Part shown: piece after piece, positions 1 through 64,000 of the stretch
How positions within the stretch are numbered: position 1 is the stretch's first letter
How the letters are laid out: each line of letters begins with the position of its first letter
Virus record (IMG/VR): IMGVR_UViG_3300030060_003029
From: an uncultured virus (IMG/VR IMGVR_UViG_3300030060_003029)
Taxonomy: Duplodnaviria > Heunggongvirae > Uroviricota > Caudoviricetes > Crassvirales
Length of the DNA stretch: 64,000 bases
Reading direction: 5' to 3' (one strand)
Position numbers and translations under genes: made by a program
Notes under the pieces: model-generated
What the model saw: only the letters and a program-made list of their open reading frames with translations
The model's database searches: none
Told to the model about the DNA's origin: nothing

Positions 1-284
1 CCCATGGCTATTGTTTGCATTAATCCACCTAAAAAAAATTTTTTTGAATCTTTATTTTTCTTATATCTAGAAACTCTACCTTTAGTGTCTTTTTCCATTT
101 TTGCTCTTCTTTTTTCCCCTTTACTTAATTCTGACCAAGTTGCTGGGGTGTCTTTAGTTATTTTTTTTGTTGGTCTAAAAGTGTTCTCTCCACCTTTGTA
201 GTCTTTCTTACCACGTGGCGTTCTCCAGTCCTCTTTGAACCACCTTTTTAATCTAAGTCCAGCTTTTGTTTTTCTTACAGCCAT
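1..284 (-). CDS. 5' part of a junction-spanning basic protein (MAVRKTKAGLRLKRWFKEDW...), ~242 aa in total, ending at 63160; not in the ORF track
   Basis: ATG at 284-282 overlaps the TAA of the upstream gene (TAATG). The frame stays open to position 1 and continues in frame from 63604 to the stop at 63160. Confidence 0.85.
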   Translation of the reverse strand, partial: MAVRKTKAGLRLKRWFKEDWRTPRGKKDYKGGENTFRPTKKITKDTPATWSELSKGEKRRAKMEKDTKGRVSRYKKNKDSKKFFLGGLMQTIAM

Positions 285-485
285 TACTTTTTCTTTTTAC
301 CTCCTTCGCCCCAGTTAGCAGCTCCTACTTTTCTACACTTAGCCATAGCACCACTTCTATAAGCAGAGGTCTTAGGGCCATATCTTGAAACAACTTTATG
401 ATAACAAGCATCTTTTGTTGTGCCACCACTAACATACTTCCTCTTAGCCATCTTAGAATCTTGCTTGGGATTATGTTTTTTCTGA
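1..485. repeat. Terminal overlap, left copy (circular assembly; matches 63605-64000)
   Basis: 1-199 aligns to 63605-63803 and 299-485 aligns to 63814-64000. The first 77 nt are identical and I counted 13 substitutions in the rest. Confidence 0.95.
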
Positions 486-946
486 ACAGGGAACGTAGCC
501 TTCAAACTAGCTCCTTCATGCTTTTTGAATGGCTTATTGCCATGCTCCATTAATTTATATTTACCACTACCCTTCTTCATGAAGTGGAATCCCTTAGGTG
601 CACTAACGCCACCTTTTTCATATTGTCTAACAGGGCTTTTCTTATTGGCTTTCACCATACATCCATCATCACAGTTCCATTTTCTTAGAGACTTGTTTAT
701 TCTTGAATTTGGATCATTAGCTGTTTTTGCACTAGTTCTTCTTTTTTTCATACCTTTCATTCTAGCACAAAATGATTTACGTCTTTTAGCAGACTTACTT
801 CCTTTTTTTAATTTAGAGGGCTTAGTGGTTACAGCCATTGATAGTTTACTTCCAGGATTAGCTCTCCTATAGGAAGCTATACCCTTCCTGTTAAGACCAC
901 CTGATTCACTTTTACCTTCTTTTCTTGTCCAAGCTGCTGTTGACAT
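284..946 (-). CDS. Lys/Arg-rich modular protein; N-terminal DUF6321-like module (RRKSFCARM...SLRKWNC) followed by two further small basic modules
   Basis: Modules resemble small proteins common in aquatic phages and are separated by YEKGG / YVSGG motifs. Confidence 0.75.
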   Translation of the reverse strand: MSTAAWTRKEGKSESGGLNRKGIASYRRANPGSKLSMAVTTKPSKLKKGSKSAKRRKSFCARMKGMKKRRTSAKTANDPNSRINKSLRKWNCDDGCMVKANKKSPVRQYEKGGVSAPKGFHFMKKGSGKYKLMEHGNKPFKKHEGASLKATFPVQKKHNPKQDSKMAKRKYVSGGTTKDACYHKVVSRYGPKTSAYRSGAMAKCRKVGAANWGEGGKKKK

Positions 947-950
947 TTAT

Positions 951-1163
951 TTATTTTTTAGCGAATTTCTCTACACCACTGATTCCAAAACAACCCAACA
1001 CACACCATACAAAGCTGTCGTAGACAAATTCATTGATTACTAAATCTTTACCAACCCACCCAGTAAGTAGATCAGCTATCATTATCAATACCATAATTGC
1101 AAATGCAACAAATCCTATTATAGATTTTTCATTCCAATTATTATCATCTTTAAATATATTCAT
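951..1163 (-). CDS. Small two-TM membrane protein (holin-like)
   Basis: 70 aa, two hydrophobic helices, basic C-terminus. Confidence 0.65.
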   Translation of the reverse strand: MNIFKDDNNWNEKSIIGFVAFAIMVLIMIADLLTGWVGKDLVINEFVYDSFVWCVLGCFGISGVEKFAKK

Positions 1164-1174
1164 AATTATAATTT

Positions 1175-1591
1175 TTAATCTGCAAAAGGAACATCCTCAT
1201 TTAAATCAGTAGATTCCTTTTTTTCTTTTTTCTTAATCTTTTTTCCACCATTATATTCAACTGCATGACCCTCTTCAACTAAAGTTTCATTAACATTGAT
1301 TGGTAAATCTAAATTATCAGGGTGAATAATTAAAACACCTAACACTCTACCATACTTACCCACCTCTTTGCTCTCTACAACCAAACTTCCCTGATCTAGT
1401 ATTTCAGTTAACCTATACTTAGCAGCCAATCCCCTTTTCTTCTCTTCTAAGTCTCTAGTTCTACTCTCAGGTGTGTCTATACCTGCTAACCTAACTCTTT
1501 TGTGAACTGTTATATCGAAACCTAGATCTATATGAACATCTATAGTATCTCCATCAACAACCCTATCTAATTTAGCTTTATAAGTATACAT
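1175..1591 (-). CDS. Staphylococcal nuclease (thermonuclease) family protein
   Basis: VVDGDT, RVRLAGIDTPE, GKYGRVLG and NETLVEEGHA motifs. Confidence 0.9.
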   Translation of the reverse strand: MYTYKAKLDRVVDGDTIDVHIDLGFDITVHKRVRLAGIDTPESRTRDLEEKKRGLAAKYRLTEILDQGSLVVESKEVGKYGRVLGVLIIHPDNLDLPINVNETLVEEGHAVEYNGGKKIKKKEKKESTDLNEDVPFAD

Positions 1592-2406
1592 TAATTCATT
1601 ATATATTTTATCTTACCATCTTGTATGTATATACTTTCTGGTCTTCGTATTGGTTGACCTAGAATGTTATACATACCACCATCGTTCTTTGATTTTTCAA
1701 TTATTTCCCCCATTGAAGAGTTACATGGCATACCTGTATCGCAATCAATATATTCTGTTTGTATAACTTCAATATAATCTATTACAGTGTCAACAACAAA
1801 TATTTCTACATATTCTGTCTCTATTATTGTATCATATACAACAACTTCCACTTCTTCAATCACATCTACATATAAAGTGTCTAATGCTCCTTCCATCCAT
1901 AATGTGTCAGTTACATATATATATTCAGGAACTAAAACCTCAACCTCGAATGTGTCTACAACTATTTGAGTTATATACTCTGTTTCTATTATAGTGTCTA
2001 ATTGTATTATAGTTTCATATATATAAAAAGGAACCTCCACTTCTTCTATAACAGTAACAGTATCAGTTTCATATATATACTCTGTTATGTACTCTGTTAT
2101 GTATTCTATTACAGGTACATCTACATATACAGTGTCGCATTCTACTACTGGTGGAGCACATTCCTCTGGGGAAGTTGGTACAGCACCATCTTCATCAGAA
2201 GCATCAACACAATCTATATAATTGTCATTAATCCATGATGGTATTACGCATCCATCAGGAGAATACTGAGTCCAATTAGATGGATCATCACCACAATAAA
2301 AACCACCTGAGGCAGCACAATCTAAACACAATTGTTGGAAGTCATATTCCTGACCTTTTAAAAACCAACTTAACAACGCAAATAAAACAATAATATACTT
2401 TCTCAT
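1591..2406 (-). CDS. Secreted acidic protein: signal peptide, LDL-receptor-class-A-like motif, DT-V/I repeats, T9SS-type C-terminal sorting tail
   Basis: Hydrophobic N-terminus; CVIPSWINDNYIDCVDASDE; C-terminal YNILGQPI...IYIQDGKIKYI. Confidence 0.7.
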   Translation of the reverse strand: MRKYIIVLFALLSWFLKGQEYDFQQLCLDCAASGGFYCGDDPSNWTQYSPDGCVIPSWINDNYIDCVDASDEDGAVPTSPEECAPPVVECDTVYVDVPVIEYITEYITEYIYETDTVTVIEEVEVPFYIYETIIQLDTIIETEYITQIVVDTFEVEVLVPEYIYVTDTLWMEGALDTLYVDVIEEVEVVVYDTIIETEYVEIFVVDTVIDYIEVIQTEYIDCDTGMPCNSSMGEIIEKSKNDGGMYNILGQPIRRPESIYIQDGKIKYIMN

Positions 2407-2408
2407 AA

Positions 2409-3437
2409 CTAAAATATTAAATAATTAAAACCAAACTTCACTTCGTATACTGGCTTCATCCAGTATCTCATATGAGTTCCCTCTACAAATAATCCCAAAT
2501 GTTTAGTTAGTCTAGAACCAAGAACCATGCCTGCATCCCACTCAATGTTATCCCAATCTTCTATGCCATACTCAAAAGAATAGTCATCTAAACCATAATG
2601 GAAAGGCATACAATTAAACCACATATGTGCCCACATTCTATCTGTATATCTATAGTAAGACAAACCAATAACAGCACTTATTTGTTTCTGCATACCAAGC
2701 TTGTCTAATTCTCTTTCATTAAATGATGCTACTGCATCACCAAAGTAATGTTTATAAAACTCATCGTTAGATGTAGCTATCAATTCTTCGCCATCAAACC
2801 AATGCCATCTACCATTAACAAACTCAGTGGAATATCCAAACTCACTTGCTAACTGAGCAAAAGATTGTTCTCCTGGTACCCAAAAGTCTTCTATAGGGTT
2901 TATTCCATATGGATCATGTATTCTAAAAACACCACCCAATGTTATGTCCCAATTTCCTTTAGCTAATCTAAACCTAGTATCGAAAGAATTGTATCTTAAA
3001 TCTACTCTTTGGTTGTCTTTATATTGGACCTTGGTAACGCACCAATTTCCAAGGTATCTAAGCCAGAAATTCTGCTCAGTATATTTATCGCCACGATTAC
3101 GTATAAATGAATAATTAAATAGATACTCCCAACCAACAGCATTACCAATAGTAACATTGTCTGCAACAGCTTTTTCAGTCCCATAATACCATGTCTTAAC
3201 TTTGTACTCATAATCAAATCTTGCTATTTTTCTTAAACCTATTGTTAAATTGTAGTCATAGGGGTTAATTTCAGTTACGTTCTCATAACCTCTATTTACA
3301 GCCATATAATCCTCATCCTCTGTGAAAGGAGTACTCATTGTCATTGACGTGTATATAGTAGAGTATTTAAAAAAATCTCGAATTTGTGCTTGTGCACAAA
3401 TATTAATTAAGAGAAACAGTATTATTATCTTTTTCAT
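2409..3437 (-). CDS. Putative outer-membrane beta-barrel protein
   Basis: Sec signal peptide (AQA), alternating aromatic beta strands, C-terminal FGFNYLIF resembling a BAM signal. Confidence 0.7.
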   Translation of the reverse strand: MKKIIILFLLINICAQAQIRDFFKYSTIYTSMTMSTPFTEDEDYMAVNRGYENVTEINPYDYNLTIGLRKIARFDYEYKVKTWYYGTEKAVADNVTIGNAVGWEYLFNYSFIRNRGDKYTEQNFWLRYLGNWCVTKVQYKDNQRVDLRYNSFDTRFRLAKGNWDITLGGVFRIHDPYGINPIEDFWVPGEQSFAQLASEFGYSTEFVNGRWHWFDGEELIATSNDEFYKHYFGDAVASFNERELDKLGMQKQISAVIGLSYYRYTDRMWAHMWFNCMPFHYGLDDYSFEYGIEDWDNIEWDAGMVLGSRLTKHLGLFVEGTHMRYWMKPVYEVKFGFNYLIF

Positions 3438-3455
3438 TGTTTTTTATTTTATCTG

Positions 3456-3463
3456 TAAATATA
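3456..3463 (-). promoter_or_regulatory. Bacteroidota-type -7 promoter element variant (TATATTTA)
   Basis: Lies 19 nt upstream of the ATG at 3437; variant of the TATATTTG seen at other operon starts. Confidence 0.55.
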
Positions 3464-3483
3464 CGAATTTTTAACTAAATTAA

Positions 3484-4068
3484 TTAATCAACACCTATTA
3501 CTTTTGCTATACTGGCTGTGGCCACCCCTTTAACTTTAGCAATACTTCCTGACGCAACATTATTAACCTCATGTCCATATCCTGTTGAATATGTTACCTC
3601 AACCCAGGCCTTAACTACTGTAGCTTGACTAACACTAGGTGGATCTTCTGGTGTTGTATCTATTTCTAATCTTAATCCATCTAGATCACTATCTGTCCAT
3701 GCTGATGAACCATCTGATGTTGTCCTTGCTGTACCATAATGATCTTGAGCTACGTAACCATTGAAGTTTAGTGTTACGTTTTCAGCGTATAAAGCTGTAC
3801 CTGAGCCACTTAGTATTCTAACTCGTATATCAGTATCACCACCTCTTGTGAGATATGTATATCCACTAACAGCAAATCTTATGCTATTTATAGTTCTACC
3901 AGTACCATTAAAATCATCTAATGTTAAAACACAAGAATCATTTTGATCTGGTGTTCTTATGTGAGTGGTTGTGCTACTATCTGATAATGCACCATGAGCT
4001 GTGCTACCAGATAGAGTAGGCCAGTTATTACTTGATGTTCCATCTGGGTTTAAATTAACTGTTGGCAT
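3484..4068 (-). CDS. Putative virion/tail-fibre-associated beta-sandwich protein
   Basis: Thr/Ser/Gly-rich; C-terminal IAKVKGVATASIAKVIGV repeat typical of fibre-associated proteins; lies in the fibre cluster. Confidence 0.55.
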   Translation of the reverse strand: MPTVNLNPDGTSSNNWPTLSGSTAHGALSDSSTTTHIRTPDQNDSCVLTLDDFNGTGRTINSIRFAVSGYTYLTRGGDTDIRVRILSGSGTALYAENVTLNFNGYVAQDHYGTARTTSDGSSAWTDSDLDGLRLEIDTTPEDPPSVSQATVVKAWVEVTYSTGYGHEVNNVASGSIAKVKGVATASIAKVIGVD

Positions 4069-4606
4069 ATGGATAAAAACCTTTAGTTAAAAACTGTCTA
4101 TATTTTGTACCATTTAATGAATACTCAATTGACTCTCCAAAATTATCACCAGTGGCTATACATGCGTTAAATGCGTATAGTTGATTTGATGGTAATATAT
4201 TGCTCATATTATTAAAATGATTATCATCATCATTAGATGTTACAGGTTCTCTATCGTCATATACTAAATCAAATGTTTCACTAGTGTTATAATCCCAACT
4301 AAATATATTAAGTATCTCTATATTTGTATTGTAGCTGTTTTTCCAACTTAACGCAGCTTGATAAACCTCCTTATTAGGTTCTAATATAACGTGTCTTGTA
4401 ACTCCTTTTCTTTGAAACTCTGTCGCTGTCCAACCTTTACCAAACCCAAACTCTAATACAGAACTTGGATTTACTTTATTGCAAAGAAGTTCAACTCCTT
4501 TAACTAAAAACTCTTCTTCGTTTTTATATAATATGTTTTTCCCATCTATCTGGTAATCAGTGCTTGTTTCTGTAAAAGCTCCATCTATCCATTCTTGTAA
4601 TCCCAT
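4055..4606 (-). CDS. Class I SAM-dependent methyltransferase, GAMT/Rmt2-like
   Basis: Motif I VLEFGFGKG, HVILEPNKEVY, FDLVYDD. Confidence 0.8.
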   Translation of the reverse strand: MGLQEWIDGAFTETSTDYQIDGKNILYKNEEEFLVKGVELLCNKVNPSSVLEFGFGKGWTATEFQRKGVTRHVILEPNKEVYQAALSWKNSYNTNIEILNIFSWDYNTSETFDLVYDDREPVTSNDDDNHFNNMSNILPSNQLYAFNACIATGDNFGESIEYSLNGTKYRQFLTKGFYPYANS

Positions 4607-4620
4607 ACCACCCTCTTAAT

Positions 4621-6222
4621 TTAAGCTGTTACCACTACCCATGTGTTATCTGGGCAAAACCATATTTCATCATCATTACCCATCTTATAACCTATTACTC
4701 TTACCACTTCATTATTACCATCAGGAGCTTCTATATCTGCATCTCCTGCTGATGTGTCTGATAAATATACTGGGTCTCCAAAATTATCATCTGAAGTATT
4801 GTGGTCTAAGGTAACCATACCTCTTAATAACATACCATCTGTGGCAGGATCTGTTCCTAAACATATTGCAAGTAAACTAGTTGATGTACTTTCAGCATTT
4901 GCTTGAGCTCTAAACCAAGTTGCGTTATTACTTCCATCTTTTCCTAAATAACATATATCTCCCTGGCTAACACTTCCATCTGCAGCCCCAAAGTAAACAA
5001 CATCTCCATCATGATCGTGATGAGAAGATGATGATGTTACAGTCATTTTACGCCTTTTTATAGACGTGTAATTGTGGTGGTCAGTTCCTGATGTTAAAGT
5101 TATATTACCATCAGCACTTAGTGTGATGTGACCAGTTGCATCATCAGAAAAAGTGGTCACATTACACACCCCTCCAGCTCCAGTTCTAATAGTAACATAT
5201 TCACTATCATCAGCATCGTTTATCATTTTAATGTCTTGATTAGTATCCCCTCCACCAACTCTAGTAACAATACCAGTTGCTGTGTTTGTTCCAACACCAG
5301 TGTTTACAAAATCACAATGAATGTCCAATCCAGTAAGAGTTGAGTCCCCAATATTTGTGGCATTATCATCCATTCTAATTTCAGCACCAATAGAAGTTAG
5401 TGATTGACCAACAGCTACTGGGCTAGTATTTGGTCTATTGTACTGAACCTTCATTATACCATTACCACCCCTATTTTGAGTTGATGTCGCAGTATCTGTT
5501 ATATTTAATTCAATGTGTCCAGAAGCTCTCTCGTATGTTGAGTCTGTAATTTTTATAGCATTACCAGTTGATACAGCACTAGCATCAATAGCTATCATTT
5601 GACCAGTGGTTGCTGATCCATCTATAGATATTGTGCTATGATTAACTATTGTTCCATCACCACCATCAGCAAGTATATCTCCAGAAGAACCATCAACACC
5701 AACTGGATGTAAGTCAGTTACAGATAAAACTCCACTACTAGCAGACAAACCTGTGGAAGCTGCAGTTCCTGCGAATAAGGTTGCTACATCATTAATGCTT
5801 CCTTTGGCGTGTGTTCCTGAAGCACCACCATCTAAGAATATGATGTTATCTCCAGCAGCGATAGTAGCAGCAGCAGCCTCAGTTAAATCTACATTAAATG
5901 TTGTTGTTGATAAATCCAAAAGTGTTCCAGCAGAATAAGTTGTATCAGACAGAGATACTGTTCCACTTGCATCTGGAAGAAGAATTGATCTATCTGCTGT
6001 TGGGTTTGTTACTGCGAGAGTTGTTTCATGGTCATCTACGCCACTGCCTTCAAATGTTAATCCACCATCAGTTAAGTTTAGGGTGTTCGCAGTTAATCCT
6101 GTAGTTGAGGTATATAGATTATTAACATGAAGTGTATTGAAATATCCTTTATCCCAATATTTTGAAGATGAACCTATCTGCCCATCATTATTAGTTCTGG
6201 GTGTAATTGTTTTCGTACCCAT
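4621..6222 (-). CDS. Tail fibre / virion structural protein
   Basis: 533 aa Gly/Thr/Ser/Asp-rich; NPTADRSILLPDASGTV fibre motif; C-terminal GMLLRG...VRVIGY...IWFCPDNTW domain. Confidence 0.75.
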   Translation of the reverse strand: MGTKTITPRTNNDGQIGSSSKYWDKGYFNTLHVNNLYTSTTGLTANTLNLTDGGLTFEGSGVDDHETTLAVTNPTADRSILLPDASGTVSLSDTTYSAGTLLDLSTTTFNVDLTEAAAATIAAGDNIIFLDGGASGTHAKGSINDVATLFAGTAASTGLSASSGVLSVTDLHPVGVDGSSGDILADGGDGTIVNHSTISIDGSATTGQMIAIDASAVSTGNAIKITDSTYERASGHIELNITDTATSTQNRGGNGIMKVQYNRPNTSPVAVGQSLTSIGAEIRMDDNATNIGDSTLTGLDIHCDFVNTGVGTNTATGIVTRVGGGDTNQDIKMINDADDSEYVTIRTGAGGVCNVTTFSDDATGHITLSADGNITLTSGTDHHNYTSIKRRKMTVTSSSSHHDHDGDVVYFGAADGSVSQGDICYLGKDGSNNATWFRAQANAESTSTSLLAICLGTDPATDGMLLRGMVTLDHNTSDDNFGDPVYLSDTSAGDADIEAPDGNNEVVRVIGYKMGNDDEIWFCPDNTWVVVTA

Positions 6223-6234
6223 ATGTTATGAATT

Positions 6235-6780
6235 TTAAGATTCAAATGTAAACCTAAACTTTAAGCCTGAAGCTGAATATGTTTTTGTTGCTGTTCCTAC
6301 TGCCATAACATAAACAGAGCCTGGATTCGCTGTACCAGCCTCAACTTGAGCTTGAGTAGCTTCATGTGAGTGCATAACGTGTGCAAAAGAATTACTAGCT
6401 GTACTGAGTTTTGGAGTGGTGTAAACCCTCCCATTTGTAAAATCCCAATCATTCATGTTACCTATATTTAATAAACAATAAGTAAGGGGCTTTAAAGTTG
6501 AAACCTCAGCATCAGTCATGTTGACTATAGTAGAGGCAGCTCCCAATGCTCCAGTTACTGTAGCATCTGCATCTTTTGTTTGGGCGAAATATAAATCAAT
6601 ACTAGCATCAGCATCATCAAAGTTAACCACTTGAATTGCTTTTAAAAAAGATGTACCACCTCTTGGGCAAGCATTTGGTATTTCTGTCCATAGAAATATA
6701 TTATCACCATCATCTAACGACCCTGCATAGCAGGTTGGTTGAACTGTAACTGTCCAGTATCTACTTTTTTGTCCTAACAT
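6235..6780 (-). CDS. Putative virion structural protein
   Basis: First gene of the minus-strand operon; beta-rich composition. Confidence 0.5.
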   Translation of the reverse strand: MLGQKSRYWTVTVQPTCYAGSLDDGDNIFLWTEIPNACPRGGTSFLKAIQVVNFDDADASIDLYFAQTKDADATVTGALGAASTIVNMTDAEVSTLKPLTYCLLNIGNMNDWDFTNGRVYTTPKLSTASNSFAHVMHSHEATQAQVEAGTANPGSVYVMAVGTATKTYSASGLKFRFTFES

Positions 6781-6815
6781 TTTTTATAATTTTACGATTA
6801 TCAATTAATTATTGT

Positions 6816-6844
6816 CAAATATAAGAAATAATTATTTATATTTG
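6816..6844. promoter_or_regulatory. Back-to-back divergent promoters (TATATTTG on - at 6816-6823 and on + at 6837-6844)
   Basis: Two perfect TAnnTTTG elements in the 82-bp gap between divergent operons. Confidence 0.8.
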
Positions 6845-6862
6845 TAATTATATTTTAATTAA

Positions 6863-7186
6863 ATGAAGGAAAAAAACTATTTAAAGTATTACAGAGATAC
6901 TCTGTTTTACTTTAGAGACAACTATAATCTGAAGATTTCAGATGTAGAATTTTTGTTCTTTGTGTACGACTTAAAGTATTTCACAGGCACTGACATATCT
7001 AAAGGATATAAGTGCTCAATGACTTTTTTGACTAGAAATATGCCAGATTTGCTAAAAAAAGGTTATCTTGCGATCTACCAAGAGAGAGCTAGGCACAGAG
7101 CTAGGAAATATATGATTTCTCACAAGGGTAAAATAATGATAACTAGGTTCTATAATATATTAGAACAAAAGGAAGCGAAAATATAA
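6863..7186 (+). CDS. MarR-like winged-helix DNA-binding protein
   Basis: LKISDVEFLFFVY, LLKKGYL and YMISHKGK match the wHTH pattern. Confidence 0.65.
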   Translation: MKEKNYLKYYRDTLFYFRDNYNLKISDVEFLFFVYDLKYFTGTDISKGYKCSMTFLTRNMPDLLKKGYLAIYQERARHRARKYMISHKGKIMITRFYNILEQKEAKI

Positions 7187-7190
7187 AAAA

Positions 7191-8483
7191 ATGCCAAGAG
7201 TAGGAAAAAAGAAATTCCCATATACCAAGAAGGGTATAGCACAAGCAAAAGCTTATGCTAAGAAAAACGATTTACCAATAATTTATACTGAAGATACTAA
7301 GTCAGGGATAGCTATACCTAGTTATGCTGAAGGTGGTGGAGTAAGATATTACGAATCTCAAAGAGCAGGGGCTAGTGTCACTCCATATATGCCAGGTGGT
7401 GAAGGAGGATCTGGTGGAATGGCAGCAGGTGCTGCACTAGGATCAGCTCTAGCATCAAAAAAGGGATCTCCTGAGGAAGGAGAATATACTGCTCCAAAGG
7501 GTTCATGTCCAGAGGGACAAGCTATGGATGCTGCTGGTAATTGTTTTGATGTTGACAAATATAAAACAGATGATGACGATAATGAAGGAGATAAAGTGTC
7601 AGACTTCAACCCACAAGTTGACCCAGAAACTGGTATAGGTTCAGACCATGTGCCTGAAGGTGATGAGCCACCTGAAGGTGGGGATGGTAAAGATAGAGGA
7701 GGTGTTAGTGAAGAACATGATAGACAAAGAGGTACCACAAGGTCTTATGATGAAGAGGGGAATATGACTCGTACAAATAAGCAAGGAAATGTTGTTGGTG
7801 GTACTAAAGAGCAAAGAATAGCAAGAAATAGGACATACGCTAAAGATGGACAACCAATAACAAAAGATGAATTTGATAAATATAAATCTATCCACGAACA
7901 ACAAAGTGCTGGAGCAGGTGGTGATCGTAGTAAGGCAGGTTTTTATAAGGATGGCAAGCCAATAACAGAAGATGAATATGGTTCAATGTCAGCTGTCCAG
8001 AAACGACAAAATGTGTCAATTACGAAGCCAAGAGGTGAAGGAGGTGGGGATCCATCACAACCAGTAACTGCTCAAGCAAATAGAAAAACTGAAAGAGAGC
8101 AAACTCCAATTAGTTTAAAAGAAAAAAAAGTTTCTAGCATAGGTGGTGGAGATAAAGGTGATAAGGGTCTTGGTGCATTAGCTAAAAACATAAAGAAAGA
8201 TGGTGGTGGTTCTGGAGAAGGACTTGCTAGCAAATTAAAAGGAGATGGAGATGGGATTTTAAAAGGAGATGGAGATGGGCCTTTAGCTAACTTAGGTAAA
8301 GGTGATGGAGATGGGCCTTTAGCTAACTTAGGTAAAGATGCTAAAAAAGGTGCTATAGTTAGGCCTAAAAGAAAAAGTAAGAAAATAAAGTACAAACATG
8401 GTGGAAAAGTTAGGGCTAATAAGAAGGGTGTTGCCATTATAATAGCTATAGGTAGACCAAAAGTTAACAGAAAAAAAAGATAA
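7191..8483 (+). CDS. Low-complexity Gly/Lys/acidic protein with GG motifs
   Basis: Long ORF in operon; basic N-terminal module MPRVGKKKFPYTKKG; YAEGG and YKHGG motifs. Confidence 0.75.
   Translation: MPRVGKKKFPYTKKGIAQAKAYAKKNDLPIIYTEDTKSGIAIPSYAEGGGVRYYESQRAGASVTPYMPGGEGGSGGMAAGAALGSALASKKGSPEEGEYTAPKGSCPEGQAMDAAGNCFDVDKYKTDDDDNEGDKVSDFNPQVDPETGIGSDHVPEGDEPPEGGDGKDRGGVSEEHDRQRGTTRSYDEEGNMTRTNKQGNVVGGTKEQRIARNRTYAKDGQPITKDEFDKYKSIHEQQSAGAGGDRSKAGFYKDGKPITEDEYGSMSAVQKRQNVSITKPRGEGGGDPSQPVTAQANRKTEREQTPISLKEKKVSSIGGGDKGDKGLGALAKNIKKDGGGSGEGLASKLKGDGDGILKGDGDGPLANLGKGDGDGPLANLGKDAKKGAIVRPKRKSKKIKYKHGGKVRANKKGVAIIIAIGRPKVNRKKR
8238..8337 (+). repeat. Intragenic tandem repeat encoding KGDGDG(PLANLG), 36-nt unit
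   Basis: Two near-identical 36-nt units starting at 8262 and 8298, plus a partial unit at 8238. Confidence 0.9.
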
Positions 8484-8487
8484 AAAA

Positions 8488-9555
8488 ATGAAAGTTTTAA
8501 AAAAATACTCCAATGGTGGAGGTGTAGAAAAAGAAGAGAAAAATATCAATGTCAAAAGTAAAAGCAATGGCAATGGTAAAGGTAAAAGCAATGGAAATGG
8601 CAATGGTAAAGGTAAAAGCAATGGAAATGGCAATGGAAATGGCAATGGAAACGCTAAGAATAATGTTATAGTTAATAAAAATGGAAATAACAATGCTAAT
8701 GGCAAAAACAATGCTAATGAAAACTCTAATAAAAATGTCGTAGAAAATGCTAATAAGAATGTTAAAAAGAATGTTGTAGTAAATAATGAGGAGGTTGGTA
8801 CACAAAAGAAAAATGTTGTAGTAAGACCTTCTGAAAGAGGTCAATATCGTTCTAGTTGGGATGAGGAAAAAATTGCAAAAAGAGAATCAAGAGAACAAGA
8901 GAAGGCAGAAAAAAGAAGAGCTAATGAAGAAAGAAAATTTGCTTCAATGTCAGAAAAACAAAGAGAAAAATACGCTAGACAGCAGGCTAGAGGAGAAAGA
9001 AGAATTGAGAGACAACAGATGAGAGCTAATAGAAAGGAGCAAAGACACTTTAGGAAGACAATGAGAAGAAAAGCTAGACAAGAGGCTAGAGAAGCAAGAG
9101 GTTTAACTTATACTGGTGGGAGAGTAATATCTCCAAGAAGATGGTATAAAAATCTTAGAGACAAACTTGGGCTAAGAGTTAGACAAGGTTCAGGAAGATT
9201 AAGAGATTATGACCAGTTTAAAATTTATAATCCAAACCCAGCTAGCTATAGGTCTGAATCAGGAGAATCTTTAGATAGAGGAACTAGAGGTGGAAAAATA
9301 AGAAGTGGAAAAGGAAAATGGGAAGATGAAAGAGGAATGGTCACTAGATATAAAAAGGGTGGAAAAGTTCAAGATTTTAAACCTGGACAAGTGGGAACAT
9401 ATGGCCCAGCAGGAGATGCTGACCCAGATCAGTTAACATTTGGAGAGGCTTTCGCTGCTGCAAAAAGAGCAGGTGCTAAAAAGTTTAAGTGGAAAGGTAA
9501 AACATACACCACTGAAACTAAAGATGAGCAAAATAAAAAGAAAAAAAATAAATAA
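8488..9555 (+). CDS. Basic low-complexity protein (NG repeats, Arg-rich coil, TFGEAFAAAK...FKWKGKTYTT module)
   Basis: ORF in operon with A-rich leader; YSNGG and YKKGG motifs. Confidence 0.75.
   Translation: MKVLKKYSNGGGVEKEEKNINVKSKSNGNGKGKSNGNGNGKGKSNGNGNGNGNGNAKNNVIVNKNGNNNANGKNNANENSNKNVVENANKNVKKNVVVNNEEVGTQKKNVVVRPSERGQYRSSWDEEKIAKRESREQEKAEKRRANEERKFASMSEKQREKYARQQARGERRIERQQMRANRKEQRHFRKTMRRKARQEAREARGLTYTGGRVISPRRWYKNLRDKLGLRVRQGSGRLRDYDQFKIYNPNPASYRSESGESLDRGTRGGKIRSGKGKWEDERGMVTRYKKGGKVQDFKPGQVGTYGPAGDADPDQLTFGEAFAAAKRAGAKKFKWKGKTYTTETKDEQNKKKKNK
8559..8652 (+). repeat. Intragenic microrepeat encoding (NG)n / KGKSNGNG
   Basis: Repeated aatggc/aatgga/aaaggt hexamers. Confidence 0.85.
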
Positions 9556-9562
9556 TAGTAAA

Positions 9563-10633
9563 ATGAAAATTTTAAAAAAATACGAAAAAGGTGGAACTCC
9601 AAAGTATGACCAAGGTGGATTTACTTTAACAAAAGAAGATGTAAAAACACTAAGATCTAATATATTAGCAAACCAAGCTAATTTTAAAGACACTCCAATG
9701 TTTATTGGAGCTAACAGTAAATTTACATGGGATGATGTTACTCGTAGTGGTAATCTCAAAATAACTTTTAATGAAAAGGGACAGAAAGTATTAGTGTGGC
9801 GTGGTCAAAGCATGGTTATACCAGAAGGAAGTTCTCTAGATAAAAGTATTACCCCAACCATGACTGCTGATATGGAGAAAAAAATGGCAGATTATGAAAA
9901 AAGAAAAAACTTAGATAAAGAAGAAGTAGTTGAGGTTGGTCCAATAAAAGAAGGCAAAATTAAAGTTGATTCTAAAGGTAATCCTATAGAAGATAAAAAA
10001 GAAGAACCAGAGGAAGAAATAAAGGACGAAACAAAGGAAGAAACAGATGATAAAAAGGGAAGAAAGCAAACTCCATTGTCTATAAAGCCAGTTAAGGTTA
10101 CAACAATAGAGGATTTAGCCAAACCACCAACAAAACTTCCAGAAGAAGGAAGGCCAAAAGTTGAACCAACTAAAGCTCCAGAAAAAGAAGAAAGAAGAGA
10201 ATACATTCCTCAAACTCAAAGAAACGATGAAGAATATACCCCTCAGTCAATGAGGCCAATTAGTAGACCAAGCACTGAGAAAATGAAAAAGGGTGGTAAA
10301 GTTAAATTAAAAAAGAGAAAAGCTATGATGGGGATGATTGCTAAGATGGCAGGTGGAGCAGCAGGTGGTGGTGCAGGAGCAGCTATGGGTAAAATGAAGC
10401 ATGGTGGAGTTACTAAATATCAAAATGGAGGAAAGACTTCAAAGGATGGGCTAAAAAGTGCTATTGAAGCAGTGTATCAGAGACATTTCGATGTATCATT
10501 GGATGAGGATATGAATAATCCAATATTTAAAACAAGATACAATTATGCTAAAAGGATAGCTCAAAAGCAGTTGAGTAAGGGCCATAAGCATACTGAAAAA
10601 AATAAACCACGTAGAAAATTTGTTAAAAAATAA
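9563..10633 (+). CDS. Basic/acidic low-complexity protein with five GG motifs (start revised to MKILKKYEKGG)
   Basis: ATG at 9563 follows the previous stop with an A-rich leader; the N-terminus parallels MKVLKKYSNGG of the preceding gene. Confidence 0.75.
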   Translation: MKILKKYEKGGTPKYDQGGFTLTKEDVKTLRSNILANQANFKDTPMFIGANSKFTWDDVTRSGNLKITFNEKGQKVLVWRGQSMVIPEGSSLDKSITPTMTADMEKKMADYEKRKNLDKEEVVEVGPIKEGKIKVDSKGNPIEDKKEEPEEEIKDETKEETDDKKGRKQTPLSIKPVKVTTIEDLAKPPTKLPEEGRPKVEPTKAPEKEERREYIPQTQRNDEEYTPQSMRPISRPSTEKMKKGGKVKLKKRKAMMGMIAKMAGGAAGGGAGAAMGKMKHGGVTKYQNGGKTSKDGLKSAIEAVYQRHFDVSLDEDMNNPIFKTRYNYAKRIAQKQLSKGHKHTEKNKPRRKFVKK

Positions 10634-10636
10634 AAA

Positions 10637-10918
10637 ATGAAAGAACTATCAGAAGATTCTAAATTTCAAGTAAGTCTTAAGACTTTAGGTGGAATATCAG
10701 CTTTAATAGCCACGCTAGTAGGTATGTGGTTTACTTTACAGGCTGATATAGATGAGGCTAAACTTTTACCTGAGCCTCCTAAACCAGAGGTTACTCAAAT
10801 GGAGTTTAAAATGAAAGATGAATATATAAGAGCTTCAATTTTAAAAACAGAGGAGGATGTGAAAGAAATAAAAGATGACATTAAGTATCTTAGGGACAAG
10901 ATGGATAACATGAAATAA
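10637..10918 (+). CDS. Single-TM protein with C-terminal coiled coil
   Basis: Hydrophobic LGGISALIATLVGMWF segment then heptad pattern. Confidence 0.7.
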   Translation: MKELSEDSKFQVSLKTLGGISALIATLVGMWFTLQADIDEAKLLPEPPKPEVTQMEFKMKDEYIRASILKTEEDVKEIKDDIKYLRDKMDNMK

Positions 10919-10919
10919 T

Positions 10920-11312
10920 ATGAAATACTTAGATTTAAAATTATTAATACTTTTTATTGTTATTATTCTTTTTGGTATGAAAGCTAAATCTCAAGAGTTT
11001 TTAACTGCAGACAACTTTAAGGATAAAATAGCAAAAGACATAGTTGCTGTTGAATTTTGGGTTGAGTGGAATAAAACAAATGAGTTTTCTGAATTTGTAG
11101 AGCTTAATGATTGCGAGAAGTATAGAGTTGATATAGCTAAATATCCTGGTATACAGGAAGAGTATGGGGTTACCTCTATACCAACTGTTATTATATTTGA
11201 AAGTGGGGAAGAAAAAGATAGGTTTAAAGCAAATATAATGTTTGAATTAGAGGCAGATAAAAAAGAAGTACAAGCAAGTATAGACAATATAATGTTAGCA
11301 AAATTTAATTAA
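10920..11312 (+). CDS. Exported thioredoxin-fold protein lacking CxxC
   Basis: Signal peptide; VAVEFWVEWN and YGVTSIPTVIIFESGEE thioredoxin motifs. Confidence 0.8.
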   Translation: MKYLDLKLLILFIVIILFGMKAKSQEFLTADNFKDKIAKDIVAVEFWVEWNKTNEFSEFVELNDCEKYRVDIAKYPGIQEEYGVTSIPTVIIFESGEEKDRFKANIMFELEADKKEVQASIDNIMLAKFN

Positions 11313-11314
11313 TT

Positions 11315-11488
11315 ATGAATTGGATTAATTCTTGGAAAGCTGGAAATAAAAAAGAAAAATATGGTGTGTCTGTAAGGCTTGGCACTATAACTATATTTGA
11401 ATTAAAATATTGTCTTTGCAGTTCTTGTGATAAAACAAGTTGTGCAAAGTTTAGATTAATGGTATTAAACTTTGGAGTAGAGATTTAG
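11315..11488 (+). CDS. Small hypothetical protein, 57 aa (MNWINSWKAGNKK...), not in ORF track
   Basis: Exactly fills the gap between neighbouring genes; AATTATG start context. Confidence 0.75.
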   Translation: MNWINSWKAGNKKEKYGVSVRLGTITIFELKYCLCSSCDKTSCAKFRLMVLNFGVEI

Positions 11489-11491
11489 AAT

Positions 11492-13546
11492 ATGGCAACA
11501 TTAAGTGGACAAACAATAGCTAATAGATATACTAGTTTATTAAAAACTGCTAGTGACTCTACTCTTTCAGCAACACTAACTGCTGTTGAAGATGGAGCTG
11601 GGAATGATAGTGATTTATCTATAGCTACAAATAAGGTAAAGGTTGCAACCACTCTTGGTATAGGTGTAACCCCTGCTGTTGGTAAATTACAAATAAACGC
11701 AGGATCAAGTCAAGCCATTACTGTAGATAATGGCAACGCATCGTTTTTAGTTGGTAAGGGAGGTCAATATGCTTTTTGCATAGGAGACTGTAATCCAGTT
11801 GCTACAGTGGGTGGTGGTACATCTAGCACTTCTGTTCAGGCAAATGAAAACTACATATCTAGTAATCCTGCAGCAAACTCTAACTCAGGAGCTGTGCTTA
11901 TAATGAATGGTGCATCAGCAGGATCAGGTGCAATAGGTATAGGTCAAGATACTGTTTCTACTGGTTTTATACATTTTGGAGATGCTGATAAAAAGTTTAA
12001 ATTTGAATCAAGAAATCTTGCTCAAGCGTTTGACATACATGCAAATTCTGAAACTCTATTTTCTGTTAATGGTTCAAATAAAAGAATAGGTATAGGAGAA
12101 AATGTAACAGACCCAAGCAGCACTGTAGAAATAAGAGAAACAGGAACTGCTAAATTAAATACAGATATATTATCAATAACCAACAAATCTAATGCTGCTG
12201 ACATGGATGGAACAACAGGTAGCATTTTGTTTAATCAGTATTATTACGATGCTTCTACTCCTGCAGTAGAAACAGCAGCTAGAATATCTGCAGGTACTGA
12301 ATCAGATTGGACTTCTAGCTCCTCAACTAGAGATGCTTATTTGTCTTTTAGCACGACTGAAAATGGTGCAGATCCATCAGAAAGAATGAGAATAACTAGT
12401 AATGGTTATGTTGGAATTGGCAATACCTCTCCAACATCTCCACTATATGTCACTGGTGATATAACATGCACAGGTAGTATAACTGCAGCAAATGTAATTT
12501 CTCCATCAGATAAATATAAGCTAGAAGAATACTTCTATCAAAAACCAGGTATAAATGCTGATTTAGCAAACACATCTGAGGCAACTAGGGTAATTGCTAA
12601 TAGAAATTTTGAAATACAAGGTGATGGTAATACATCTGCTTTATGTACTTTTGATTCACAAAGAACTGGTATATTATTAACAACTGACACTACAGATAAT
12701 GATGAGATGTTTATAATGCCACATACTGACTCCAATCAATCAGCTTGGTATAATATAGGGTGGGGTACAGATGACGAAGTTGTTTGGGAATGTGCTGTAA
12801 CTCTACATGGCACTGCAGCAACTGCTAAAAATACTGTAAGGTATGTAGTAGGTTTAGGTGGTGATGCTGCTATGGATGGTCATGATTCATCTTATTTAGA
12901 TGCAGAACATAATCATTCACAGTTTGTGGATGGTGCTTATTTTTATTACGATTCAGATAATTCTGCTGCAACTGACATGTTGCGATACCAAAGCACAACA
13001 ACTACATGGCATTTTGTTTATAATGTTAATGGAACTGACTATGTCACTAATTTAGGAGTGTTAGTAACTGAAGGTAATACTTATAAATTTAAAATTGAAA
13101 TAGCATCTGACAGAACAGTTAAGGCTTATATAAATGGTGTTCAATATGGCTTAACCACTATATCAGGTGTTGGTGATACTGGCATTAACACTAATGGAGC
13201 AGTCTCTTTATCTAGTGGTGGTTCGCATGTTATAACCACAACTTCAGACGCTACAACTCAAATAGTTGTGGGTGATATCATAACAAACAGTACAGGTGTT
13301 GCTTGGGGTACAGTAACTGCTGTAACTTCTGCAACAAGCATAACTATAACTGCAGCAGCAACAAAGTCTTTTCCTGATGCTTCTGATATTTATATCTATG
13401 GTAGGGTAGCAGCAACAACAACAACTTCAGGTTCAGCATTACATACTGGTAGACATTTTGTGCCACAAATAGGTGTAACAACAAGAACTGGTGCAGCCAG
13501 ATACCTAACAGTTCATTATCAAAAAATAAATAGAAATTTAGTATAG
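11492..13546 (+). CDS. Tail fibre / receptor-binding protein
   Basis: ERMRITSNGYVGIGNTSPTSPLYVTGDI and RIGIG fibre repeats; lectin-like C-terminal half. Confidence 0.8.
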   Translation: MATLSGQTIANRYTSLLKTASDSTLSATLTAVEDGAGNDSDLSIATNKVKVATTLGIGVTPAVGKLQINAGSSQAITVDNGNASFLVGKGGQYAFCIGDCNPVATVGGGTSSTSVQANENYISSNPAANSNSGAVLIMNGASAGSGAIGIGQDTVSTGFIHFGDADKKFKFESRNLAQAFDIHANSETLFSVNGSNKRIGIGENVTDPSSTVEIRETGTAKLNTDILSITNKSNAADMDGTTGSILFNQYYYDASTPAVETAARISAGTESDWTSSSSTRDAYLSFSTTENGADPSERMRITSNGYVGIGNTSPTSPLYVTGDITCTGSITAANVISPSDKYKLEEYFYQKPGINADLANTSEATRVIANRNFEIQGDGNTSALCTFDSQRTGILLTTDTTDNDEMFIMPHTDSNQSAWYNIGWGTDDEVVWECAVTLHGTAATAKNTVRYVVGLGGDAAMDGHDSSYLDAEHNHSQFVDGAYFYYDSDNSAATDMLRYQSTTTTWHFVYNVNGTDYVTNLGVLVTEGNTYKFKIEIASDRTVKAYINGVQYGLTTISGVGDTGINTNGAVSLSSGGSHVITTTSDATTQIVVGDIITNSTGVAWGTVTAVTSATSITITAAATKSFPDASDIYIYGRVAATTTTSGSALHTGRHFVPQIGVTTRTGAARYLTVHYQKINRNLV

Positions 13547-13555
13547 ATTAGTATT

Positions 13556-13993
13556 ATGGCAACATTAACAACAACAATAAAAGAGGATATATCACTTCAT
13601 GGAAATAAATATGGTGGAATTAAAACACTGTCTTTTACAGGTATAAATGAAGTTTTTTCTAGAGTTGTCACTGTAACAGCTACAGAAACAACCTTGATTG
13701 GTTTTGGAACAAACTGGGGGAGTGGAACTATATCTAGAACTTCTGTTAGATACTTAAGGATAACAAATTTAGATGGAGATCAGGCTGTGATGTTAAATGT
13801 AGAGGGGGATAACGCAACTGACTTTACTGTAAGGGTGGATCCTGGTGCTAGCTATATAATAGCTGCTACTGCTGCAACTGGTGTTGATGACTATGCTGAT
13901 ATAAGTGGTCAAACCTTAGAGGGGTTATCTGGAATAAAAGCTGATTCTGTTTCAGGCTCTATAGATTTAGAACTTTTTGTTGCTAGTATATAA
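13556..13993 (+). CDS. Putative virion structural protein
   Basis: MATLTTTIKE... / VRYLRITNLD / DLELFVAS pattern; follows the fibre gene. Confidence 0.6.
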   Translation: MATLTTTIKEDISLHGNKYGGIKTLSFTGINEVFSRVVTVTATETTLIGFGTNWGSGTISRTSVRYLRITNLDGDQAVMLNVEGDNATDFTVRVDPGASYIIAATAATGVDDYADISGQTLEGLSGIKADSVSGSIDLELFVASI

Positions 13994-14017
13994 CTCTGTT
14001 CATAACTTTTAAATTAG

Positions 14018-14043
14018 GGCTACTTTTTGTAGCCTTTTTTTTT
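14018..14043 (+). terminator. Rho-independent terminator
   Basis: GGCTAC-TTTTT-GTAGCC followed by T9. Confidence 0.85.
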
Positions 14044-14044
14044 G

Positions 14045-14052
14045 TATATTTA
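14045..14052 (+). promoter_or_regulatory. -7 promoter element variant TATATTTA
   Basis: Immediately after the terminator, 21 nt upstream of ATG 14074. Confidence 0.6.
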
Positions 14053-14073
14053 TAGAAATTTAATTTAATACAT

Positions 14074-14469
14074 ATGACAACAGAAGACTTAATAGTTAAG
14101 GTCACTAATGAAATGAAAGACCTTCTAATCGAAAAAAACAGGGCATATGGAGACAGTGCCACCAACCCATCAAACGTATTTTCAAAAGGATCGCCAATAG
14201 AATCATTATGTGCACGTATAGATGATAAATTAATGCGTATACAAAACAAGGGTATTAACGATAAAACAGAAGATACTGTTTCAGATTTAATAGGATACCT
14301 TATTCTTTTAAAGGTGGCCATACATAAAGAAAAGAATGATGAGTATGAAAACGATAAACAAGTAATAGATAATGGTGGGTATGTTAATATAAATGGAAAG
14401 CCTATACAAGATCAAGAACAGTTAAAAGTTCATTACCAAATTTATGATGACATTGAACAAGAGGATTAA
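14074..14469 (+). CDS. Nucleotide-modification-associated domain 1 (DUF1599-like) protein
   Basis: KNRAYGDS...RIDDKLMRI...EDTVSDLIGYLIL. Confidence 0.8.
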   Translation: MTTEDLIVKVTNEMKDLLIEKNRAYGDSATNPSNVFSKGSPIESLCARIDDKLMRIQNKGINDKTEDTVSDLIGYLILLKVAIHKEKNDEYENDKQVIDNGGYVNINGKPIQDQEQLKVHYQIYDDIEQED

Positions 14470-14752
14470 AAAAATATTAAAAGAATTGGATTCTTTAAAG
14501 AATGACCATGGTGTAAGATTTGCCTTTTCTTATATAGAGATGGGTAAGTCATTAAATGATTTAAATGGAGATGTTGTTCATAATATAAAAGATGATTTAG
14601 CGTCAGAAACATTAATGGTTATAATAGAAAGTAAATTGTTTGAGTCTCCACACGATGATATTGAAATAGAAAAAATGCAAGAAGAAAGAGAAGTTGCAGC
14701 AAAATTGCATATGTTTAATTTATTTAATAAGAATAAAAAATTTGAAGCGTAA
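14444..14752 (+). CDS. Hypothetical protein
   Basis: Tightly packed ORF with TAATG coupling to the next gene. Confidence 0.7.
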   Translation: MMTLNKRIKKILKELDSLKNDHGVRFAFSYIEMGKSLNDLNGDVVHNIKDDLASETLMVIIESKLFESPHDDIEIEKMQEEREVAAKLHMFNLFNKNKKFEA

Positions 14753-15015
14753 TGGAGGGAATTATAAGAAAAATAACAGTAGGTGATATAAAGGATGGAA
14801 TAACCTATGTAGTTGGTCAACCTATAATGAGAGGTAAGGCCAAGATAACAGCTATAGTACAGGATGATATGTATTTCTACAAATACAATATGTTAAAGTT
14901 TAATATATATATAAAAATGGAAGACGAGGAAGACTCTGAAATATGGAAGTCTTTTTTTAAAATAACAGGTGTAGAATACAATTTAGACTATAAAGAAGAA
15001 TATCAAGTTAATTAA
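14752..15015 (+). CDS. Conserved hypothetical protein upstream of GroES-like gene
   Basis: IIRKITVG...YVVGQ motif, which I recall from Bacteroidota phages at this position. Confidence 0.65.
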   Translation: MEGIIRKITVGDIKDGITYVVGQPIMRGKAKITAIVQDDMYFYKYNMLKFNIYIKMEDEEDSEIWKSFFKITGVEYNLDYKEEYQVN

Positions 15016-15016
15016 T

Positions 15017-15667
15017 ATGAGAATACCAAAAAATTATTTTTTAGTTCAAGTAGAGAAACCTTATGACGATACCATTGAGTTTAATGGTAGAGAAATAATG
15101 TTAGATATTAAATTTGACCCATATAAATTTGCTAGACAATATGGTATTGTTTACGAAAAACCAGGGTGGTTGCCAGAGGGGTTAGATTTTGATGTTGAAA
15201 AAGGTGACAAAATATATTTTCACCATCTTGTAACTGCAGCTAAGTCAGGCGTTACTATAGATAAAAAGTTTGAGGATGAGTCTGGTCAACAACATAAGAG
15301 TCAAAATCTTGTAGAATGGGTTGATGATGAAAATGTATATAAAGTTCACTGGCAACAAATATATGCTAGGGTTAGAGATGGGGAGTTGAAAATGCTTCAT
15401 CATTGGAATTTTGTAAAACAAAAAACAGAAGATGAAGATAGTATAAAAACTAAATCTGGAATATTTATAAAGCCTGAAGTTGAAGACATAACCCTACATG
15501 GAAATATAGTCCACATGAATGATTGGTTAAAAGACCAGGGGGTTAATATAGGTGATGAAGTTATCTTTTCAGAAAACTCAGAATACGACATGAAAATAGA
15601 AGGTAAAACACTTCTTAGAATGAGAAATGAAGACATATTAGCATTATACAATAATGAAGGAAAGTAA
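15017..15667 (+). CDS. GroES-like co-chaperonin (two tandem GroES-like domains)
   Basis: KTKSGIFI, VNIGDEVIFSE, LLRMRNEDILA, plus an N-terminal VEKGDKIYF repeat. Confidence 0.8.
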   Translation: MRIPKNYFLVQVEKPYDDTIEFNGREIMLDIKFDPYKFARQYGIVYEKPGWLPEGLDFDVEKGDKIYFHHLVTAAKSGVTIDKKFEDESGQQHKSQNLVEWVDDENVYKVHWQQIYARVRDGELKMLHHWNFVKQKTEDEDSIKTKSGIFIKPEVEDITLHGNIVHMNDWLKDQGVNIGDEVIFSENSEYDMKIEGKTLLRMRNEDILALYNNEGK

Positions 15668-15938
15668 TAAATCTTATGTTCAAAGAACTCTGCAAGACCT
15701 TATAGACTCTTCTAAGGAGGCTGTTGCTATACTTATAAATGATATAAAAACACCATTAGATCCTGACTTGTCTGATGAAAAAAGAAGAAACGCTATTAAA
15801 GCTAAAAAAGAGTGTTTTATAGATGCTCAAGAAATACTTATAGGAATATCAAAGTTAGAGACACAAATAACAGAGGGAGAGTTTAAAGAAGAAAAAGATT
15901 TTGAAAAGGGGTTGGCAGAGAAATTTGCAAAGAGATAA
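15654..15938 (+). CDS. Probable terminase small subunit or packaging accessory protein
   Basis: Helical 94-aa protein directly upstream of TerL; positional inference. Confidence 0.45.
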   Translation: MKESNKSYVQRTLQDLIDSSKEAVAILINDIKTPLDPDLSDEKRRNAIKAKKECFIDAQEILIGISKLETQITEGEFKEEKDFEKGLAEKFAKR

Positions 15939-15941
15939 TAT

Positions 15942-18011
15942 ATGTCTGCTCCAATAATATTAAATCCACTAAGCAAAGGTAAGGTAATTGATATTCAAGG
16001 GTTAAAGATACAGTTACCTAAACAACCATCTAAGTCGTTGATTCTATATTCTGATAAACCTAAGAAAGATCAAAGGTGGGTTAGAGAAGAAATGCCTAAG
16101 AGTCTTACAAGAGAAAATGCAGCAGATTACTATGAGTATATAGAACAAGAGTTCAAAAGAAGAAGGGATGGTGTTTGGTTTATGAACAATGGTCACCCAA
16201 CCTACATTACAGGTAGTCATTATATGTTTATACAATGGTCAAATATAGACGTTGGTTACCCTGACTATAGAGACGCTAATAGAAAGTTTTTTTTATTTTG
16301 GCAAGCCTGTAAAATAGATCCCAATTGTATGGGTATGTGTTTCTTAAAGAACAGGCGTTCTGGCTTCTCTTATATGGCTAGTGCTGAAATGGTTAATCAA
16401 GCTACTCAAACATATGAATCTAATTTTGGTTTATTATCTAAGACAGGTTCTGATGCTAAGACTATGTTTACAGATAAAGTTGTTAGAATATATAGAAGGT
16501 ACCCATTCTTCTTTCAACCAATACAGGATGGTTCAAGTAATCCAAGAGTAGAGTTAGCCTTTAGAGAGCCAGCTAAAAAGATAACAAAAAAAAATAAACA
16601 TATACAACAATCAGAAGCTCTTAATAGTGTTATAGATTGGAGAAACACAGCAGACAATAGTTATGATGGTATGAAACTTAAATTACTTGTTCATGATGAG
16701 GCAGGAAAATGGACTGGCTCAACATCAATTGCTAAAAACTGGTCTGTTACACAAACGTGTTTGCTTCTTGGTAGAAAAATTGTAGGTAAATGTATGATGG
16801 GTTCTACTGCCAATAAACTAGAAGATGGTGGTTTAGAGTACAAAAACTTATATTACGACTCTGATGTAACAGACAAAGATTTAAACAGAAGAACTAAATC
16901 AGGTTTATATTCTTTATTTATACCATCTTATGAAAACCTAGAGGGTTTTATTGATGAGTATGGTTTCTCTATTGTTGATACACCCAAAAAACCAGTTATG
17001 GGAATGGATGATGTTAACATAGATATTGGAGCAAAAGATTATATAAAGAACAGAAGAGATGGTTTAAAAAATAATACTGCTGAATTATCAGAGTTTAAAA
17101 GACAGTTTCCCTTTACATCTGAAGAAGCTTTTAGGAATGATTCCATGTCTAGCGTATTTGATGTAGAGAAAATATATCAACAAATGGACTATAATGAAGT
17201 TGTTGAAAACTTAACAACTAGGGGTGATTTTATATGGAAAAATGGTATTCAAGACAGCGAAGTTATATGGATACCAAATAGCAAAGGTAAGTGGGAGGTG
17301 TGCTGGTTTCCTGATAAAGGTAGGCAAAATTCTATACAATTAAAACACACAAAAAAAACACCAGGAAATTCTCAATTCTTAGTTGCTGGATGTGACCCAT
17401 ATGACCATGATACAACAACAGATGGAAGAAGGTCAAATGCATCATGTCATATATATCATAAGTTTACCATGGATGAAAATTCTCCATGCGAACAATTTGT
17501 TTGCGAATATATAAACAGGCCACCAAAGGCAGATATATTTTATGAAGACATGATTAAGCAATGTGTTTTTTATGGTTGCCCAATACTTGTTGAAAATAAT
17601 AAAATAGGTATAATAAAATACTTTGAAAGAAGGGGTTATTATGAATACTTAATGGATAGACCTGAATCCACTCACACAGACTTTAGTAAAAAACAAAAAA
17701 CAAAAGGTATCCCTGGTTCTGGTATAGCTGTTATCAACGCCCAAGCTGAGGCTGTAGCTACTTATATTTATGACCACGTAGGCATAAAACCAGGGACTGA
17801 AGAAATGGGTAAATGTTATTTTAATAGGCTTTTAGATGATTGGAGTAGATTTGATATAGGTAACAGAACTAAGTTTGATGCAACAATTAGTTCTAGTTTA
17901 GCATTATTGGCATCACAAAAATTCGTCTCAATTAAGGAAGAATCGCCAAAATTTGTTAAATTTGTAAAAACTTATAATAATAAGGGGGTCTTATCTCAAA
18001 AAATACGATAA
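15942..18011 (+). CDS. terL: Terminase large subunit
   Basis: Walker A-like LKNRRSGFS, Walker B LLVHDEAGKW, coupling motif GST, nuclease AGCDPYD and KFDATIS. Confidence 0.95.
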   Translation: MSAPIILNPLSKGKVIDIQGLKIQLPKQPSKSLILYSDKPKKDQRWVREEMPKSLTRENAADYYEYIEQEFKRRRDGVWFMNNGHPTYITGSHYMFIQWSNIDVGYPDYRDANRKFFLFWQACKIDPNCMGMCFLKNRRSGFSYMASAEMVNQATQTYESNFGLLSKTGSDAKTMFTDKVVRIYRRYPFFFQPIQDGSSNPRVELAFREPAKKITKKNKHIQQSEALNSVIDWRNTADNSYDGMKLKLLVHDEAGKWTGSTSIAKNWSVTQTCLLLGRKIVGKCMMGSTANKLEDGGLEYKNLYYDSDVTDKDLNRRTKSGLYSLFIPSYENLEGFIDEYGFSIVDTPKKPVMGMDDVNIDIGAKDYIKNRRDGLKNNTAELSEFKRQFPFTSEEAFRNDSMSSVFDVEKIYQQMDYNEVVENLTTRGDFIWKNGIQDSEVIWIPNSKGKWEVCWFPDKGRQNSIQLKHTKKTPGNSQFLVAGCDPYDHDTTTDGRRSNASCHIYHKFTMDENSPCEQFVCEYINRPPKADIFYEDMIKQCVFYGCPILVENNKIGIIKYFERRGYYEYLMDRPESTHTDFSKKQKTKGIPGSGIAVINAQAEAVATYIYDHVGIKPGTEEMGKCYFNRLLDDWSRFDIGNRTKFDATISSSLALLASQKFVSIKEESPKFVKFVKTYNNKGVLSQKIR

Positions 18012-20480
18012 ATGGAATTTATAGAAAATGCGTTTGAAAAAATAAAAAAGGTTGGTGGATACCCAAGTCCATTTGTTTCTCCAGAAGAAAAAGAAAAAAT
18101 AGAATATGGTTTAGCTTACTTTAAAAAAATGTATCACGACTGGAAAGATAATGCTGATATGAAGGTTGACAGCAGGAGGTCTAGATATGTTAAATCAAGA
18201 AGTTATGCTCAAGGCTCTCAAAATGTATCTAAATATAAAGATCTTTTAGACGTTCAAGGTGATACATCTTATTTAAATCTTGATTGGACTCCAGTTAATA
18301 TAATACCAAAATTTTTAGATTTGATAGTTAATGATTTAGCTAATCAAGAATACGAAGTTATAGCAAGTGCTATAGACCCTATATCTGAAACACTTAGAGA
18401 AAGAGATAAAAAAATGTTATTCTCTAAGATGCTTGTACATCCAGCTATGAAAGAATTTAGCAGGGCTACTGGTTATAACTTAGATCAAAAAGGATATGTC
18501 CCAAAAACTCAAGAAGAGTTAGATATACACATGGCTCTTAATTATAAACAGTCAACAGAGATAGCTGTAGAAAATGGTGTGAAGTTTGTTATGAATGTTA
18601 ATAATTATGATTCTGTAAAAAAAGCAGTTATAAGAGACCTTATAGTTTGTGGTATTGGTGCTACAAAGACATCTATTGATCCAAACACAGGTGTCAAAAT
18701 TAAATACGTAGATCCTGCTAATCTGGTTACATCATATACTAACAATGAGGATTACAGTGATATACAGCATGCTGGAGAAGTTTATACTATAACAATAGGT
18801 GAATTAAAAAGAATAGCTGGAGATCAATTAACTGAAGCTGATTATGAAAAAATAGCTAAAGAGTACGCAGGTAAAAATCATAATAAAGATATAAGCCCAA
18901 ATTATGAGTCATATATGAATGAGTATCAAGACGAGTTTGAATATGACAAGTATAGGGTAACCATAATGGATGCAGAGTTTTTATCTGTTAATGAGCTTAA
19001 GTATGAAAAAAAGAAAAACGCATATGGTGGTTACACTGTAACAAAGAAAAAAGGTAAATACAAAAAGCCAAAGAAATCTAAGTTTGAGAGAGAGCTTATA
19101 AAAACATCTGTTAAAGTTGTTTATTCAGGTAAATGGATAGTTGGTACAGATTACTGTATAAATTATGGTTTAGCTAAAAATATGATGAGAAACAAGTCTA
19201 ATTTAACAGAGACTAAATTATCATATGTTGTATATGCACCTGGAACACACAAGATGGTTAACAAGTCTATGGTTGAGAGAATGATTCCATTTGCAGACCA
19301 GATTCAGCTTGCACACCTAAAGCTCCAACAAGTGATAGCTAAAGCAAGGCCAAAAGGTGCTGCATTTGAATTAGGTGCATTAGAAAATGTATCAAAAGGT
19401 GATGGTGGAACATTTACTCCCCTAGAGTTACAAGAAATATATGACCAAACAGGTAATATATATTATAGAACAATTTCTGATACTGGAGAGCCAACAGGTG
19501 CTGTTCCAATACAGGAGTTAGAAAATGGAATAGGTGGTGACATGCAAAAGCTTATATCTATATATGCACATAATCTTCAAATGATTAGAGATGTCACTGG
19601 TGTAAATGAAGCTAGAGAAGGGGCTAAACCTCCAAGTGAAGCTTTGGTTGGTGTTCAGAAACTACAGTTAATGGCTTCTAATAATGCTACTAGAAATATA
19701 AACGATGGATATTTAAGTATAACCAAGAGGGTTGCAGAATGCATATGCATGAGACTTCAGGATGTTATATCTAATAAAAAGAAATTAAAATCTTACACAA
19801 GTGCATTGGGTAAATCAACAATGTCTATGTTTGGTATTAATAAAGATATATCTCTACATGAATTTGGTATAACTCTTGATGTTGCTCCAAATGAAGAAGA
19901 AAAAAGCCAGCTTGAAGCTAATTTACAAATGTCTTTGGCACAAAAAGAAATAAGACTTGAAGATGTTATAACAATTAGAAGAATCAAAAATGTAAAACTT
20001 GCTAATCAAGTTTTAATGTTTAGAAGAAAAAAGTATCAAGAAGAAGAAGAGAGAAAGTCTAAAGAAGCTCAAAAAATGAACGCTGAAATACAGAGGCAAA
20101 CTACAGAGCAACAGTCTCAATTAAAAATGCAAGAAACTCAACTTATGGCTCAAATAGAACAAGCTAAAATAGAGTCTGAATCTCAAGCAGAACTTATGAG
20201 GCTTGAAGCAGAGTATAAGTTAAAGAATCAATTAGATGATATGCAACACCAAAGAAGAATGAAAGAAATTGCTCTTAATAATTCTGGTAAAAAAGAAGTT
20301 GCTGATGTTTCAGGAAAGGTTAAGTTAGAATCTCAAGATAGAGCTGCCTATAATCAATCTAGGATAGTTGAACAAAAAAGAGATAGAGCATTACCACTTA
20401 CAGCAGTGGATCCTATTCAAGACTTACCACCACAAATACAAGAAAATGTTAACAATCCCCTACCAAATATTTTTAAATAA
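18012..20480 (+). CDS. Portal protein
   Basis: 822 aa immediately after TerL; IIPKFLDLIVN, RDVTGVNEAREG, long C-terminal coiled coil as in crAss-like portals. Confidence 0.9.
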   Translation: MEFIENAFEKIKKVGGYPSPFVSPEEKEKIEYGLAYFKKMYHDWKDNADMKVDSRRSRYVKSRSYAQGSQNVSKYKDLLDVQGDTSYLNLDWTPVNIIPKFLDLIVNDLANQEYEVIASAIDPISETLRERDKKMLFSKMLVHPAMKEFSRATGYNLDQKGYVPKTQEELDIHMALNYKQSTEIAVENGVKFVMNVNNYDSVKKAVIRDLIVCGIGATKTSIDPNTGVKIKYVDPANLVTSYTNNEDYSDIQHAGEVYTITIGELKRIAGDQLTEADYEKIAKEYAGKNHNKDISPNYESYMNEYQDEFEYDKYRVTIMDAEFLSVNELKYEKKKNAYGGYTVTKKKGKYKKPKKSKFERELIKTSVKVVYSGKWIVGTDYCINYGLAKNMMRNKSNLTETKLSYVVYAPGTHKMVNKSMVERMIPFADQIQLAHLKLQQVIAKARPKGAAFELGALENVSKGDGGTFTPLELQEIYDQTGNIYYRTISDTGEPTGAVPIQELENGIGGDMQKLISIYAHNLQMIRDVTGVNEAREGAKPPSEALVGVQKLQLMASNNATRNINDGYLSITKRVAECICMRLQDVISNKKKLKSYTSALGKSTMSMFGINKDISLHEFGITLDVAPNEEEKSQLEANLQMSLAQKEIRLEDVITIRRIKNVKLANQVLMFRRKKYQEEEERKSKEAQKMNAEIQRQTTEQQSQLKMQETQLMAQIEQAKIESESQAELMRLEAEYKLKNQLDDMQHQRRMKEIALNNSGKKEVADVSGKVKLESQDRAAYNQSRIVEQKRDRALPLTAVDPIQDLPPQIQENVNNPLPNIFK

Positions 20481-20505
20481 TTAGTAGATTGTTAATAAAA
20501 TATAA

Positions 20506-20513
20506 TATATTTG
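20506..20513 (+). promoter_or_regulatory. -7 promoter element TATATTTG for the scaffold/capsid operon
   Basis: Perfect TAnnTTTG in the intergenic gap; TGTTAATAA box at 20490-20498. Confidence 0.8.
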
Positions 20514-20545
20514 CAAAAAGTAATAACAATTTAATTTAATATAAT

Positions 20546-21727
20546 ATGGCTGAAGAAAATTTAGATGTAGCTAGTGCATTTAGCGAATTAACTGGCACAG
20601 AAATAGAAGTTTCCCCTAACTCTGCACCAACTGAAAATAGTGCAGATTCAAATTTGGAAAACAATGTTGTTGATTTAACAACACCAGAACAAGAGGTGGA
20701 ACAAGAACAAGAGACTCCTATGGAAATGACTCAAGAAGAGGAAAGTCCACAGGAGATTATAGAAAGCTCTTTGAAATCAGATTCTCATGAAGAACAAGGC
20801 GATCAAGAAGCTGAAAGCCAAGAATATGAAAATGATTCATATGATAAAACATTATCTACGCTAAACGAAACGTATGGCACAGATTATGATAATTTAGATG
20901 AATTGTTAGACGATTTAGAAGCAGAAAAAAATGATGTTGGTTTTGCTAATGAACAAGTAGAAGAACTTAACAGATTTGTTTCTGAGACTGGGAGAAGTCC
21001 ACAGGACTTTTTTAAAACACAAACACAGAATTATGACGAAATGTCTGATTCTAATATAATAAAAGAGTATTTATCTCTTGAAAACCCAGAACTAACCCAG
21101 AAGGAAATAGATCTTTTTTTCGACAGCACGTATAAGCTTGATGAGAATAAATACAACTCTGAAGAAACTGAATTAGGAAAAGTTCATTTAAAAAGAGATG
21201 TTTCTAAAGCTAGGCAGGAGTTGAAAGAACTTCAACAAGAATACTGGTCTCCAGAAAAAAATAAAGATGGGTACTCTGAAGAAGATTTTCAACAAATACA
21301 ACAAGAACAAGACCAGGCTAGAGAAACATTTTATAATGACATGGACAGGGAGTTAGATGACATTGATTCATTAACATTTGAAATAAATGAAAGTGGAGAA
21401 ACATTTAACTACCAACTAACAGAAGAGGATAAACAAGTTGTTGGAGAAGCAATATCTAATTTAGATGACTTCTTCGATCCTTACATGGATAAGGATGGTA
21501 ATATAAATAAAGAATCTTTGGCTTTAGATATTATGGCTATGAAGCTGCAAGGCAAAATAATCAAAAGTGTCGCAAGTCAATATAGGTCTAAAGGATCTGA
21601 ACAAGTTCTTAGAGATATTAAAAATCCATCTTTTGAACCTGCTAAGGTTACTGATAACAAAGAGGGTAATTCTATTGGAGACCAGATAGGCAAACAAATT
21701 TTTGGCGATTCTACTCTATGGGATTAA
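20546..21727 (+). CDS. Putative capsid scaffolding protein
   Basis: Highly acidic, helical, between portal and capsid genes. Confidence 0.7.
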   Translation: MAEENLDVASAFSELTGTEIEVSPNSAPTENSADSNLENNVVDLTTPEQEVEQEQETPMEMTQEEESPQEIIESSLKSDSHEEQGDQEAESQEYENDSYDKTLSTLNETYGTDYDNLDELLDDLEAEKNDVGFANEQVEELNRFVSETGRSPQDFFKTQTQNYDEMSDSNIIKEYLSLENPELTQKEIDLFFDSTYKLDENKYNSEETELGKVHLKRDVSKARQELKELQQEYWSPEKNKDGYSEEDFQQIQQEQDQARETFYNDMDRELDDIDSLTFEINESGETFNYQLTEEDKQVVGEAISNLDDFFDPYMDKDGNINKESLALDIMAMKLQGKIIKSVASQYRSKGSEQVLRDIKNPSFEPAKVTDNKEGNSIGDQIGKQIFGDSTLWD

Positions 21728-21772
21728 AAACATGTATTAAAATAAATTATTAAAAAATAAAAATTATAAATT

Positions 21773-23209
21773 ATGGCAAGTGTAAGTTTAGGTTCTGGGA
21801 TGGTGCTTAACCCAACTAGTGTTAAGTTGGCTACTCAGGACAATTACGTAAGTGCTCTAACTACTGCTGCTTTAGCTATGCATAAGCGAGACGTAGATGA
21901 GAACTTTGTTAAAAGATATGGTAATCAAGGTATTACTGGTCTTTTAGAGTTGGTTGGTGCTAAAAAAGAAGCAACACAATCAACATTTCAACATTATGAA
22001 GAAGCGTTTATTCACAACACTGTAAAAGTTGCTTTTACTAATGCTAGCCCATCAGGGATTGGCAGTGAGAATTTAACTTTTATAGCTGAGGATAACGTGG
22101 ATCAATTAACAGACCCAGCAGATGCGTCTATTTCAGGAACAAATGAAGATATGCCTGTAAGAGTTGGTGATTTATTACTAACTAATCAGGGTGATATTTT
22201 ATATGTTCACACTTTAACTCAACATGCATCAGCACCAACAATCGCTGTTTACAACACTCAGGGATCAACTTGGTCTGGTTCTGGTTATGATACTTCATCT
22301 GGTGAGTATGTTACTATTATTGGTAATACTTACGCAGAGAATACTGACCAGCCTGCATCAATGCTTCCAAGAATACATACTTATGAAAATAATGTTATGA
22401 TTATCAAGGAATCATTTGAGGTATCAGGTACTGAAGCTACTAACGTAATTTACTTTAAAGTAGATAACGAAAAGATGGGTTCTGGTTACTTATGGTACTT
22501 AAAGGGTGAAGCTGATACTTATAAGCGATTCTTAGATTATTGCGAATTACAATTAATCTTAGGAAAGCAAGTTGTATCAGGTCAAACTAATATGACTCAA
22601 AAAGGTACTGAAGGTTTGTTAGATTTTATTGAAAGTCGAGGTCAGTCTATGGACTTGGGTTCTTCTGCAATAACTATGGCAGACTTTGATGCTATCGTTA
22701 AGTCTTTAGATAAATATCGAGGTGCTAAAGAAATGGCTCTTTACGCTGGTATTGATTTATCTTTAGATATTGATGACTTATTAGCTGCTCAAGGTGCGTA
22801 TGCTGCTGGTGGTGCTAACTATGGTACGTTTAACAACAATAAAAACATGGCGTTAAACTTAGGCTTCAACTCATTCTCTAGAGGTGGATATACATTTCAT
22901 AAGAAAACTTATGATTTATTTAATCACCCTAAGTTAGTAGGAGCTTCTGGATTTAATTATCCTGGCTATGGTATGTGTATTCCTATGGATACTCAGCGTG
23001 ATGCTAAGAGTGGTTCAAAGATACCATCACTTAGAATCAGATATAAAGCTGCAAATGGTTATTCAAGAGAGATGGAACACTGGTTAACAGGTTCTGCTGT
23101 TCTTAAGAATAAGACTAATTCTGAAGATAACTTGAAGTCTCACTATAGAACTGAGAGAGGATTTGAAGGATTTGCTCCTAACAGATTTATGTTAATCAAG
23201 AAATCTTAA
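21773..23209 (+). CDS. Major capsid protein
   Basis: 478 aa after scaffold; WYLKGEADT...GTEGLLDFIESRG and HYRTERG motifs; biased codon usage. Confidence 0.9.
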   Translation: MASVSLGSGMVLNPTSVKLATQDNYVSALTTAALAMHKRDVDENFVKRYGNQGITGLLELVGAKKEATQSTFQHYEEAFIHNTVKVAFTNASPSGIGSENLTFIAEDNVDQLTDPADASISGTNEDMPVRVGDLLLTNQGDILYVHTLTQHASAPTIAVYNTQGSTWSGSGYDTSSGEYVTIIGNTYAENTDQPASMLPRIHTYENNVMIIKESFEVSGTEATNVIYFKVDNEKMGSGYLWYLKGEADTYKRFLDYCELQLILGKQVVSGQTNMTQKGTEGLLDFIESRGQSMDLGSSAITMADFDAIVKSLDKYRGAKEMALYAGIDLSLDIDDLLAAQGAYAAGGANYGTFNNNKNMALNLGFNSFSRGGYTFHKKTYDLFNHPKLVGASGFNYPGYGMCIPMDTQRDAKSGSKIPSLRIRYKAANGYSREMEHWLTGSAVLKNKTNSEDNLKSHYRTERGFEGFAPNRFMLIKKS

Positions 23210-23235
23210 TTATTAACCTTATAAAAGTTTTATAG
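23207..23235 (+). repeat. Intergenic motif TAATTATTAACCTTwTAAAA(G)TTTTATA, copy 1 (copy 2 at 23644-23670)
   Basis: Near-identical stop-to-start spacers before both post-capsid paralogs. Confidence 0.8.
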
Positions 23236-23238
23236 AAA

Positions 23239-23646
23239 ATGGATTCAATATTACAAGAAAAATTCCTATACTTTCAAGAGGCTAAGTCTGGAGGAGGAAG
23301 TACAGTAGGTGCAGATGATGTAGCTATGTATAAAATCTCTGACTTTTTAGGTTTTGATACTCAAGCTGGTGACACTAACGCAACAACTCTAAACATGAGA
23401 TTTAAGCCTATGAAAAGGTCTGCTCTTGTTACTGATGAGGGTGGTGTTGGTGAAGAAACAGATGTTATGGTATTAGCTGTTAAAGCTAGTACTCAGAAGT
23501 CTGTTATGCAAAACATCCTTGATAAAATCAATGAGCCACTTGCAAGGGATGGAGGTTTTATTGTGATTGCTGATGTTCCAAGTTCTGAGTTTGTAGATGC
23601 TAATATAACTGGTTGTACAGTTACATTAAGAGCTGCTACAGCATAA
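23239..23646 (+). CDS. Putative capsid accessory/decoration protein (paralog A)
   Basis: Follows MCP; shares FLYF...D(V/L)(M/I)xL...IN...GFxVIAD pattern with the next gene. Confidence 0.6.
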   Translation: MDSILQEKFLYFQEAKSGGGSTVGADDVAMYKISDFLGFDTQAGDTNATTLNMRFKPMKRSALVTDEGGVGEETDVMVLAVKASTQKSVMQNILDKINEPLARDGGFIVIADVPSSEFVDANITGCTVTLRAATA

Positions 23647-23673
23647 TTATTAACCTTTTAAAATTTTATAAAT

Positions 23674-24054
23674 ATGAAAATGTTATATTTTATGAACGCC
23701 TCAGATGGAGCTTTCAACTCTAACACATCTACAGCACCAGATGCTGTGTGTTACCCATTGTCAAAACTAAAAGGAGTTACTTCAAAAGATACTAATGAGT
23801 TTTATATGTACTTTGATTCTGCTCAAGCAGCAGGAACAGATGAGGCAAATGACACTTCAGGTACTGATTTAATTACTTTTACGATAAATACTGCTGATAA
23901 TCATAAACAAGCGTGTAGAGACGTTGTTGAGGTTATTAATAAGCATTTATCTAAAGACCATGGATTTGCTGTTATTGCTGATACTGCTAATAGTATCACT
24001 CCAAGTGATGATATTAGTTCGACATTCACAATACTGACTGATAATCCAGCTTAA
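23674..24054 (+). CDS. Putative capsid accessory/decoration protein (paralog B)
   Basis: MLYF...DLITFTI...VINK...GFAVIAD. Confidence 0.6.
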   Translation: MKMLYFMNASDGAFNSNTSTAPDAVCYPLSKLKGVTSKDTNEFYMYFDSAQAAGTDEANDTSGTDLITFTINTADNHKQACRDVVEVINKHLSKDHGFAVIADTANSITPSDDISSTFTILTDNPA

Positions 24055-24060
24055 TAGGCA

Positions 24061-24157
24061 ACTGTCTTGAAATGATATATAGGCAGTATAAAGAACATAT
24101 CTAAGGAAAGTGGGGTAGCCATGCATGTAAAAGCCCTGTTACTCCCTTTCCAAGGGT
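24061..24157 (+). other. Two intergenic hairpins (structured RNA or attenuator)
   Basis: ACTGTCT/AGGCAGT stem and a 14-bp GGAAAG-T-GGGGTAGC/GTTACTCC-CTTTCC stem. Confidence 0.6.
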
Positions 24158-24191
24158 ATTTAATTTTAATTTTAATTTAATATTTAATATA

Positions 24192-25112
24192 ATGAATAAG
24201 AAAAAAACATTCCCAAAAAAGAAAGCTGAAGTTAATACAGGAGTATTAGAACCAGTTGAGGCAGAGGTAGACTTTAAAGTTCCTCCAATGCCAAAAAAAT
24301 CAAACAATCCTTTTGCTAACAATCCTTTTAATAAAACATCTGAAAAACCATCTATATACCAATTAATTAAAGGTAGAAAGAAAGATAGGTCAGGAAGATG
24401 GAAATACCCTGTTGTATATATGATTAGAGCAGAAGACATTATTTATGATCCTATAAAACAGGTTAATAGAAAAATAAGATATATACCTGGAGAAGCTTCT
24501 ATCTATGAAGATGAACAAAAGAAAGACTCTAAGGTTAGAGCACCTATAACATTTAGTGAAGGCTTTATTACTGTTAGTAATCAGAACCCAACTTTGAAAA
24601 ACTATTTAGATGTTTGTAATGCTAACAAAAACAATCCTAATAGAATGAAAAATAATGCACCATCTTTTCAATTGGTAGATAAATCTTCAGATGCTAAGAA
24701 GATTATAGATAGAGAGATGAAAGAGATAGATGCTATGCAGTTAGCACTTAAAATGCCTTTTGGAAAGCTAGTTGGTTACGCTAAGGTTTTAGGTGTTAAT
24801 GTTGATAAGTCAACAGAAGAAATTAGATATGACATGAAAATGTTAGCTAAGAAAGATCCTCGTTCTTTTATTGCAGGATTAGATGATCCTAAGACAGCTA
24901 TAAAAGAGGTTATTGTTAACGCTAGAGAGTATGGAATTATAGATATTCAAGTAAATAGAGTATCTTGGAAAAAAGGTAACGAAAGAGTGTTGATAACACA
25001 TATACCTATTGGAGTTAATGGAGTTAACCACTTTGCAGACTTCTGTTTAGATGGAGATGGTGAGCTAGTTTTAGAAGAAATGAAAAAACAAATAGCTAAA
25101 TTTAACAGCTAA
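24192..25112 (+). CDS. Conserved hypothetical morphogenesis-module protein
   Basis: RKIRYIPGEASIYEDEQ...FSEGFITV...NPTLKNYL; located between capsid and ring genes. Confidence 0.7.
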   Translation: MNKKKTFPKKKAEVNTGVLEPVEAEVDFKVPPMPKKSNNPFANNPFNKTSEKPSIYQLIKGRKKDRSGRWKYPVVYMIRAEDIIYDPIKQVNRKIRYIPGEASIYEDEQKKDSKVRAPITFSEGFITVSNQNPTLKNYLDVCNANKNNPNRMKNNAPSFQLVDKSSDAKKIIDREMKEIDAMQLALKMPFGKLVGYAKVLGVNVDKSTEEIRYDMKMLAKKDPRSFIAGLDDPKTAIKEVIVNAREYGIIDIQVNRVSWKKGNERVLITHIPIGVNGVNHFADFCLDGDGELVLEEMKKQIAKFNS

Positions 25113-25135
25113 TAAAAATTCTATATCTGTTTTTT

Positions 25136-25168
25136 AGAGGGGGTTGCTTTTGTAACCCTCTTTTTTTT
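25136..25168 (+). terminator. Rho-independent terminator
   Basis: GAGG-GGGTTGC-TTTT-GTAACCC-TC followed by T8. Confidence 0.85.
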
Positions 25169-25170
25169 GT

Positions 25171-25178
25171 TATATTTG
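25171..25178 (+). promoter_or_regulatory. -7 promoter element TATATTTG (near-leaderless transcript of the tail operon)
   Basis: Directly after the terminator, 6 nt before ATG 25185. Confidence 0.75.
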
Positions 25179-25184
25179 TATATT

Positions 25185-25847
25185 ATGACAATAGATGAAG
25201 TATATAAATTTGTAAAGCTAATGGCCAATAAAGAAAACAGGGGTTGGATAAAACCATCTGAATTTAATTTATTAGCCACTAGAGCACAGTTGGATCTTAT
25301 TAAAGATAGAGTTGGTAGTATTTCTCAAGATGGTGTTGTTAATGGATATAAAGATAATTCTCAATTGCAAGACGAATTGTATGGAGTAATAACTGAAGCT
25401 ACTTTAACAGTTACTAGTGAAGTTTTTACATTCCCAGCAGATTACTTAAATTTTTTAAGCTTAACATATAATGGTGTTGAGGTTGATATGGTAAACTCTA
25501 GTTCAATAACTAGAAGGGTAAAAAGTCAATTAAACCCACCAACTGAAGATTTTCCAGTAGGTGTAATAACTTCAACAGGTTTTAGAATTTATATTACTGA
25601 TAGTGGTCCAATTAATAATGGAAATGTTATTTTAAGATATATACAAACTCCAACAGCTCCAAATTGGACATTTAATGTAATAAACAATATAGAAGTTTAT
25701 AACCCATCTAGTGCAGTTCAGTTAACTTTAACAGAAGGCACACATAAAGAAATTGCTCACAGAATATTGGCATACATTGGTGTAACTCTTAGAGAAGCCA
25801 ATATAGTAGAATATGGTACAACAACAGTAGTAGAACAAGGTAAATAA
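25185..25847 (+). CDS. Head-tail ring / tail tubular protein (start revised to MTIDEVY)
   Basis: NKENRGWIKPSEFNLLA...FPADY...LRYIQTP pattern of podovirus/crAss ring proteins. Confidence 0.75.
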   Translation: MTIDEVYKFVKLMANKENRGWIKPSEFNLLATRAQLDLIKDRVGSISQDGVVNGYKDNSQLQDELYGVITEATLTVTSEVFTFPADYLNFLSLTYNGVEVDMVNSSSITRRVKSQLNPPTEDFPVGVITSTGFRIYITDSGPINNGNVILRYIQTPTAPNWTFNVINNIEVYNPSSAVQLTLTEGTHKEIAHRILAYIGVTLREANIVEYGTTTVVEQGK

Positions 25848-27445
25848 TGGCAACAAAAGGACAAATAGTAGAACAAGTTCTTAAATTAGTAAATGGTGGA
25901 GATATAAGTGATGACTCTAAAGCTACAATGCAAGAGGTTGGAACTCTCTTAGAACATGAGAGAGATGCTTTAGTTCGAAAAACTGTAATGGAAAACGCTG
26001 CTATAGGAGAGCATGAAATCCCAAGTGAATTTTTAAGTTATCATAAATTATTGTTATCAGGAGATGAAACTTTTGGAAGTTCTCCAAGACCATACGCAAA
26101 ACTTCCTCAAATGCCAGTAAATCTACCAAACGATGGAAGCATATATAGGGTTTGTAAAATAGCTAGTCCAGCGTATAAGGATCATGTTGATGCTTTTAAT
26201 GTTATAGCACCAGCTTATACTCAAGATAATGGTGCTTATAGTGATAATGGTTTTGACTTTACCCTTAAAACAGGGACTCATGATATAGGAAATAAGTTTG
26301 TTTTATCCTTTAAACATGGGCCAGACAATTCAAATCTTAAAGACTATCAATTCACGTTTAATTATGAAGAGCCATCAGACTCTTATAATAATGCTAGGCC
26401 AGTTACTGAAAGAAGTATTAAGCCAGCTTTCCTGCATTTTAGTTTAATGAAAAACGAAGCTTTTACTAAATTTTTAGAAGGAAATCGTTTATATTTTCAC
26501 TACTTTCAACATAATGAAGGCGTAAATGATAGTTTTAGAGAAAATTTTAGATTTATAAGTAGTGATCTTGCTAGTAGTTTTGGTGCAGCAAACGCTGATA
26601 ATTTTGATATAAAGTCAGTTTTAACAAATGAATCTATCATAACTACAGATACAGCAAACCCAACACTTAATTCTTCGTGGACTGCAGGTGACCAAGACAC
26701 ATACCCCACATCAGGATTAATCGTCCAGATATGGTATCCTAAAAATAAAAGATTATTTGATATGGAGGCAGACTCTTTGGGTGTTAAAGCCAAAGGTTCT
26801 TGTTATTTAAACTGTGCATTAACAATAGATGCAGAAGAAATGGAAAGTGGTGCATACGAGGGTGTAACTTCTGCAGGAGTTAGAAAAATGTTTATCAATA
26901 GGTTTGGTGCAATTTTAAAACAATATGGAGTTGAGGTTGATTTTCTTACAGAAAATACTACCACATTAACTTTTAAAGAATCTTACCCACTTGGAGGTTT
27001 TTCTAATGTTGTAGTTCCAACCATTGGTACTGTTGGTGGTACTTTAGCTTCTTATTCTGCAGTAGCTGGCAGTAAAGAACTTTCTGAATTAGCTAAAGGC
27101 AATGATATGACTTGCTACTCTAGGATGCCTAATCCTGGTATATATTCAAGAATGTATGATAGTGCTATAAATTTAAGTGGTAGAAAATACTGGTACAGAC
27201 AAGAGGGTAGAATATACTTATATAATGAAGCTTTAAATTTTGATTTAGGGTTTGGTGAAATAAGTAATGCAGAGTCTTACATATTAGTATGGATGCTGTC
27301 AAAATCAAGTTCTTTAGGATTTAACGATGAGTTTCCTATACCATCAGACTCAATAAAAGATATAATTGCTTCTTTGGTTTCTACATTCACGACTATGAGA
27401 GCAGCAAAAGAAGATTTAACTAATGATAATGTAGATATAGTATAA
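25847..27445 (+). CDS. Tail ring protein with large central insertion
   Basis: Ring-like N-terminus (LPQMPVNLPND) and C-terminus (YWYRQEGRIYL...DEFPIPSD) flank about 300 extra aa. Confidence 0.6.
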   Translation: MATKGQIVEQVLKLVNGGDISDDSKATMQEVGTLLEHERDALVRKTVMENAAIGEHEIPSEFLSYHKLLLSGDETFGSSPRPYAKLPQMPVNLPNDGSIYRVCKIASPAYKDHVDAFNVIAPAYTQDNGAYSDNGFDFTLKTGTHDIGNKFVLSFKHGPDNSNLKDYQFTFNYEEPSDSYNNARPVTERSIKPAFLHFSLMKNEAFTKFLEGNRLYFHYFQHNEGVNDSFRENFRFISSDLASSFGAANADNFDIKSVLTNESIITTDTANPTLNSSWTAGDQDTYPTSGLIVQIWYPKNKRLFDMEADSLGVKAKGSCYLNCALTIDAEEMESGAYEGVTSAGVRKMFINRFGAILKQYGVEVDFLTENTTTLTFKESYPLGGFSNVVVPTIGTVGGTLASYSAVAGSKELSELAKGNDMTCYSRMPNPGIYSRMYDSAINLSGRKYWYRQEGRIYLYNEALNFDLGFGEISNAESYILVWMLSKSSSLGFNDEFPIPSDSIKDIIASLVSTFTTMRAAKEDLTNDNVDIV

Positions 27446-28158
27446 TGTATATAAAGTTAGAAGAAATAGTAAATGATATTCTTGTAGAAGAAGGTAAAAC
27501 AAGTGAGAATGAATTTCTCAGATATTTTAAACTTGGATTAAATGGTTTAAAAGAATTTAACTTTGATATTAGTGGTGGAATAAGAACTGCAGAACTTATA
27601 GTTGACGCTAACACATTAACTGCTACACTTCCTGGTGATTACGTTAAATATACAAAGATAGGGGTTTATGGTAATGATGGAGATATACATCCTTTAGGTT
27701 TAAGAAATCAAAAATCACTTATATCTACTGCTGCTAATTCCACTCAAGTGAATGATGATGAATTAAACCCAACTTATTTTGAATATACTCAAGAATATGG
27801 TGTTGGTGGTGGAAATAATGCTAATGGATATTATAGAGTTGATTTAGAAAACTCTACAATACATTTTAGTTCTGACTTGTCAGCAAAAAAGATTATTTTA
27901 GAATATATATCTAATTCTCTTAGACATCCAAAAGAGGGACATGTTGTTGTTCATGAGTTTATGGTTGACGCAATGAAGTCTTACATATATTGGAAGTCTA
28001 TGCAGAGAAAGAGGAATTTTCCTCCAGCAGAAAAAGAAGCTGCAAAGAAAGAGTATTATAATGAAAAGAGACTTGCGAGAGCTAGAATGTTAAGTTTTAC
28101 AAAACAAGAAGCTTTACAGACTATAAGAAAATCGTTTAAACAAGCTCCAAAAATTTAG
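27445..28158 (+). CDS. Tail ring / adaptor protein
   Basis: LPGDYVKYTKIG, IILEYIS, DAMKSYIYW. Confidence 0.75.
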   Translation: MYIKLEEIVNDILVEEGKTSENEFLRYFKLGLNGLKEFNFDISGGIRTAELIVDANTLTATLPGDYVKYTKIGVYGNDGDIHPLGLRNQKSLISTAANSTQVNDDELNPTYFEYTQEYGVGGGNNANGYYRVDLENSTIHFSSDLSAKKIILEYISNSLRHPKEGHVVVHEFMVDAMKSYIYWKSMQRKRNFPPAEKEAAKKEYYNEKRLARARMLSFTKQEALQTIRKSFKQAPKI

Positions 28159-28162
28159 ATAA

Positions 28163-31100
28163 ATGCAGGATAAAAGAAATTTTCAAGGTGGACTTAACAG
28201 AGATGATGATTCCAGGGTTTTACCCAATGGAGATTATTATTATGCTCAAAACATAAGGGTTTTATCCTCTGAGGATAGAAACACAATGCTTCTTGAAAAT
28301 GTGAGAGGAATGAAAAAAGAAACCTACTCAGAAAGGATAGCAAACTCAGTTGCAGGAGACTACAAAGTTGTTGGTTGCTATGAAGATTCTCCAACAAGCT
28401 GTTTATATTATTTTGTGTGGCATAGGAATTTTTTTCACTTAATATTAGAATATAACATAAATACAGATTTAATAACAACTGTATATAGGGATTCTGGAAG
28501 TCTTGGAGACTCTGCGTTAAATTTTGATAAAAACACAATAATAACAGGAATAAATAAGATTGATAACTTGTTGTATTGGACTTGTGATAATCAATATGTG
28601 GATTGGAAAGGTAGGACTTATCATAATGAACCTAAGTATATAGATGTTGAAAAATCTAAAACTGGATGGGCTACTTACTACGCTGATGGTAATTTTAATT
28701 CAAATCCACAAACAGGGTATCCATTGGAGACATCTTACCCATTTGAATTTTATAAATCATTAAATGATCCATATAGTGGAAATACAAGCACTAGAGCTAA
28801 ACTTTTATATTTAGATGTCTGTAAACCAAGACCTATTGCTCCTATATACCTGTATCAAACACCTATTAAAAATATAACATCTACTGCAGTGCAGTTGGGT
28901 GCTGGAGGTCTTGTGATGCAGGGTCCACCAGACCCAGAGAACGACAATGAAACAGAAACTGTGGCAAGTGAAACAGTGAACCCAGGAGCTATATCATATG
29001 CAAATGTTGGAATGGAATCTTTAGATGCCACAGCAGAGATGGACTTTGCTTATAAGAAAAACAATTTGTATGGTCACATGTGGCAATTTGCTTGCAGGTA
29101 TATTTACTATAATAATGAAGTTAGTGCCTACTCTGATTGGAGTTATGTTCTACCTGCTCCACAGTATGCTACAAATAAAGTTGATGAATCAAAACAAAAT
29201 GCTTATAATGAAGTTAGGGTTTATTACCCCAATGGTCCTGGCGATGTTAGAAGTATTGAGATAGTTGCTAGAAAATGCTCTTACATAGAAACATCTCCAG
29301 ATGAAGGAAATAAAGGGGAATACTATTTAATAGCAACTGTTAATAACAATTACTATGATAGTTCTTTTACAGCAGCTACAGGAGATTACAATTCACTTCC
29401 TCAAACATATTATGGATGGAATAATGTTCCAACCAGAAATATACCATTTATAACAGAGTTAAATGCAGATGGAAGCTATACTGGAGTTACTCTTAGTGAT
29501 GGTGGTGAAGAATTAATTGGGGCTGGTTCAAATCCTGAATCCTCAGGTTTTATAAACTTTAGAAACGATGGTGTTTATGCTCAGGTAGACCCAGTTGCTT
29601 TTGATAAATCTTTTGACCAAGTTCCTCTTAGAGCAAAATCTCAAGAGATTATAGGTGAAAATAGAATTGTATATGGTAATTATATCGATGGATTTGACCA
29701 AGTAAATGCACACTATCATTTATCTCCTGTTTATGGTGAAAACTCGAATAACCAACAATTTGTTGTAGACGCATTAGCAACTGCTGAAACCCCTAATCCA
29801 TGGGGCTCTGTAAGTGGATTTACAGGAGATGGTACAGCCAGTGATGAATTGGTTGGAGATGGGGCTAATTTTTCAAGTGGAAGTGGTATTCATGGTACAC
29901 TAGCAGATCAATGGAATGGTTTTATGTCTGGGTTAGAGTATATGACCCAATACGAAGGACAAGAATATAGTTATCCAGATTATTCAACTTTAGATGGATG
30001 GGAAGGTGGTAAGGCTTTTGGGTGGGATGCTAACTTAGCCAGAATAACAGTTAGGGTTTACTTTCCTACAATTGTTGAGTCTGGTCAAGTTTTTCATTTG
30101 AAGCTTGAGTCAAGGGTTAGGTATGGTGCTGTTAATGTTTTTAATGGTAGTTCAGTAAAATATCCTTTTGGTGATGCTACTGGAAGTAATATCTCTGACC
30201 ATTTAAAATATGATTTTTTTGGTTATATGATAGACATAAAAAAACAAGCTGGTGGTGGAGGTCTTGGCACTATGATAGACGAATTTATAGCAGATATTAA
30301 AGCAATGGCAAACTGGCAACAGTCAGATGATGGTGGTGGTATACCAGACCTTAGAGGATCTAATAATCCAGATAGTGAGTTTTACAACCCCAATCATTCA
30401 TACCTAGATAACCCTATAAATGGTGGAAAGCAATATACTCATTGGATGTCTCCAGCCACTGGTGATTATGCTGGCACTATAGCTAGTTATGGTTTTAGTG
30501 CAGTACAGGGAGCAGCCCCCATGAGGCTTAGAGGTATTGGAAAGTTTGACACTAGTTTTGGTTCTCAAAATGGTTTAGCCCTTGTCTTTGGGCCATATGG
30601 CCAAAACTTAAATGATATAAATACAAATAGTCTTTGTTTTATAGATGATAAAGCTGTTTATGATGACTCTCATAGACTTCCAGATGGAACAGCAGTTAGC
30701 AACCTGCATGGATGGGTAACATTTGGTGGAACCTACGTAAGTTCCTTAGAATGTGGTGGCTGTACTGATGGATTGGGTGCTGCCTCAGGGTGGCAATCTT
30801 TTGATGGTAGTGGTGGAGAAAATAATACACAAAGAGGGTGTTCTGATAATAATGGTGGATGGAACGATTCTGGTGCTAATGGTGTAACTGGTTTTTATGG
30901 CATGATGGGATATAACTCAGCAGGATCTAGTACTACTAATCCTGTTCTTTTGAATTTGGGAATGCCAGGTAACCCTGATGATGGTGACGAAGGTTCTTCA
31001 TTTGGTCCTATTCAATCAGGAAGTAGCACTGCTTGGTCAGAGGTTACAGGCTTGAATATGCCTATCACCCAAACAATGATGGATATAGATAGTACATCAG

Positions 31101-34100
31101 CATTTAAGTCTGGTGCATGGCATAGGTTTGGTTTAGTTTATTATGACTATAAGGGAAGAAGTTCTGGTGTTATATTAAATAATGAAGACTCAAGAGACAC
31201 TCTTTATGATAGGAACTCATCTGTGTATGTAGGTTTTCCCACTGAAAGAAAATTTCAACAAGGTGCAGATTTTTCTTCTTTTACAAATTCTGCATCTACA
31301 AATAACCCAAGTGGTTTAACAAATCAAGAATTAACGAATAGTCAAAAACTTGGACCAGCAGATATACATTGGAAGATATTTCATAAACCACCAATATGGG
31401 CTATTAATTGGCAATGGGTGTACGCTAGAAACACTTCTGTTGGTAAATTTATGCAATTTAGAGTTTCTACAGCGTGGATAAATAAAGCATCTAAGGCAGG
31501 AGTCTCTATAGCTGAGGGTCAGGTAGATACTAAGATATATATATCTCTAGACACTATGGATGGTAGAGATTGGAGTTATAGTCAAAGAAATAGGTCTCTT
31601 GTAGGTGAATGGAGTTTTGCAGAGGGAGATAGGTTAAGGCTTATAGCTGATGGAACTGGAACTGTGTTTGATAAACATTATGACTTAAAGGTTAGTGATG
31701 TAGCTAACTTCCCTGATAGGTTTGAGTTAGGAGGTGATGATATGGAAGAAACTCAGGTTGTTACTGAATCTCCTGTTGGTGGTGATGGAGATAATCCTCA
31801 AACAACTAAACCAGGAAAGTTTGTAATAATAGATGACCCTGGCATATCAGGATATGGTGTTGCTGACGCAGATAACACTGATAATGCAAACACAAATGGA
31901 TATATAAGTGGGTGGCATAAAGTTACTGTTGAAATTTATAGACCAAAGAAAAACACGTCTGAAGACCAAAGTCTTTATTATGAGTTTGGTGAGAGGTTTG
32001 ACGTGCAAGAAGCAGGAACACCATTTAGAGCTCATGGATCGACATCAGGAATAACACAACCAACAGATGCAGCTGATTTTTCAACATACTTAGGGGAAGA
32101 TACATCACTTACAACACCAGCAACAGGTGTTTTTAGAAGAGGTGATATTTGGTATAAACCAAGAGAGGTTAAATATGTTGGTAGTGGTGGAGTTGTTATA
32201 TTACCTAAGGTTTGGGTAGAGAGTTATTTTTTAAATGATTTCCTTCAAACTAATCACAATAACATAGCCAGACCACATGTATATAGTGGATACGCTAAAG
32301 AGCAAAGAAGGAAAGCTACCTTAACTCATTCTGATGTTTATCAGCCAGACACTCAATATAATGGCCTTCATTCATTTAACTTTAGCCAAAGACCATACAT
32401 GGATTACGACATGTCTTTAGGTTCTATACAAAAACTTGTATCTAGAGATACTAATCTTGTTTTAATGCAAGAGAAAAAAATATCTCAGGTAATGATAAAT
32501 AAAAGTATAATAACCTCTCCCTCTGGAGATCAAGGTATATCTTTATCTAATAATGTCTTACCTGAAGAGGCTACTCCATTCTCTGGAGATTATGGTGTGT
32601 GTACTAACCCTGAGGCTGTTGCTGTGCACTCTAAGTCAATATATTTTGTTGATATAAAAAAGGGTGCTGTTCTAAGGTTGGGGGGCGATGGAATAACAGT
32701 AATATCTGACTATAAGATGACTGATTATTTTAGAGACAAGATGGATTTATATCAAGAAATAATAGAATCTAATTATGATCTAGCTTTAGATGGTGGGGTA
32801 TTTATATATGGTGGTTACGACCCAAGACATGGGGAGTATATTGTAACATTTCCAGCTATATATAGTTCTGCTGCTAGCTCTACAAATAACTTTTTTACTC
32901 CTCTTTTTGATGGTAATAGCCAAGCTTGGCAGTCAGTAACTGACACATGGAACAGTCTTATTTCTGTGCCACAAGTTTGGAACAGCCTGAACTCAGGTCA
33001 GCAAGTTTATATAGTAAATGAATTATTAGGTAAAGTTGTGACTACTCAAGCTGAAACAGTAGCTTTTAATGAAAAATCTAATAGGTGGTCTAGTTTTTAC
33101 ACTTTCTACCCTGAACATTATGCGTCCTTAAATAGAGTTTTTATAAGTTTTGCTAATGGAGAGCTATACAAGCATGATTCTGATCCAGATAGCCACTGTA
33201 TGTTTCATGGTAGAGCATACCCTGATGAAGTAAAGGTTTCTTTTCCATTTAACTCTGATGTGTCTACTGTTAAAACATTTAATAACATAGCTTTAGAAGG
33301 ACCAGGCAAGCCATATGTAATACCACTTATAACAACAAGTGCAAATAATGCTGTACCTACTGTTGTAGCTACCACAGACAGTGCAAATATAGAGGGTACG
33401 AATGTTAATTTTAATGCAAATGACATAGAGATTGGAGATTCTTTATGGTATTACGACAATGATACATTAAGAACTTTAGGGGTTATTACTGCTATAACTG
33501 ATGCAGACACTATTGTTACAAGTGTTGCAGAGGTTAACGCATTCATAGGTGCTAGTAGCACGTCTTCAGGAGATTCTCTTAGTGAGGTTTTTGTTATAAC
33601 AGGTGAAAACACAGCTTTTAAAACAGATTTTGAAACAAATATAAATTCTACATCTATACCTCACAGACTATCTTATAATAATGATGATGCCAGTAAAGTT
33701 ACTGCAGGTGTTTGGGTAGACAGGGAACAGATTTTAGGATCTCACATACCATATGGAACAACTAATAGTTCTGGTGGAGAATATATAGGTTTAGGAAATT
33801 TACAACTAATATCTTTAGGTCCACAAGTTACAATTTTACCTGTGGGGAGCAATGTAATACAGACTTGTGGAGCTGTTGTTGGAGATACTGTATATTATTC
33901 AAATAATGGAGTAGAAACATCTCTTGGTACTATAATATCTATAGATAATGCCAACCAATTCACTTTAAGTGTCACTCCAAGTACCATGACTGTATTTGGA
34001 TATATAAAGAAAAATGCTACAATTGAAGGTGATAGGTTGAAGGGACACTATATGGATACAACATTAACAAAAAGAACAAAAGATAAAATTCATATTTACG

Positions 34101-34144
34101 CTGCAAATGCAAATGTAATTAACAGCGAACTTAGTAATAAATAA
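28163..34144 (+). CDS. Tail stabilisation / muzzle protein (P22 gp10-like) with large insertions
   Basis: N-terminal FQGGLNRDDDSRVLPNGDY; LLYWT; GSIQKL; YGVCTNPEAV; IYFVDIKKGAVLRLGGDGITVIS; WSSFYTF; C-terminal GDRLKGHY. Confidence 0.8.
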   Translation: MQDKRNFQGGLNRDDDSRVLPNGDYYYAQNIRVLSSEDRNTMLLENVRGMKKETYSERIANSVAGDYKVVGCYEDSPTSCLYYFVWHRNFFHLILEYNINTDLITTVYRDSGSLGDSALNFDKNTIITGINKIDNLLYWTCDNQYVDWKGRTYHNEPKYIDVEKSKTGWATYYADGNFNSNPQTGYPLETSYPFEFYKSLNDPYSGNTSTRAKLLYLDVCKPRPIAPIYLYQTPIKNITSTAVQLGAGGLVMQGPPDPENDNETETVASETVNPGAISYANVGMESLDATAEMDFAYKKNNLYGHMWQFACRYIYYNNEVSAYSDWSYVLPAPQYATNKVDESKQNAYNEVRVYYPNGPGDVRSIEIVARKCSYIETSPDEGNKGEYYLIATVNNNYYDSSFTAATGDYNSLPQTYYGWNNVPTRNIPFITELNADGSYTGVTLSDGGEELIGAGSNPESSGFINFRNDGVYAQVDPVAFDKSFDQVPLRAKSQEIIGENRIVYGNYIDGFDQVNAHYHLSPVYGENSNNQQFVVDALATAETPNPWGSVSGFTGDGTASDELVGDGANFSSGSGIHGTLADQWNGFMSGLEYMTQYEGQEYSYPDYSTLDGWEGGKAFGWDANLARITVRVYFPTIVESGQVFHLKLESRVRYGAVNVFNGSSVKYPFGDATGSNISDHLKYDFFGYMIDIKKQAGGGGLGTMIDEFIADIKAMANWQQSDDGGGIPDLRGSNNPDSEFYNPNHSYLDNPINGGKQYTHWMSPATGDYAGTIASYGFSAVQGAAPMRLRGIGKFDTSFGSQNGLALVFGPYGQNLNDINTNSLCFIDDKAVYDDSHRLPDGTAVSNLHGWVTFGGTYVSSLECGGCTDGLGAASGWQSFDGSGGENNTQRGCSDNNGGWNDSGANGVTGFYGMMGYNSAGSSTTNPVLLNLGMPGNPDDGDEGSSFGPIQSGSSTAWSEVTGLNMPITQTMMDIDSTSAFKSGAWHRFGLVYYDYKGRSSGVILNNEDSRDTLYDRNSSVYVGFPTERKFQQGADFSSFTNSASTNNPSGLTNQELTNSQKLGPADIHWKIFHKPPIWAINWQWVYARNTSVGKFMQFRVSTAWINKASKAGVSIAEGQVDTKIYISLDTMDGRDWSYSQRNRSLVGEWSFAEGDRLRLIADGTGTVFDKHYDLKVSDVANFPDRFELGGDDMEETQVVTESPVGGDGDNPQTTKPGKFVIIDDPGISGYGVADADNTDNANTNGYISGWHKVTVEIYRPKKNTSEDQSLYYEFGERFDVQEAGTPFRAHGSTSGITQPTDAADFSTYLGEDTSLTTPATGVFRRGDIWYKPREVKYVGSGGVVILPKVWVESYFLNDFLQTNHNNIARPHVYSGYAKEQRRKATLTHSDVYQPDTQYNGLHSFNFSQRPYMDYDMSLGSIQKLVSRDTNLVLMQEKKISQVMINKSIITSPSGDQGISLSNNVLPEEATPFSGDYGVCTNPEAVAVHSKSIYFVDIKKGAVLRLGGDGITVISDYKMTDYFRDKMDLYQEIIESNYDLALDGGVFIYGGYDPRHGEYIVTFPAIYSSAASSTNNFFTPLFDGNSQAWQSVTDTWNSLISVPQVWNSLNSGQQVYIVNELLGKVVTTQAETVAFNEKSNRWSSFYTFYPEHYASLNRVFISFANGELYKHDSDPDSHCMFHGRAYPDEVKVSFPFNSDVSTVKTFNNIALEGPGKPYVIPLITTSANNAVPTVVATTDSANIEGTNVNFNANDIEIGDSLWYYDNDTLRTLGVITAITDADTIVTSVAEVNAFIGASSTSSGDSLSEVFVITGENTAFKTDFETNINSTSIPHRLSYNNDDASKVTAGVWVDREQILGSHIPYGTTNSSGGEYIGLGNLQLISLGPQVTILPVGSNVIQTCGAVVGDTVYYSNNGVETSLGTIISIDNANQFTLSVTPSTMTVFGYIKKNATIEGDRLKGHYMDTTLTKRTKDKIHIYAANANVINSELSNK

Positions 34145-34156
34145 CATAATAATTAT

Positions 34157-34164
34157 TATATTTG
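34157..34164 (+). promoter_or_regulatory. -7 promoter element TATATTTG for the ejection-protein operon
   Basis: Perfect motif 7 nt before ATG 34172. Confidence 0.75.
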
Positions 34165-34171
34165 TAAAATC

Positions 34172-35431
34172 ATGGCCAAAAAGAAGAAAAAATTAAAAGG
34201 ATTACATGCTGCTAAGTATTTTATTGGTGGTCTAATTTCTGGTATAAAAGGTGCAAAAAAGTCAAAAGAGGATATAGCTACAGCTGAAGCTGATAGAGCA
34301 GCACAGTTAGCTAAAGAAGAAGAATTAAGAAAAAATAGACAAAAGTTAACAATGTCTCCAGAGATCGCTAAAATGAAAGAAGGTCTTGGTGGCACAGAAA
34401 TACAAAGAAGGCAAGAAGCTGCAGAGAGAAGTAGAGCAGGTGCAATGGCTGCTGCTACTAGAGGTGGTTCAAGGGTGGATCCTTTTGCTGCTGCTAGAGC
34501 AGGTCAAGCTCAAGAGGCTGCTTTAGCTTCTGAACAATCTGCTGCTCAAAGAAAAGGTTTAGAGGCTGGTGTTGCTGAGAGAGGTAGACTTAGACAAACT
34601 CAAGAAGCTAGAGAGCAATCAGACTTAGCTAGACAGGCACAGATGGCTGACTATGCCAGAGAAGATGTTCAGGCAGCTCAATCAAATTTAGCTTCTTATC
34701 AACAACAACAATATGGTGCTATTGATGCAGGTATTGGTATGGCAGCAAGTGCTTTGTCAGATAAAAAAGAAAAAAAGAACATTAAGAAAGTTGGGAAAAC
34801 AAAAGATGGAGTTCCTGTAAGTGAGTTTGAATACAAAGATAAAAAAGATGCTCCAAAGGGTCCTGGTAGATACAAAGGTGTTATAGCACAAGACCTTGTA
34901 GGAACAAAACATGAGGGGGCTGTTAAAAAAATAGGCAAGAACACTTTAGGTGTTAATTACGAAAAAATAGATATTAAGCTAGGAAAAATTAAAGGTGGAA
35001 AGCTTAAGGATAAAATGAGAAAAAATTACAAAAAAGGTGGTGTACCAAAGGATCAGATGGAAGCTGGTGAAGCTGAGGTTACACCAGGAAAATTCTCTCA
35101 TGAAAAGAACCCAATAGACCTTGTTCAAAAAAATGGAGAAGAGGGTAAGCCAGAAAAGATAGGGGAAATGACAGGTGGTGAAGCTATAGTTCCACCAAAG
35201 AATGTTAAACAAATGAGGAAGATGATTGAAGAAAAAGATGGCAAAGCTTTAGTTAAGTTAATGGATAGACTTTTAACTAAGTGGGACAAGGAAGCAGAGG
35301 ATAACGATGAATCAAAAGCAGAGTTTGGAAAGACTATGGCTAAACATGGTGCTGTTCATAAACCTAGAGTACCATCAGGGAAACAAAAATTCAAATTTAG
35401 AAGCTTAGGGAGAAGTTCTCTATTTAAATAA
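34172..35431 (+). CDS. Putative ejection/pilot protein with internal peptidase-S74-like (intramolecular chaperone) domain
   Basis: Ala/Gln-rich coil; SDKKEKKNI...GVIAQDL...VNYEKI; C-terminal FSHEKNPI...EMTGGEAIV module. Confidence 0.7.
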   Translation: MAKKKKKLKGLHAAKYFIGGLISGIKGAKKSKEDIATAEADRAAQLAKEEELRKNRQKLTMSPEIAKMKEGLGGTEIQRRQEAAERSRAGAMAAATRGGSRVDPFAAARAGQAQEAALASEQSAAQRKGLEAGVAERGRLRQTQEAREQSDLARQAQMADYAREDVQAAQSNLASYQQQQYGAIDAGIGMAASALSDKKEKKNIKKVGKTKDGVPVSEFEYKDKKDAPKGPGRYKGVIAQDLVGTKHEGAVKKIGKNTLGVNYEKIDIKLGKIKGGKLKDKMRKNYKKGGVPKDQMEAGEAEVTPGKFSHEKNPIDLVQKNGEEGKPEKIGEMTGGEAIVPPKNVKQMRKMIEEKDGKALVKLMDRLLTKWDKEAEDNDESKAEFGKTMAKHGAVHKPRVPSGKQKFKFRSLGRSSLFK

Positions 35432-35437
35432 TAACAT

Positions 35438-37270
35438 ATGTCAATAGCTAATGTATCAGAAATAGTAGGAAGGAGAGATCTTGTAGCTGAAGCTCAGGGT
35501 TGGTCTGACATAATGCTCAAGAAAAAAGCTCTTGAGATGAAGTCTGAAAAGGCTAAAGAGGAACGTAAACCAAAACCATACAACTTTGAGTTAGCTGAGT
35601 TTGGAACTAAGAATGAAAACATGTTTGCTGTACAGCAAGATTTGAATGACCAGGCTTATAACTTTGCTATGGCTAATTCTGATTTACTTAGAATGGATCC
35701 TTACTCAGAAGATTGTGGACCTAATTGTAAACAAGCCCATAAAACATTGTATAACATGCAGGCAGCAGCACAGATATTTAATCAATATGGTAACGACTTA
35801 AAAAGTAGATATGATAATTTAGCTAATTTAATGTCTACAGATAGAGATAATTATTGGAACGCAGAGAACTCACAAACTTTAATGGACATGAAAAATGTTT
35901 GGGAGCAAGGGATGAATGGTGAAAATTATAATTTCACTTTTGGTAATGATGGTAAATTGATGGTTGAAACTAGAAATAGAAAGCAAACAAAAAAAATTGC
36001 AACAGATGAGAGTGGAGAAGCTATCTTTAAAGAGGATGGAGCAACCCCTAAGTATGTTTACTATGACGAAAACAACGAAGAAACTGATGATGTCTCCAAA
36101 GCTAGAAAGGATGAAGATGGTAATCCAGTATTTGTTATGGAAGATATGAATACAGGTCAAGATACAGATTTTGATATTTCTTTTAAAAACTTTGGAGATT
36201 GGTTAACAGACCTTGGTTTTAATAATGCCATTAAAAATGCTAACAATAGTAATTTTCAAGACACAAATGTTGATTATGCAAAACTTCTTAAAACTAACAA
36301 ACTTACAGGAGAATATCTAGAAGATATGTCTAAGCAGTCTTTAGAGGCTTACATATTTGGAGGAGGTGGAGAATGGGATGATGAATCAGGAGAAGGTACA
36401 ACTATGGGTCACTCCTCTTATTTATCAAAATTAGTAAAAGCAGACAAGCAGGCTAAAGGGGATCTTAGTCCAGTAACAAAAATAGATATTATTAATAAGG
36501 CTTATGAGCTTGGTGTTGGCACACTTGAGACTTCCCAGAAAAAACAAGATACTCAAGATCAAAATCAAATGGAGCTTTATGAACAAAATATTCCTGGTTT
36601 AATATATAACACTACTGTTGAGTATAACCAAGATGGAAATGTTATACAGGTTCCAAAAAGAGAAGATTCAATTCCAGTAAATTATTCTTTTGAAGGTAAA
36701 GGTTTGGCCACTGGTGGTTCTGGTCAAAATTATATATCATTTAATCACACAATTAATCCCAACAACACAACTCTTATAGGTGGTGATAATAATTTTCGAA
36801 CAGTTAATAGTACCACTGCTCTTGACGCTTATGAGAAGCCAAGAGAGTTTCGTACTGGAACTATTGGTATTTCTCCATTTTACAATGGAAGGGCTATATC
36901 TCAGCAAGACTTAATTAACCTACCAATTGAAGAGAAAGAAAAGGTGCAGTTTAGAGTTGCTCTTTATGGTGATATTGTTTTTACTGGAAACGAAAAAGTA
37001 AAGTTAGACAATCTTGGAATACAATTTACAGATACTCCTGAGGGACTTCTGGTTCCATCTATAATAGATGCTGGTTTTCATGAAAACAGAATCAAAGATG
37101 TTAGAAGTTCAACTGATCCAGGCAAGGCATCAAGCAATAGAATACTTTATGACCAAATAGCAAAACAAGCTGCAGCAAAACAAGAGGCTTGGGAGGCTCA
37201 ATTAAAGGGAGAGTTAAAGGGAGATCAACAAAATGATAGCAAAATAGATACAAGTAAATACAATAACTAA
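35438..37270 (+). CDS. Putative internal virion (ejection) protein
   Basis: 610 aa between pilot and giant protein; TAATG coupling. Confidence 0.6.
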   Translation: MSIANVSEIVGRRDLVAEAQGWSDIMLKKKALEMKSEKAKEERKPKPYNFELAEFGTKNENMFAVQQDLNDQAYNFAMANSDLLRMDPYSEDCGPNCKQAHKTLYNMQAAAQIFNQYGNDLKSRYDNLANLMSTDRDNYWNAENSQTLMDMKNVWEQGMNGENYNFTFGNDGKLMVETRNRKQTKKIATDESGEAIFKEDGATPKYVYYDENNEETDDVSKARKDEDGNPVFVMEDMNTGQDTDFDISFKNFGDWLTDLGFNNAIKNANNSNFQDTNVDYAKLLKTNKLTGEYLEDMSKQSLEAYIFGGGGEWDDESGEGTTMGHSSYLSKLVKADKQAKGDLSPVTKIDIINKAYELGVGTLETSQKKQDTQDQNQMELYEQNIPGLIYNTTVEYNQDGNVIQVPKREDSIPVNYSFEGKGLATGGSGQNYISFNHTINPNNTTLIGGDNNFRTVNSTTALDAYEKPREFRTGTIGISPFYNGRAISQQDLINLPIEEKEKVQFRVALYGDIVFTGNEKVKLDNLGIQFTDTPEGLLVPSIIDAGFHENRIKDVRSSTDPGKASSNRILYDQIAKQAAAKQEAWEAQLKGELKGDQQNDSKIDTSKYNN

Positions 37271-40200
37271 TGAACGAACAAGCATTACAAGACGCATATA
37301 ATTTATTTAGCTCAAGTGGTTATTCTGGTAGCTTGGAGGATTTCATGAAGTTAATAAGCACCAATGAAGACGCTTTAAATGACTCCTATTCTTTGTTTAA
37401 AAACTCTGGGTACAATGGTTCTGCTGAAGATTACTCAACACTTGTTGGAGTAAAAAAAAAAGACCAAAGCGAAGAAGATTTATTGGATGTGGAAAGTGGT
37501 ACATCAGATGTGGACGATACTGGTTTGGACTCTTCAGAGGTTGAGCAAAACACACCAGTATACACCATAAATGGAGAAAACTCATCTAAAGAATCTGTTT
37601 TAGAATCTATAAACAACGAAGAATTTATTGAAGGTATTGCTAATGGTGATAACAATATAGATATTCAAAATGATGAAGTCACTGCACAGACTTTAATAGA
37701 GAGTGTAAATTCATTCAAAAAAAGAAAGGAAGAAGAAAATAACACTCCTAATTTAAGTTTTAACGAACAGGTAGATCAAGAATTATTAAAGTCAGACCCT
37801 ACTAGATCTGTATCTAAAGAAAGTCTAGTTCCTATATTTACTGAAGAAAATAAAATTTCCACAACTGATGGGTTAACTCATAATGCAGTGAACCCTGTTG
37901 TTAATCAAGCTTTATCTGAAATGAGAGATGTTTGGCCAGAGCAACCACTACTTAATGTTGAGAGTGCTTTCAGAGACGAAGAGCTAAATAAAAGTGTTGG
38001 GGGACATAACCATTCTTACCATTTACATGGAATGGCTTTAGACCTTACAGGTGATTCAGCAAAAGTTTTTTTAAACTGGGTCAATACAACTGAAGAGGGC
38101 AAGGCTTGGGCTGAGAAATGGACAGAAAGTGCTGATGGTGGAATTGGAGTTATATTAGAATCAGAGGGAACTAGCAAGGAGCATGTCCACGTTCAATTTA
38201 AAAAAGAACTTGGAAAGCCTATAACCAACTCACAACCTTCAAAACTTCCTGAAGGAAATATGAATACAATAGAGAGGAAAACTCAAGAAAAACAACCTGA
38301 TATAGCTGATGATGGTTGGGTATCAGGAGATGCTCCCATGATGAATCTATTAGGAATGACAAGGAGAGATCAGCAATCTAAACTTTCTGAAATTGATAAC
38401 ACTTATTCTAATTTTAATATTGAAGATGTTTCTCACTTATACAATGAGCAAGAATTAAAACATCTAAGAGACAAATTAGAGTCTGAAGAGTTAATGGTCA
38501 CTAAAGGAAGAACTCCAGGTGTGGTTAAGAAAAGGGGGTTTGGTATAACAGACCCATGGTGGAAGTCTGACGAGTACTTCAATGAATTATTAAATAGACC
38601 AAGGAAGATTATACAAGACTATCTTAATAGTGGGTGGGAGCATGTAGGTAACAGAAGTTATAAACATACAGAAACAGGTATTGTTATATCTCCTGAAGAT
38701 TCACAGGGTAGAAATCCTTTGATAGCAAATAACTCTGCTATACCTAAAATGATAAAATTATCTAGGGAAAACCCTGATTACTTTAACGAGATTAATGACA
38801 CTAAGATTAAAGAACTCTATAAGGAGTTTAACCCAATTAGATTTAATTACTTTCAACAAGAGATAGATAGAAAAGATGAGGGAGATAAAAAAGAACTTTT
38901 AGAGCAAAAGCTTAAAAACGAAATGGGAGAGTTTGTTTTAAGTAAAAAAAATAGCATATTAACCAATTTAGAAAAAACTATACCAAAAGATTTTAATGAG
39001 AAAACTATAGAGTTTGGAAAGAAGCTTTCTTTAATAGAAGATTGGCTAACCAAACAGCAAAAGTTAATAAACTCCTATCCTAAAACTGCATATGGTTTTG
39101 TTGACACAAGGTATATGTCTGAAAAAGATATAGAGGATTATAATAATTTAGTTAAGGGTTATAATGAACAATATAATGGAACGTATAAAAATCTTTTAAA
39201 TGAGCAAAACAAGTTGTTTGAAGAAAACCCTAACATAGATACTATAAATAATTTATCTAAAGGATTTAACGAAACAGTGAAATATCTTAACGCTGTTAAA
39301 GAAAATGAAGTGTGGCAATCTCACTATAATAAAATAAAAAAGAGACAAGAAATTGTGGACAAAACTTGGAACGAAATGAATTGGTCTGAGGTGCCAGCTT
39401 TTGTTTTGGCTCAACTTGGATCTGACTTAACTGGAAATCTTTTAAAAGGTATTTCTAGTACACCTGAGCAAATGAAGAGCATATTTTCTTATGAAAATGA
39501 ATTTGGATGGACAGACATGGTAGCAAAAGAAGTTGCTGACGCATGGGAGACATCTCCATTTAATATTGCAAAGCCAACTGCTCTTAATAATGCTGAAGCT
39601 TTAGGTAAGGTTTATTCATCAAAAGTGAATGGAAATTCAGTTTATTTTGATGATAAAGGAAAAATAAAACACATATTAAATAGCGATGGCTTAAAGGTTG
39701 AAAATGGCACAGATGCATACAAAGAAATAGTAGAAGAATATAATAAAAACCAAGAATCATATCCAATAGAAGAAAGTTACCAGTGGGGGAATACACTTTA
39801 CAATGTCATGCATGCAGGTGGAGGTTTTGCTGTAGACATGGGAATTGCTTGGTTGACTAGAGGTAGATCAAAAGCTTTTGGTGCTGGACTTAAAGCTCAA
39901 AGATATGCTTTTACAGGTGGTTTATATGGTGCTACAAATTTAAGAATGTACCATGGTTTTAAAGAAGAAGCAATAAATCAAGGTATGCTACCTGGAGATG
40001 CTTCTAGATTTGCTAACGAAGCAACTGCTATAGTTTCAGCAGTAGAGATTCTTACACCTGATTTTGGTATGCTTAGTCCAGGTACTAAAAAATTAGCTAC
40101 TGATAAGGTTTTTGATGCACTTACTAAAACTACAAAAAAAGACGCAGTAACTGATATAATTAGAAGAAACACTATAAGAAATACTGCCTTCTATGGTGTT

Positions 40201-43200
40201 ATGGAGGGCTCTGAAGAGGTTCTTCAAAGTCAAGGTGTCGAAGCTTTAAAAGATAACTATTATCGTGAATATAACTTTGAGACAGAAGGACTTACTAGAG
40301 CTTCTGCTGAAGAGTTTTTTATTGGTGCTATACTTGGGGGGGGAACAACCTTTGTTTCCAATAGAAACACAAGTAGAGATTATATAGAAAGTGATTTATA
40401 TAAAGATGCTTTATTGACATCGTATAATAACTATAAGTCTAAAGGTGGTAAGGCAGATATTTTTTCATACATAGATAACATGGTTGGTAAAAATATTAGC
40501 CCTGACAAAAAATTCACAAATACTGATGCTAAAAAATTAAAAGACAATCTAACTAACCTTTTTGGAGAATTAGATAATTTAGTTGGTGACAATCAACTGT
40601 ACGATAATGACTTATCTAAAAGAGAACTTTTAAATCTTATAGAAGCTAGGAAAAATGCTGAAGCACTTCAAGGTTCTCTTGATCCTGTTCAGGCAGAGAT
40701 GATGAAAAGTAGATTAAAAGACTATAACAGCTCTATGGACAAAATACTTAAAGGAGCTGACCCAATAAAGGTTATGAGTGACCTTGCTATAAAGAATGAT
40801 GATGCAGTTAATAATTATATTAGAGGTTTTGCTAAGTCTGAGGACATACCTGAAGGGGCTAAAGCTATTATAAGACAATTGTCTGGTGGTAAAATCACAA
40901 CAGAAAGTCAGCAAAAAATGTATCTAACTGCATTGCAAAACGACATAAAAAGACTGGATAGCATGGATCCAGATAAAATGACAGATGTAGATAAAAAGAA
41001 ATTAACCCTTTACAAAAGAATAGAAAAGGATATTAGTAACTTAAAAGTTAAAAAAGATGAAACAACAACTACCACTGCAACTGGAACAGAGGCTGGAAGA
41101 ACTGCCAGAGGAACTGAAAGTGAAGGTATTGGAGAAGATACTGAACAGATTGCAACAGAATCAGAAAAAACAACCCTCAATCAAAACATAGGTAAAAAAG
41201 TTTCTTATAAAGGGAAACAGGGAATACTTGGAAAAGATAAAAATGGAAACTTTATACTTAAAACGCCAGGAAGAGGTAGAGGTATAATAATTAAGGGTGT
41301 TAAGAGAGGCAACATGAGAATGGGGACTGTTGGCCTTAAGTATGAGGGTGCGAATGTGGGTGTAGACTCAAACAACAAGCTAACAATAGATGGTCAGGAT
41401 TCTGGAGAAATTGTTGGTTTATATAAAGATGACTCAGGATCTTTAGGTGGTGTAATTACTATTGATGATAATGTTGGAGACCTTATAGTAGATAAAGATA
41501 AAACTATTTCCAAGCTTAAAAGGCTACAAAAAAGAAGAAATGATGGTAAAATATCACAAAGAGAGTTTTTAAATAAGGTTAACGAAATTCAAGGACTTAA
41601 TGTATTAACAGATAGTGATGTTAAGTTTAATGCTGCAGCTACCAAATTAACAAATGATATAGTTAATCAGGGTGGTATTGATGTTATAACAATGGAGGAC
41701 GTGGAGCAAATGATAGAGGAAGCCATAAGTGAACTTGGTCAGGAGTACGAAACAAAATCACAGAAGTCTAAACAAGAAAAATCTAATCAATCTAAAAGGG
41801 ATAAAAAAGAAAAAATAAAAGACGATAAGAGATCTACTAAACCACTTTTTGATTCTAGAGAGGGAACTGATATAGACTCTTTAATAGAGGAGTACGACAA
41901 GCTTGAGGGTGCAGAATATAAAGCAAAAGCCAGAATACTAAGACAAGCTAAAAATTTATTCCAGGCCCAAGGACAAAATATAATTATACATCAAGACACT
42001 GCCTCAGAAGTTGAGTACTTTATAAACCAAGGCAAAAGTCCAACAGAAGCCATGTATTTAGCTATGGGTGGAAATGGATTTAATTTAGAGAGTGGACTAG
42101 GTAATGAAGCAACAATGCATGTAAACTTTGAGTTGGCCAATGATAACACATTATTTCATGAGGCAGCTCACCCATTTGTAACATCCATATTTGAGGCTGC
42201 TAAACAAGGCAATGAAAATGCAAAAAAATTAGTTGAGAGTTTAGAAAAATCACTACCTAAAGAATATTTAGATTTTGGATATAATCCAAGAGCAGGTTAT
42301 GCAACAAATAAAGATGGTAAAGTTCCATTAGATAAAAATGGCAATGTAGACAGGAAGAAAGTTACCAATAAATATGATTCAAATGGTCCACTTGCTGAAG
42401 CACTAGCTGAGTTTTTAGCAGATGCTGGTCTTAAAAAGTTTGACGATAATCAAAGCACTTTAAATAAAGCTATTAGTTACGCTAAATCAACAATTAACTC
42501 AATACTTGGGGTAGATTCAGATAACCCTATGAACATAAGCTTAGAAGAATTAAGCAATTTAACAAATATAGATGATGTTGCAAAAATATTCAAAGAGTCT
42601 ACATCAAGAGGAATGACAGTTAATGAAAAGGCTAGAGGTGAAGTTAAACCAACAATGAAAAAACAAGTTGATAATTCTACTCCAGGTGAAGTTATTGCAG
42701 AAAATGTAACCATAACTAGTGTAGATAGTGATATTGGTCAAAATGTTTCACCCACTAGTGTTGATAATGTGGAGAGGACATTTGAGGAGGGTGATGTTAT
42801 AAGAGCAGATAGAGGTGATTATGAGGGTCAAACATTTACAGTTATAGCAGCAGATAAAGCATTAACAGGTTTGGTTAAATCACCAACAGGTTTAGAAATG
42901 GAGTTTAAAGGTGGAATGTATTTCCCATACGCTTTTAAAGGTTATGCTTGGGCAGTGGATGGAACGCAAGTGGGAACAAAATTAATAAATGCTGCAAAAA
43001 AAACAGATGGTAGAGTTGCTATAATGATTCAGGCTGATGCAGGTATAAATGGTAGTTTATTAATGTCTCAATACATTATAAACGAGTTTCAAAATGTTAT
43101 AGATAACAAGATAGCTAGTAAAAAAGATGTTTTAGAATTTATAAATGGTAAACTAAACAACACTAAGATAAGGTCAGCTATAGATAAAAGGAATTTATTA

Positions 43201-46200
43201 GGAAAAAGAAAGGGAATTAAAAGTTTAGATGAAATTATTCCAATATTTGAAAAATTAGATTTTGGCTCTAGAGCTAAGTTTGTGCAACAAATAGTAAAAG
43301 CGAAAGACAGTACATTAAGTAAGTTTAATTTACCAGGGGAAAATAAAATTTTAGAATATGTAAACGACCCAGACTTAAAAGAGGTAAGGAAAGCTAGTGT
43401 TGTTTCTATGATACAAATAGATGTAAACGACCCTAATATTATTGTTGATACAAAATCATCTGATTACGATGGGCCAATTCATGAGTCTTATAGATACCTT
43501 GTTAAAGGATCTCCAATAGCTGTCTTAAACAAATCTATACCTATAGAAGAACTTGTTGAAGAATATAAAAAAGACCAGTATTATAAGCAAGGTAAATACG
43601 ATACAAATTTAACTTTGTACTCTGCAGGAAGACAAATGCCAGAAGTTAAGTTTCAAACATATGGAGATAATGGATTTTCATCATTAGATTCTGCTTTAGA
43701 ATTTACAGACATAAGCAGTGGCACACCAAAACAGTGGATAAAAGAAATAAAAAGAGTTGGAGATAGAAATACACTTAATGAGCTTAAGTTTATAGGAATG
43801 AGAGATTTTTTAAAGTCTGTTGAAAGGTCTTACGCTGATGGTCTTATACCAAAAGCTGCTATTCAAGATTATATATCTATGAATAATACTTCTATAGATA
43901 TAGAAGAAAATACTATGAGAATTAATAATCCTATGTTTGAATTATCTAACGTAAATTTTGAAGATATAACAAACGAGGATGGTGAGAGAGTTTTATTAAT
44001 AAGAGACATAAAAGCACCAAACAGGGAAATGATGTCTAATACTCCACCAACAATTAGAACATTAATTAAATTTGCTTCTGATAATAATTATGATACTATT
44101 GCTTTTGAGAATGGTAGCAGTTTCAAAGGGGCTAAGTCAGAGTTCTTTGACAGTGTTGTTCCTGAAGTTATGAATGATATTATATCAGACATAAACCCAA
44201 GTCAAGGAATAGTCTTAACAGATGTAGATAATAATGGATATGTATCTATTGATATAACAAACTCTATAACAAGTCTTTCTGAAGACATGAGTAACCCATC
44301 TTCCAAGGCTCAGGTTTTTGACAATAAGGATAAATTATTCTACACAACAAACCCTAAGTTTCAAAAATCTAATAGATTCAATTCCTTTAAAGAGTTTTTA
44401 AACAGGGAAGTTTTACCAAAAGGTAATATACCTGAGTCTGTATTTGAAATGGGTGTTCAAGCTAAAAGCAATATTGATGCAGAAAAATTTGAACTAAAAA
44501 AATTAATTGACAGGTTCAGAAATATAGTAGAGAGAAATCAAAAAGGAGAAAACCCAATATCATTAAAAGAAATAAATGATGCGTTGACAGATCCAACTGC
44601 TAAAATAAAATCACTAAACTCAGAACTTTCTATGTACGAAAGTGATTTAGAAACATTAGATAGGGGTGGTAAAAGTTATGCTGCTGGTATTGTTTTAGAA
44701 AAAATAAGAAATGTTGAGAAAACAATAAAGCAACTTAAAGATGGTCACGCAGGTAGGGCGACTATAAAAGATTTAGACTCTGACCCTGAGCTTCAAGATC
44801 TAGTAAAAAAGGTTAGAAGAAAAATAGATTCTTTAAGTAACAAATTGAAAAGCGTTGTTACAGATGGTCTTGGAGTTGTTATAGATGATAATTTAGGTAT
44901 ATATATTAATAGACAATATAGAATATTTAACGACACAGAGTATAGAGACAAGATGAGAAACCTAATTGAATCTATGATTAACGAAAAGGTTAGTACAGGA
45001 AAAATAAAAGAATCTATAGAGGGTTTTGAAAAAGAATATAATATCATACAAAGTGCTATGAATCTTTTTTCAGAAAAATACAAACAATACCTTCAAAATC
45101 AAGGCCTTCCATCTGATGAAATAACTGAAGAAAAAGTGTTAAGATTTGTTTCTCAATTATTCCTTAATAACGATAGTAGAGATGATTTTGTTAAGTCTGT
45201 TTTAAAAACAAGAAATATTAATACTAATATTTTTACTACAAGAAAAGAAATACCTGATGCTATAAAAGATTTATATAGTCCAATAGAAAACCCTGTATAC
45301 AACATAACCAACTCTATAACTAAAATGGTTGATGAGTATGAAAACCTAAACTTTAAAGCAAAAACAGTTGAAGCTTTAAATGGTATTTTAATTTTTGATG
45401 ACTCAAACATTCCTGTTGGAAGCGATGGAGATAGATATAGAAACAATAAATTTACTTTAAAATTTAATAACAAGACTTATTATACAACCAAAGAAATTAA
45501 AGAATTTATTGAGGGAGAAGAACTTAATTATGGTAAAATAATGACACTTGCTCAAGGTTTAAATGGTCTTTTAAAACTTGGGAAAACTGTATGGTCTCCA
45601 AAGACTCACGTTAGGAACTTCTTTGGTAATATGTATTTTGCATCTATTAATGGACATGTTCCTGGTTCAAACTTTTTTGAAAGTTGGAAAGTTATGCAGA
45701 ATTTATTTGACAGTAGCACAACTCAGGAGAGAGAGGATATGTTTGCCACAATGATTAGAGCTGGAATAATAGATTCTGTTTATGCAGATGAACTAAAAGC
45801 TATATTGAAAGAAAGTAATTTAGGAAAACTTGGTTCTGAACTCTTTGAAAACAATGTGGATGTAGATGCTATAAAAAAGAAAAAACCAGGTCTTCGTAGG
45901 ATTCTAAATGATTTTGTTAATAAGGCTTACCTTTTTGAAGATGTTGTTTGGAAGGGTGCAGGGTTCTTGAATGAAGTTCAAGTATATTTGGATGCAGGAT
46001 ATACTAGGGAGCAAGCTTTGAAAGAGGCTTCTGAAAATATAAGGGGAGGTTATACTACCTACTCTATGGTTCCTAAAGTTGGTAAAAGACTTAGAAGATC
46101 TTTATTTGTTAGTGACTTCGTTTCTTTCCCTGCTGAAGTAGTTAGAACCAGTGTAAATGCAATTTTAATAGCAAAAAAACAATTAATGTCTGGTAACCCA

Positions 46201-47436
46201 GTGTTAATGACTCAGGGTGCTAAAAGGTTATTTGGAATAGGATTTGCAGGATATGCTATGCCTCATGCTTTCACTTTACTTGCTGGGGCATGGGCTACTA
46301 CCCTTGAGTTTATAAAAAATCTATTTGATGATGAACCAGAAAAGGGAGAAAATGAATTAATGAATTGGAAACTCATGAATGGAAAACAAGATAAAGTTGG
46401 AGGATGGGAGTTTTTTGAAAGTTTATCTGATTATTACGAAGTTAAAAAGTTTGATGATTGGGAGAAAACAGGATTAGATGATATGGATAGAGATAAAATG
46501 ATTCAGTTATTTTTACCACCTTGGATGAAGTATGGAGATGTAAAACTTGTTTCTGCTCAATCAAATGAAAATGGAGACTTTGATGGCACAATGTATGTTT
46601 GGAACTCAACTGATAATATGTCTGATGGTATATTTAGAGAATTTGTTAACTCAATTTTTAACCCACCTGAAGACGATCCATCTTTTGACACAAAGATATT
46701 TAATGATGTTTTACACACTACATTAGATCCATTTATTAGTCCAAGTATGATGACTCAACTAATTATTGAAACTGGCAGAAACAAAAAAAAATCTGGAGCT
46801 AATATATGGAATGAGGATGACATTGGTCGTGATAAACTTACAAAATTGTTTTCTTATATTGTAAAAGCTGGGGCACCTGGCTTTGCGACACAGGTATATG
46901 ATTTGTTAGAAAGTTGGCAGCCTGACACATTTTTAAGTGAAGATGAGTTGAAGTATATGAAAAAAAGTTTTTTACACGAAGCAATGTCTTTTACTGGTAA
47001 TAGGTTCTCTAGATTTAATATACAAGAAAATTTTAAATATGGAGTGAAAGAAGTAATTACTAACTTAAACAACACAAAGCCAAGAGAAAAAGAAGAAGTC
47101 AATGTTTTTAATAGGGTTAAAAGACAAATGGAATATTTAGATAAATTATATTTGTATTCTGAATTTTTTGGAATAGAAACAGAAGGTGTAAAAAAGTCTT
47201 TAATTAAATCTATGGAAGATAAATTTAACAGGAGTGAAACTAATAGAGATAATATAATTCTACAGTATTATCCTGGATATAATTCTAAAGATGAACTTTA
47301 CATGTTCTTAAATAGAGATAGGGTTTCTCAACCTGATTTTGAAACATGGTCAAAGTCCAATGACTGGGCAGAGATTTTAAAACCTTGGCAAACAGAACAA
47401 GTACAAGATATAAGAGAAAAAGAATTAAGTAATTAA
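37270..47436 (+). CDS. Giant multidomain internal virion protein (3388 aa) with peptidase M15-like and zincin domains
   Basis: SAFR...SYHLHGMALD...HVHV (about 37950-38200); HEAAH at 42157-42171; position typical of DNA-ejection proteins. Confidence 0.8.
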   Translation: MNEQALQDAYNLFSSSGYSGSLEDFMKLISTNEDALNDSYSLFKNSGYNGSAEDYSTLVGVKKKDQSEEDLLDVESGTSDVDDTGLDSSEVEQNTPVYTINGENSSKESVLESINNEEFIEGIANGDNNIDIQNDEVTAQTLIESVNSFKKRKEEENNTPNLSFNEQVDQELLKSDPTRSVSKESLVPIFTEENKISTTDGLTHNAVNPVVNQALSEMRDVWPEQPLLNVESAFRDEELNKSVGGHNHSYHLHGMALDLTGDSAKVFLNWVNTTEEGKAWAEKWTESADGGIGVILESEGTSKEHVHVQFKKELGKPITNSQPSKLPEGNMNTIERKTQEKQPDIADDGWVSGDAPMMNLLGMTRRDQQSKLSEIDNTYSNFNIEDVSHLYNEQELKHLRDKLESEELMVTKGRTPGVVKKRGFGITDPWWKSDEYFNELLNRPRKIIQDYLNSGWEHVGNRSYKHTETGIVISPEDSQGRNPLIANNSAIPKMIKLSRENPDYFNEINDTKIKELYKEFNPIRFNYFQQEIDRKDEGDKKELLEQKLKNEMGEFVLSKKNSILTNLEKTIPKDFNEKTIEFGKKLSLIEDWLTKQQKLINSYPKTAYGFVDTRYMSEKDIEDYNNLVKGYNEQYNGTYKNLLNEQNKLFEENPNIDTINNLSKGFNETVKYLNAVKENEVWQSHYNKIKKRQEIVDKTWNEMNWSEVPAFVLAQLGSDLTGNLLKGISSTPEQMKSIFSYENEFGWTDMVAKEVADAWETSPFNIAKPTALNNAEALGKVYSSKVNGNSVYFDDKGKIKHILNSDGLKVENGTDAYKEIVEEYNKNQESYPIEESYQWGNTLYNVMHAGGGFAVDMGIAWLTRGRSKAFGAGLKAQRYAFTGGLYGATNLRMYHGFKEEAINQGMLPGDASRFANEATAIVSAVEILTPDFGMLSPGTKKLATDKVFDALTKTTKKDAVTDIIRRNTIRNTAFYGVMEGSEEVLQSQGVEALKDNYYREYNFETEGLTRASAEEFFIGAILGGGTTFVSNRNTSRDYIESDLYKDALLTSYNNYKSKGGKADIFSYIDNMVGKNISPDKKFTNTDAKKLKDNLTNLFGELDNLVGDNQLYDNDLSKRELLNLIEARKNAEALQGSLDPVQAEMMKSRLKDYNSSMDKILKGADPIKVMSDLAIKNDDAVNNYIRGFAKSEDIPEGAKAIIRQLSGGKITTESQQKMYLTALQNDIKRLDSMDPDKMTDVDKKKLTLYKRIEKDISNLKVKKDETTTTTATGTEAGRTARGTESEGIGEDTEQIATESEKTTLNQNIGKKVSYKGKQGILGKDKNGNFILKTPGRGRGIIIKGVKRGNMRMGTVGLKYEGANVGVDSNNKLTIDGQDSGEIVGLYKDDSGSLGGVITIDDNVGDLIVDKDKTISKLKRLQKRRNDGKISQREFLNKVNEIQGLNVLTDSDVKFNAAATKLTNDIVNQGGIDVITMEDVEQMIEEAISELGQEYETKSQKSKQEKSNQSKRDKKEKIKDDKRSTKPLFDSREGTDIDSLIEEYDKLEGAEYKAKARILRQAKNLFQAQGQNIIIHQDTASEVEYFINQGKSPTEAMYLAMGGNGFNLESGLGNEATMHVNFELANDNTLFHEAAHPFVTSIFEAAKQGNENAKKLVESLEKSLPKEYLDFGYNPRAGYATNKDGKVPLDKNGNVDRKKVTNKYDSNGPLAEALAEFLADAGLKKFDDNQSTLNKAISYAKSTINSILGVDSDNPMNISLEELSNLTNIDDVAKIFKESTSRGMTVNEKARGEVKPTMKKQVDNSTPGEVIAENVTITSVDSDIGQNVSPTSVDNVERTFEEGDVIRADRGDYEGQTFTVIAADKALTGLVKSPTGLEMEFKGGMYFPYAFKGYAWAVDGTQVGTKLINAAKKTDGRVAIMIQADAGINGSLLMSQYIINEFQNVIDNKIASKKDVLEFINGKLNNTKIRSAIDKRNLLGKRKGIKSLDEIIPIFEKLDFGSRAKFVQQIVKAKDSTLSKFNLPGENKILEYVNDPDLKEVRKASVVSMIQIDVNDPNIIVDTKSSDYDGPIHESYRYLVKGSPIAVLNKSIPIEELVEEYKKDQYYKQGKYDTNLTLYSAGRQMPEVKFQTYGDNGFSSLDSALEFTDISSGTPKQWIKEIKRVGDRNTLNELKFIGMRDFLKSVERSYADGLIPKAAIQDYISMNNTSIDIEENTMRINNPMFELSNVNFEDITNEDGERVLLIRDIKAPNREMMSNTPPTIRTLIKFASDNNYDTIAFENGSSFKGAKSEFFDSVVPEVMNDIISDINPSQGIVLTDVDNNGYVSIDITNSITSLSEDMSNPSSKAQVFDNKDKLFYTTNPKFQKSNRFNSFKEFLNREVLPKGNIPESVFEMGVQAKSNIDAEKFELKKLIDRFRNIVERNQKGENPISLKEINDALTDPTAKIKSLNSELSMYESDLETLDRGGKSYAAGIVLEKIRNVEKTIKQLKDGHAGRATIKDLDSDPELQDLVKKVRRKIDSLSNKLKSVVTDGLGVVIDDNLGIYINRQYRIFNDTEYRDKMRNLIESMINEKVSTGKIKESIEGFEKEYNIIQSAMNLFSEKYKQYLQNQGLPSDEITEEKVLRFVSQLFLNNDSRDDFVKSVLKTRNINTNIFTTRKEIPDAIKDLYSPIENPVYNITNSITKMVDEYENLNFKAKTVEALNGILIFDDSNIPVGSDGDRYRNNKFTLKFNNKTYYTTKEIKEFIEGEELNYGKIMTLAQGLNGLLKLGKTVWSPKTHVRNFFGNMYFASINGHVPGSNFFESWKVMQNLFDSSTTQEREDMFATMIRAGIIDSVYADELKAILKESNLGKLGSELFENNVDVDAIKKKKPGLRRILNDFVNKAYLFEDVVWKGAGFLNEVQVYLDAGYTREQALKEASENIRGGYTTYSMVPKVGKRLRRSLFVSDFVSFPAEVVRTSVNAILIAKKQLMSGNPVLMTQGAKRLFGIGFAGYAMPHAFTLLAGAWATTLEFIKNLFDDEPEKGENELMNWKLMNGKQDKVGGWEFFESLSDYYEVKKFDDWEKTGLDDMDRDKMIQLFLPPWMKYGDVKLVSAQSNENGDFDGTMYVWNSTDNMSDGIFREFVNSIFNPPEDDPSFDTKIFNDVLHTTLDPFISPSMMTQLIIETGRNKKKSGANIWNEDDIGRDKLTKLFSYIVKAGAPGFATQVYDLLESWQPDTFLSEDELKYMKKSFLHEAMSFTGNRFSRFNIQENFKYGVKEVITNLNNTKPREKEEVNVFNRVKRQMEYLDKLYLYSEFFGIETEGVKKSLIKSMEDKFNRSETNRDNIILQYYPGYNSKDELYMFLNRDRVSQPDFETWSKSNDWAEILKPWQTEQVQDIREKELSN

Positions 47437-47438
47437 AT

Positions 47439-47939
47439 ATGAAATTAGAAGTATTAAGAATATCAAGTGGCCCAGAATCAACCTCTGGAATATTATTTAT
47501 AGTAGATGATTCTGCAGAAAACCCACATGGAGAAGGTTTTAGATGTAAAAGAAGTTTTGTGTGTTATACATTAGAAGATGAACATAGAGATGAAAAAAAA
47601 TATGGAGAAACAAGGATCCCTGCTGGGACATATAAAATTAAACTTAGAAAAGAAGGTGGATACCATCAAAAATATTCTAAAAGATTTCCTAAAATTCATC
47701 GTGGTATGCTTCATATTACTGACGTACCTAACTTTGAGTACATCCTTATTCATTGTGGTAATACTGATGAGCATACTGCAGGATGCTTACTCGTGGGGGA
47801 CTCGCAAGAAAATAATCAAATAAATGAGAATGGTTTTATAGGTAAGTCAACACAGGCTTATAAAAGAATATATCCTAGGATAGCAGAAGCCCTAGTTAAT
47901 AACAAAGAGGTGTTAATAACTTACAAAGATATTGCCTAA
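47439..47939 (+). CDS. DUF5675-like protein, putative endolysin
   Basis: CYTLEDE...ETRIPAGTY...ILIHCGNTDEHTAGCLLVG. Confidence 0.8.
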   Translation: MKLEVLRISSGPESTSGILFIVDDSAENPHGEGFRCKRSFVCYTLEDEHRDEKKYGETRIPAGTYKIKLRKEGGYHQKYSKRFPKIHRGMLHITDVPNFEYILIHCGNTDEHTAGCLLVGDSQENNQINENGFIGKSTQAYKRIYPRIAEALVNNKEVLITYKDIA

Positions 47940-47956
47940 CTAACAAATAAATTCAC

Positions 47957-47964
47957 TATATTTG
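47957..47964 (+). promoter_or_regulatory. -7 promoter element TATATTTG driving a short RNA
   Basis: Perfect motif in the intergenic gap; TGTTAATAACTT box at 47911-47922. Confidence 0.75.
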
Positions 47965-47969
47965 ACAGT

Positions 47970-48036
47970 AAGTTTCATAATGTTTAGTTTTGGGGGGTTT
48001 TGTTTGATTCTGTATTAAACTGCCCCCCATCCTTTT
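47970..48036 (+). ncRNA. Candidate small RNA antisense to start-codon regions
   Basis: Promoter, then an unstructured GUUUCAUAAUGUUUAGUUUU tract, then a GGGGGG/CCCCCC + GUUUGAU/AUUAAAC hairpin and a short U tract; no plausible ORF. Confidence 0.55.
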
Positions 48037-48046
48037 AATTAGTAAT

Positions 48047-48328
48047 ATGAGAGATTATAAAGACGAATATAAGAAGTTTCAATCTAGCCCTAAGCAAAGA
48101 GCTAATAATAGAAAAAGAAAGAGAGATAGGTATAAACTAGAAAAGGGTGGAAAAGTTTCTAAGTTTGATGGAAAAGAAGTTCATCATACTGAGGGCATAA
48201 ACTCAGATAAACTAAGCGTTGTGTCTGCTAAAAAAAATAGAGGTAAAAAAGGAGAAGGAGGGAGAAAGAAAGGTGTTGGACATAATTACCCTAAAAAAAG
48301 AAAGTACGTAAAACGTAATGTCAATTAA
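48047..48328 (+). CDS. Basic HNH-like small protein
   Basis: DGKEVHH...LSVVSAKKNR. Confidence 0.6.
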   Translation: MRDYKDEYKKFQSSPKQRANNRKRKRDRYKLEKGGKVSKFDGKEVHHTEGINSDKLSVVSAKKNRGKKGEGGRKKGVGHNYPKKRKYVKRNVN

Positions 48329-48713
48329 AGAAAAAAAAACAAAGCAGTTAGGGATGAATCCTGGAACTGCTGCCCATAGACTTAGAAAATCTATTTTATT
48401 TAGCTTTGCTAAGAAGTTGGGCTTTAATTGGTGTTACCAATGTGCAACAGAAATAGTAGATATAGATAATTTTACAATAGAACATAAAAAACCTTGGCTA
48501 GATTCTGATAATCCACCTGAGGTTTTTTTTGATCTAGACAATATAGCCTTTTCACATGCTGGTTGTAATTATCGTGCAGCTAGAGTTAAACATGGTATGC
48601 CATGTCCATCAGTTACAGCCTACAGAAAAGGGTGTAGATGTGATGGGTGTAAAAAAGCTAGAGCTGAATATAGAAAGAAAAGAAAAGAATTAAAAGGAAG
48701 AAAAAATGAGTAA
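48318..48713 (+). CDS. HNH endonuclease-like protein with zinc motifs
   Basis: CYQC, IEHKKPW, NIAFSHAGCN, GCRCDGC. Confidence 0.75.
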   Translation: MSIKEKKTKQLGMNPGTAAHRLRKSILFSFAKKLGFNWCYQCATEIVDIDNFTIEHKKPWLDSDNPPEVFFDLDNIAFSHAGCNYRAARVKHGMPCPSVTAYRKGCRCDGCKKARAEYRKKRKELKGRKNE

Positions 48714-48936
48714 ACCAAGTTTTATAGATAAAGCAAAAAGTTTAATAAGAGACACAACAAACCACGTTCTAAATCGTGCACAAAACGTATCTAAAGAAGA
48801 GTATTTGAGGAGAGCTATGGTATGTGATACTTGTGTTCACTTTGTGAAAAAAGATAATATATGTGGTGTTTGTGGTTGCTACATGGATGTAAAAGCTAAA
48901 TGGCAAACCTCAACTTGCCCTAAAGACAAATGGTAA
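48706..48936 (+). CDS. Cys-rich metal-binding small protein (DUF6171-like)
   Basis: CDTC...CGVCGC...CPKDKW. Confidence 0.7.
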   Translation: MSKPSFIDKAKSLIRDTTNHVLNRAQNVSKEEYLRRAMVCDTCVHFVKKDNICGVCGCYMDVKAKWQTSTCPKDKW

Positions 48937-48937
48937 T

Positions 48938-49081
48938 ATGAAAAGAATTGGTTTTGGTTTTCAGTTTTCTAATGGCATAGTATTTGGCATAAGACATTAC
49001 GAGCCAGACAACGTATGTAACTATTATGAAGTTCAGGTATTTTTAGGCTTGATGGTTGTATTTGTAACTATAGAATATTAG
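48938..49081 (+). CDS. Small hypothetical protein, 47 aa (MKRIGFGFQF...), not in ORF track
   Basis: Starts 1 nt after the previous stop and converges with the minus-strand operon. Confidence 0.65.
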   Translation: MKRIGFGFQFSNGIVFGIRHYEPDNVCNYYEVQVFLGLMVVFVTIEY

Positions 49082-49224
49082 AGCTTAGATTTAATAGAAT
49101 TTATTCTACCCTGTATTTCGTCAACCTTAGATTTAAACTTAGATCTCTTCATTCTCTTTCTAAGAATGTTTAACATTGTAAGCTTCTCTCTCTTAGCTTT
49201 ATTTCTTGCATTAGCTTTTCCCAT
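49078..49224 (-). CDS. Small basic protein, 48 aa (MGKANARNKAKREK...), not in ORF track
   Basis: Overlaps the end of the upstream gene; its stop overlaps the convergent gene. Confidence 0.6.
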   Translation of the reverse strand: MGKANARNKAKREKLTMLNILRKRMKRSKFKSKVDEIQGRINSIKSKL

Positions 49225-49558
49225 CTTCTTCTTTTACAGGCTCTAGTGTTACCTCTATATCTGTTTCCCCTTCTGTAATGATACCTCCCTGTCTTGTAAA
49301 TGTTCCTTTCTCTATGTTTACACTACCAACTCCATACTTCTTATTTAATTTTTCAGAAATCTTTTGTTCTTTGTTTCTATTTCCCTTAAGTCTAGCTGCC
49401 ATATCTGACTCCATCTTCTCTAATTCTGATAATCTAGAATTAAGCAATATGCAATCCATTTTTATTTTTCCAAAGTCAACCATCATTCTACTGTTTTCTG
49501 ATCTTATTGCTCTGATTTCTTTTATTTCTTTTTCTTCTAATTTAATTTCTTTTTCCAT
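49211..49558 (-). CDS. Coiled-coil hypothetical protein
   Basis: Heptad pattern and LNKKYGVGSVNIEKGTF motif. Confidence 0.7.
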   Translation of the reverse strand: MEKEIKLEEKEIKEIRAIRSENSRMMVDFGKIKMDCILLNSRLSELEKMESDMAARLKGNRNKEQKISEKLNKKYGVGSVNIEKGTFTRQGGIITEGETDIEVTLEPVKEEDGKS

Positions 49559-49946
49559 TGTCTTTAATTTTATTATTACTTTTTATTTTTTCAATCGAAC
49601 GACCTGCGAAATAGGCTGAGTAAACAACCATGAGCAAGTTTGTATAAATTGGACCATATATTGGGTTCATTTTAAACTCTCCTACATTACCATCAAAAAA
49701 TGATAGAACGACAAGCATGAATGTTAAAAACGCCATCGTAATAGGTCTTATGTTTGCTGGTAACCATCCAGCTTTAGCGTCAGCTTCCCACCTTCTAGTC
49801 ACCTGCTCTTGTGCGTTAGATTCTGCATTAACCAAGATCTCTTTCATCTTGTTTTTTAAAGCTAACTTCTCTTCCTTAGTTGTTACACATTCATCAATAA
49901 TGTTTGATGCATTACCAATAAGTGATTTAAAAATTCCTTGCAACAT
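49542..49946 (-). CDS. Holin (3TM-holin family; start revised to MLQGIFK)
   Basis: VTTKEEKL...VTRRWEADAKAGWLPANIRP, two TM helices, AYFAGRSIEK. Confidence 0.8.
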   Translation of the reverse strand: MLQGIFKSLIGNASNIIDECVTTKEEKLALKNKMKEILVNAESNAQEQVTRRWEADAKAGWLPANIRPITMAFLTFMLVVLSFFDGNVGEFKMNPIYGPIYTNLLMVVYSAYFAGRSIEKIKSNNKIKDNGKRN

Positions 49947-50526
49947 TGTGTTTTGATTTACGTGTATATTTTTTCTTATTCTTATATGGCTTAGACCTAA
50001 GATCCATTCCATTGTTCTTAGCTTCAATATCAGAATCTCTTCTAATCATTTTAGCTATTCTTTTTTTATCTGCCTCTGATATTTTTATTTTCTCCTTAAT
50101 CATATCAATACATTGAAGTATTTGTTTTTTACTTCCAGGCATGTAAAGTTCGTAATTTAAATTGTTTTTTACAAGGTAATGTTTAAATAGTTTCCATTTA
50201 AGGTTAAAAACATCAGATTTCAATCCTTTTACTTCTATTATCCATCCATCTTTCAAGTTAGTAAAGTCAGGCAAGTAGGTAGTGGATCTAATACTACTCA
50301 AAGCTTGATCGAAAACCAACTTGCCCTTCTTTTTTCTTTTCTCTATGCTTACTCCTTCGTATTTAAGCTTATCCAAAAGTACAAATTTTTCTTTTTCATA
50401 ATCAAATTTTATACCTTCTTTTTTTAATTCAGCATAGGTAAAAGCTTCCAGTCTTGACCTAAATTCTATTCCATCAATTTTGGTAGACTGAACATTTTTT
50501 ATTCTACCTTTTTTATTCTTTTTCAT
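49927..50526 (-). CDS. PD-(D/E)XK endonuclease (DUF1064 / T7 endonuclease I-like) with basic C-terminal extension
   Basis: DGIEFRSRLEA, YLPDF, IIEVKG. Confidence 0.8.
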   Translation of the reverse strand: MKKNKKGRIKNVQSTKIDGIEFRSRLEAFTYAELKKEGIKFDYEKEKFVLLDKLKYEGVSIEKRKKKGKLVFDQALSSIRSTTYLPDFTNLKDGWIIEVKGLKSDVFNLKWKLFKHYLVKNNLNYELYMPGSKKQILQCIDMIKEKIKISEADKKRIAKMIRRDSDIEAKNNGMDLRSKPYKNKKKYTRKSKHNVARNF

Positions 50527-50932
50527 AATCTAATATAGGAGTATTTGAAATATATTCCAAGCCCCTCCATTCTCTAGAGCTATCGTACCACCCTGTAGTA
50601 TTATTAAAATTATAAAACAAAACAGCAACGTCTTCATTTATTTCAAGTTTATCTCCAAATGGAACTGCATAGACATGGTAGCCATCAGATCCTTTACCCA
50701 TATATATAAATGGGTAGCTCATACCTGTTTCCCATTGATTCATGTAAACCCTGAATCCTGTTTCTGATATATGTATAAACATTGGTTCAGAATAAATATA
50801 TACATCTCCAGTTTGCTCTCCATTTGACCACTCGTAATCTATGGACTCACTTGATTGATAAACTCCTGTCCTTATTTGCGAAATACCCTGTAACGACAGG
50901 AATAAGATCGCTAAAAAAATCATCTTCTTCAT
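50513..50932 (-). CDS. Exported hypothetical protein
   Basis: Signal peptide MKKMIFLAILFLSLQGISQ. Confidence 0.7.
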   Translation of the reverse strand: MKKMIFLAILFLSLQGISQIRTGVYQSSESIDYEWSNGEQTGDVYIYSEPMFIHISETGFRVYMNQWETGMSYPFIYMGKGSDGYHVYAVPFGDKLEINEDVAVLFYNFNNTTGWYDSSREWRGLEYISNTPILDYEKE

Positions 50933-50963
50933 AATAAATTAAATTAAATTAATACTAAATTAA

Positions 50964-51212
50964 CTACTCAGCTAAAGGCTTCTCCTCTAGTTTCTTTTCT
51001 GTAAGCTTTTTGCTCAATATTATTTCCATAAAATAATCGTAGTGCTTTTTATAATCTTTTTCTGCGTTTTCTGTGTACCTAGCACCAACATACTCATGTA
51101 TGTTTTCTACATATGGAGACCATCCTAAAGCTTCCCATTTTTTTTCAACTTTTCTTTGAGCAAGTTTCGCTGCTAATTGCTCTGCGTGAATTTTAATTGT
51201 TGTATAACACAT
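50964..51212 (-). CDS. Hypothetical protein
   Basis: ORF in minus-strand operon with ATTATG start. Confidence 0.65.
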   Translation of the reverse strand: MCYTTIKIHAEQLAAKLAQRKVEKKWEALGWSPYVENIHEYVGARYTENAEKDYKKHYDYFMEIILSKKLTEKKLEEKPLAE

Positions 51213-51233
51213 AATATATATATTAATTAATAC

Positions 51234-51497
51234 TTAGTGAACGTCATTACTCATTCCCATTTTTTCTCTCCATTTCCACCCAGTTATTTTTACATCAATA
51301 CCTTGAGTAGACTTTATTTGTTTTTTTATACACGAAATTAAATAACTTCTTTTATTAAGTTCTTCAACAGTGTTTCCAACAGAACATGTTACAAATGTTC
51401 CATTGTTTTTTTTTTGAGTACTTTTCTTAACACCCTTAACCACTCTCCAAGTGTTCCATTCATACTCAACTTCTATATGCCATATTTGTTTTTTCAT
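51234..51497 (-). CDS. Hypothetical protein
   Basis: ATGA overlap with upstream gene. Confidence 0.65.
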   Translation of the reverse strand: MKKQIWHIEVEYEWNTWRVVKGVKKSTQKKNNGTFVTCSVGNTVEELNKRSYLISCIKKQIKSTQGIDVKITGWKWREKMGMSNDVH

Positions 51498-51772
51498 TTT
51501 AATAATGTTGCAAAAGCTGGTGTTCCCTCTCCCATGTGTGATCCAAGTATATTGTATTGAAAATACTCTGTAGCCTCTTCATTACTCATCCCATCAGCCT
51601 CTAACAACTCTATTATTTTATTTGTATCATATAGTATAATCGTTTCATTAAAACCAGACCTTTCAACCACCCCTATTATAGCGTCATCAAGTCCATCTGC
51701 AAACAAGGTGTTTTCTGATGATAATTCTTCTACTAATTGCCTTATTGGGAATGGTTCTTTATTTTTATTCAT
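51494..51772 (-). CDS. Conserved phage hypothetical protein
   Basis: FADGLDDAIIGV...EEATEYFQYNILGSHMGEGTP motif. Confidence 0.75.
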   Translation of the reverse strand: MNKNKEPFPIRQLVEELSSENTLFADGLDDAIIGVVERSGFNETIILYDTNKIIELLEADGMSNEEATEYFQYNILGSHMGEGTPAFATLLK

Positions 51773-52224
51773 AGTTTTTTAACTTTTATTTTCCCTATAT
51801 AACATAGGTCTATTGTCTTTACTTTTGTAAACAAATCTTTTGCTCCTGGCCTAGTTGCTAACTCGTAAAAATCCCAACCCTTTACTTTATCTATACACTT
51901 GTCGTGAACCATCTCTTGCAAATCTTCTTTTTTTACCTCGATCCAGTAATCCTCAGTTTCAAAAGCAAATCCATCTGCGTCACCATACAACCAACCCTTC
52001 TTCCCTAATACATTTTTAAATTCTACAAAATGTATATTCTCATCATTTTTTTTAATAGCTTTTACATCTATCTTTATGTTATTTATTTTTAAATCCCAAT
52101 GTTCATTGCAATCCTCTTCTTCTGTGGATAGAGATACATTTTTATATAGTTTAGCGTATTCCTTTTCAGCACGTTTACCTCTAGCCATATCCTTTGCTTT
52201 CTTATGCGAACTCTTGTATCTCAT
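51769..52224 (-). CDS. PD-(D/E)XK-like nuclease
   Basis: EHWD...IDVKA...VEFKNV...GWLYGDADGFAFE. Confidence 0.65.
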   Translation of the reverse strand: MRYKSSHKKAKDMARGKRAEKEYAKLYKNVSLSTEEEDCNEHWDLKINNIKIDVKAIKKNDENIHFVEFKNVLGKKGWLYGDADGFAFETEDYWIEVKKEDLQEMVHDKCIDKVKGWDFYELATRPGAKDLFTKVKTIDLCYIGKIKVKKL

Positions 52225-53509
52225 GGAACTTAGTTAACTCCCTCTGAAATCTCAATCCTAGAACGCCTGTTCCAATATTCCTGCCTTTAGCAAATATAAT
52301 CTCTGCTAAACCATCTGTACTATCACCTTTTTCATCCTGCGTTATACCATAATACTCTGGCCTATAAACTAAGACCACTACATCTGCAGCTTGTTCTATC
52401 TCTCCTGACTCTCTTAAGTCTGCTATTGTTGGTCTGCTCTCTGCTCTTTGACCAACTCCCCTGTTTAATTGAGATAATGCGATGATAGTTATATTAAGTT
52501 CTTTAGCTATATTCTTCAATGCTCTAGCTACCTCAGAAACTTCCTGCTCTCTACTCCTCCCTTTTTTATCGTTAGATACTAGTTGTAGGTAGTCAACCAT
52601 AAATAACTTAACCTTCTTGGTTATAACATATTGTCTTATCCTGTTAAGAAGGTATTTAAGAGAGGAGGAGGAGCACTCATCAACATACAGGGGAACTCTT
52701 TCTATTCTTCCAACACTTTCATGTATTTTGCTTAACTCTGATTGATCCAAAGTTCCTTTCATTATCCACTTATTATCTATTCCTGTGTCAGAAGATATTA
52801 ATCTGCTTAATAACTGCTGAGAACTCATCTCGTAAGAAAACAAGCACGTTGGAGTCTTGCCATAGAACGCACTATTAAAAGCAAAGGCTAAGGCAAGAGA
52901 GGTTTTACCCATAGAACTAGCACCCCCAATGATGACTAGATCAGTCTCTTGCCAGCCTCCTGTAAATTTATCTACACTTTCAAAGCCTGTTGTTATTCCA
53001 TTTAAACCTTTATTGTTTATTTTATGTTCAATGCTCTTTAACAATCCACCTAATTGCTCTGATACATTAACTATTCCATCTTTTGATATGTTTCCTATCT
53101 TTCCAACCTCTCCCTCAACATATTCCAATATGTGAAATATATCATCATCATTAGATAACATCTCTGATATTTTAACATTTAACTCAAGCAACTGTTCTTT
53201 CTTCTTTCTTTCATTCAATATGAGTATACAGGTTAACGCTTGTGTTTGGAGATAAGATTCTTCATTAACCATTGTCGCTAGATCATAAGATAGGTTTTCT
53301 CCTTTCTTTGATATAGTATCCACCAAACTAAGTAAGTCTATTTTTTTATCGTTCTCTAACTCCTCTGATATATATTTATATATCCTTCTGTTTTTAGAAT
53401 CCTCAAATAATTCACTACTTAAAAGAGAGTGATTATTATAATACTCCTGAGGGTTATTTATTATCTTCCCCAACAATGTTCTTTCTATTTGACTATTATC
53501 TGCTGACAT
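52202..53509 (-). CDS. dnaB: Replicative DNA helicase (DnaB family)
   Basis: GASSMGKT, FSYEMS, VDYLQL, LSQLNR, DLRESGEIEQAAD, AKGRN. Confidence 0.97.
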   Translation of the reverse strand: MSADNSQIERTLLGKIINNPQEYYNNHSLLSSELFEDSKNRRIYKYISEELENDKKIDLLSLVDTISKKGENLSYDLATMVNEESYLQTQALTCILILNERKKKEQLLELNVKISEMLSNDDDIFHILEYVEGEVGKIGNISKDGIVNVSEQLGGLLKSIEHKINNKGLNGITTGFESVDKFTGGWQETDLVIIGGASSMGKTSLALAFAFNSAFYGKTPTCLFSYEMSSQQLLSRLISSDTGIDNKWIMKGTLDQSELSKIHESVGRIERVPLYVDECSSSSLKYLLNRIRQYVITKKVKLFMVDYLQLVSNDKKGRSREQEVSEVARALKNIAKELNITIIALSQLNRGVGQRAESRPTIADLRESGEIEQAADVVVLVYRPEYYGITQDEKGDSTDGLAEIIFAKGRNIGTGVLGLRFQRELTKFHEIQEFA

Positions 53510-53993
53510 CTGTAAATTTTGGTGTTACATATTTAATACTGCTTTCATTTGATTTACCTATAACCTCATTTCTCCAAGCTTTTTGATATATCCACGTGCT
53601 TGGGTTTTTTCTATATTGTTTATCAGGTGTAGACTTTACATATAATTCTACCATCTTCAAAGCATCTTTCATGTCTGATATAGATAGCTTTTTCCACTTC
53701 TTTAAACAATCGTCTCTATTTATCTTTTTATCATACCTATCCCAAAAGTCATTAAACATATCCATCTTCTCTGACATTATCTTCTCACTTGGTCTAATTA
53801 TTGCACTATCCATTGTTGCATCTTTAAAAGAACTAGCTATCCTGTCAAAAACATTTTTAGCAAATCCTTCAGATGGGTAAACTTCTTCGTGCTTTCTAGA
53901 AGATATGTAAAAAGTTATCTTCTTTCCATCTAGGTAGTATTGATCTATTTTATTACTCTCTATAAAAGAGTCTGTGTTTATTTTTATTAACAT
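53496..53993 (-). CDS. Replication initiator / replisome-organiser-like protein
   Basis: FNDFWDRYDKK...KWKKL...YRKNPSTWIYQKAW domain; directly upstream of the helicase. Confidence 0.7.
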   Translation of the reverse strand: MLIKINTDSFIESNKIDQYYLDGKKITFYISSRKHEEVYPSEGFAKNVFDRIASSFKDATMDSAIIRPSEKIMSEKMDMFNDFWDRYDKKINRDDCLKKWKKLSISDMKDALKMVELYVKSTPDKQYRKNPSTWIYQKAWRNEVIGKSNESSIKYVTPKFTDVSR

Positions 53994-54014
53994 ATAATCA
54001 AATTATGGTTATTA

Positions 54015-54041
54015 TAGGGGATGCTATGACACACCCCCCAT
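54015..54041 (-). terminator. Hairpin after the SSB gene (terminator or stabiliser)
   Basis: GGGGGTG-TGTCATAG-CATCCCC on the minus strand; weak U tract. Confidence 0.5.
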
Positions 54042-54058
54042 AAAAAACAAATAAAAAA

Positions 54059-54328
54059 TTAAAATGGTAAATCATCCTTTGTTGCTGACGCTGTCTCCTT
54101 TTGAGGTTCAGGTTTAAAATCATTGATCTTAACGTAGTGTGTTTTACCATACTCGTTAGCACCATCTTTATTGGCACCAATAGTTAAGTTAACATACTTC
54201 TTACCCTCGTAAGTATAAACGTGTTCTCCAATCTTATCTAAGTGTAGAGTCATGTTTATAATTGAGCCACCATCATTAAAGGTAACTTCTTTTCCATTTC
54301 CACAAAAAATTGCTTCTTTCTTTTCCAT
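54059..54328 (-). CDS. Putative single-stranded DNA-binding protein
   Basis: GKKYVNLTI...NEYGKTH core and acidic C-terminal DDLPF tail. Confidence 0.75.
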   Translation of the reverse strand: MEKKEAIFCGNGKEVTFNDGGSIINMTLHLDKIGEHVYTYEGKKYVNLTIGANKDGANEYGKTHYVKINDFKPEPQKETASATKDDLPF

Positions 54329-54357
54329 AATAAAATAATTAAATAGTTAGTAAATAG

Positions 54358-54549
54358 TTATATAAATAAATTGTTGTACGCCCATGTGTCATCCACACTC
54401 ATCATTTCAGAGATCAGTCTAATTTCCTGTGCGTTAAACGTATCAGGAGATTCTAACCTCTTTGATATAGTTGGCCTAGACACACCAACGTAGTCTGCTA
54501 TCTCTTGCTGAGATATTTTTCTTGCTCTAAGTTCTGTTTTTAATTTCAT
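54358..54549 (-). CDS. Cro/XRE helix-turn-helix protein
   Basis: ISQQEIADYVGVSRPTISKRL. Confidence 0.9.
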   Translation of the reverse strand: MKLKTELRARKISQQEIADYVGVSRPTISKRLESPDTFNAQEIRLISEMMSVDDTWAYNNLFI

Positions 54550-54560
54550 AGTAATTGTTT

Positions 54561-55325
54561 TTAAAGTATTGATTCAACATAATAGTCATTAATTTCTCTG
54601 TCTTGTTTTATAAAATATGTATCGTACAAGTTTAATAGTTCTTTATATTTAGTTCTTCCAAGTTCCATGAAACCTTCACTTGACATATATATCCCAACAT
54701 CAAATGGTTCTGTTTTTTCTATAACAATAAACCAAAATTCATCAGCCCCAAATCCATCAAGATAAAATGCTGACTGCCTATCATAACCATATTTCAAAGA
54801 TGAACGTCTAAACTCATTTATAACGTGGCTTTGAGTTGTCTTTATATCTACAATAATCTTTCTTCCATTCTCATTTTTTACATAATCTGCCTTACCTTTA
54901 CAATAAACACCAGTGTCTTGATCCTCCCAACAATTAACAATCTCTGCCTTTCCATTAGATAATAGGTTTTTAACTCTTGGTATGGACAATAACTTTTCTC
55001 TCATTTTATACAAAGACTTCTCCTCTCCTTTTGTAATAATAGTTTTATCATTATTATTAAGTTTAAACTCATCCCAAGCCTTACCTCTCCTTGTTCCATC
55101 GTAAGATATAACCTGATCCTTATACTTCTCAGGCTCTAATATATTTTGGTGAAAGGCTCTACCAAATAGTAAAGCGTTAGTATCATCTTGCCCCCATTTT
55201 CTATAATGCTCTAATTTAGCTGGTGAATGTGCCAATTTACCTAACTGAGAATTTGTTATAAAATTCTTGTCACCATAATAAATATTATCACTATCAAAAT
55301 TTTTTATGTATTTAGCGAAATCCAT
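54561..55325 (-). CDS. RecE/exonuclease VIII-like PD-(D/E)XK nuclease (DUF3799-like)
   Basis: FGRAFH...LEP, CKGKAD, IVDIKTT, YGYDRQSAFY, IVIEKTEP. Confidence 0.9.
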   Translation of the reverse strand: MDFAKYIKNFDSDNIYYGDKNFITNSQLGKLAHSPAKLEHYRKWGQDDTNALLFGRAFHQNILEPEKYKDQVISYDGTRRGKAWDEFKLNNNDKTIITKGEEKSLYKMREKLLSIPRVKNLLSNGKAEIVNCWEDQDTGVYCKGKADYVKNENGRKIIVDIKTTQSHVINEFRRSSLKYGYDRQSAFYLDGFGADEFWFIVIEKTEPFDVGIYMSSEGFMELGRTKYKELLNLYDTYFIKQDREINDYYVESIL

Positions 55326-55326
55326 A

Positions 55327-55845
55327 TTATTGCTTTTCTATTTCTAACATTAATAACTTTCTTTGATCCTCAGTCATAGAGTAGCTATCCATTCTTTGCT
55401 TAACAACTAAAGATTCTCCATCTCTGATAGCTTTCATCATGGCATCAAACTGACTACTTGTTAATTTTTTTTTACCACTAGCTTGTTTCTTTTTGGGTAT
55501 CTCTGTTTGTGCTATTGCGTTTGCAACTTCATGTGCTGAAGCAACCTGACTATCTATTCCAATGCCAAAGTTTGCTAATGCCCTACCCCACGCAGACGTT
55601 TCACAAACCTCGACAAAGGATGTTTTGTTAATAAAACTAGCTGATCTAACTTCGTGTGCATGTCCTGTTGCAATTGGAACTCCACCATGTACGATAGTAG
55701 CTTTTATAACACAATGTTCTTCTGTACATTGTATAATTTCTGTTACTAGTGAATGTTCAGGATGATTCTCTCTGAAATACTTGAGTCTTTCGTTAACTTC
55801 AACGTATTCTTTACCTTTAATGTTTATAGTTTTTAGTTTAGTCAT
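55327..55845 (-). CDS. Single-strand annealing recombinase (Rad52/Sak-like)
   Basis: IKGKEYVEVNERL...ATGHA...ETSAWGRALANFGIG; adjacent to exonuclease. Confidence 0.75.
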   Translation of the reverse strand: MTKLKTINIKGKEYVEVNERLKYFRENHPEHSLVTEIIQCTEEHCVIKATIVHGGVPIATGHAHEVRSASFINKTSFVEVCETSAWGRALANFGIGIDSQVASAHEVANAIAQTEIPKKKQASGKKKLTSSQFDAMMKAIRDGESLVVKQRMDSYSMTEDQRKLLMLEIEKQ

Positions 55846-55870
55846 AATTAATTAAATTAAATTGTTTTTA

Positions 55871-55878
55871 CAAATATA
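55871..55878 (-). promoter_or_regulatory. -7 promoter element TATATTTG for the recombination/replication operon
   Basis: CAAATATA on + strand, 25 nt upstream of ATG 55845. Confidence 0.75.
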
Positions 55879-55900
55879 TTAAACTTTCTTTACAATATGC

Positions 55901-56380
55901 TTACTTTAGCATGTATTTTTTCTTAAAATTTATTAACAATCCATGTATTCTTTCTTTCTCTAATTTCTCATTCATCCATAGATCTTTATATCTTCCTATG
56001 GTTTTGTCTTGTTCTTCTATCTTTTTTTTCATATCTATATTTCTAGATGCTTCAATGTCTTCACTATTAACATATAGTCCTAGATGATCCATTGATTTAT
56101 TATAGAAATTTCTATACATGATATTTGTTTTATAATCTATGTCGTGCATACCTCTTGCATGAACAATAGATGCGTGGTTTTTATATCCCAATATATCTCT
56201 CAAGTTGTGGTTAGTATAGTTAAAGTTTCTATATAGTAAATTAACCAATACTTGCCTTGCTATAACCACGTTTGCGTGTCTTGTAGCAGTTCTGTTTCTT
56301 ATTATTTTATCTTCAGGAACATTACAAACTTCAGATACTATATTTATTATATTCTTTTCTAGTATTTCCATGATTCTCAT
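55901..56380 (-). CDS. DnaA C-terminal (domain IV)-like HTH protein with coiled coil
   Basis: NVVIARQVLVNLL...LRDILGYKNHASIVHA parallels DnaA RQIAMYL...GRDHTTVLHA. Confidence 0.75.
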   Translation of the reverse strand: MRIMEILEKNIINIVSEVCNVPEDKIIRNRTATRHANVVIARQVLVNLLYRNFNYTNHNLRDILGYKNHASIVHARGMHDIDYKTNIMYRNFYNKSMDHLGLYVNSEDIEASRNIDMKKKIEEQDKTIGRYKDLWMNEKLEKERIHGLLINFKKKYMLK

Positions 56381-56511
56381 TTTATTTTATTATTTACTTT
56401 AATTGTTATTATTGATGTTATCATTATTATTCCCATAACTATTATTAAATCTAATCCATCAGGAACACATCCCATGTTCGCCAACCAGTAGTCTTGCCAG
56501 TATTGTTTCAT
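56377..56511 (-). CDS. Small membrane protein, 44 aa (MKQYWQDYW...), not in ORF track
   Basis: ATGA overlap with the next gene; one hydrophobic segment. Confidence 0.65.
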   Translation of the reverse strand: MKQYWQDYWLANMGCVPDGLDLIIVMGIIMITSIITIKVNNKIK

Positions 56512-56513
56512 AA

Positions 56514-56750
56514 TTAATCCATTTTATAGTTAAAATCATATTTTAAAACCATAGAGTCCAGTTTCCAACCAATATCCATCATCTCTGTCTTTAGTTCTAC
56601 TATCTCCACATTTAGAGATGTTATCATCATATCTTGAGTTTTATCCTCTACGTTTTTAATTGTTTCGTTAAATGTTTTTATTGTGCCATTAACCATTATT
56701 AGTATAATTATAGTTAAGATCCAACACATAGTAATTGATATTTTTTTCAT
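56514..56750 (-). CDS. Membrane-anchored coiled-coil protein
   Basis: N-terminal TM segment. Confidence 0.65.
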   Translation of the reverse strand: MKKISITMCWILTIIILIMVNGTIKTFNETIKNVEDKTQDMMITSLNVEIVELKTEMMDIGWKLDSMVLKYDFNYKMD

Positions 56751-56959
56751 AATGATTTTTTTTCTAATTGTTTTATATACTCTTTAGCTTCATTCTTAGT
56801 TCTAAATAACTTTCTTACAGGATCTATATTATATATCTCCTCGCTAACATCGTCCCAACAGCTCCATAAAATTTCGTACTTATGTAAATTATAGATCTTG
56901 TCTGTATGTTTAATTACGATATAATAATCATCTCCTTCTTTAAATGGGTATCTTTCCAT
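56747..56959 (-). CDS. Hypothetical early protein
   Basis: YPFKEGDDYY...SCWDDVSEE; ATGA coupling. Confidence 0.7.
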   Translation of the reverse strand: MERYPFKEGDDYYIVIKHTDKIYNLHKYEILWSCWDDVSEEIYNIDPVRKLFRTKNEAKEYIKQLEKKSL

Positions 56960-56961
56960 AA

Positions 56962-57216
56962 CTAATCCTTTTTCTCTTTAAGCCCCATGTCTTCAGCAAA
57001 GTATCTTATACTTTCCCATACTTGATTTGCAGTTCCATCATTATCTAATGCTTGATCTAACACATCCATTGCTTCTGAATCAGTACACTCATAATTAGAT
57101 TGTACATCTTCAATATGATACATAGAATATATGTAATATCCATTTTCCCTTAATAATTCTTTTGCATCTGCGATCTTATCGTTAGTCGCTATAATATCTT
57201 CTGGTAGTTGTTTCAT
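56962..57216 (-). CDS. Hypothetical early protein (start revised to MKQLPED)
   Basis: AATTATG start context; avoids overlap with the 58-aa ORF upstream. Confidence 0.7.
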   Translation of the reverse strand: MKQLPEDIIATNDKIADAKELLRENGYYIYSMYHIEDVQSNYECTDSEAMDVLDQALDNDGTANQVWESIRYFAEDMGLKEKKD

Positions 57217-57235
57217 AATTTTATTCTTTTTTATT

Positions 57236-57412
57236 TTAATGTCTACTATAATTTTCATTTTCATTTAGTTGGACTAGTCTTGTTGCCAATCTTTCCAACA
57301 TTACAATTTCTTTATCAAAATCACTTTCTAAATTTTTTTCCTCAATTAAGTTTATGGTTTTATCCACTAACTCAATTAATGATTCTAAATTATTACTTTG
57401 CCATTTTTCCAT
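57236..57412 (-). CDS. Micro-ORF, 58 aa (MEKWQSNNL...)
   Basis: AAACATTATG start; fills gap. Confidence 0.65.
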   Translation of the reverse strand: MEKWQSNNLESLIELVDKTINLIEEKNLESDFDKEIVMLERLATRLVQLNENENYSRH

Positions 57413-57424
57413 AATGTTTATTTA

Positions 57425-57565
57425 TTAGTCGTTCCAATATGCTTTCGCACAATCATCAGAACAAAATTTATACTCAGTTAATACTTCTCCACAGAACGCA
57501 CATTCTGTTTTGTCTGCGAGATCTTGGTATGGATCAGTCATATTTAAATAATACCACTTCATCAT
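57425..57565 (-). CDS. Zinc-finger micro-protein, 46 aa
   Basis: CAFCGE...FCSDDC. Confidence 0.7.
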   Translation of the reverse strand: MMKWYYLNMTDPYQDLADKTECAFCGEVLTEYKFCSDDCAKAYWND

Positions 57566-57569
57566 AGTT

Positions 57570-57710
57570 TTATTTTTTTCTTGTTAATATATCTATTACA
57601 AAATCTATCTCATCTCTTTCATCGCTACCTATTCTATCAGACCAACCTAACATAGACCTTAATGATTCTATTGCTATCTCTTTGTTTACTTGTTCAATTT
57701 TCTTTTCCAT
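57570..57710 (-). CDS. Micro-ORF, 46 aa (MEKKIEQVNK...)
   Basis: AAAATTATG start; tight packing. Confidence 0.65.
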   Translation of the reverse strand: MEKKIEQVNKEIAIESLRSMLGWSDRIGSDERDEIDFVIDILTRKK

Positions 57711-57714
57711 AATT

Positions 57715-57867
57715 TTATCCCTTTTTTAATTTCTTTAATTTTAATTCTAATCTCTCTATCTCTTTTCTTTTCTCCCAAAATAGATCTAATTCTTTTTTGG
57801 TTATAAATGGAGATATTATTTTTTCAATACCCCATTGTTTTCTTAATTTTTCTAAATCTCTATCCAT
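57715..57867 (-). CDS. Micro-ORF, 50 aa (MDRDLEKLRK...)
   Basis: TAATTATG start; tight packing. Confidence 0.65.
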   Translation of the reverse strand: MDRDLEKLRKQWGIEKIISPFITKKELDLFWEKRKEIERLELKLKKLKKG

Positions 57868-57869
57868 AA

Positions 57870-58268
57870 TTATTTATAAAATTTAATTAACTCTTTTGGG
57901 TTACCCTCAAATACAAACTTTTTCTCATAGTTATCATATATCTTTATTTGTATATCTCCTGTATCATCGCAAACCTCAACGTGATACTCATACTCTTGCC
58001 CCATATTATTATTATTTACTGGAAATATATATATGCCCCCAACTTCTTTTTTCTTTTCAGATATTAATTGTGCAATAAGACAAGCAACGCCACTTGCCTT
58101 TGACATATCTTCCCTGTCTCCTACGCCATTAGTTAGTTTTTTACTATCTAAAAATTCTGCTAATTCACAACCCCAAGCGTAAGGATGTCCATCAAATTGT
58201 TTATACATATTTAATGTTGCTTGTGTATCTCTTTTTTCTTTAATGTATGTAAGTGAACGTGTTCCCAT
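57870..58268 (-). CDS. Conserved phage early protein (MGTRS family)
   Basis: MGTRSLT...MYKQFDGHP...GCELAEFL...EYEY. Confidence 0.75.
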   Translation of the reverse strand: MGTRSLTYIKEKRDTQATLNMYKQFDGHPYAWGCELAEFLDSKKLTNGVGDREDMSKASGVACLIAQLISEKKKEVGGIYIFPVNNNNMGQEYEYHVEVCDDTGDIQIKIYDNYEKKFVFEGNPKELIKFYK

Positions 58269-58307
58269 AATGTTTATTTGTTTAGTTAATGTTTCAGTTT
58301 CTTATTG

Positions 58308-58338
58308 TAAAGTTAATTATTTTTTCGTTAATTGCAAA
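58308..58338 (-). promoter_or_regulatory. Early promoter TTTG-N19-TAACTTTA
   Basis: Bacteroidota -33/-7 architecture with a 19-nt spacer. Confidence 0.7.
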
Positions 58339-58352
58339 CTATTTTGACATAA

Positions 58353-58376
58353 GTTATTAACAATGTTATTAACAAT
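58353..58376. repeat. Tandem 12-mer GTTATTAACAAT x2 (operator-like)
   Basis: Perfect tandem copy just upstream of the -33 element; recurs at 59905-59928 and 62243-62254. Confidence 0.8.
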
Positions 58377-58518
58377 CTTCAAGTTCATCTGCATATTCAC
58401 ACGCTTCATTATATAGATTGCTATCTATATTGCCCACGTAATCTACAAAGTGATTAAACCAAGCTAAATACTTATCTTTTATTTCAATTTGCTTTTCTAA
58501 GTCGTTTCTTTTTTTCAT
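58369..58518 (-). CDS. Micro-ORF, 49 aa (MKKRNDLEK...)
   Basis: ATGA overlap with upstream micro-ORF. Confidence 0.65.
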   Translation of the reverse strand: MKKRNDLEKQIEIKDKYLAWFNHFVDYVGNIDSNLYNEACEYADELEDC

Positions 58519-58646
58519 AGTAATTCTTTTTGTAATTTATTAATTAATTTACCTAATGTTCTGCCTGTATCAGTTTTATCAAACTCGTACTTAACCTCTA
58601 AATTGTAAAGTACCTTAAATAGTTCTGCTTGTGTTTCTTGATTCAT
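58515..58646 (-). CDS. Micro-ORF, 43 aa (MNQETQAEL...)
   Basis: AAAATTATG start; coupled to the next gene. Confidence 0.65.
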   Translation of the reverse strand: MNQETQAELFKVLYNLEVKYEFDKTDTGRTLGKLINKLQKELL

Positions 58647-58650
58647 AATT

Positions 58651-58938
58651 TTATTTTTTTAATTTTAATTCTCTATACTTTTTTGCAATATCTTCCAGAT
58701 TATCTAACTCACTATTACAATACAATCCTAATATATTATTAGTTAGTGTTTCGTATTCATCATACACATCATTATAAAAATCTTGTGCATCTTCATTAAA
58801 TATCATTGTATCAGATTGGTTTTCTTCTGAACTTCCCTCTGTCCATGTTTCTTCCCCAAATCTTTCTTCTGTTATCCTTGTTGCTAACTCATCTATGTAT
58901 TCCATAAATCTTGAATTTTCTATATATATCTTGCTCAT
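58651..58938 (-). CDS. Acidic hypothetical early protein
   Basis: ORF with AAAATTATG start. Confidence 0.7.
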   Translation of the reverse strand: MSKIYIENSRFMEYIDELATRITEERFGEETWTEGSSEENQSDTMIFNEDAQDFYNDVYDEYETLTNNILGLYCNSELDNLEDIAKKYRELKLKK

Positions 58939-58942
58939 AATT

Positions 58943-59158
58943 TTATTTATTTATAGTTATATAATCCTGTTCTATTGTGCTATAAGATCCATTTTCCTCT
59001 TGTTCTAATTTACTTATTGAAACATAAGATCCTTTTTCTGTGCTTAAACTAATTACTTCTTTTGCCCTATCTATTGCCTTTTTTTCTGTAAATTCTATTT
59101 CAGTTTCCAGAACATCACTTTCTATCATATACTCTATTTGATATTGTATTTTTTCCAT
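58943..59158 (-). CDS. Acidic hypothetical early protein
   Basis: ORF with AAAATTATG start. Confidence 0.7.
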   Translation of the reverse strand: MEKIQYQIEYMIESDVLETEIEFTEKKAIDRAKEVISLSTEKGSYVSISKLEQEENGSYSTIEQDYITINK

Positions 59159-59170
59159 AATTTTATTTAT

Positions 59171-59296
59171 TTATTGTTCATTAATTAATCTTTTGCAATC
59201 ACAACCATAGCATAGTATAGTTCCATCATATTGTTCTACATAATCTTCTAATTCTGTTTCAAAACAATTTTCGCAATAATACTTTTCTTTTTCCAT
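59171..59296 (-). CDS. Zinc-finger micro-protein, 41 aa
   Basis: CENC...LCYGC. Confidence 0.65.
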   Translation of the reverse strand: MEKEKYYCENCFETELEDYVEQYDGTILCYGCDCKRLINEQ

Positions 59297-59461
59297 AACT
59301 TTTATTCTTTTTTATTAACACTACTTGACTTTGTCAAATTTTACTTGTACCTTGCCCCTCGTTTTTATTTAGGAGATTATTCAAAAAGAGACTTTTTAAA
59401 TATCTCTCTCAATACTCTCTCTGAATAGTAGATTTGTATTAGGGATAATTATATCCTATTT

Positions 59462-59653
59462 TTATTTAATTTTAATTAATTGATCTTCTGTTAAGTCTTC
59501 GCATAGATATTCTAATGGTTTAAACCTTATAGGTTTTAATTGATACTTTTGTACATTTCCATTGTTATCTAATTTTTCGTTTCCATCTTCATCTACCATA
59601 TAGAATTGAATATCCCATACTGATACTGAATAGTTTTTATTTTCTTTTTCCAT
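59462..59653 (-). CDS. Hypothetical early protein
   Basis: ORF with AAAATTATG start. Confidence 0.7.
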   Translation of the reverse strand: MEKENKNYSVSVWDIQFYMVDEDGNEKLDNNGNVQKYQLKPIRFKPLEYLCEDLTEDQLIKIK

Positions 59654-59849
59654 AATTTTATTTAGTTTTTAAAGTGTCTTTGTAAGGACTTGGTGGACTT
59701 CTTGTTGTTTTTTTACCCCTACCTTCTTTGTTTCACAAGTGGACACTAACATTAATGTTTCTTTATTTTATTTTGTTTTTCTTTCAGATAATTCTTGTTG
59801 TTTTACTTCTGTATTTATTATCATACTCAGAAGGTTAATACTCTTTATA

Positions 59850-59880
59850 CAAATATACTGCTTTTCTTGTTAATGTCAAA
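59850..59880 (-). promoter_or_regulatory. Early promoter TTTG-N19-TATATTTG
   Basis: Consensus Bacteroidota -33/-7 promoter; tandem GwTATTAACAA boxes at 59905-59928. Confidence 0.85.
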
Positions 59881-60046
59881 TTATTTTACATTTATTATTC
59901 CAAAGATATTAACAAAGTTATTAACAATTGTTTTTTTGTTTGGATCAAAACACGCATGTTTTTTTCATTCATGCTTGTCATAGTAATATAATCATAGTAA
60001 TTTTTTTTGGGGAGAACATTCATCTCCCCTTGTGTATAACTAATCA

Positions 60047-60559
60047 TTATGCAGTAATTTTATTTAGTAATCTGTATTGATAATCATAATCATCTAAGTC
60101 ATTATAAAAATTCCCATCTTCATCTTCTTGAACAAAGTCCTCTCTATCGTGTGTGTAAATAGCATTTCCATCTTGATTTGTCCACCTTTCATTAGATTCT
60201 TTGATAGATTCTTTTATCTGTATTTCTTTCTGTTCTATTTCTTCTTCATACATCTTCTTTGTGAATAGTGCAACCTCGTTTACGTTACATAGTATTCCTA
60301 TAGCATAGATTGTGTCATCTATTTCAAATACTTGATATGTTCCATGGTTTTCAAATTCTCCTTCTTCATATTCTCCTACACCAAATACATATCCATCTCC
60401 ATCTTTCCAAACCTTGTCAGCATGTTGTTCGTTGACTCTTTTTTTAGCAAAGTTCATAGCTTTCCTTTTGGTGTCAAATACTTGTATTTCTGTTCCATTG
60501 TTAGAAGAATATCCTTCTCCATTCCAAGTATCTATTACGATATATTTTTTAGTTGTCAT
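60047..60559 (-). CDS. Acidic hypothetical early protein
   Basis: 170-aa ORF with AAAACTATG start. Confidence 0.75.
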   Translation of the reverse strand: MTTKKYIVIDTWNGEGYSSNNGTEIQVFDTKRKAMNFAKKRVNEQHADKVWKDGDGYVFGVGEYEEGEFENHGTYQVFEIDDTIYAIGILCNVNEVALFTKKMYEEEIEQKEIQIKESIKESNERWTNQDGNAIYTHDREDFVQEDEDGNFYNDLDDYDYQYRLLNKITA

Positions 60560-60610
60560 AGTTTTTAGTTTTTTGTAGGGGCAGTAGTTAGCTACCCCTA
60601 ATTAATAATT

Positions 60611-61540
60611 CTATTTATTTAGTATGTACTCTACTGCTTTTTGTGCTTGACTACTCGCATAAACAATCTCTCTTGGGTTGTTTTTTAGGTGCTTTATCCA
60701 ACCATTGATGTATGCTTGACTATTCTTGTCATTATCCTTTGGCTTTAGTCCTAATATGTTAGTTAGAAACATTGCACCTAATTCTGCGACTAATTCCTCT
60801 TGACTATATTTAGTCTTATTAGAGTTTGTAGCGTTCAAAGTCTTTCTGTTTAATAAGTCCTTATGTCCTGTTGAATGAGTCAATTCGTGGAAGAATACTT
60901 TATAATAGTCATCAGATGAAATAAATGTATTTGGACTGCTCATGTTGATTAGATGTTGACTTGGCTTGTAGTGGCAACCAATGTTGTCTCTATGTTCCAA
61001 TGTGGGCTTCTTTCTCATATTATCGTATACTGAATCTGCTTCTTTGATTGACTCAAATATACTACCCTTGATTACTTTTTGAATGTTGTGTTTGTCCTCT
61101 ATGCCCTCAACACAATCAAGATTGAATACTCTAAAATAACTCGCACTCATTGACTTGTCAACATCTTTCATGGTGTAACCCTTTGGAATTACTAAATCTT
61201 CCAATCTACTGCCCTTTAGATATATTCTTTTGCCTTTGCTATCTGTTACAAAATAAGCTACTCTCCAATTGACTACAATGTCTGAAACACTACCTTTTTT
61301 AACTTTGCCACCTAAATTCTTAGCTTGATTAAATGTGATAAATTCTCTGCTTGAGTAGTTATTGAAGTACATTGACATACTCAATAACATTTGATTAATA
61401 CCTTTGTAAATCTTGCCAGTGGTGTGACTTATCGTCATAGTATCTGTGTTACCTGCCCATGATTGAAACCACTCATGCCCACCTTCCTCAAGTCCTTTGA
61501 TTACTTGCTCTGTGATAATTTGATATACATCTTTTTTCAT
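60611..61540 (-). CDS. ardC: ArdC-family antirestriction / ssDNA-binding protein (DUF1738 plus zincin-like domain)
   Basis: VYQIITEQVI, YKGINQMLL, TFNQAKNLGGKVKKG, VFNLD, HELTHSTGH...YSQEELVAELGA. Confidence 0.93.
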   Translation of the reverse strand: MKKDVYQIITEQVIKGLEEGGHEWFQSWAGNTDTMTISHTTGKIYKGINQMLLSMSMYFNNYSSREFITFNQAKNLGGKVKKGSVSDIVVNWRVAYFVTDSKGKRIYLKGSRLEDLVIPKGYTMKDVDKSMSASYFRVFNLDCVEGIEDKHNIQKVIKGSIFESIKEADSVYDNMRKKPTLEHRDNIGCHYKPSQHLINMSSPNTFISSDDYYKVFFHELTHSTGHKDLLNRKTLNATNSNKTKYSQEELVAELGAMFLTNILGLKPKDNDKNSQAYINGWIKHLKNNPREIVYASSQAQKAVEYILNK

Positions 61541-61560
61541 AATAATTAGTTTAGTTTTTT

Positions 61561-61639
61561 AGTAATAGACACCCCTTCTAAGTCTTCCTCTTAGCGTACT
61601 AAGGGGTGTTTCGCTTTTTTAAAGCTCATCAGTATTACT
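61561..61639 (-). ncRNA. Hammerhead ribozyme (type I)
   Basis: Minus strand: AGUAAUA-CUGAUGA-GCUU(UAAAA)AAGC-GAA-ACACCCCUU...AAGGGGUGU-C-UAUUACU; complete core, three stems, GUC cleavage triplet. Confidence 0.93.
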
Positions 61640-61827
61640 TATTCCCATATATAATCATAATACTCATCTACTATAATTAGATTAACCTCTAAAGAATTGT
61701 GTATTTTACTTATGTGGTTAGTTTCCATATTATCATTTTCAATATGTTTAACTAATTTCTTCAAATCCCTTAATAATAATATCTTTGCTTCTTGATATTT
61801 TTTATCTGTATACTTAGCTTCATTCAT
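61639..61827 (-). CDS. Hypothetical early protein
   Basis: ORF with AAACATTATG start; its stop abuts the ribozyme. Confidence 0.7.
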   Translation of the reverse strand: MNEAKYTDKKYQEAKILLLRDLKKLVKHIENDNMETNHISKIHNSLEVNLIIVDEYYDYIWE

Positions 61828-61851
61828 AATGTTTTAAATTTTAATTATTAA

Positions 61852-62019
61852 TTACTTTGCTCTTTCCTCTATTAATTCTTTTGCTATTTTTAAACTGAAT
61901 TTAAGTGACATATCTAATTGCCCTTCTAAATCTTTTAATTGCCCTTCCAATTCCTCTATTCTTTTTCTTTGCTTGATTATTGTATCATAATCTCTATCTC
62001 TTAATACCTCTGTTTTCAT
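61852..62019 (-). CDS. First early gene, 55-aa coiled-coil micro-protein (MKTEVLRDRD...), not in ORF track
   Basis: AAACACATTATG start downstream of the promoter at 62068-62098; internal LEGQL repeat. Confidence 0.7.
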   Translation of the reverse strand: MKTEVLRDRDYDTIIKQRKRIEELEGQLKDLEGQLDMSLKFSLKIAKELIEERAK

Positions 62020-62067
62020 AATGTGTTTAGTTTAAGTTAGTGATTAACCTCGTGTCAATCATTTCTG

Positions 62068-62098
62068 TAAAACTACAAAGACTTTTTTAATTTGCAAA
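62068..62098 (-). promoter_or_regulatory. First early promoter TTTG-N19-TAGTTTTA, followed by a 5' hairpin (62041-62061)
   Basis: Same 19-nt spacing as the other two early promoters. Confidence 0.7.
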
Positions 62099-62131
62099 CA
62101 TTTTTTACATTATTTAATTCTTCTTGAGGAA

Positions 62132-62150
62132 ATTTATAATGATTCTAAAT
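62132..62150. promoter_or_regulatory. Fur-box-like 9-1-9 palindrome ATTTATAAT-G-ATTCTAAAT
   Basis: One mismatch from a perfect 19-bp inverted repeat, 33 bp upstream of the early promoter. Confidence 0.55.
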
Positions 62151-62470
62151 AAGGAATAGATGTACAATCTACTATTGGAATTGCGTATGATGTGCGATAT
62201 AATAATACATTAAATTGATAAAGTCAATAGATAATAAATAAAGTTATTAACAATTGTTAGTTGATTGTAAAATGTAAAGAAAATTAACAGAGGGGAATTG
62301 ATTCTAATGAAGAAACAAAAACTTTTAATAGTATCGTGCCACACAAGATAGATATGCTCTTAAACGTAAGATTTTGAGGTAATTAGAATGTTTTATGATT
62401 CTTCAAATTGTTTTGGGGATAATGTGTGTATTTTGTAAGGGGGTTATGTCAATTCTTTATACTACTCACA

Positions 62471-62522
62471 GAACACTCATTCCAGAATAGTTGTTGGAAC
62501 ACTCATTCCAAAATAGTTGTGG
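62471..62522. repeat. 26-bp tandem direct repeat GAACACTCATTCCARAATAGTTGTKG x2
   Basis: Two adjacent copies, 24/26 identical, in the long non-coding region. Confidence 0.9.
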
Positions 62523-62854
62523 TCTTGCCTAATGTTTTGTAGTACATTGATTAGGTAGATAGATATAGTATGTAATGTCATTCACGTTACAATAGATACT
62601 ATATATATGATATCTATAATGTATGTAGTTAGTTGGGGGTGGGGGTAAATATATTCACTTGGGGATTAAAATTGCACGTAGCATATATGTATATAATACC
62701 CACCCTAAAAATTTCTCAAAAAAAATTTTAACACAAAAAAAATATTGACTTAACATTAGATTAACATGCTGGTGTTATATTGCAGTATGAGAATAGAAGT
62801 TTCTAAAATAATATATGTTCTAATAATGATTGGCGTATACGTTGTTTCGCTATT

Positions 62855-63160
62855 CTAGCCAGCAGTGTAAGTCATAGCAGTAACATACTGGTAGATCCCA
62901 GAAGTCTTACTATGTTCTATAGTGTGCAAACCATTTTTGTTTAAGATTTCAGATATGTCCCTAATTATAGTGCTTATATAGTGTTTATTTACAGTCAGCG
63001 TAATCAGGTCTGGGTCGACTATATTGCCTTCAGCAGCGAAATATATAAATATAGATCCTGTTGTGCCTGAAGTATAGGATGAATACATGTACTTGAATAT
63101 ACTTTTATTAAATACATGTTCTGTTGTGTTTGCTGTAACTATAAAATTTATTGTGCCCAT
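62855..63160 (-). CDS. Third paralog of the post-capsid accessory proteins
   Basis: IFIYF...DLITLTVNK...IRDISEILNK aligns with YMYF...DLITFTINT...CRDVVEVINK of 23674-24054. Confidence 0.65.
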   Translation of the reverse strand: MGTINFIVTANTTEHVFNKSIFKYMYSSYTSGTTGSIFIYFAAEGNIVDPDLITLTVNKHYISTIIRDISEILNKNGLHTIEHSKTSGIYQYVTAMTYTAG

Positions 63161-63803
63161 TAGCAGTATTTTCTTTTAGACATTCCACCCTTCTTGAATA
63201 TGTTTTTCTTAGGGGGGGTTTTGCCTGTCTTCACATACATCTTTTCCTCTTTAGACTTGAGAACTCCTAACATGTCTCTTTTGTGTTTTTTACTATCCTC
63301 AGCACCTGATCCCTTTAGGTATTTATCTTGTAGAGTACCACCACTTACATATTTCCTTTTCTTTTTTACTACTCCACCTTTTTTCATCACAGCTTCTCCT
63401 GATGTTGATCCACCTCCACCTTCTGCTTGATTAGCTTCTTTAGCAGCTCTTGCTTCATCCTGCTCTAATTGAGACATTCCCTCTCCTTCTTTACCACCTT
63501 CTTCTCCTATGACTTTTATTTTTAATACTTTTCCAACACCTAGCTTACCTTTTCCTGCTTCACCTGACTTTCCTTGTTTCTTTTTACCAAGAAGGGCTAG
63601 GGGTCCCATGGCTATTGTTTGCATTAATCCACCTAAAAAAAATTTTTTTGAATCTTTATTTTTCTTATATCTAGAAACTCTTCCTTTAGTGTTTTTTTCC
63701 ATTTTTGCTTTTCTTTTTTCCCCCTTACTTAATTCTGACCAAGTTGCTGGGGTATCTTTATTTATTCTTTTTGTTGGTCTAAAAGTGTTCTCTCCACCTT
63801 TGT
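63160..63803 (-). CDS. 3' part of the junction-spanning basic protein (true start at position 284)
   Basis: In frame with 1-284; contains FFLGG, MKKGG, YVSGG and FKKGG motifs. Confidence 0.8.
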
Positions 63804-64000
63804 NNNNNNNNNNACCTCCTTCGCCCCAGTTAGCAGCCCCTACTTTTCTACACTTAGCCATAGCACCACTTCTATAGGCAGAGGTCTTAGGGCCATATCT
63901 TGAAACAACTTTATGATAACAAGCATCTTTTGTTGTACCACCACTAACATACTTCCTCTTAGCCATCTTAGCGTCTTGCTTAGGATTATGTTTTTTCTGA
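63605..64000. repeat. Terminal overlap, right copy with 10-N scaffold gap
   Basis: Matches 1-485; the N run at 63804-63813 stands in for 99 bp (200-298). Confidence 0.95.

Follow-up and report, generated by a model that had tools for sequence, protein, structure and literature searches.

A putative FopS-like small RNA antisense to translation starts in a Bacteroidota-type phage

The window and the RNA unit

The window, by which we mean the whole stretch of 64,000 nucleotides that was analysed, is a podovirus-like genome with 33% GC, from a marine virus. A family search found a P22-like portal, an SU10-type capsid protein and a crAss-type muzzle protein among its products, and a terminase gene lies at 15942. 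Matches to the capsid protein occur in 77 of 50,697 phage records, with about 30% identity at best; 76 of these 77 are Flavobacterium, Cellulophaga or Maribacter phages, so that the host is probably a member of the Flavobacteriales. Structural genes extend on the + strand up to 47939; the - strand, from 62019 down to 49211, carries small genes, ardC and replication genes. The term early is used here for 20 starts from 56380 to 62019, and is a presumptive label given by position. No tRNA or tmRNA was found in the window, and an Rfam search of the window gave no match at gathering level and weak unrelated ones at E up to 10.

The structural block ends with a DUF5675 gene (47439..47939, + strand; Pfam PF18925, E 1.8e-27), the transcript of which would continue into the unit described here. 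The unit opens with a -7 promoter box of the Bacteroidota type (TAnnTTTG), identified by its sequence, TATATTTG (47957..47964, + strand). It is followed by a predicted small RNA of about 69 nt (47968..48036, + strand), delimited by its fold and, at the 5' end, by promoter spacing. This RNA would comprise an unpaired seed, a 16-nt tract antisense to an A-rich leader plus AUG (47976..47991, + strand), which stands out by its conservation and by the duplex ranking given below, and a GC-clamped hairpin with a U tail that resembles an intrinsic terminator (47991..48036, + strand; hairpin at about 47991-48029, degenerate tail to 48036). A second TAnnTTTG box is nested within the seed (47985..47992, + strand), 20 nt downstream of the TTTG in the first one. 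This inner box, missed in the preliminary description, may be a second promoter, from which transcription would begin within the stem and escape termination. Four small genes, one HNH-like and one with DUF6171, come next on the + strand (48047..49081), the first start lying 10 nt behind the U tail.

The preliminary description had placed a promoter box, tract, hairpin and U tail at 47957-48036 and had seen no credible ORF there. All of these elements were located and the absence of an ORF was borne out, the length of the frame opened by the antisense ATG varying among relatives. The promoter TATATTTG is present as claimed, but the 8-mer is not rare, with 22 copies on the two strands of the window, and its last base is A in eight of the nine lineage variants compared below. 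Since the box is so common, the case for the RNA unit rests on conservation. One copy of the unit was found in the window. The 69-nt RNA from 47968 folds at -21.0 kcal/mol into an open 5' part and one hairpin, with 90% of the tract unpaired, and the fold of the 121-nt region has z = -2.68, with 2 of 200 shuffles equally stable. In the window the U tail is weak; most relatives have a cleaner one. A generic sigma-70 scan of this DNA, with a model not suited to Bacteroidota, gave results at chance level.

Conservation in the lineage

Using the upstream DUF5675 protein alone as a query, we retrieved 80 related loci. The unit lies directly behind the DUF5675 gene in the eight closest of them (83-99% identity), and the other 72 have no unit at that place, one of these loci ending there; the nearest record, G001, does not extend over the unit. 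Nine lineage variants were compared, four of which came from pattern searches that demanded all or part of the tract; across the five retrieved independently of the pattern the tract is invariant. The mean pairwise identity of the nine variants is 0.99 in the tract, 0.91 in the box, 0.65 in the hairpin and 0.22 in the 5' spacer, for comparison with 0.65 at the third codon positions (silent sites) of the neighbouring gene. The preliminary description had made its proposal depend on a CAU-centred tract that is conserved in relatives, and this is what the comparison gives, 15 of the 16 tract columns being invariant against 32.5% of silent sites. The unit very probably encodes a functional small RNA.

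The box reads TAT(A/C)TTT(G/A) in all nine variants. The predicted RNAs are 59-69 nt long, with 73-92% of the tract unpaired, and four relatives start with a GUGUUU stretch like that of FopS. RNAalifold on an automatic alignment gave double changes at 2 of 14 pairs and a covariation term of about 0 because the 3' arm was misaligned, and the pairs were afterwards read per sequence; read in this way, the outer stem is preserved, with G-C to A-U double changes in two relatives (L004 and L390). In L202, among the unrelated phages with this layout, the genes behind the unit face the opposite way and no same-strand gene follows, so that the unit is not a leader in that phage. A minus-strand minigene read from the antisense ATG was considered and rejected, as its 1, 5, 12 or 19 codons give no conserved peptide.

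Pairing with the phage's own start regions

The duplex ranking covered 75 ATG start regions of the window, one gene with a wrong start coordinate being omitted. The nine best-pairing starts all belong to early-region genes, and the mean duplex energy is -10.2 for the 20 early, -7.6 for 13 middle and -6.9 for the 42 other starts (p = 1.4e-4). Candidate targets on the - strand are the start of the first early gene (ATG 62019; 62012..62039), at -15.7 kcal/mol and a net -13.5 after opening costs, that of the ArdC-family anti-restriction gene (ATG 61540; 61533..61560; -15.0, net -14.2), and the starts at 57412 (57405..57432; -14.7), 58268 (58261..58288; -13.7), 59653 (59646..59673; -13.5), 61827 (61820..61847; -13.0) and 60559 (60552..60579; -12.9). 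The leader end at 57412 precedes, in identical form, different genes in relatives. The starts at 59653 and 60559 were absent from the preliminary description, the longest contiguous matches of which were reproduced: 12 at 61827, 11 at 62019 (with 7 more past a 2-nt bulge), 11 at 58268 and 57412, and 10 at 61540, 57216, 56750 and 56511.

At -11 kcal/mol or lower we counted 9 of the 20 early starts and none of the 55 other own starts. The same threshold was reached by 121 of 819 starts in 19 other phages, by 9 of 172 in two cultured relatives and, after removal of a selected hit, by 4 of 44 in Bacteroidota-like chromosome pieces; the own non-early starts are depleted of matches relative to other phages (0/55 vs 15%). 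When the whole window was scanned by sliding, 6 of the 29 best non-self sites were close to early starts, no other start had one nearby, and the remaining 23 were internal, away from starts.

How much of this match is specific depends on what is held constant. With fully shuffled seeds the early mean was attained in 0 of 500 cases, and with CAU fixed in 4 of 500, which bears out the earlier expectation that the pairing exceeds that of shuffles; with CAUAAU fixed, however, 42 of 500 shuffles did as well. The ATTATG start is used by 14 of the 20 early genes vs 9 of the 55 others, so part of the seed match is a generic start pattern, and from the CAUAAU-fixed shuffles it follows that much of the match between seed and early genes is the generic start pattern of Bacteroidota. 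Leaders ending in ACATT stand before 4 of the 20 early genes and 0 of the 55 others, and recur before different genes in relatives.

Covariation of seed and target was not found in this lineage. The sole seed change in the lineage is a G to A in the record G038, and its seed pairs with its own ardC start at -11.2 against -15.8, which is weaker and is not compensated. This record ends inside ardC, most of its early region being missing, and the early regions of relatives comprised three loci for ArdC and one distant locus for gene 58268; because early regions from relatives are so few, within-lineage covariation rests on this one case.

Related units in other phages

The exact 16-mer occurs in at least 118 viral stretches, many of which are genuine start regions on the opposite strand; among the matches listed, a few are promoter-tract-terminator units in unrelated phages. 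A looser pattern matched 87 stretches and was followed by a terminator in 32 of them (27 of 65 unique), against 4 of 42 (3 of 26 unique) for a control pattern with CAT scrambled (Fisher p = 0.006), and as the motif itself is imposed by the search, only this terminator enrichment counts as evidence. A scan that did not require the tract added a unit in L038 and second copies in G005 and G006. Most records carry one copy per phage, and G005, G006 and G010 carry two. For one sub-type, a 25-base pattern matched 6 of the 87 viral stretches and had 1 match, which lacks a terminator, among 185,579 species genomes, a hint that this one sub-type is enriched in phages.

In order to compare own with foreign pairing, every seed was scored against every start set in 20 phages, one per seed group. 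Seeds pair more strongly with the starts of their own genome than under permutation (top-3 residual -1.48, 0/100000), in a statistic that takes no account of a tree, of kinship or of shared hosts. In the 11 records of 25 kb or more the own-pair advantage was matched by 403 of 100000 permutations, and the signal survives removal of starts within 3 kb (18 phages; 12 of 50000). It vanishes with reversed seeds, and shuffled seeds retain about a third of it. Five phages (G033, G014, G031, G010 and G005) have distinctive seeds that are matched best by their own starts, and the signal is not significant once these five are taken out (4382 of 50000). The window phage is neutral in this matrix, with a residual of -0.1 and a rank of 8 to 13 out of 20.

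A blastn search of the phage collection for cultured carriers gave short chance-level matches only. Two candidates were rejected, that in DAC16 being a gene-end terminator without a CAU tract and that in BT498P1 overlapping an annotated start on the other strand. In phi38:1 and elemoF no such unit was found by a promoter-plus-terminator scan, a rule that also misses the window's own copy because the U tail of the latter is weak.

Relation to FopS and other known RNAs

The FopS RNAs of Bacteroides thetaiotaomicron, a family of paralogues, measure 65-70 nt and combine a primary-sigma promoter with a 5' seed left unpaired and with a terminator. FopS-10 binds the start of susC and blocks its translation, for which compensatory mutations and translation in vitro were the evidence; a single FopS copy was observed in a phage (PMC11697453). 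The window feature resembles FopS (RF04319) at motif level in its primary-sigma -7 box near the 5' end. The predicted window RNA also has, at comparable length, an unpaired 5' stretch followed by an intrinsic terminator, and its U-rich, CAU-bearing seed would pair, as FopS does, with start codons. The relative L004 has the first 12 bases in common with FopS and likewise starts 4 nt behind its box, the distance given for FopS-10 from primers (PMC11697453). Between the window and the FopS R1' seed only the U-rich CAUA core and UUAG are common, and the GGUUAACA part is absent in the lineage. The Rfam FopS model, which has a cut-off of 56 bits, did not match the window element even with E values up to 10 allowed, and none of 24 phage records passed this cut-off (best 28 bits, L004 copy 18.9 bits). 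FopS differs further in its 12-15 chromosomal copies and its susC operon targets, compared with one copy and predicted own early targets in the window; in the window RNA, moreover, the seed stands directly against the stem and the carrier is a Flavobacteria-type phage. By anatomy and prediction, then, the window RNA resembles FopS, and by the Rfam test it is not a FopS member. Since L004 begins with the first 12 bases of FopS, shared descent is possible, and convergence on the start consensus is equally possible.

GibS of B. thetaiotaomicron is, at 145 nt, longer than the window RNA, and no match of GibS to the window appeared in the Rfam scans. It too has a long AT-rich unpaired 5' seed that lies across start codons and represses, but it differs in having a second seed (R2), a PM2 promoter, a chromosomal gene and metabolic targets, where the window RNA has one seed and a primary-sigma box (PMC7366714). 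The statement in the preliminary description that no such system had been described is therefore wrong, as FopS and GibS of Bacteroides act in this way and FopS has been seen in a phage (PMC11697453). The class of mechanism has been described before; what is new is that phages carry it, how far the family is spread, and that the carrier's own genes seem to be targeted.

The phage small RNAs P1 c4 and P4 CI repress one or a few phage lysis-lysogeny genes by pairing. Lambda OOP and aQ are likewise small RNAs which a phage makes and which repress its genes through base pairing, but they act in cis on one or few lysis-lysogeny genes (PMC12197685). In that review none of these RNAs is described as mirroring a consensus start common to many early genes, and the words 'Bacteroid' and 'Flavobacter' have 0 occurrences. 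SviR of the Vibrio cholerae satellite PLE is a trans-acting small RNA with targets in the satellite's genome as well as in that of a competing phage, although it belongs to a satellite in a gammaproteobacterial host (10.1101/2022.04.08.487710); it is a precedent for an RNA aimed outward. Our literature search, with subscription journals largely outside its coverage, found nothing on phage-encoded FopS-like RNAs that act on phage genes.

Proposed mechanism and alternatives

On balance we take the unit to be a gene for a FopS-like small RNA that damps the phage's own early genes, and we lean towards these genes being its main selected targets. The trans-acting anti-start-codon RNA of the preliminary description thus stands as the best reading, with a tract that is conserved, unpaired and early-preferring, but it has to contend with better-pairing sites outside the phage. 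Host RNA polymerase with the primary sigma factor would produce the RNA of about 69 nt, the 3' end of which would also close the structural-block mRNA. The RNA would accumulate in mid to late infection, and its seed would pair over the A-rich leader and AUG of some 7 to 9 early mRNAs, among them those of the first early gene and of ardC, and keep ribosomes from loading in the manner of FopS-10 on susC. Selection would have favoured it for damping the early genes of its own phage, with host mRNAs whose start regions are close to ideal being hit too. The late timing would follow from promoter spacing alone: three early promoters have a TTG 19 nt before the box, and the RNA promoter and four structural-block promoters have none there. 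In F. johnsoniae a -33 element was not detectable (PMC7366714).

It is rather unlikely that the RNA is aimed mainly outward, at host mRNAs with start regions close to ideal, much as FopS is directed at susC-type transporters, or at the early genes of a co-infecting phage, with the own match as a by-product of the start pattern. Some start regions outside this phage give energies of -17 to -21, which none of the own genes reaches. The start of a Flavobacteriales piperideine-6-carboxylate dehydrogenase gene (L409, L445) pairs with the window seed at -17.4, and the same start (L409:3400-3440, also L413, L430 and L445) complements the G038 variant perfectly over 22 nt, of which 5 were not demanded by the search pattern. 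With a U, as in this target, the G to A change in the seed is tolerated; with the C that the own leaders have, it is not. A repeated leader that pairs at -17 to -21 stands before several genes of a second phage group (L411, L418, L419, L421, L423, L432, L434), which has a related terminase and was followed in two fragments. The 4 of 44 chromosome starts at -11, furthermore, would mean many host sites per genome. Against this, the outside sites were retrieved from metagenomes by a 19-base pattern made from the seed (42 stretches), so that pairing quality is built in; the dehydrogenase and second-group sites are best regarded as leads selected by pattern. The depletion of own non-early starts (0/55 vs 15% in other phages) and the five phages with unusual seeds, which match their own starts best, also speak for targets within the carrier.

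A cis control element, composed of the structural-block terminator and two nested promoters with the tract kept as promoter DNA, is improbable as the full account, although it can coexist with the small-RNA model. The nested TAnnTTTG box is invariant in all nine lineage variants, and a transcript from 47997 would lose the outer stem (-3.8 vs -21.0 kcal/mol). The gene at 48047 has no other box between the U tail and its start, so the downstream genes 48047-49081 need read-through or the nested promoter, and the early promoter at 62075 has a box nearly identical to the nested one. The nested promoter may well feed these four genes and account for part of the lineage conservation. However, it leaves the invariant CAUAAU half and most family members unexplained: the inner box occurs in only 9 of 33 family members, and the box-to-box distance varies from 14 to 22 nt. 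Nor does a cis element explain the CAT dependence of the terminator enrichment, or L202, where no same-strand gene lies behind the unit.

Slightly more doubtful again is a wide reading in which a widespread class of Bacteroidota-phage RNAs, each a mirror of the ideal start region, would be a broad silencer of translation. Such an RNA would time the lytic cycle by damping early genes of its own phage, and would also be a weapon that mutes selected host genes and the early genes of a co-infecting group, namely the second phage group with its repeated leader, a 17-20-nt complement of the RNA. We give very little credit to a decoy for a host RbpB-like RRM protein or a host small-RNA pathway, acting without mRNA pairing. 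FopS RNAs do bind RbpB, which antagonises them, through their 5' portion (PMC11697453) and four relatives have the FopS-like GUGUUU, but in other phages the seeds change together with the start regions of the same genome, a dependence not required of a protein-binding site, and a scan of 75 window proteins detected no RRM family. Least likely is a neutral remnant, an inverted gene-start copy beside an ordinary terminator in AT-rich DNA, for although the identical 16-mer is often a genuine opposite-strand start and the dehydrogenase start, reversed, carries a promoter-like box before the tract, such a remnant is strongly disfavoured by the invariance of 15 of 16 tract columns vs 32.5% of silent sites, and the promoter-tract-terminator layout recurs in unrelated phages.

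Bacteroidota initiate translation without Shine-Dalgarno pairing, and therefore one short RNA that mirrors a leader plus AUG can address many genes. If the small RNA does damp the early genes of its own phage, the early-to-late switch would include a protein-free timing device of a kind not found in the literature searched. The FopS principle, known from Bacteroides of the gut, would then hold for phages of aquatic habitats too, and genes of Flavobacteria might be knocked down with an RNA of similarly simple design.

Further observations

Several features outside the main argument were recorded. The dehydrogenase start read backwards resembles the RNA gene, promoter-like box included, and this start region is a possible origin or target of the RNA. 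The leader of the second phage group, which complements the 5' part of the RNA almost completely and precedes many small genes, is also present in L447 and L448, and five copies stand before small genes in the 2.3-kb L434. Two units per genome were seen in G005 (23392-23568) and in G006 (L358, L360), where one copy has a doubled seed; the second G005 unit is the best FopS-model match seen, at 28 bits. In L105 (560-700), from a 280-kb phage, tract and terminator lie directly behind a tRNA gene without a promoter box of their own, and the RNA is possibly processed from the tRNA transcript. The unit of L038, a record retrieved with DUF5675, lies elsewhere, near 7900 on the - strand; its 5' stretch is like that of FopS, and its hairpin is longer. 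A gene of about 300-400 aa is close to the RNA gene in G019, G026, G027, G028, G031, G035, G006 and G034, and is divergent in some. A promoter-to-terminator unit that lacks the CAU tract is present twice, in identical form, on the - strand of G006 (L359); with the units resembling it in G004, G021, G026 and elemoF, it may constitute a different small-RNA family.

In the window, TATATTTG promoters lie back-to-back between two divergent gene blocks (6823-6844), and a short run of N is present near 63810. About 800 bp upstream of the first early gene (62030-62850) are without an ORF of 45 codons or more and are partly conserved in L389; this is likely an origin or terminal region. Hairpins at 61587-61606 and near 60580-60600 divide early units. 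Upstream of three early promoters there is a palindromic motif, TTGTTAATAAC (58350-58375, 59910-59930 and 62235-62260), which could serve as an operator bound by the HTH proteins of the phage (54358-54549, 55901-56380). Two early genes, with starts at 59653 and 59296 (window 59298-59470), have near-identical leaders and first codons, which suggests a duplication.

Follow-up and report, generated by a model that had tools for sequence, protein, structure and literature searches.

The spacer ahead of the gene ardC in the DNA analysed here (the window, a stretch of 64 kb) holds a type I hammerhead ribozyme (Table 1). The best explanation of its position, and one that we consider probable, is that the ribozyme is active and, by cutting RNA independently of the host into units whose leaders are short and uniform, would provide general processing and insulation at the head of an early operon. 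The element is one among many in the spacers of phage early regions, an arrangement known since Perreault 2011 (PMC3088659), and the locus is not a system of a new kind. What is new is the breadth of the hammerhead subfamily to which it belongs, the inversion of a tertiary pair within that subfamily, the early-operon position, and a cultured carrier. The subfamily is widespread in phages and is nearly always missed by the thresholds of Rfam.

The hammerhead and its genomic setting

The window appears to represent a single genome of a tailed phage, ~63.5 kb long and AT-rich (33% GC). Its terminase is nearest, among named records, to those of Bacteroidota phages (Elemovirus, 38%; Pachyviridae and Pervagoviridae, ~33%). 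The nearest record to the window (present as both G001 and G003) is 66% complete. Positions 1-200 repeat sequence near the end of the window (63500-64000), as in a circular or terminally repeated genome, and a run of 10 N bases (63804-63813) falls inside a 268-aa ORF.

A promoter-like site lies in a gene-poor stretch, and a run of small minus-strand genes starts behind it. Because the pattern used has 32 matches in the window, this site is not significant alone. The full TANNTTTG element, which is the Bacteroidetes -7 consensus (PMC6847099), is found at the equivalent place in four relatives (L003, L053, L184, and L185). The first two ORFs of the run match no Pfam or PHROG family, and the ribozyme follows the second of them. 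From this layout, we infer that the transcript carrying the ribozyme is the first early transcript of the phage. The product of ardC consists of an ArdC-N domain and a zincin-like MPTase domain, with an HExxH motif that is invariant in 35 aligned sequences; by these domains and this motif it is a true ArdC homolog, of predicted anti-restriction activity. The ardC RNA may end at a GC-rich hairpin at 60575-60600 (-), which separates ardC from a 170-aa gene and has an A-rich start region behind it. Further Bacteroidota-type promoter-like sites lie in larger gaps of the early region, at 59850-59879 and 58308-58338 (-).

Table 1. Features of the window and of related phages (window coordinates unless an accession is given)
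Feature	Position	Strand	Basis
Type I hammerhead ribozyme, whole element	61561..61639	(-)	descriptor, fold, sub-threshold Rfam match
Stem I, 5' arm	61639-61633	(-)	minus-strand reading
Core CUGAUGA	61626..61632	(-)	sequence pattern
Stem II, 4 bp, with 5-nt loop	61613..61625	(-)	sequence reading, family covariation
Core GAAA	61609..61612	(-)	sequence pattern
Stem III with bulge and inner hairpin	61569..61608	(-)	sequence reading
Predicted cleavage site after C17 (GUC)	61567..61568	(-)	descriptor and sequence
Stem I, 3' arm	61567-61561	(-)	minus-strand reading
Bacteroidota-type promoter-like site, imperfect -7, heading the early operon	62068..62098	(-)	pattern scan
55-aa ORF, first operon gene; in a block absent from L315 and L003	61852..62019	(-)	ORF call
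62-aa ORF; stop abuts stem I, one-base overlap	61639..61827	(-)	ORF call
A-rich ardC leader, 27 nt, no Shine-Dalgarno, A at -3	61541..61567	(-)	sequence
ardC, 309 aa, ATG 61540	60611..61540	(-)	PF08401, PF18818, phrog_7245
Candidate small RNA (47970 RNA), U-rich free 5' part and terminator-like hairpin	47969..48037	(+)	fold, pairing
phi19:3 hammerhead (L310)	NC_021789.1 21766-21820	minus	covariance model
phi19:3 pistol ribozyme (L312), same leftward operon	NC_021789.1 20369-20436	minus	
elemoF copy (L311), stem II broken (two mismatches)	NC_055853.1 16042-16105	minus	covariance model

A sequence-only reading of this DNA had placed a hammerhead here, beginning at the stop codon of the 62-aa ORF and followed by ardC, and its coordinates are borne out by reading the minus strand. 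The core is complete (CUGANGA, GAAA, and NUH, with the G10.1-C11.1 and A15.1-U16.1 pairs), three helices surround it, as judged from the fold and from covariation in relatives, and the topology is that of type I, with stem I open and stems II and III closed by loops. The 4-bp stem II and the long stem III that had been described are likewise present. The arms of stem III (61608-61601 and 61577-61570) form 8 bp, or 9 with A15.1-U16.1, and enclose an inner CUAAG/CUUAG hairpin. U16.1 is at 61569 and is followed by the C at 61568, which we take to be C17 in the hammerhead numbering; a cut at this place agrees with the start codon of ardC in giving the 27-nt leader that had been predicted. The first base of stem I is at the same time the last base of the upstream stop codon. 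Only the length of stem I, given as 7 bp, needs revision: both arms are there, but stem I of the family has 6 bp (positions 2.7 and 1.7 are A and A in 54 of 78 members), and 1.7 is instead the tertiary partner of loop II. In the window copy, this contact is predicted from the bases themselves, between U1.7 (61561) and A 61617, the last base of loop II.

The minimum-energy fold of 61550-61650 is a three-way junction with a z score of -2.69 (2 of 200 shuffles are equally stable). The bare core pattern is not rare, being found in 26 of 100 shuffles, and a scan of five records with it gave mostly noise. The core together with three stems matches once in the window, and any match at all was obtained in just 1 of 150 simulated genomes. 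A search with the Rfam hammerhead models, which had been suggested as a check, finds nothing in the whole window at the gathering score. The best sub-threshold match is the RAGATH-1 hammerhead, RF03152 (31.7 bits against a threshold of 56.3, E 0.012), the 5' hairpin of which is poorly matched by the window copy; RF00008 (Hammerhead_3) scores 16.1 against 48.5, and RF00163 (Hammerhead_1) is not among the matches listed. The window copy has in common with all three models the core and the three-way junction, and passes the threshold of none. An Rfam search of 47500-60600 up to E 1 returned nothing, which argues that the early region contains no second catalogued ribozyme. Comparison of the element with named phages by blastn gave short chance matches only (20 records, none covering 80%).

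The subfamily and its tertiary pair

Two pattern scans of IMG/VR yielded 38 and 61 loci, and a structural descriptor run over the fetched loci recognised 81 distinct type I hammerheads. In an alignment of 50 of these, chosen mostly for a short stem III and with the window copy included, 14 of 17 stem pairs showed changes on both sides, although this covariation is only partly independent evidence because the members had been selected for pairing. The relation between the last base of loop II and position 1.7 is independent, since neither position was part of the search patterns or of the selection rule. Among 78 members (3 of the 81 have a different stem II length and were left out), the two bases are U.A in 51, A.U in 23, and something else in 4 (Fisher p 2e-18, a value inflated by shared ancestry). 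After identical stem II units are merged, the pair is complementary in 57 of 61, and mutual information with the last loop II base peaks at 1.7 (0.79 bits; next, 0.25). L106 and L126 each have the two states on a single contig; the window copy has the minority A.U form.

Two crystal structures of natural hammerheads show a contact between a loop II A and U1.7 (PMC11875169, a source that also questions whether U1.7 is essential). The minimal hammerheads of O'Rourke et al., as presented there, have this contact in Hoogsteen form, and the window copy has the same bases. Unlike those hammerheads, 51 of the 78 subfamily members carry the inverted U/A pair, for which the geometry is a prediction; this natural swap is open to biochemical testing. 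Taken together, the covarying stems and the swap of the tertiary pair are strong indirect evidence of activity, and the window ribozyme is very likely to be active. An inactive relic, or an RNA that misfolds in vivo, is hard to reconcile with the intact core bases, stems, and tertiary pair of the window copy or with the different, equally intact ribozyme that close relatives keep at the same site. This alternative appears very unlikely, even though stem I is AU-rich and weak in long contexts, an alternative hairpin forms transiently inside stem III during synthesis, and a degenerate copy exists in elemoF. The hairpin in stem III was also considered as a kinetic trap acting as a switch; it is predicted in partial transcripts only and has a probability of 0.0 in the full fold.

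Partition-function folds of naked RNA indicate that a coding stretch at 61658..61664 (-) could form a competing helix with the 5' arm of stem I. The predicted pairing of stem I falls from 0.93-0.95 to 0-0.28 once the upstream RNA exceeds ~30 nt, and it is 0.61 with other end points. It might consequently be postulated that the ribozyme is a conditional switch, in which ribosome traffic on the 62-aa ORF melts the competing helix and covers the stem I arm at termination. In a 280-nt context, the competing helix is predicted at 0.43-0.57 as against 0.18-0.32 for stem I, and most members have stop codons in or beside stem I. However, across 89 members the natural upstream sequence does not exceed shuffled sequence in its predicted inhibition (Wilcoxon p 0.63, natural higher in 36 of 89), the fold predictions swing with the end points and omit both Mg2+ and the tertiary pair, and compactness is another explanation for the overlap with stop codons. 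Such a switch is, we think, quite improbable.

Stem III varies freely in the family, from short hairpins to inserts of up to ~90 nt. The copies at L183:1345-1482 and L053:695-830 have a stem III insert of ~90 nt with internal repeats, compared with 39 nt in the window. Members in L184 and L315 pass the RF00163 threshold; across 8 loci, Rfam thresholds caught 1 of ~32 family members. The subfamily, nearly always below these thresholds, now has a working covariance model, which finds 1 copy in the 64-kb window and matches 47 of 49 records, mostly by construction. Of 18 loci from a scan of genome contigs, judged by eye and with the descriptor, L268 is the only complete member. This member (L268/L302) lies between two lipoprotein-like genes of Flavobacterium sp. 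A45, in surroundings without evident phage genes. In L277, a small contig binned as Bdellovibrionales, there are two identical hammerhead half-motifs 255 bp apart with no closing stem I.

The geometry of 94 instances, related phages included, is rather uniform. From the cut to the next ATG, the median is 26 nt (15-35 nt in 66 of 94), and the upstream stop lies no more than 6 nt from the core or inside it in 62 and within 20 nt in 80; in 11, an upstream ORF was not found. A Shine-Dalgarno-like motif occurs in 32 of the 94 leaders, so that hosts with and hosts without use of this signal are probably included. The flanking genes are diverse small ORFs. In the window, phi19:3, and six further genomes (G003, G023, G027, G028, G036, and G039), the ribozymes come after one or more of the first five genes in an early-type operon, gene rank having been read by eye; an exception is G032, where the ribozyme comes after a 363-aa gene.

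Some contigs carry arrays, with 15 model matches in G012, 10 in G021, 6 in G035, and 5 in G027, and in these there is mostly one small gene per ribozyme interval. The arrays L293 (G012:8349-14670) and L295 (G021) consist of 10-15 type I hammerheads with Shine-Dalgarno leaders, many of them cut after GUA. In L294 (G027:30500-37000), hammerheads follow each of the first five genes, and three pistol ribozymes fill the next spacers. Circularisation by tandem type I ribozymes is a property of retrozymes. By analogy, tandem copies here could free single-gene RNAs that re-ligate into stable circular mRNAs, given the type I topology, the similar stem I of neighbours, and intervals of mostly one gene. 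Cross-pairing of neighbouring stem I arms is perfect in 15 of 30 tandem pairs; the other 15 have 1-3 mismatches, and the window has a single copy. In addition, circular or spliced products were sought in Perreault 2011 (PMC3088659), and none were found in the work described there. We regard circular mRNAs as highly improbable.

The covariance model matches two of seven named related phages, phi19:3 and elemoF, and gives no match in the other five. A small plus-strand ORF is annotated over the elemoF copy. In the cultured Cellulophaga phage phi19:3, an intact hammerhead follows gene two of a divergent operon, with a pistol ribozyme five genes beyond it; neither is among the features annotated there in NC_021789.1. 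The occurrence of pistol ribozymes in neighbouring slots (three in G027, one in phi19:3) suggests that it is cleavage as such that is selected.

Relation of the ribozyme to ardC

The sequence-only reading had proposed that self-processing of the first early transcript sets the dosage or stability of ArdC, and that the released leader is then a target of the 47970 RNA. To judge the linkage, 162 ardC loci were surveyed (the best 80 of 518, the best 80 of 574, and 3 loci from another scan, with one locus shared). A hammerhead is present within the fetched flank in 21, every one on the ardC strand, and an association with the neighbourhood of ardC consequently exists. The position before ardC is another matter. 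Among 144 loci with at least 150 nt upstream, the descriptor places a ribozyme directly 5' of ardC in 4, one of which is the window's own sequence; the covariance model adds a fifth, L212. Directly 3' of ardC, a ribozyme occurs in 9 loci, as against these 5.

The close relatives point in the same direction. In the set of close ArdC homologs with readable upstream DNA (n=7), ardC is preceded by one or two small genes and a ribozyme in the window, L183 (ArdC 94% identical), and L053 (91%), whereas in L003 (76%), L184 (79%), L315 (74%), and L185 (60%) ardC is first behind the promoter with no preceding ribozyme. A different hammerhead lies further downstream in L184 and L315, and in L315 the promoter and leader of the window are joined straight to the ATG of ardC. 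In a tree of ArdC sequences, the rows with the ribozyme first make up a single clade (3 rows, 100/99) nested among ardC-first forms, which argues for a single gain before ardC, together with the inserted upstream genes. The states before and after genes were inserted in front of ardC can be compared in a natural series made up of the window, L315, and L183. A fixed 5' position across homologs, as expected of an ardC-specific cis-regulatory RNA, is not what is found. The conserved ardC-hammerhead linkage for which a survey of related phages had been suggested did not emerge, and the view of the ribozyme as a device specific to ardC is not supported. As for self-processing of the first transcript, the ribozyme is very probably active there, because the family covaries and a promoter-like site is found at the same place in relatives, and it would give ardC a new 5' end; what lacks support is a role dedicated to ardC.

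The 47970 RNA itself deserves separate consideration. A TANNTTTG element at 47957-47964 (+) precedes it, and the element is kept in G002 and, with a compensatory change, in G004; it has similar counterparts in the viral contigs L318, L320, and L322. The alternative that it is just the opposite strand of a normal start region, one with a 12-aa ORF, was rejected, as the ORF start is lost in G004. The retention there of the U-rich part and the hairpin makes a small RNA plausible. The ardC leader was said to be among its best predicted targets, and this holds: when 81 start regions are ordered by their pairing with the free 5' part, it comes second, and a different seed choice puts it fifth of 82. 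However, the best 8 of 81 predicted targets are all leaders of early genes, and predicted pairing is stronger for 21 early genes than for 60 others (medians of -8.8 and -6.35 kcal/mol, p 4e-6). It may be that the 47970 RNA is made late and turns off the translation of early genes or of the host.

What favours a combined circuit, with a ribozyme dedicated to ArdC dosage and a released leader silenced by the 47970 RNA, is this rank, the frequency of ribozymes near ardC, the independent 5' cases in L139, L212, and L136, and the ardA gene that lies directly downstream of a hammerhead in several strains (Perreault 2011, PMC3088659). Nevertheless, the pairing site in the ardC leader is outside stem I, and the predicted binding energy is -15.0 kcal/mol both before and after cleavage. 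Together with the class-wide preference for early leaders and with G004, which has the 47970 element and no family ribozyme, this indicates that ribozyme and 47970 element are independent. Since, moreover, the ribozyme is missing before ardC in 4 of the 7 close relatives and lies 3' more often than 5', we give such a circuit little credence.

When the window is compared with L183 and L053, the upstream gene and stems II and III change jointly, and the cut site, leader, and ardC stay the same. Such an exchange has led to another hypothesis, that the element is mainly a 3' module and a recombination joint of small mobile gene cassettes; early genes would be exchanged through its conserved segments, and cleavage would finish the upstream mRNA rather than serve ardC. 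Stem II or III is shared in 11 of 20 member pairs that have only the upstream gene homologous, in 2 of 7 with only the downstream gene homologous, and in 151 of 2821 with neither. A precedent is offered by the PeSL cassettes of T4-type phages, which consist of a promoter and a terminator (PMC2839356). Like these cassettes as described, the ribozymes are repeated intergenic modules of variable early regions and possible joints for exchange; they differ in being ribozymes and in that exchange is deduced here from few cases. On the other hand, recombination would need neither the tertiary pair nor an intact core, yet both are kept, and pistol ribozymes unrelated in sequence fill like slots. The pair counts are small and not independent, and a role as a joint would not conflict with operon-head processing. 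A cassette joint as the main explanation is unlikely.

Proposed processing at the operon head and known systems

In the model that we favour, general processing at the operon head, the RNA would fold during transcription, aided by the contact between the loop II A and U1.7, and the ribozyme would cut the first early polycistronic transcript after C17 with no need of host enzymes. On the upstream piece, with its two small genes, the 3' end would be a cyclic phosphate and would stay structured through stems II and III. The downstream piece would carry a 5'-OH, and its leader, short, A-rich, and unstructured, would resemble that of a gene that is first behind a promoter. The head of the early operon changes fast, and the ribozyme would then serve it generally as a spacer or insulator; ardC, displaced by the inserted gene block, would regain a first-gene-like 5' end, and any effect on ArdC level would be a by-product of this general role.

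With 27 nt, the ardC leader is close to the mean leader of F. johnsoniae (33 nt), and its A at -3 is favourable (PMC6847099). The predicted gain in accessibility of the start region upon cleavage is small (mean unpaired, 0.64 to 0.76), and the notion that the ribozyme compensates for displacement rests, given one gain on the ArdC tree, on n = 1. Against a general role, most early genes of the window are without a ribozyme, there being 1 model match in 64 kb, the elemoF copy is broken, and one member sits between Flavobacterium genes that do not look like those of a phage. A 5'-OH can protect an RNA from 5'-monophosphate-dependent decay. Such an end can also lead to decay, as for glmS (PMC6765202). 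The effect on ArdC, on balance, leans slightly toward stabilising and evening out.

Processing of this kind has been proposed before. In Perreault 2011 (PMC3088659), hammerheads are reported to flank single genes or short blocks in prophages, and the processing of long transcripts into operon- or gene-length mRNAs is suggested, with cleavage shown for three arrays. One of its examples is a triple array around ardA, itself an anti-restriction gene, for which activity was seen both in vitro and in E. coli. Another is the hammerhead of a halovirus, found 13 nt ahead of an early gene whose mapped 5' end is adjacent to the site of cleavage. Like the elements described there, the window ribozyme is intergenic, on the strand of its flanking phage genes, and member of a group in which the identity of those genes varies; the tandem copies of that report have their counterpart in other members of the subfamily, the window having one copy. 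It differs from them, as far as they are described, in being of type I, in its stem I of 6 bp, in having one loop II/1.7 pair and no pseudoknot seen, and in belonging to a marine Bacteroidota-type phage with ardC rather than ardA. The open-licence literature gave no account of the subfamily or of a link between ardC and hammerheads, and the alignments of Perreault 2011 may contain members.

Other systems follow a similar logic. RNase III cuts the early transcript of T7 around gene 0.3, and insulators of the RiboJ type cut upstream of a gene to leave a fixed short leader. The same principle of a cut before the gene would apply here, with no protein enzyme and with a 5'-OH rather than a 5'-phosphate in the one comparison, and in a natural setting in the other. 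The review of Weinberg et al. (2019; PMC6765202) notes that different self-cleaving classes fill the same neighbourhoods and suggests processing of polycistronic RNA, and it describes the biological role of ribozymes near phage genes as largely elusive. In contrast to the neighbourhoods presented there, an early-operon-head rule and a cultured carrier of both a hammerhead and a pistol can be given here. These observations bear on the question raised by that review of why self-cleaving ribozymes crowd phage genes.

A more far-reaching proposal, which we hold to be doubtful, is that this compact, uncatalogued subfamily with its inverted pair would provide marine phages with portable insulator joints. 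By recombination in the conserved segments, each joint would admit a new small gene to the head of the early operon, cleavage would reset the 5' end and leader of whichever gene is displaced downstream, and a separate late small RNA would afterwards silence the uniform early leaders as a class; if true, it would explain the crowding of ribozymes in phage early regions. With phi19:3, a cultured phage-host pair is at hand that makes the function of the ribozymes testable.
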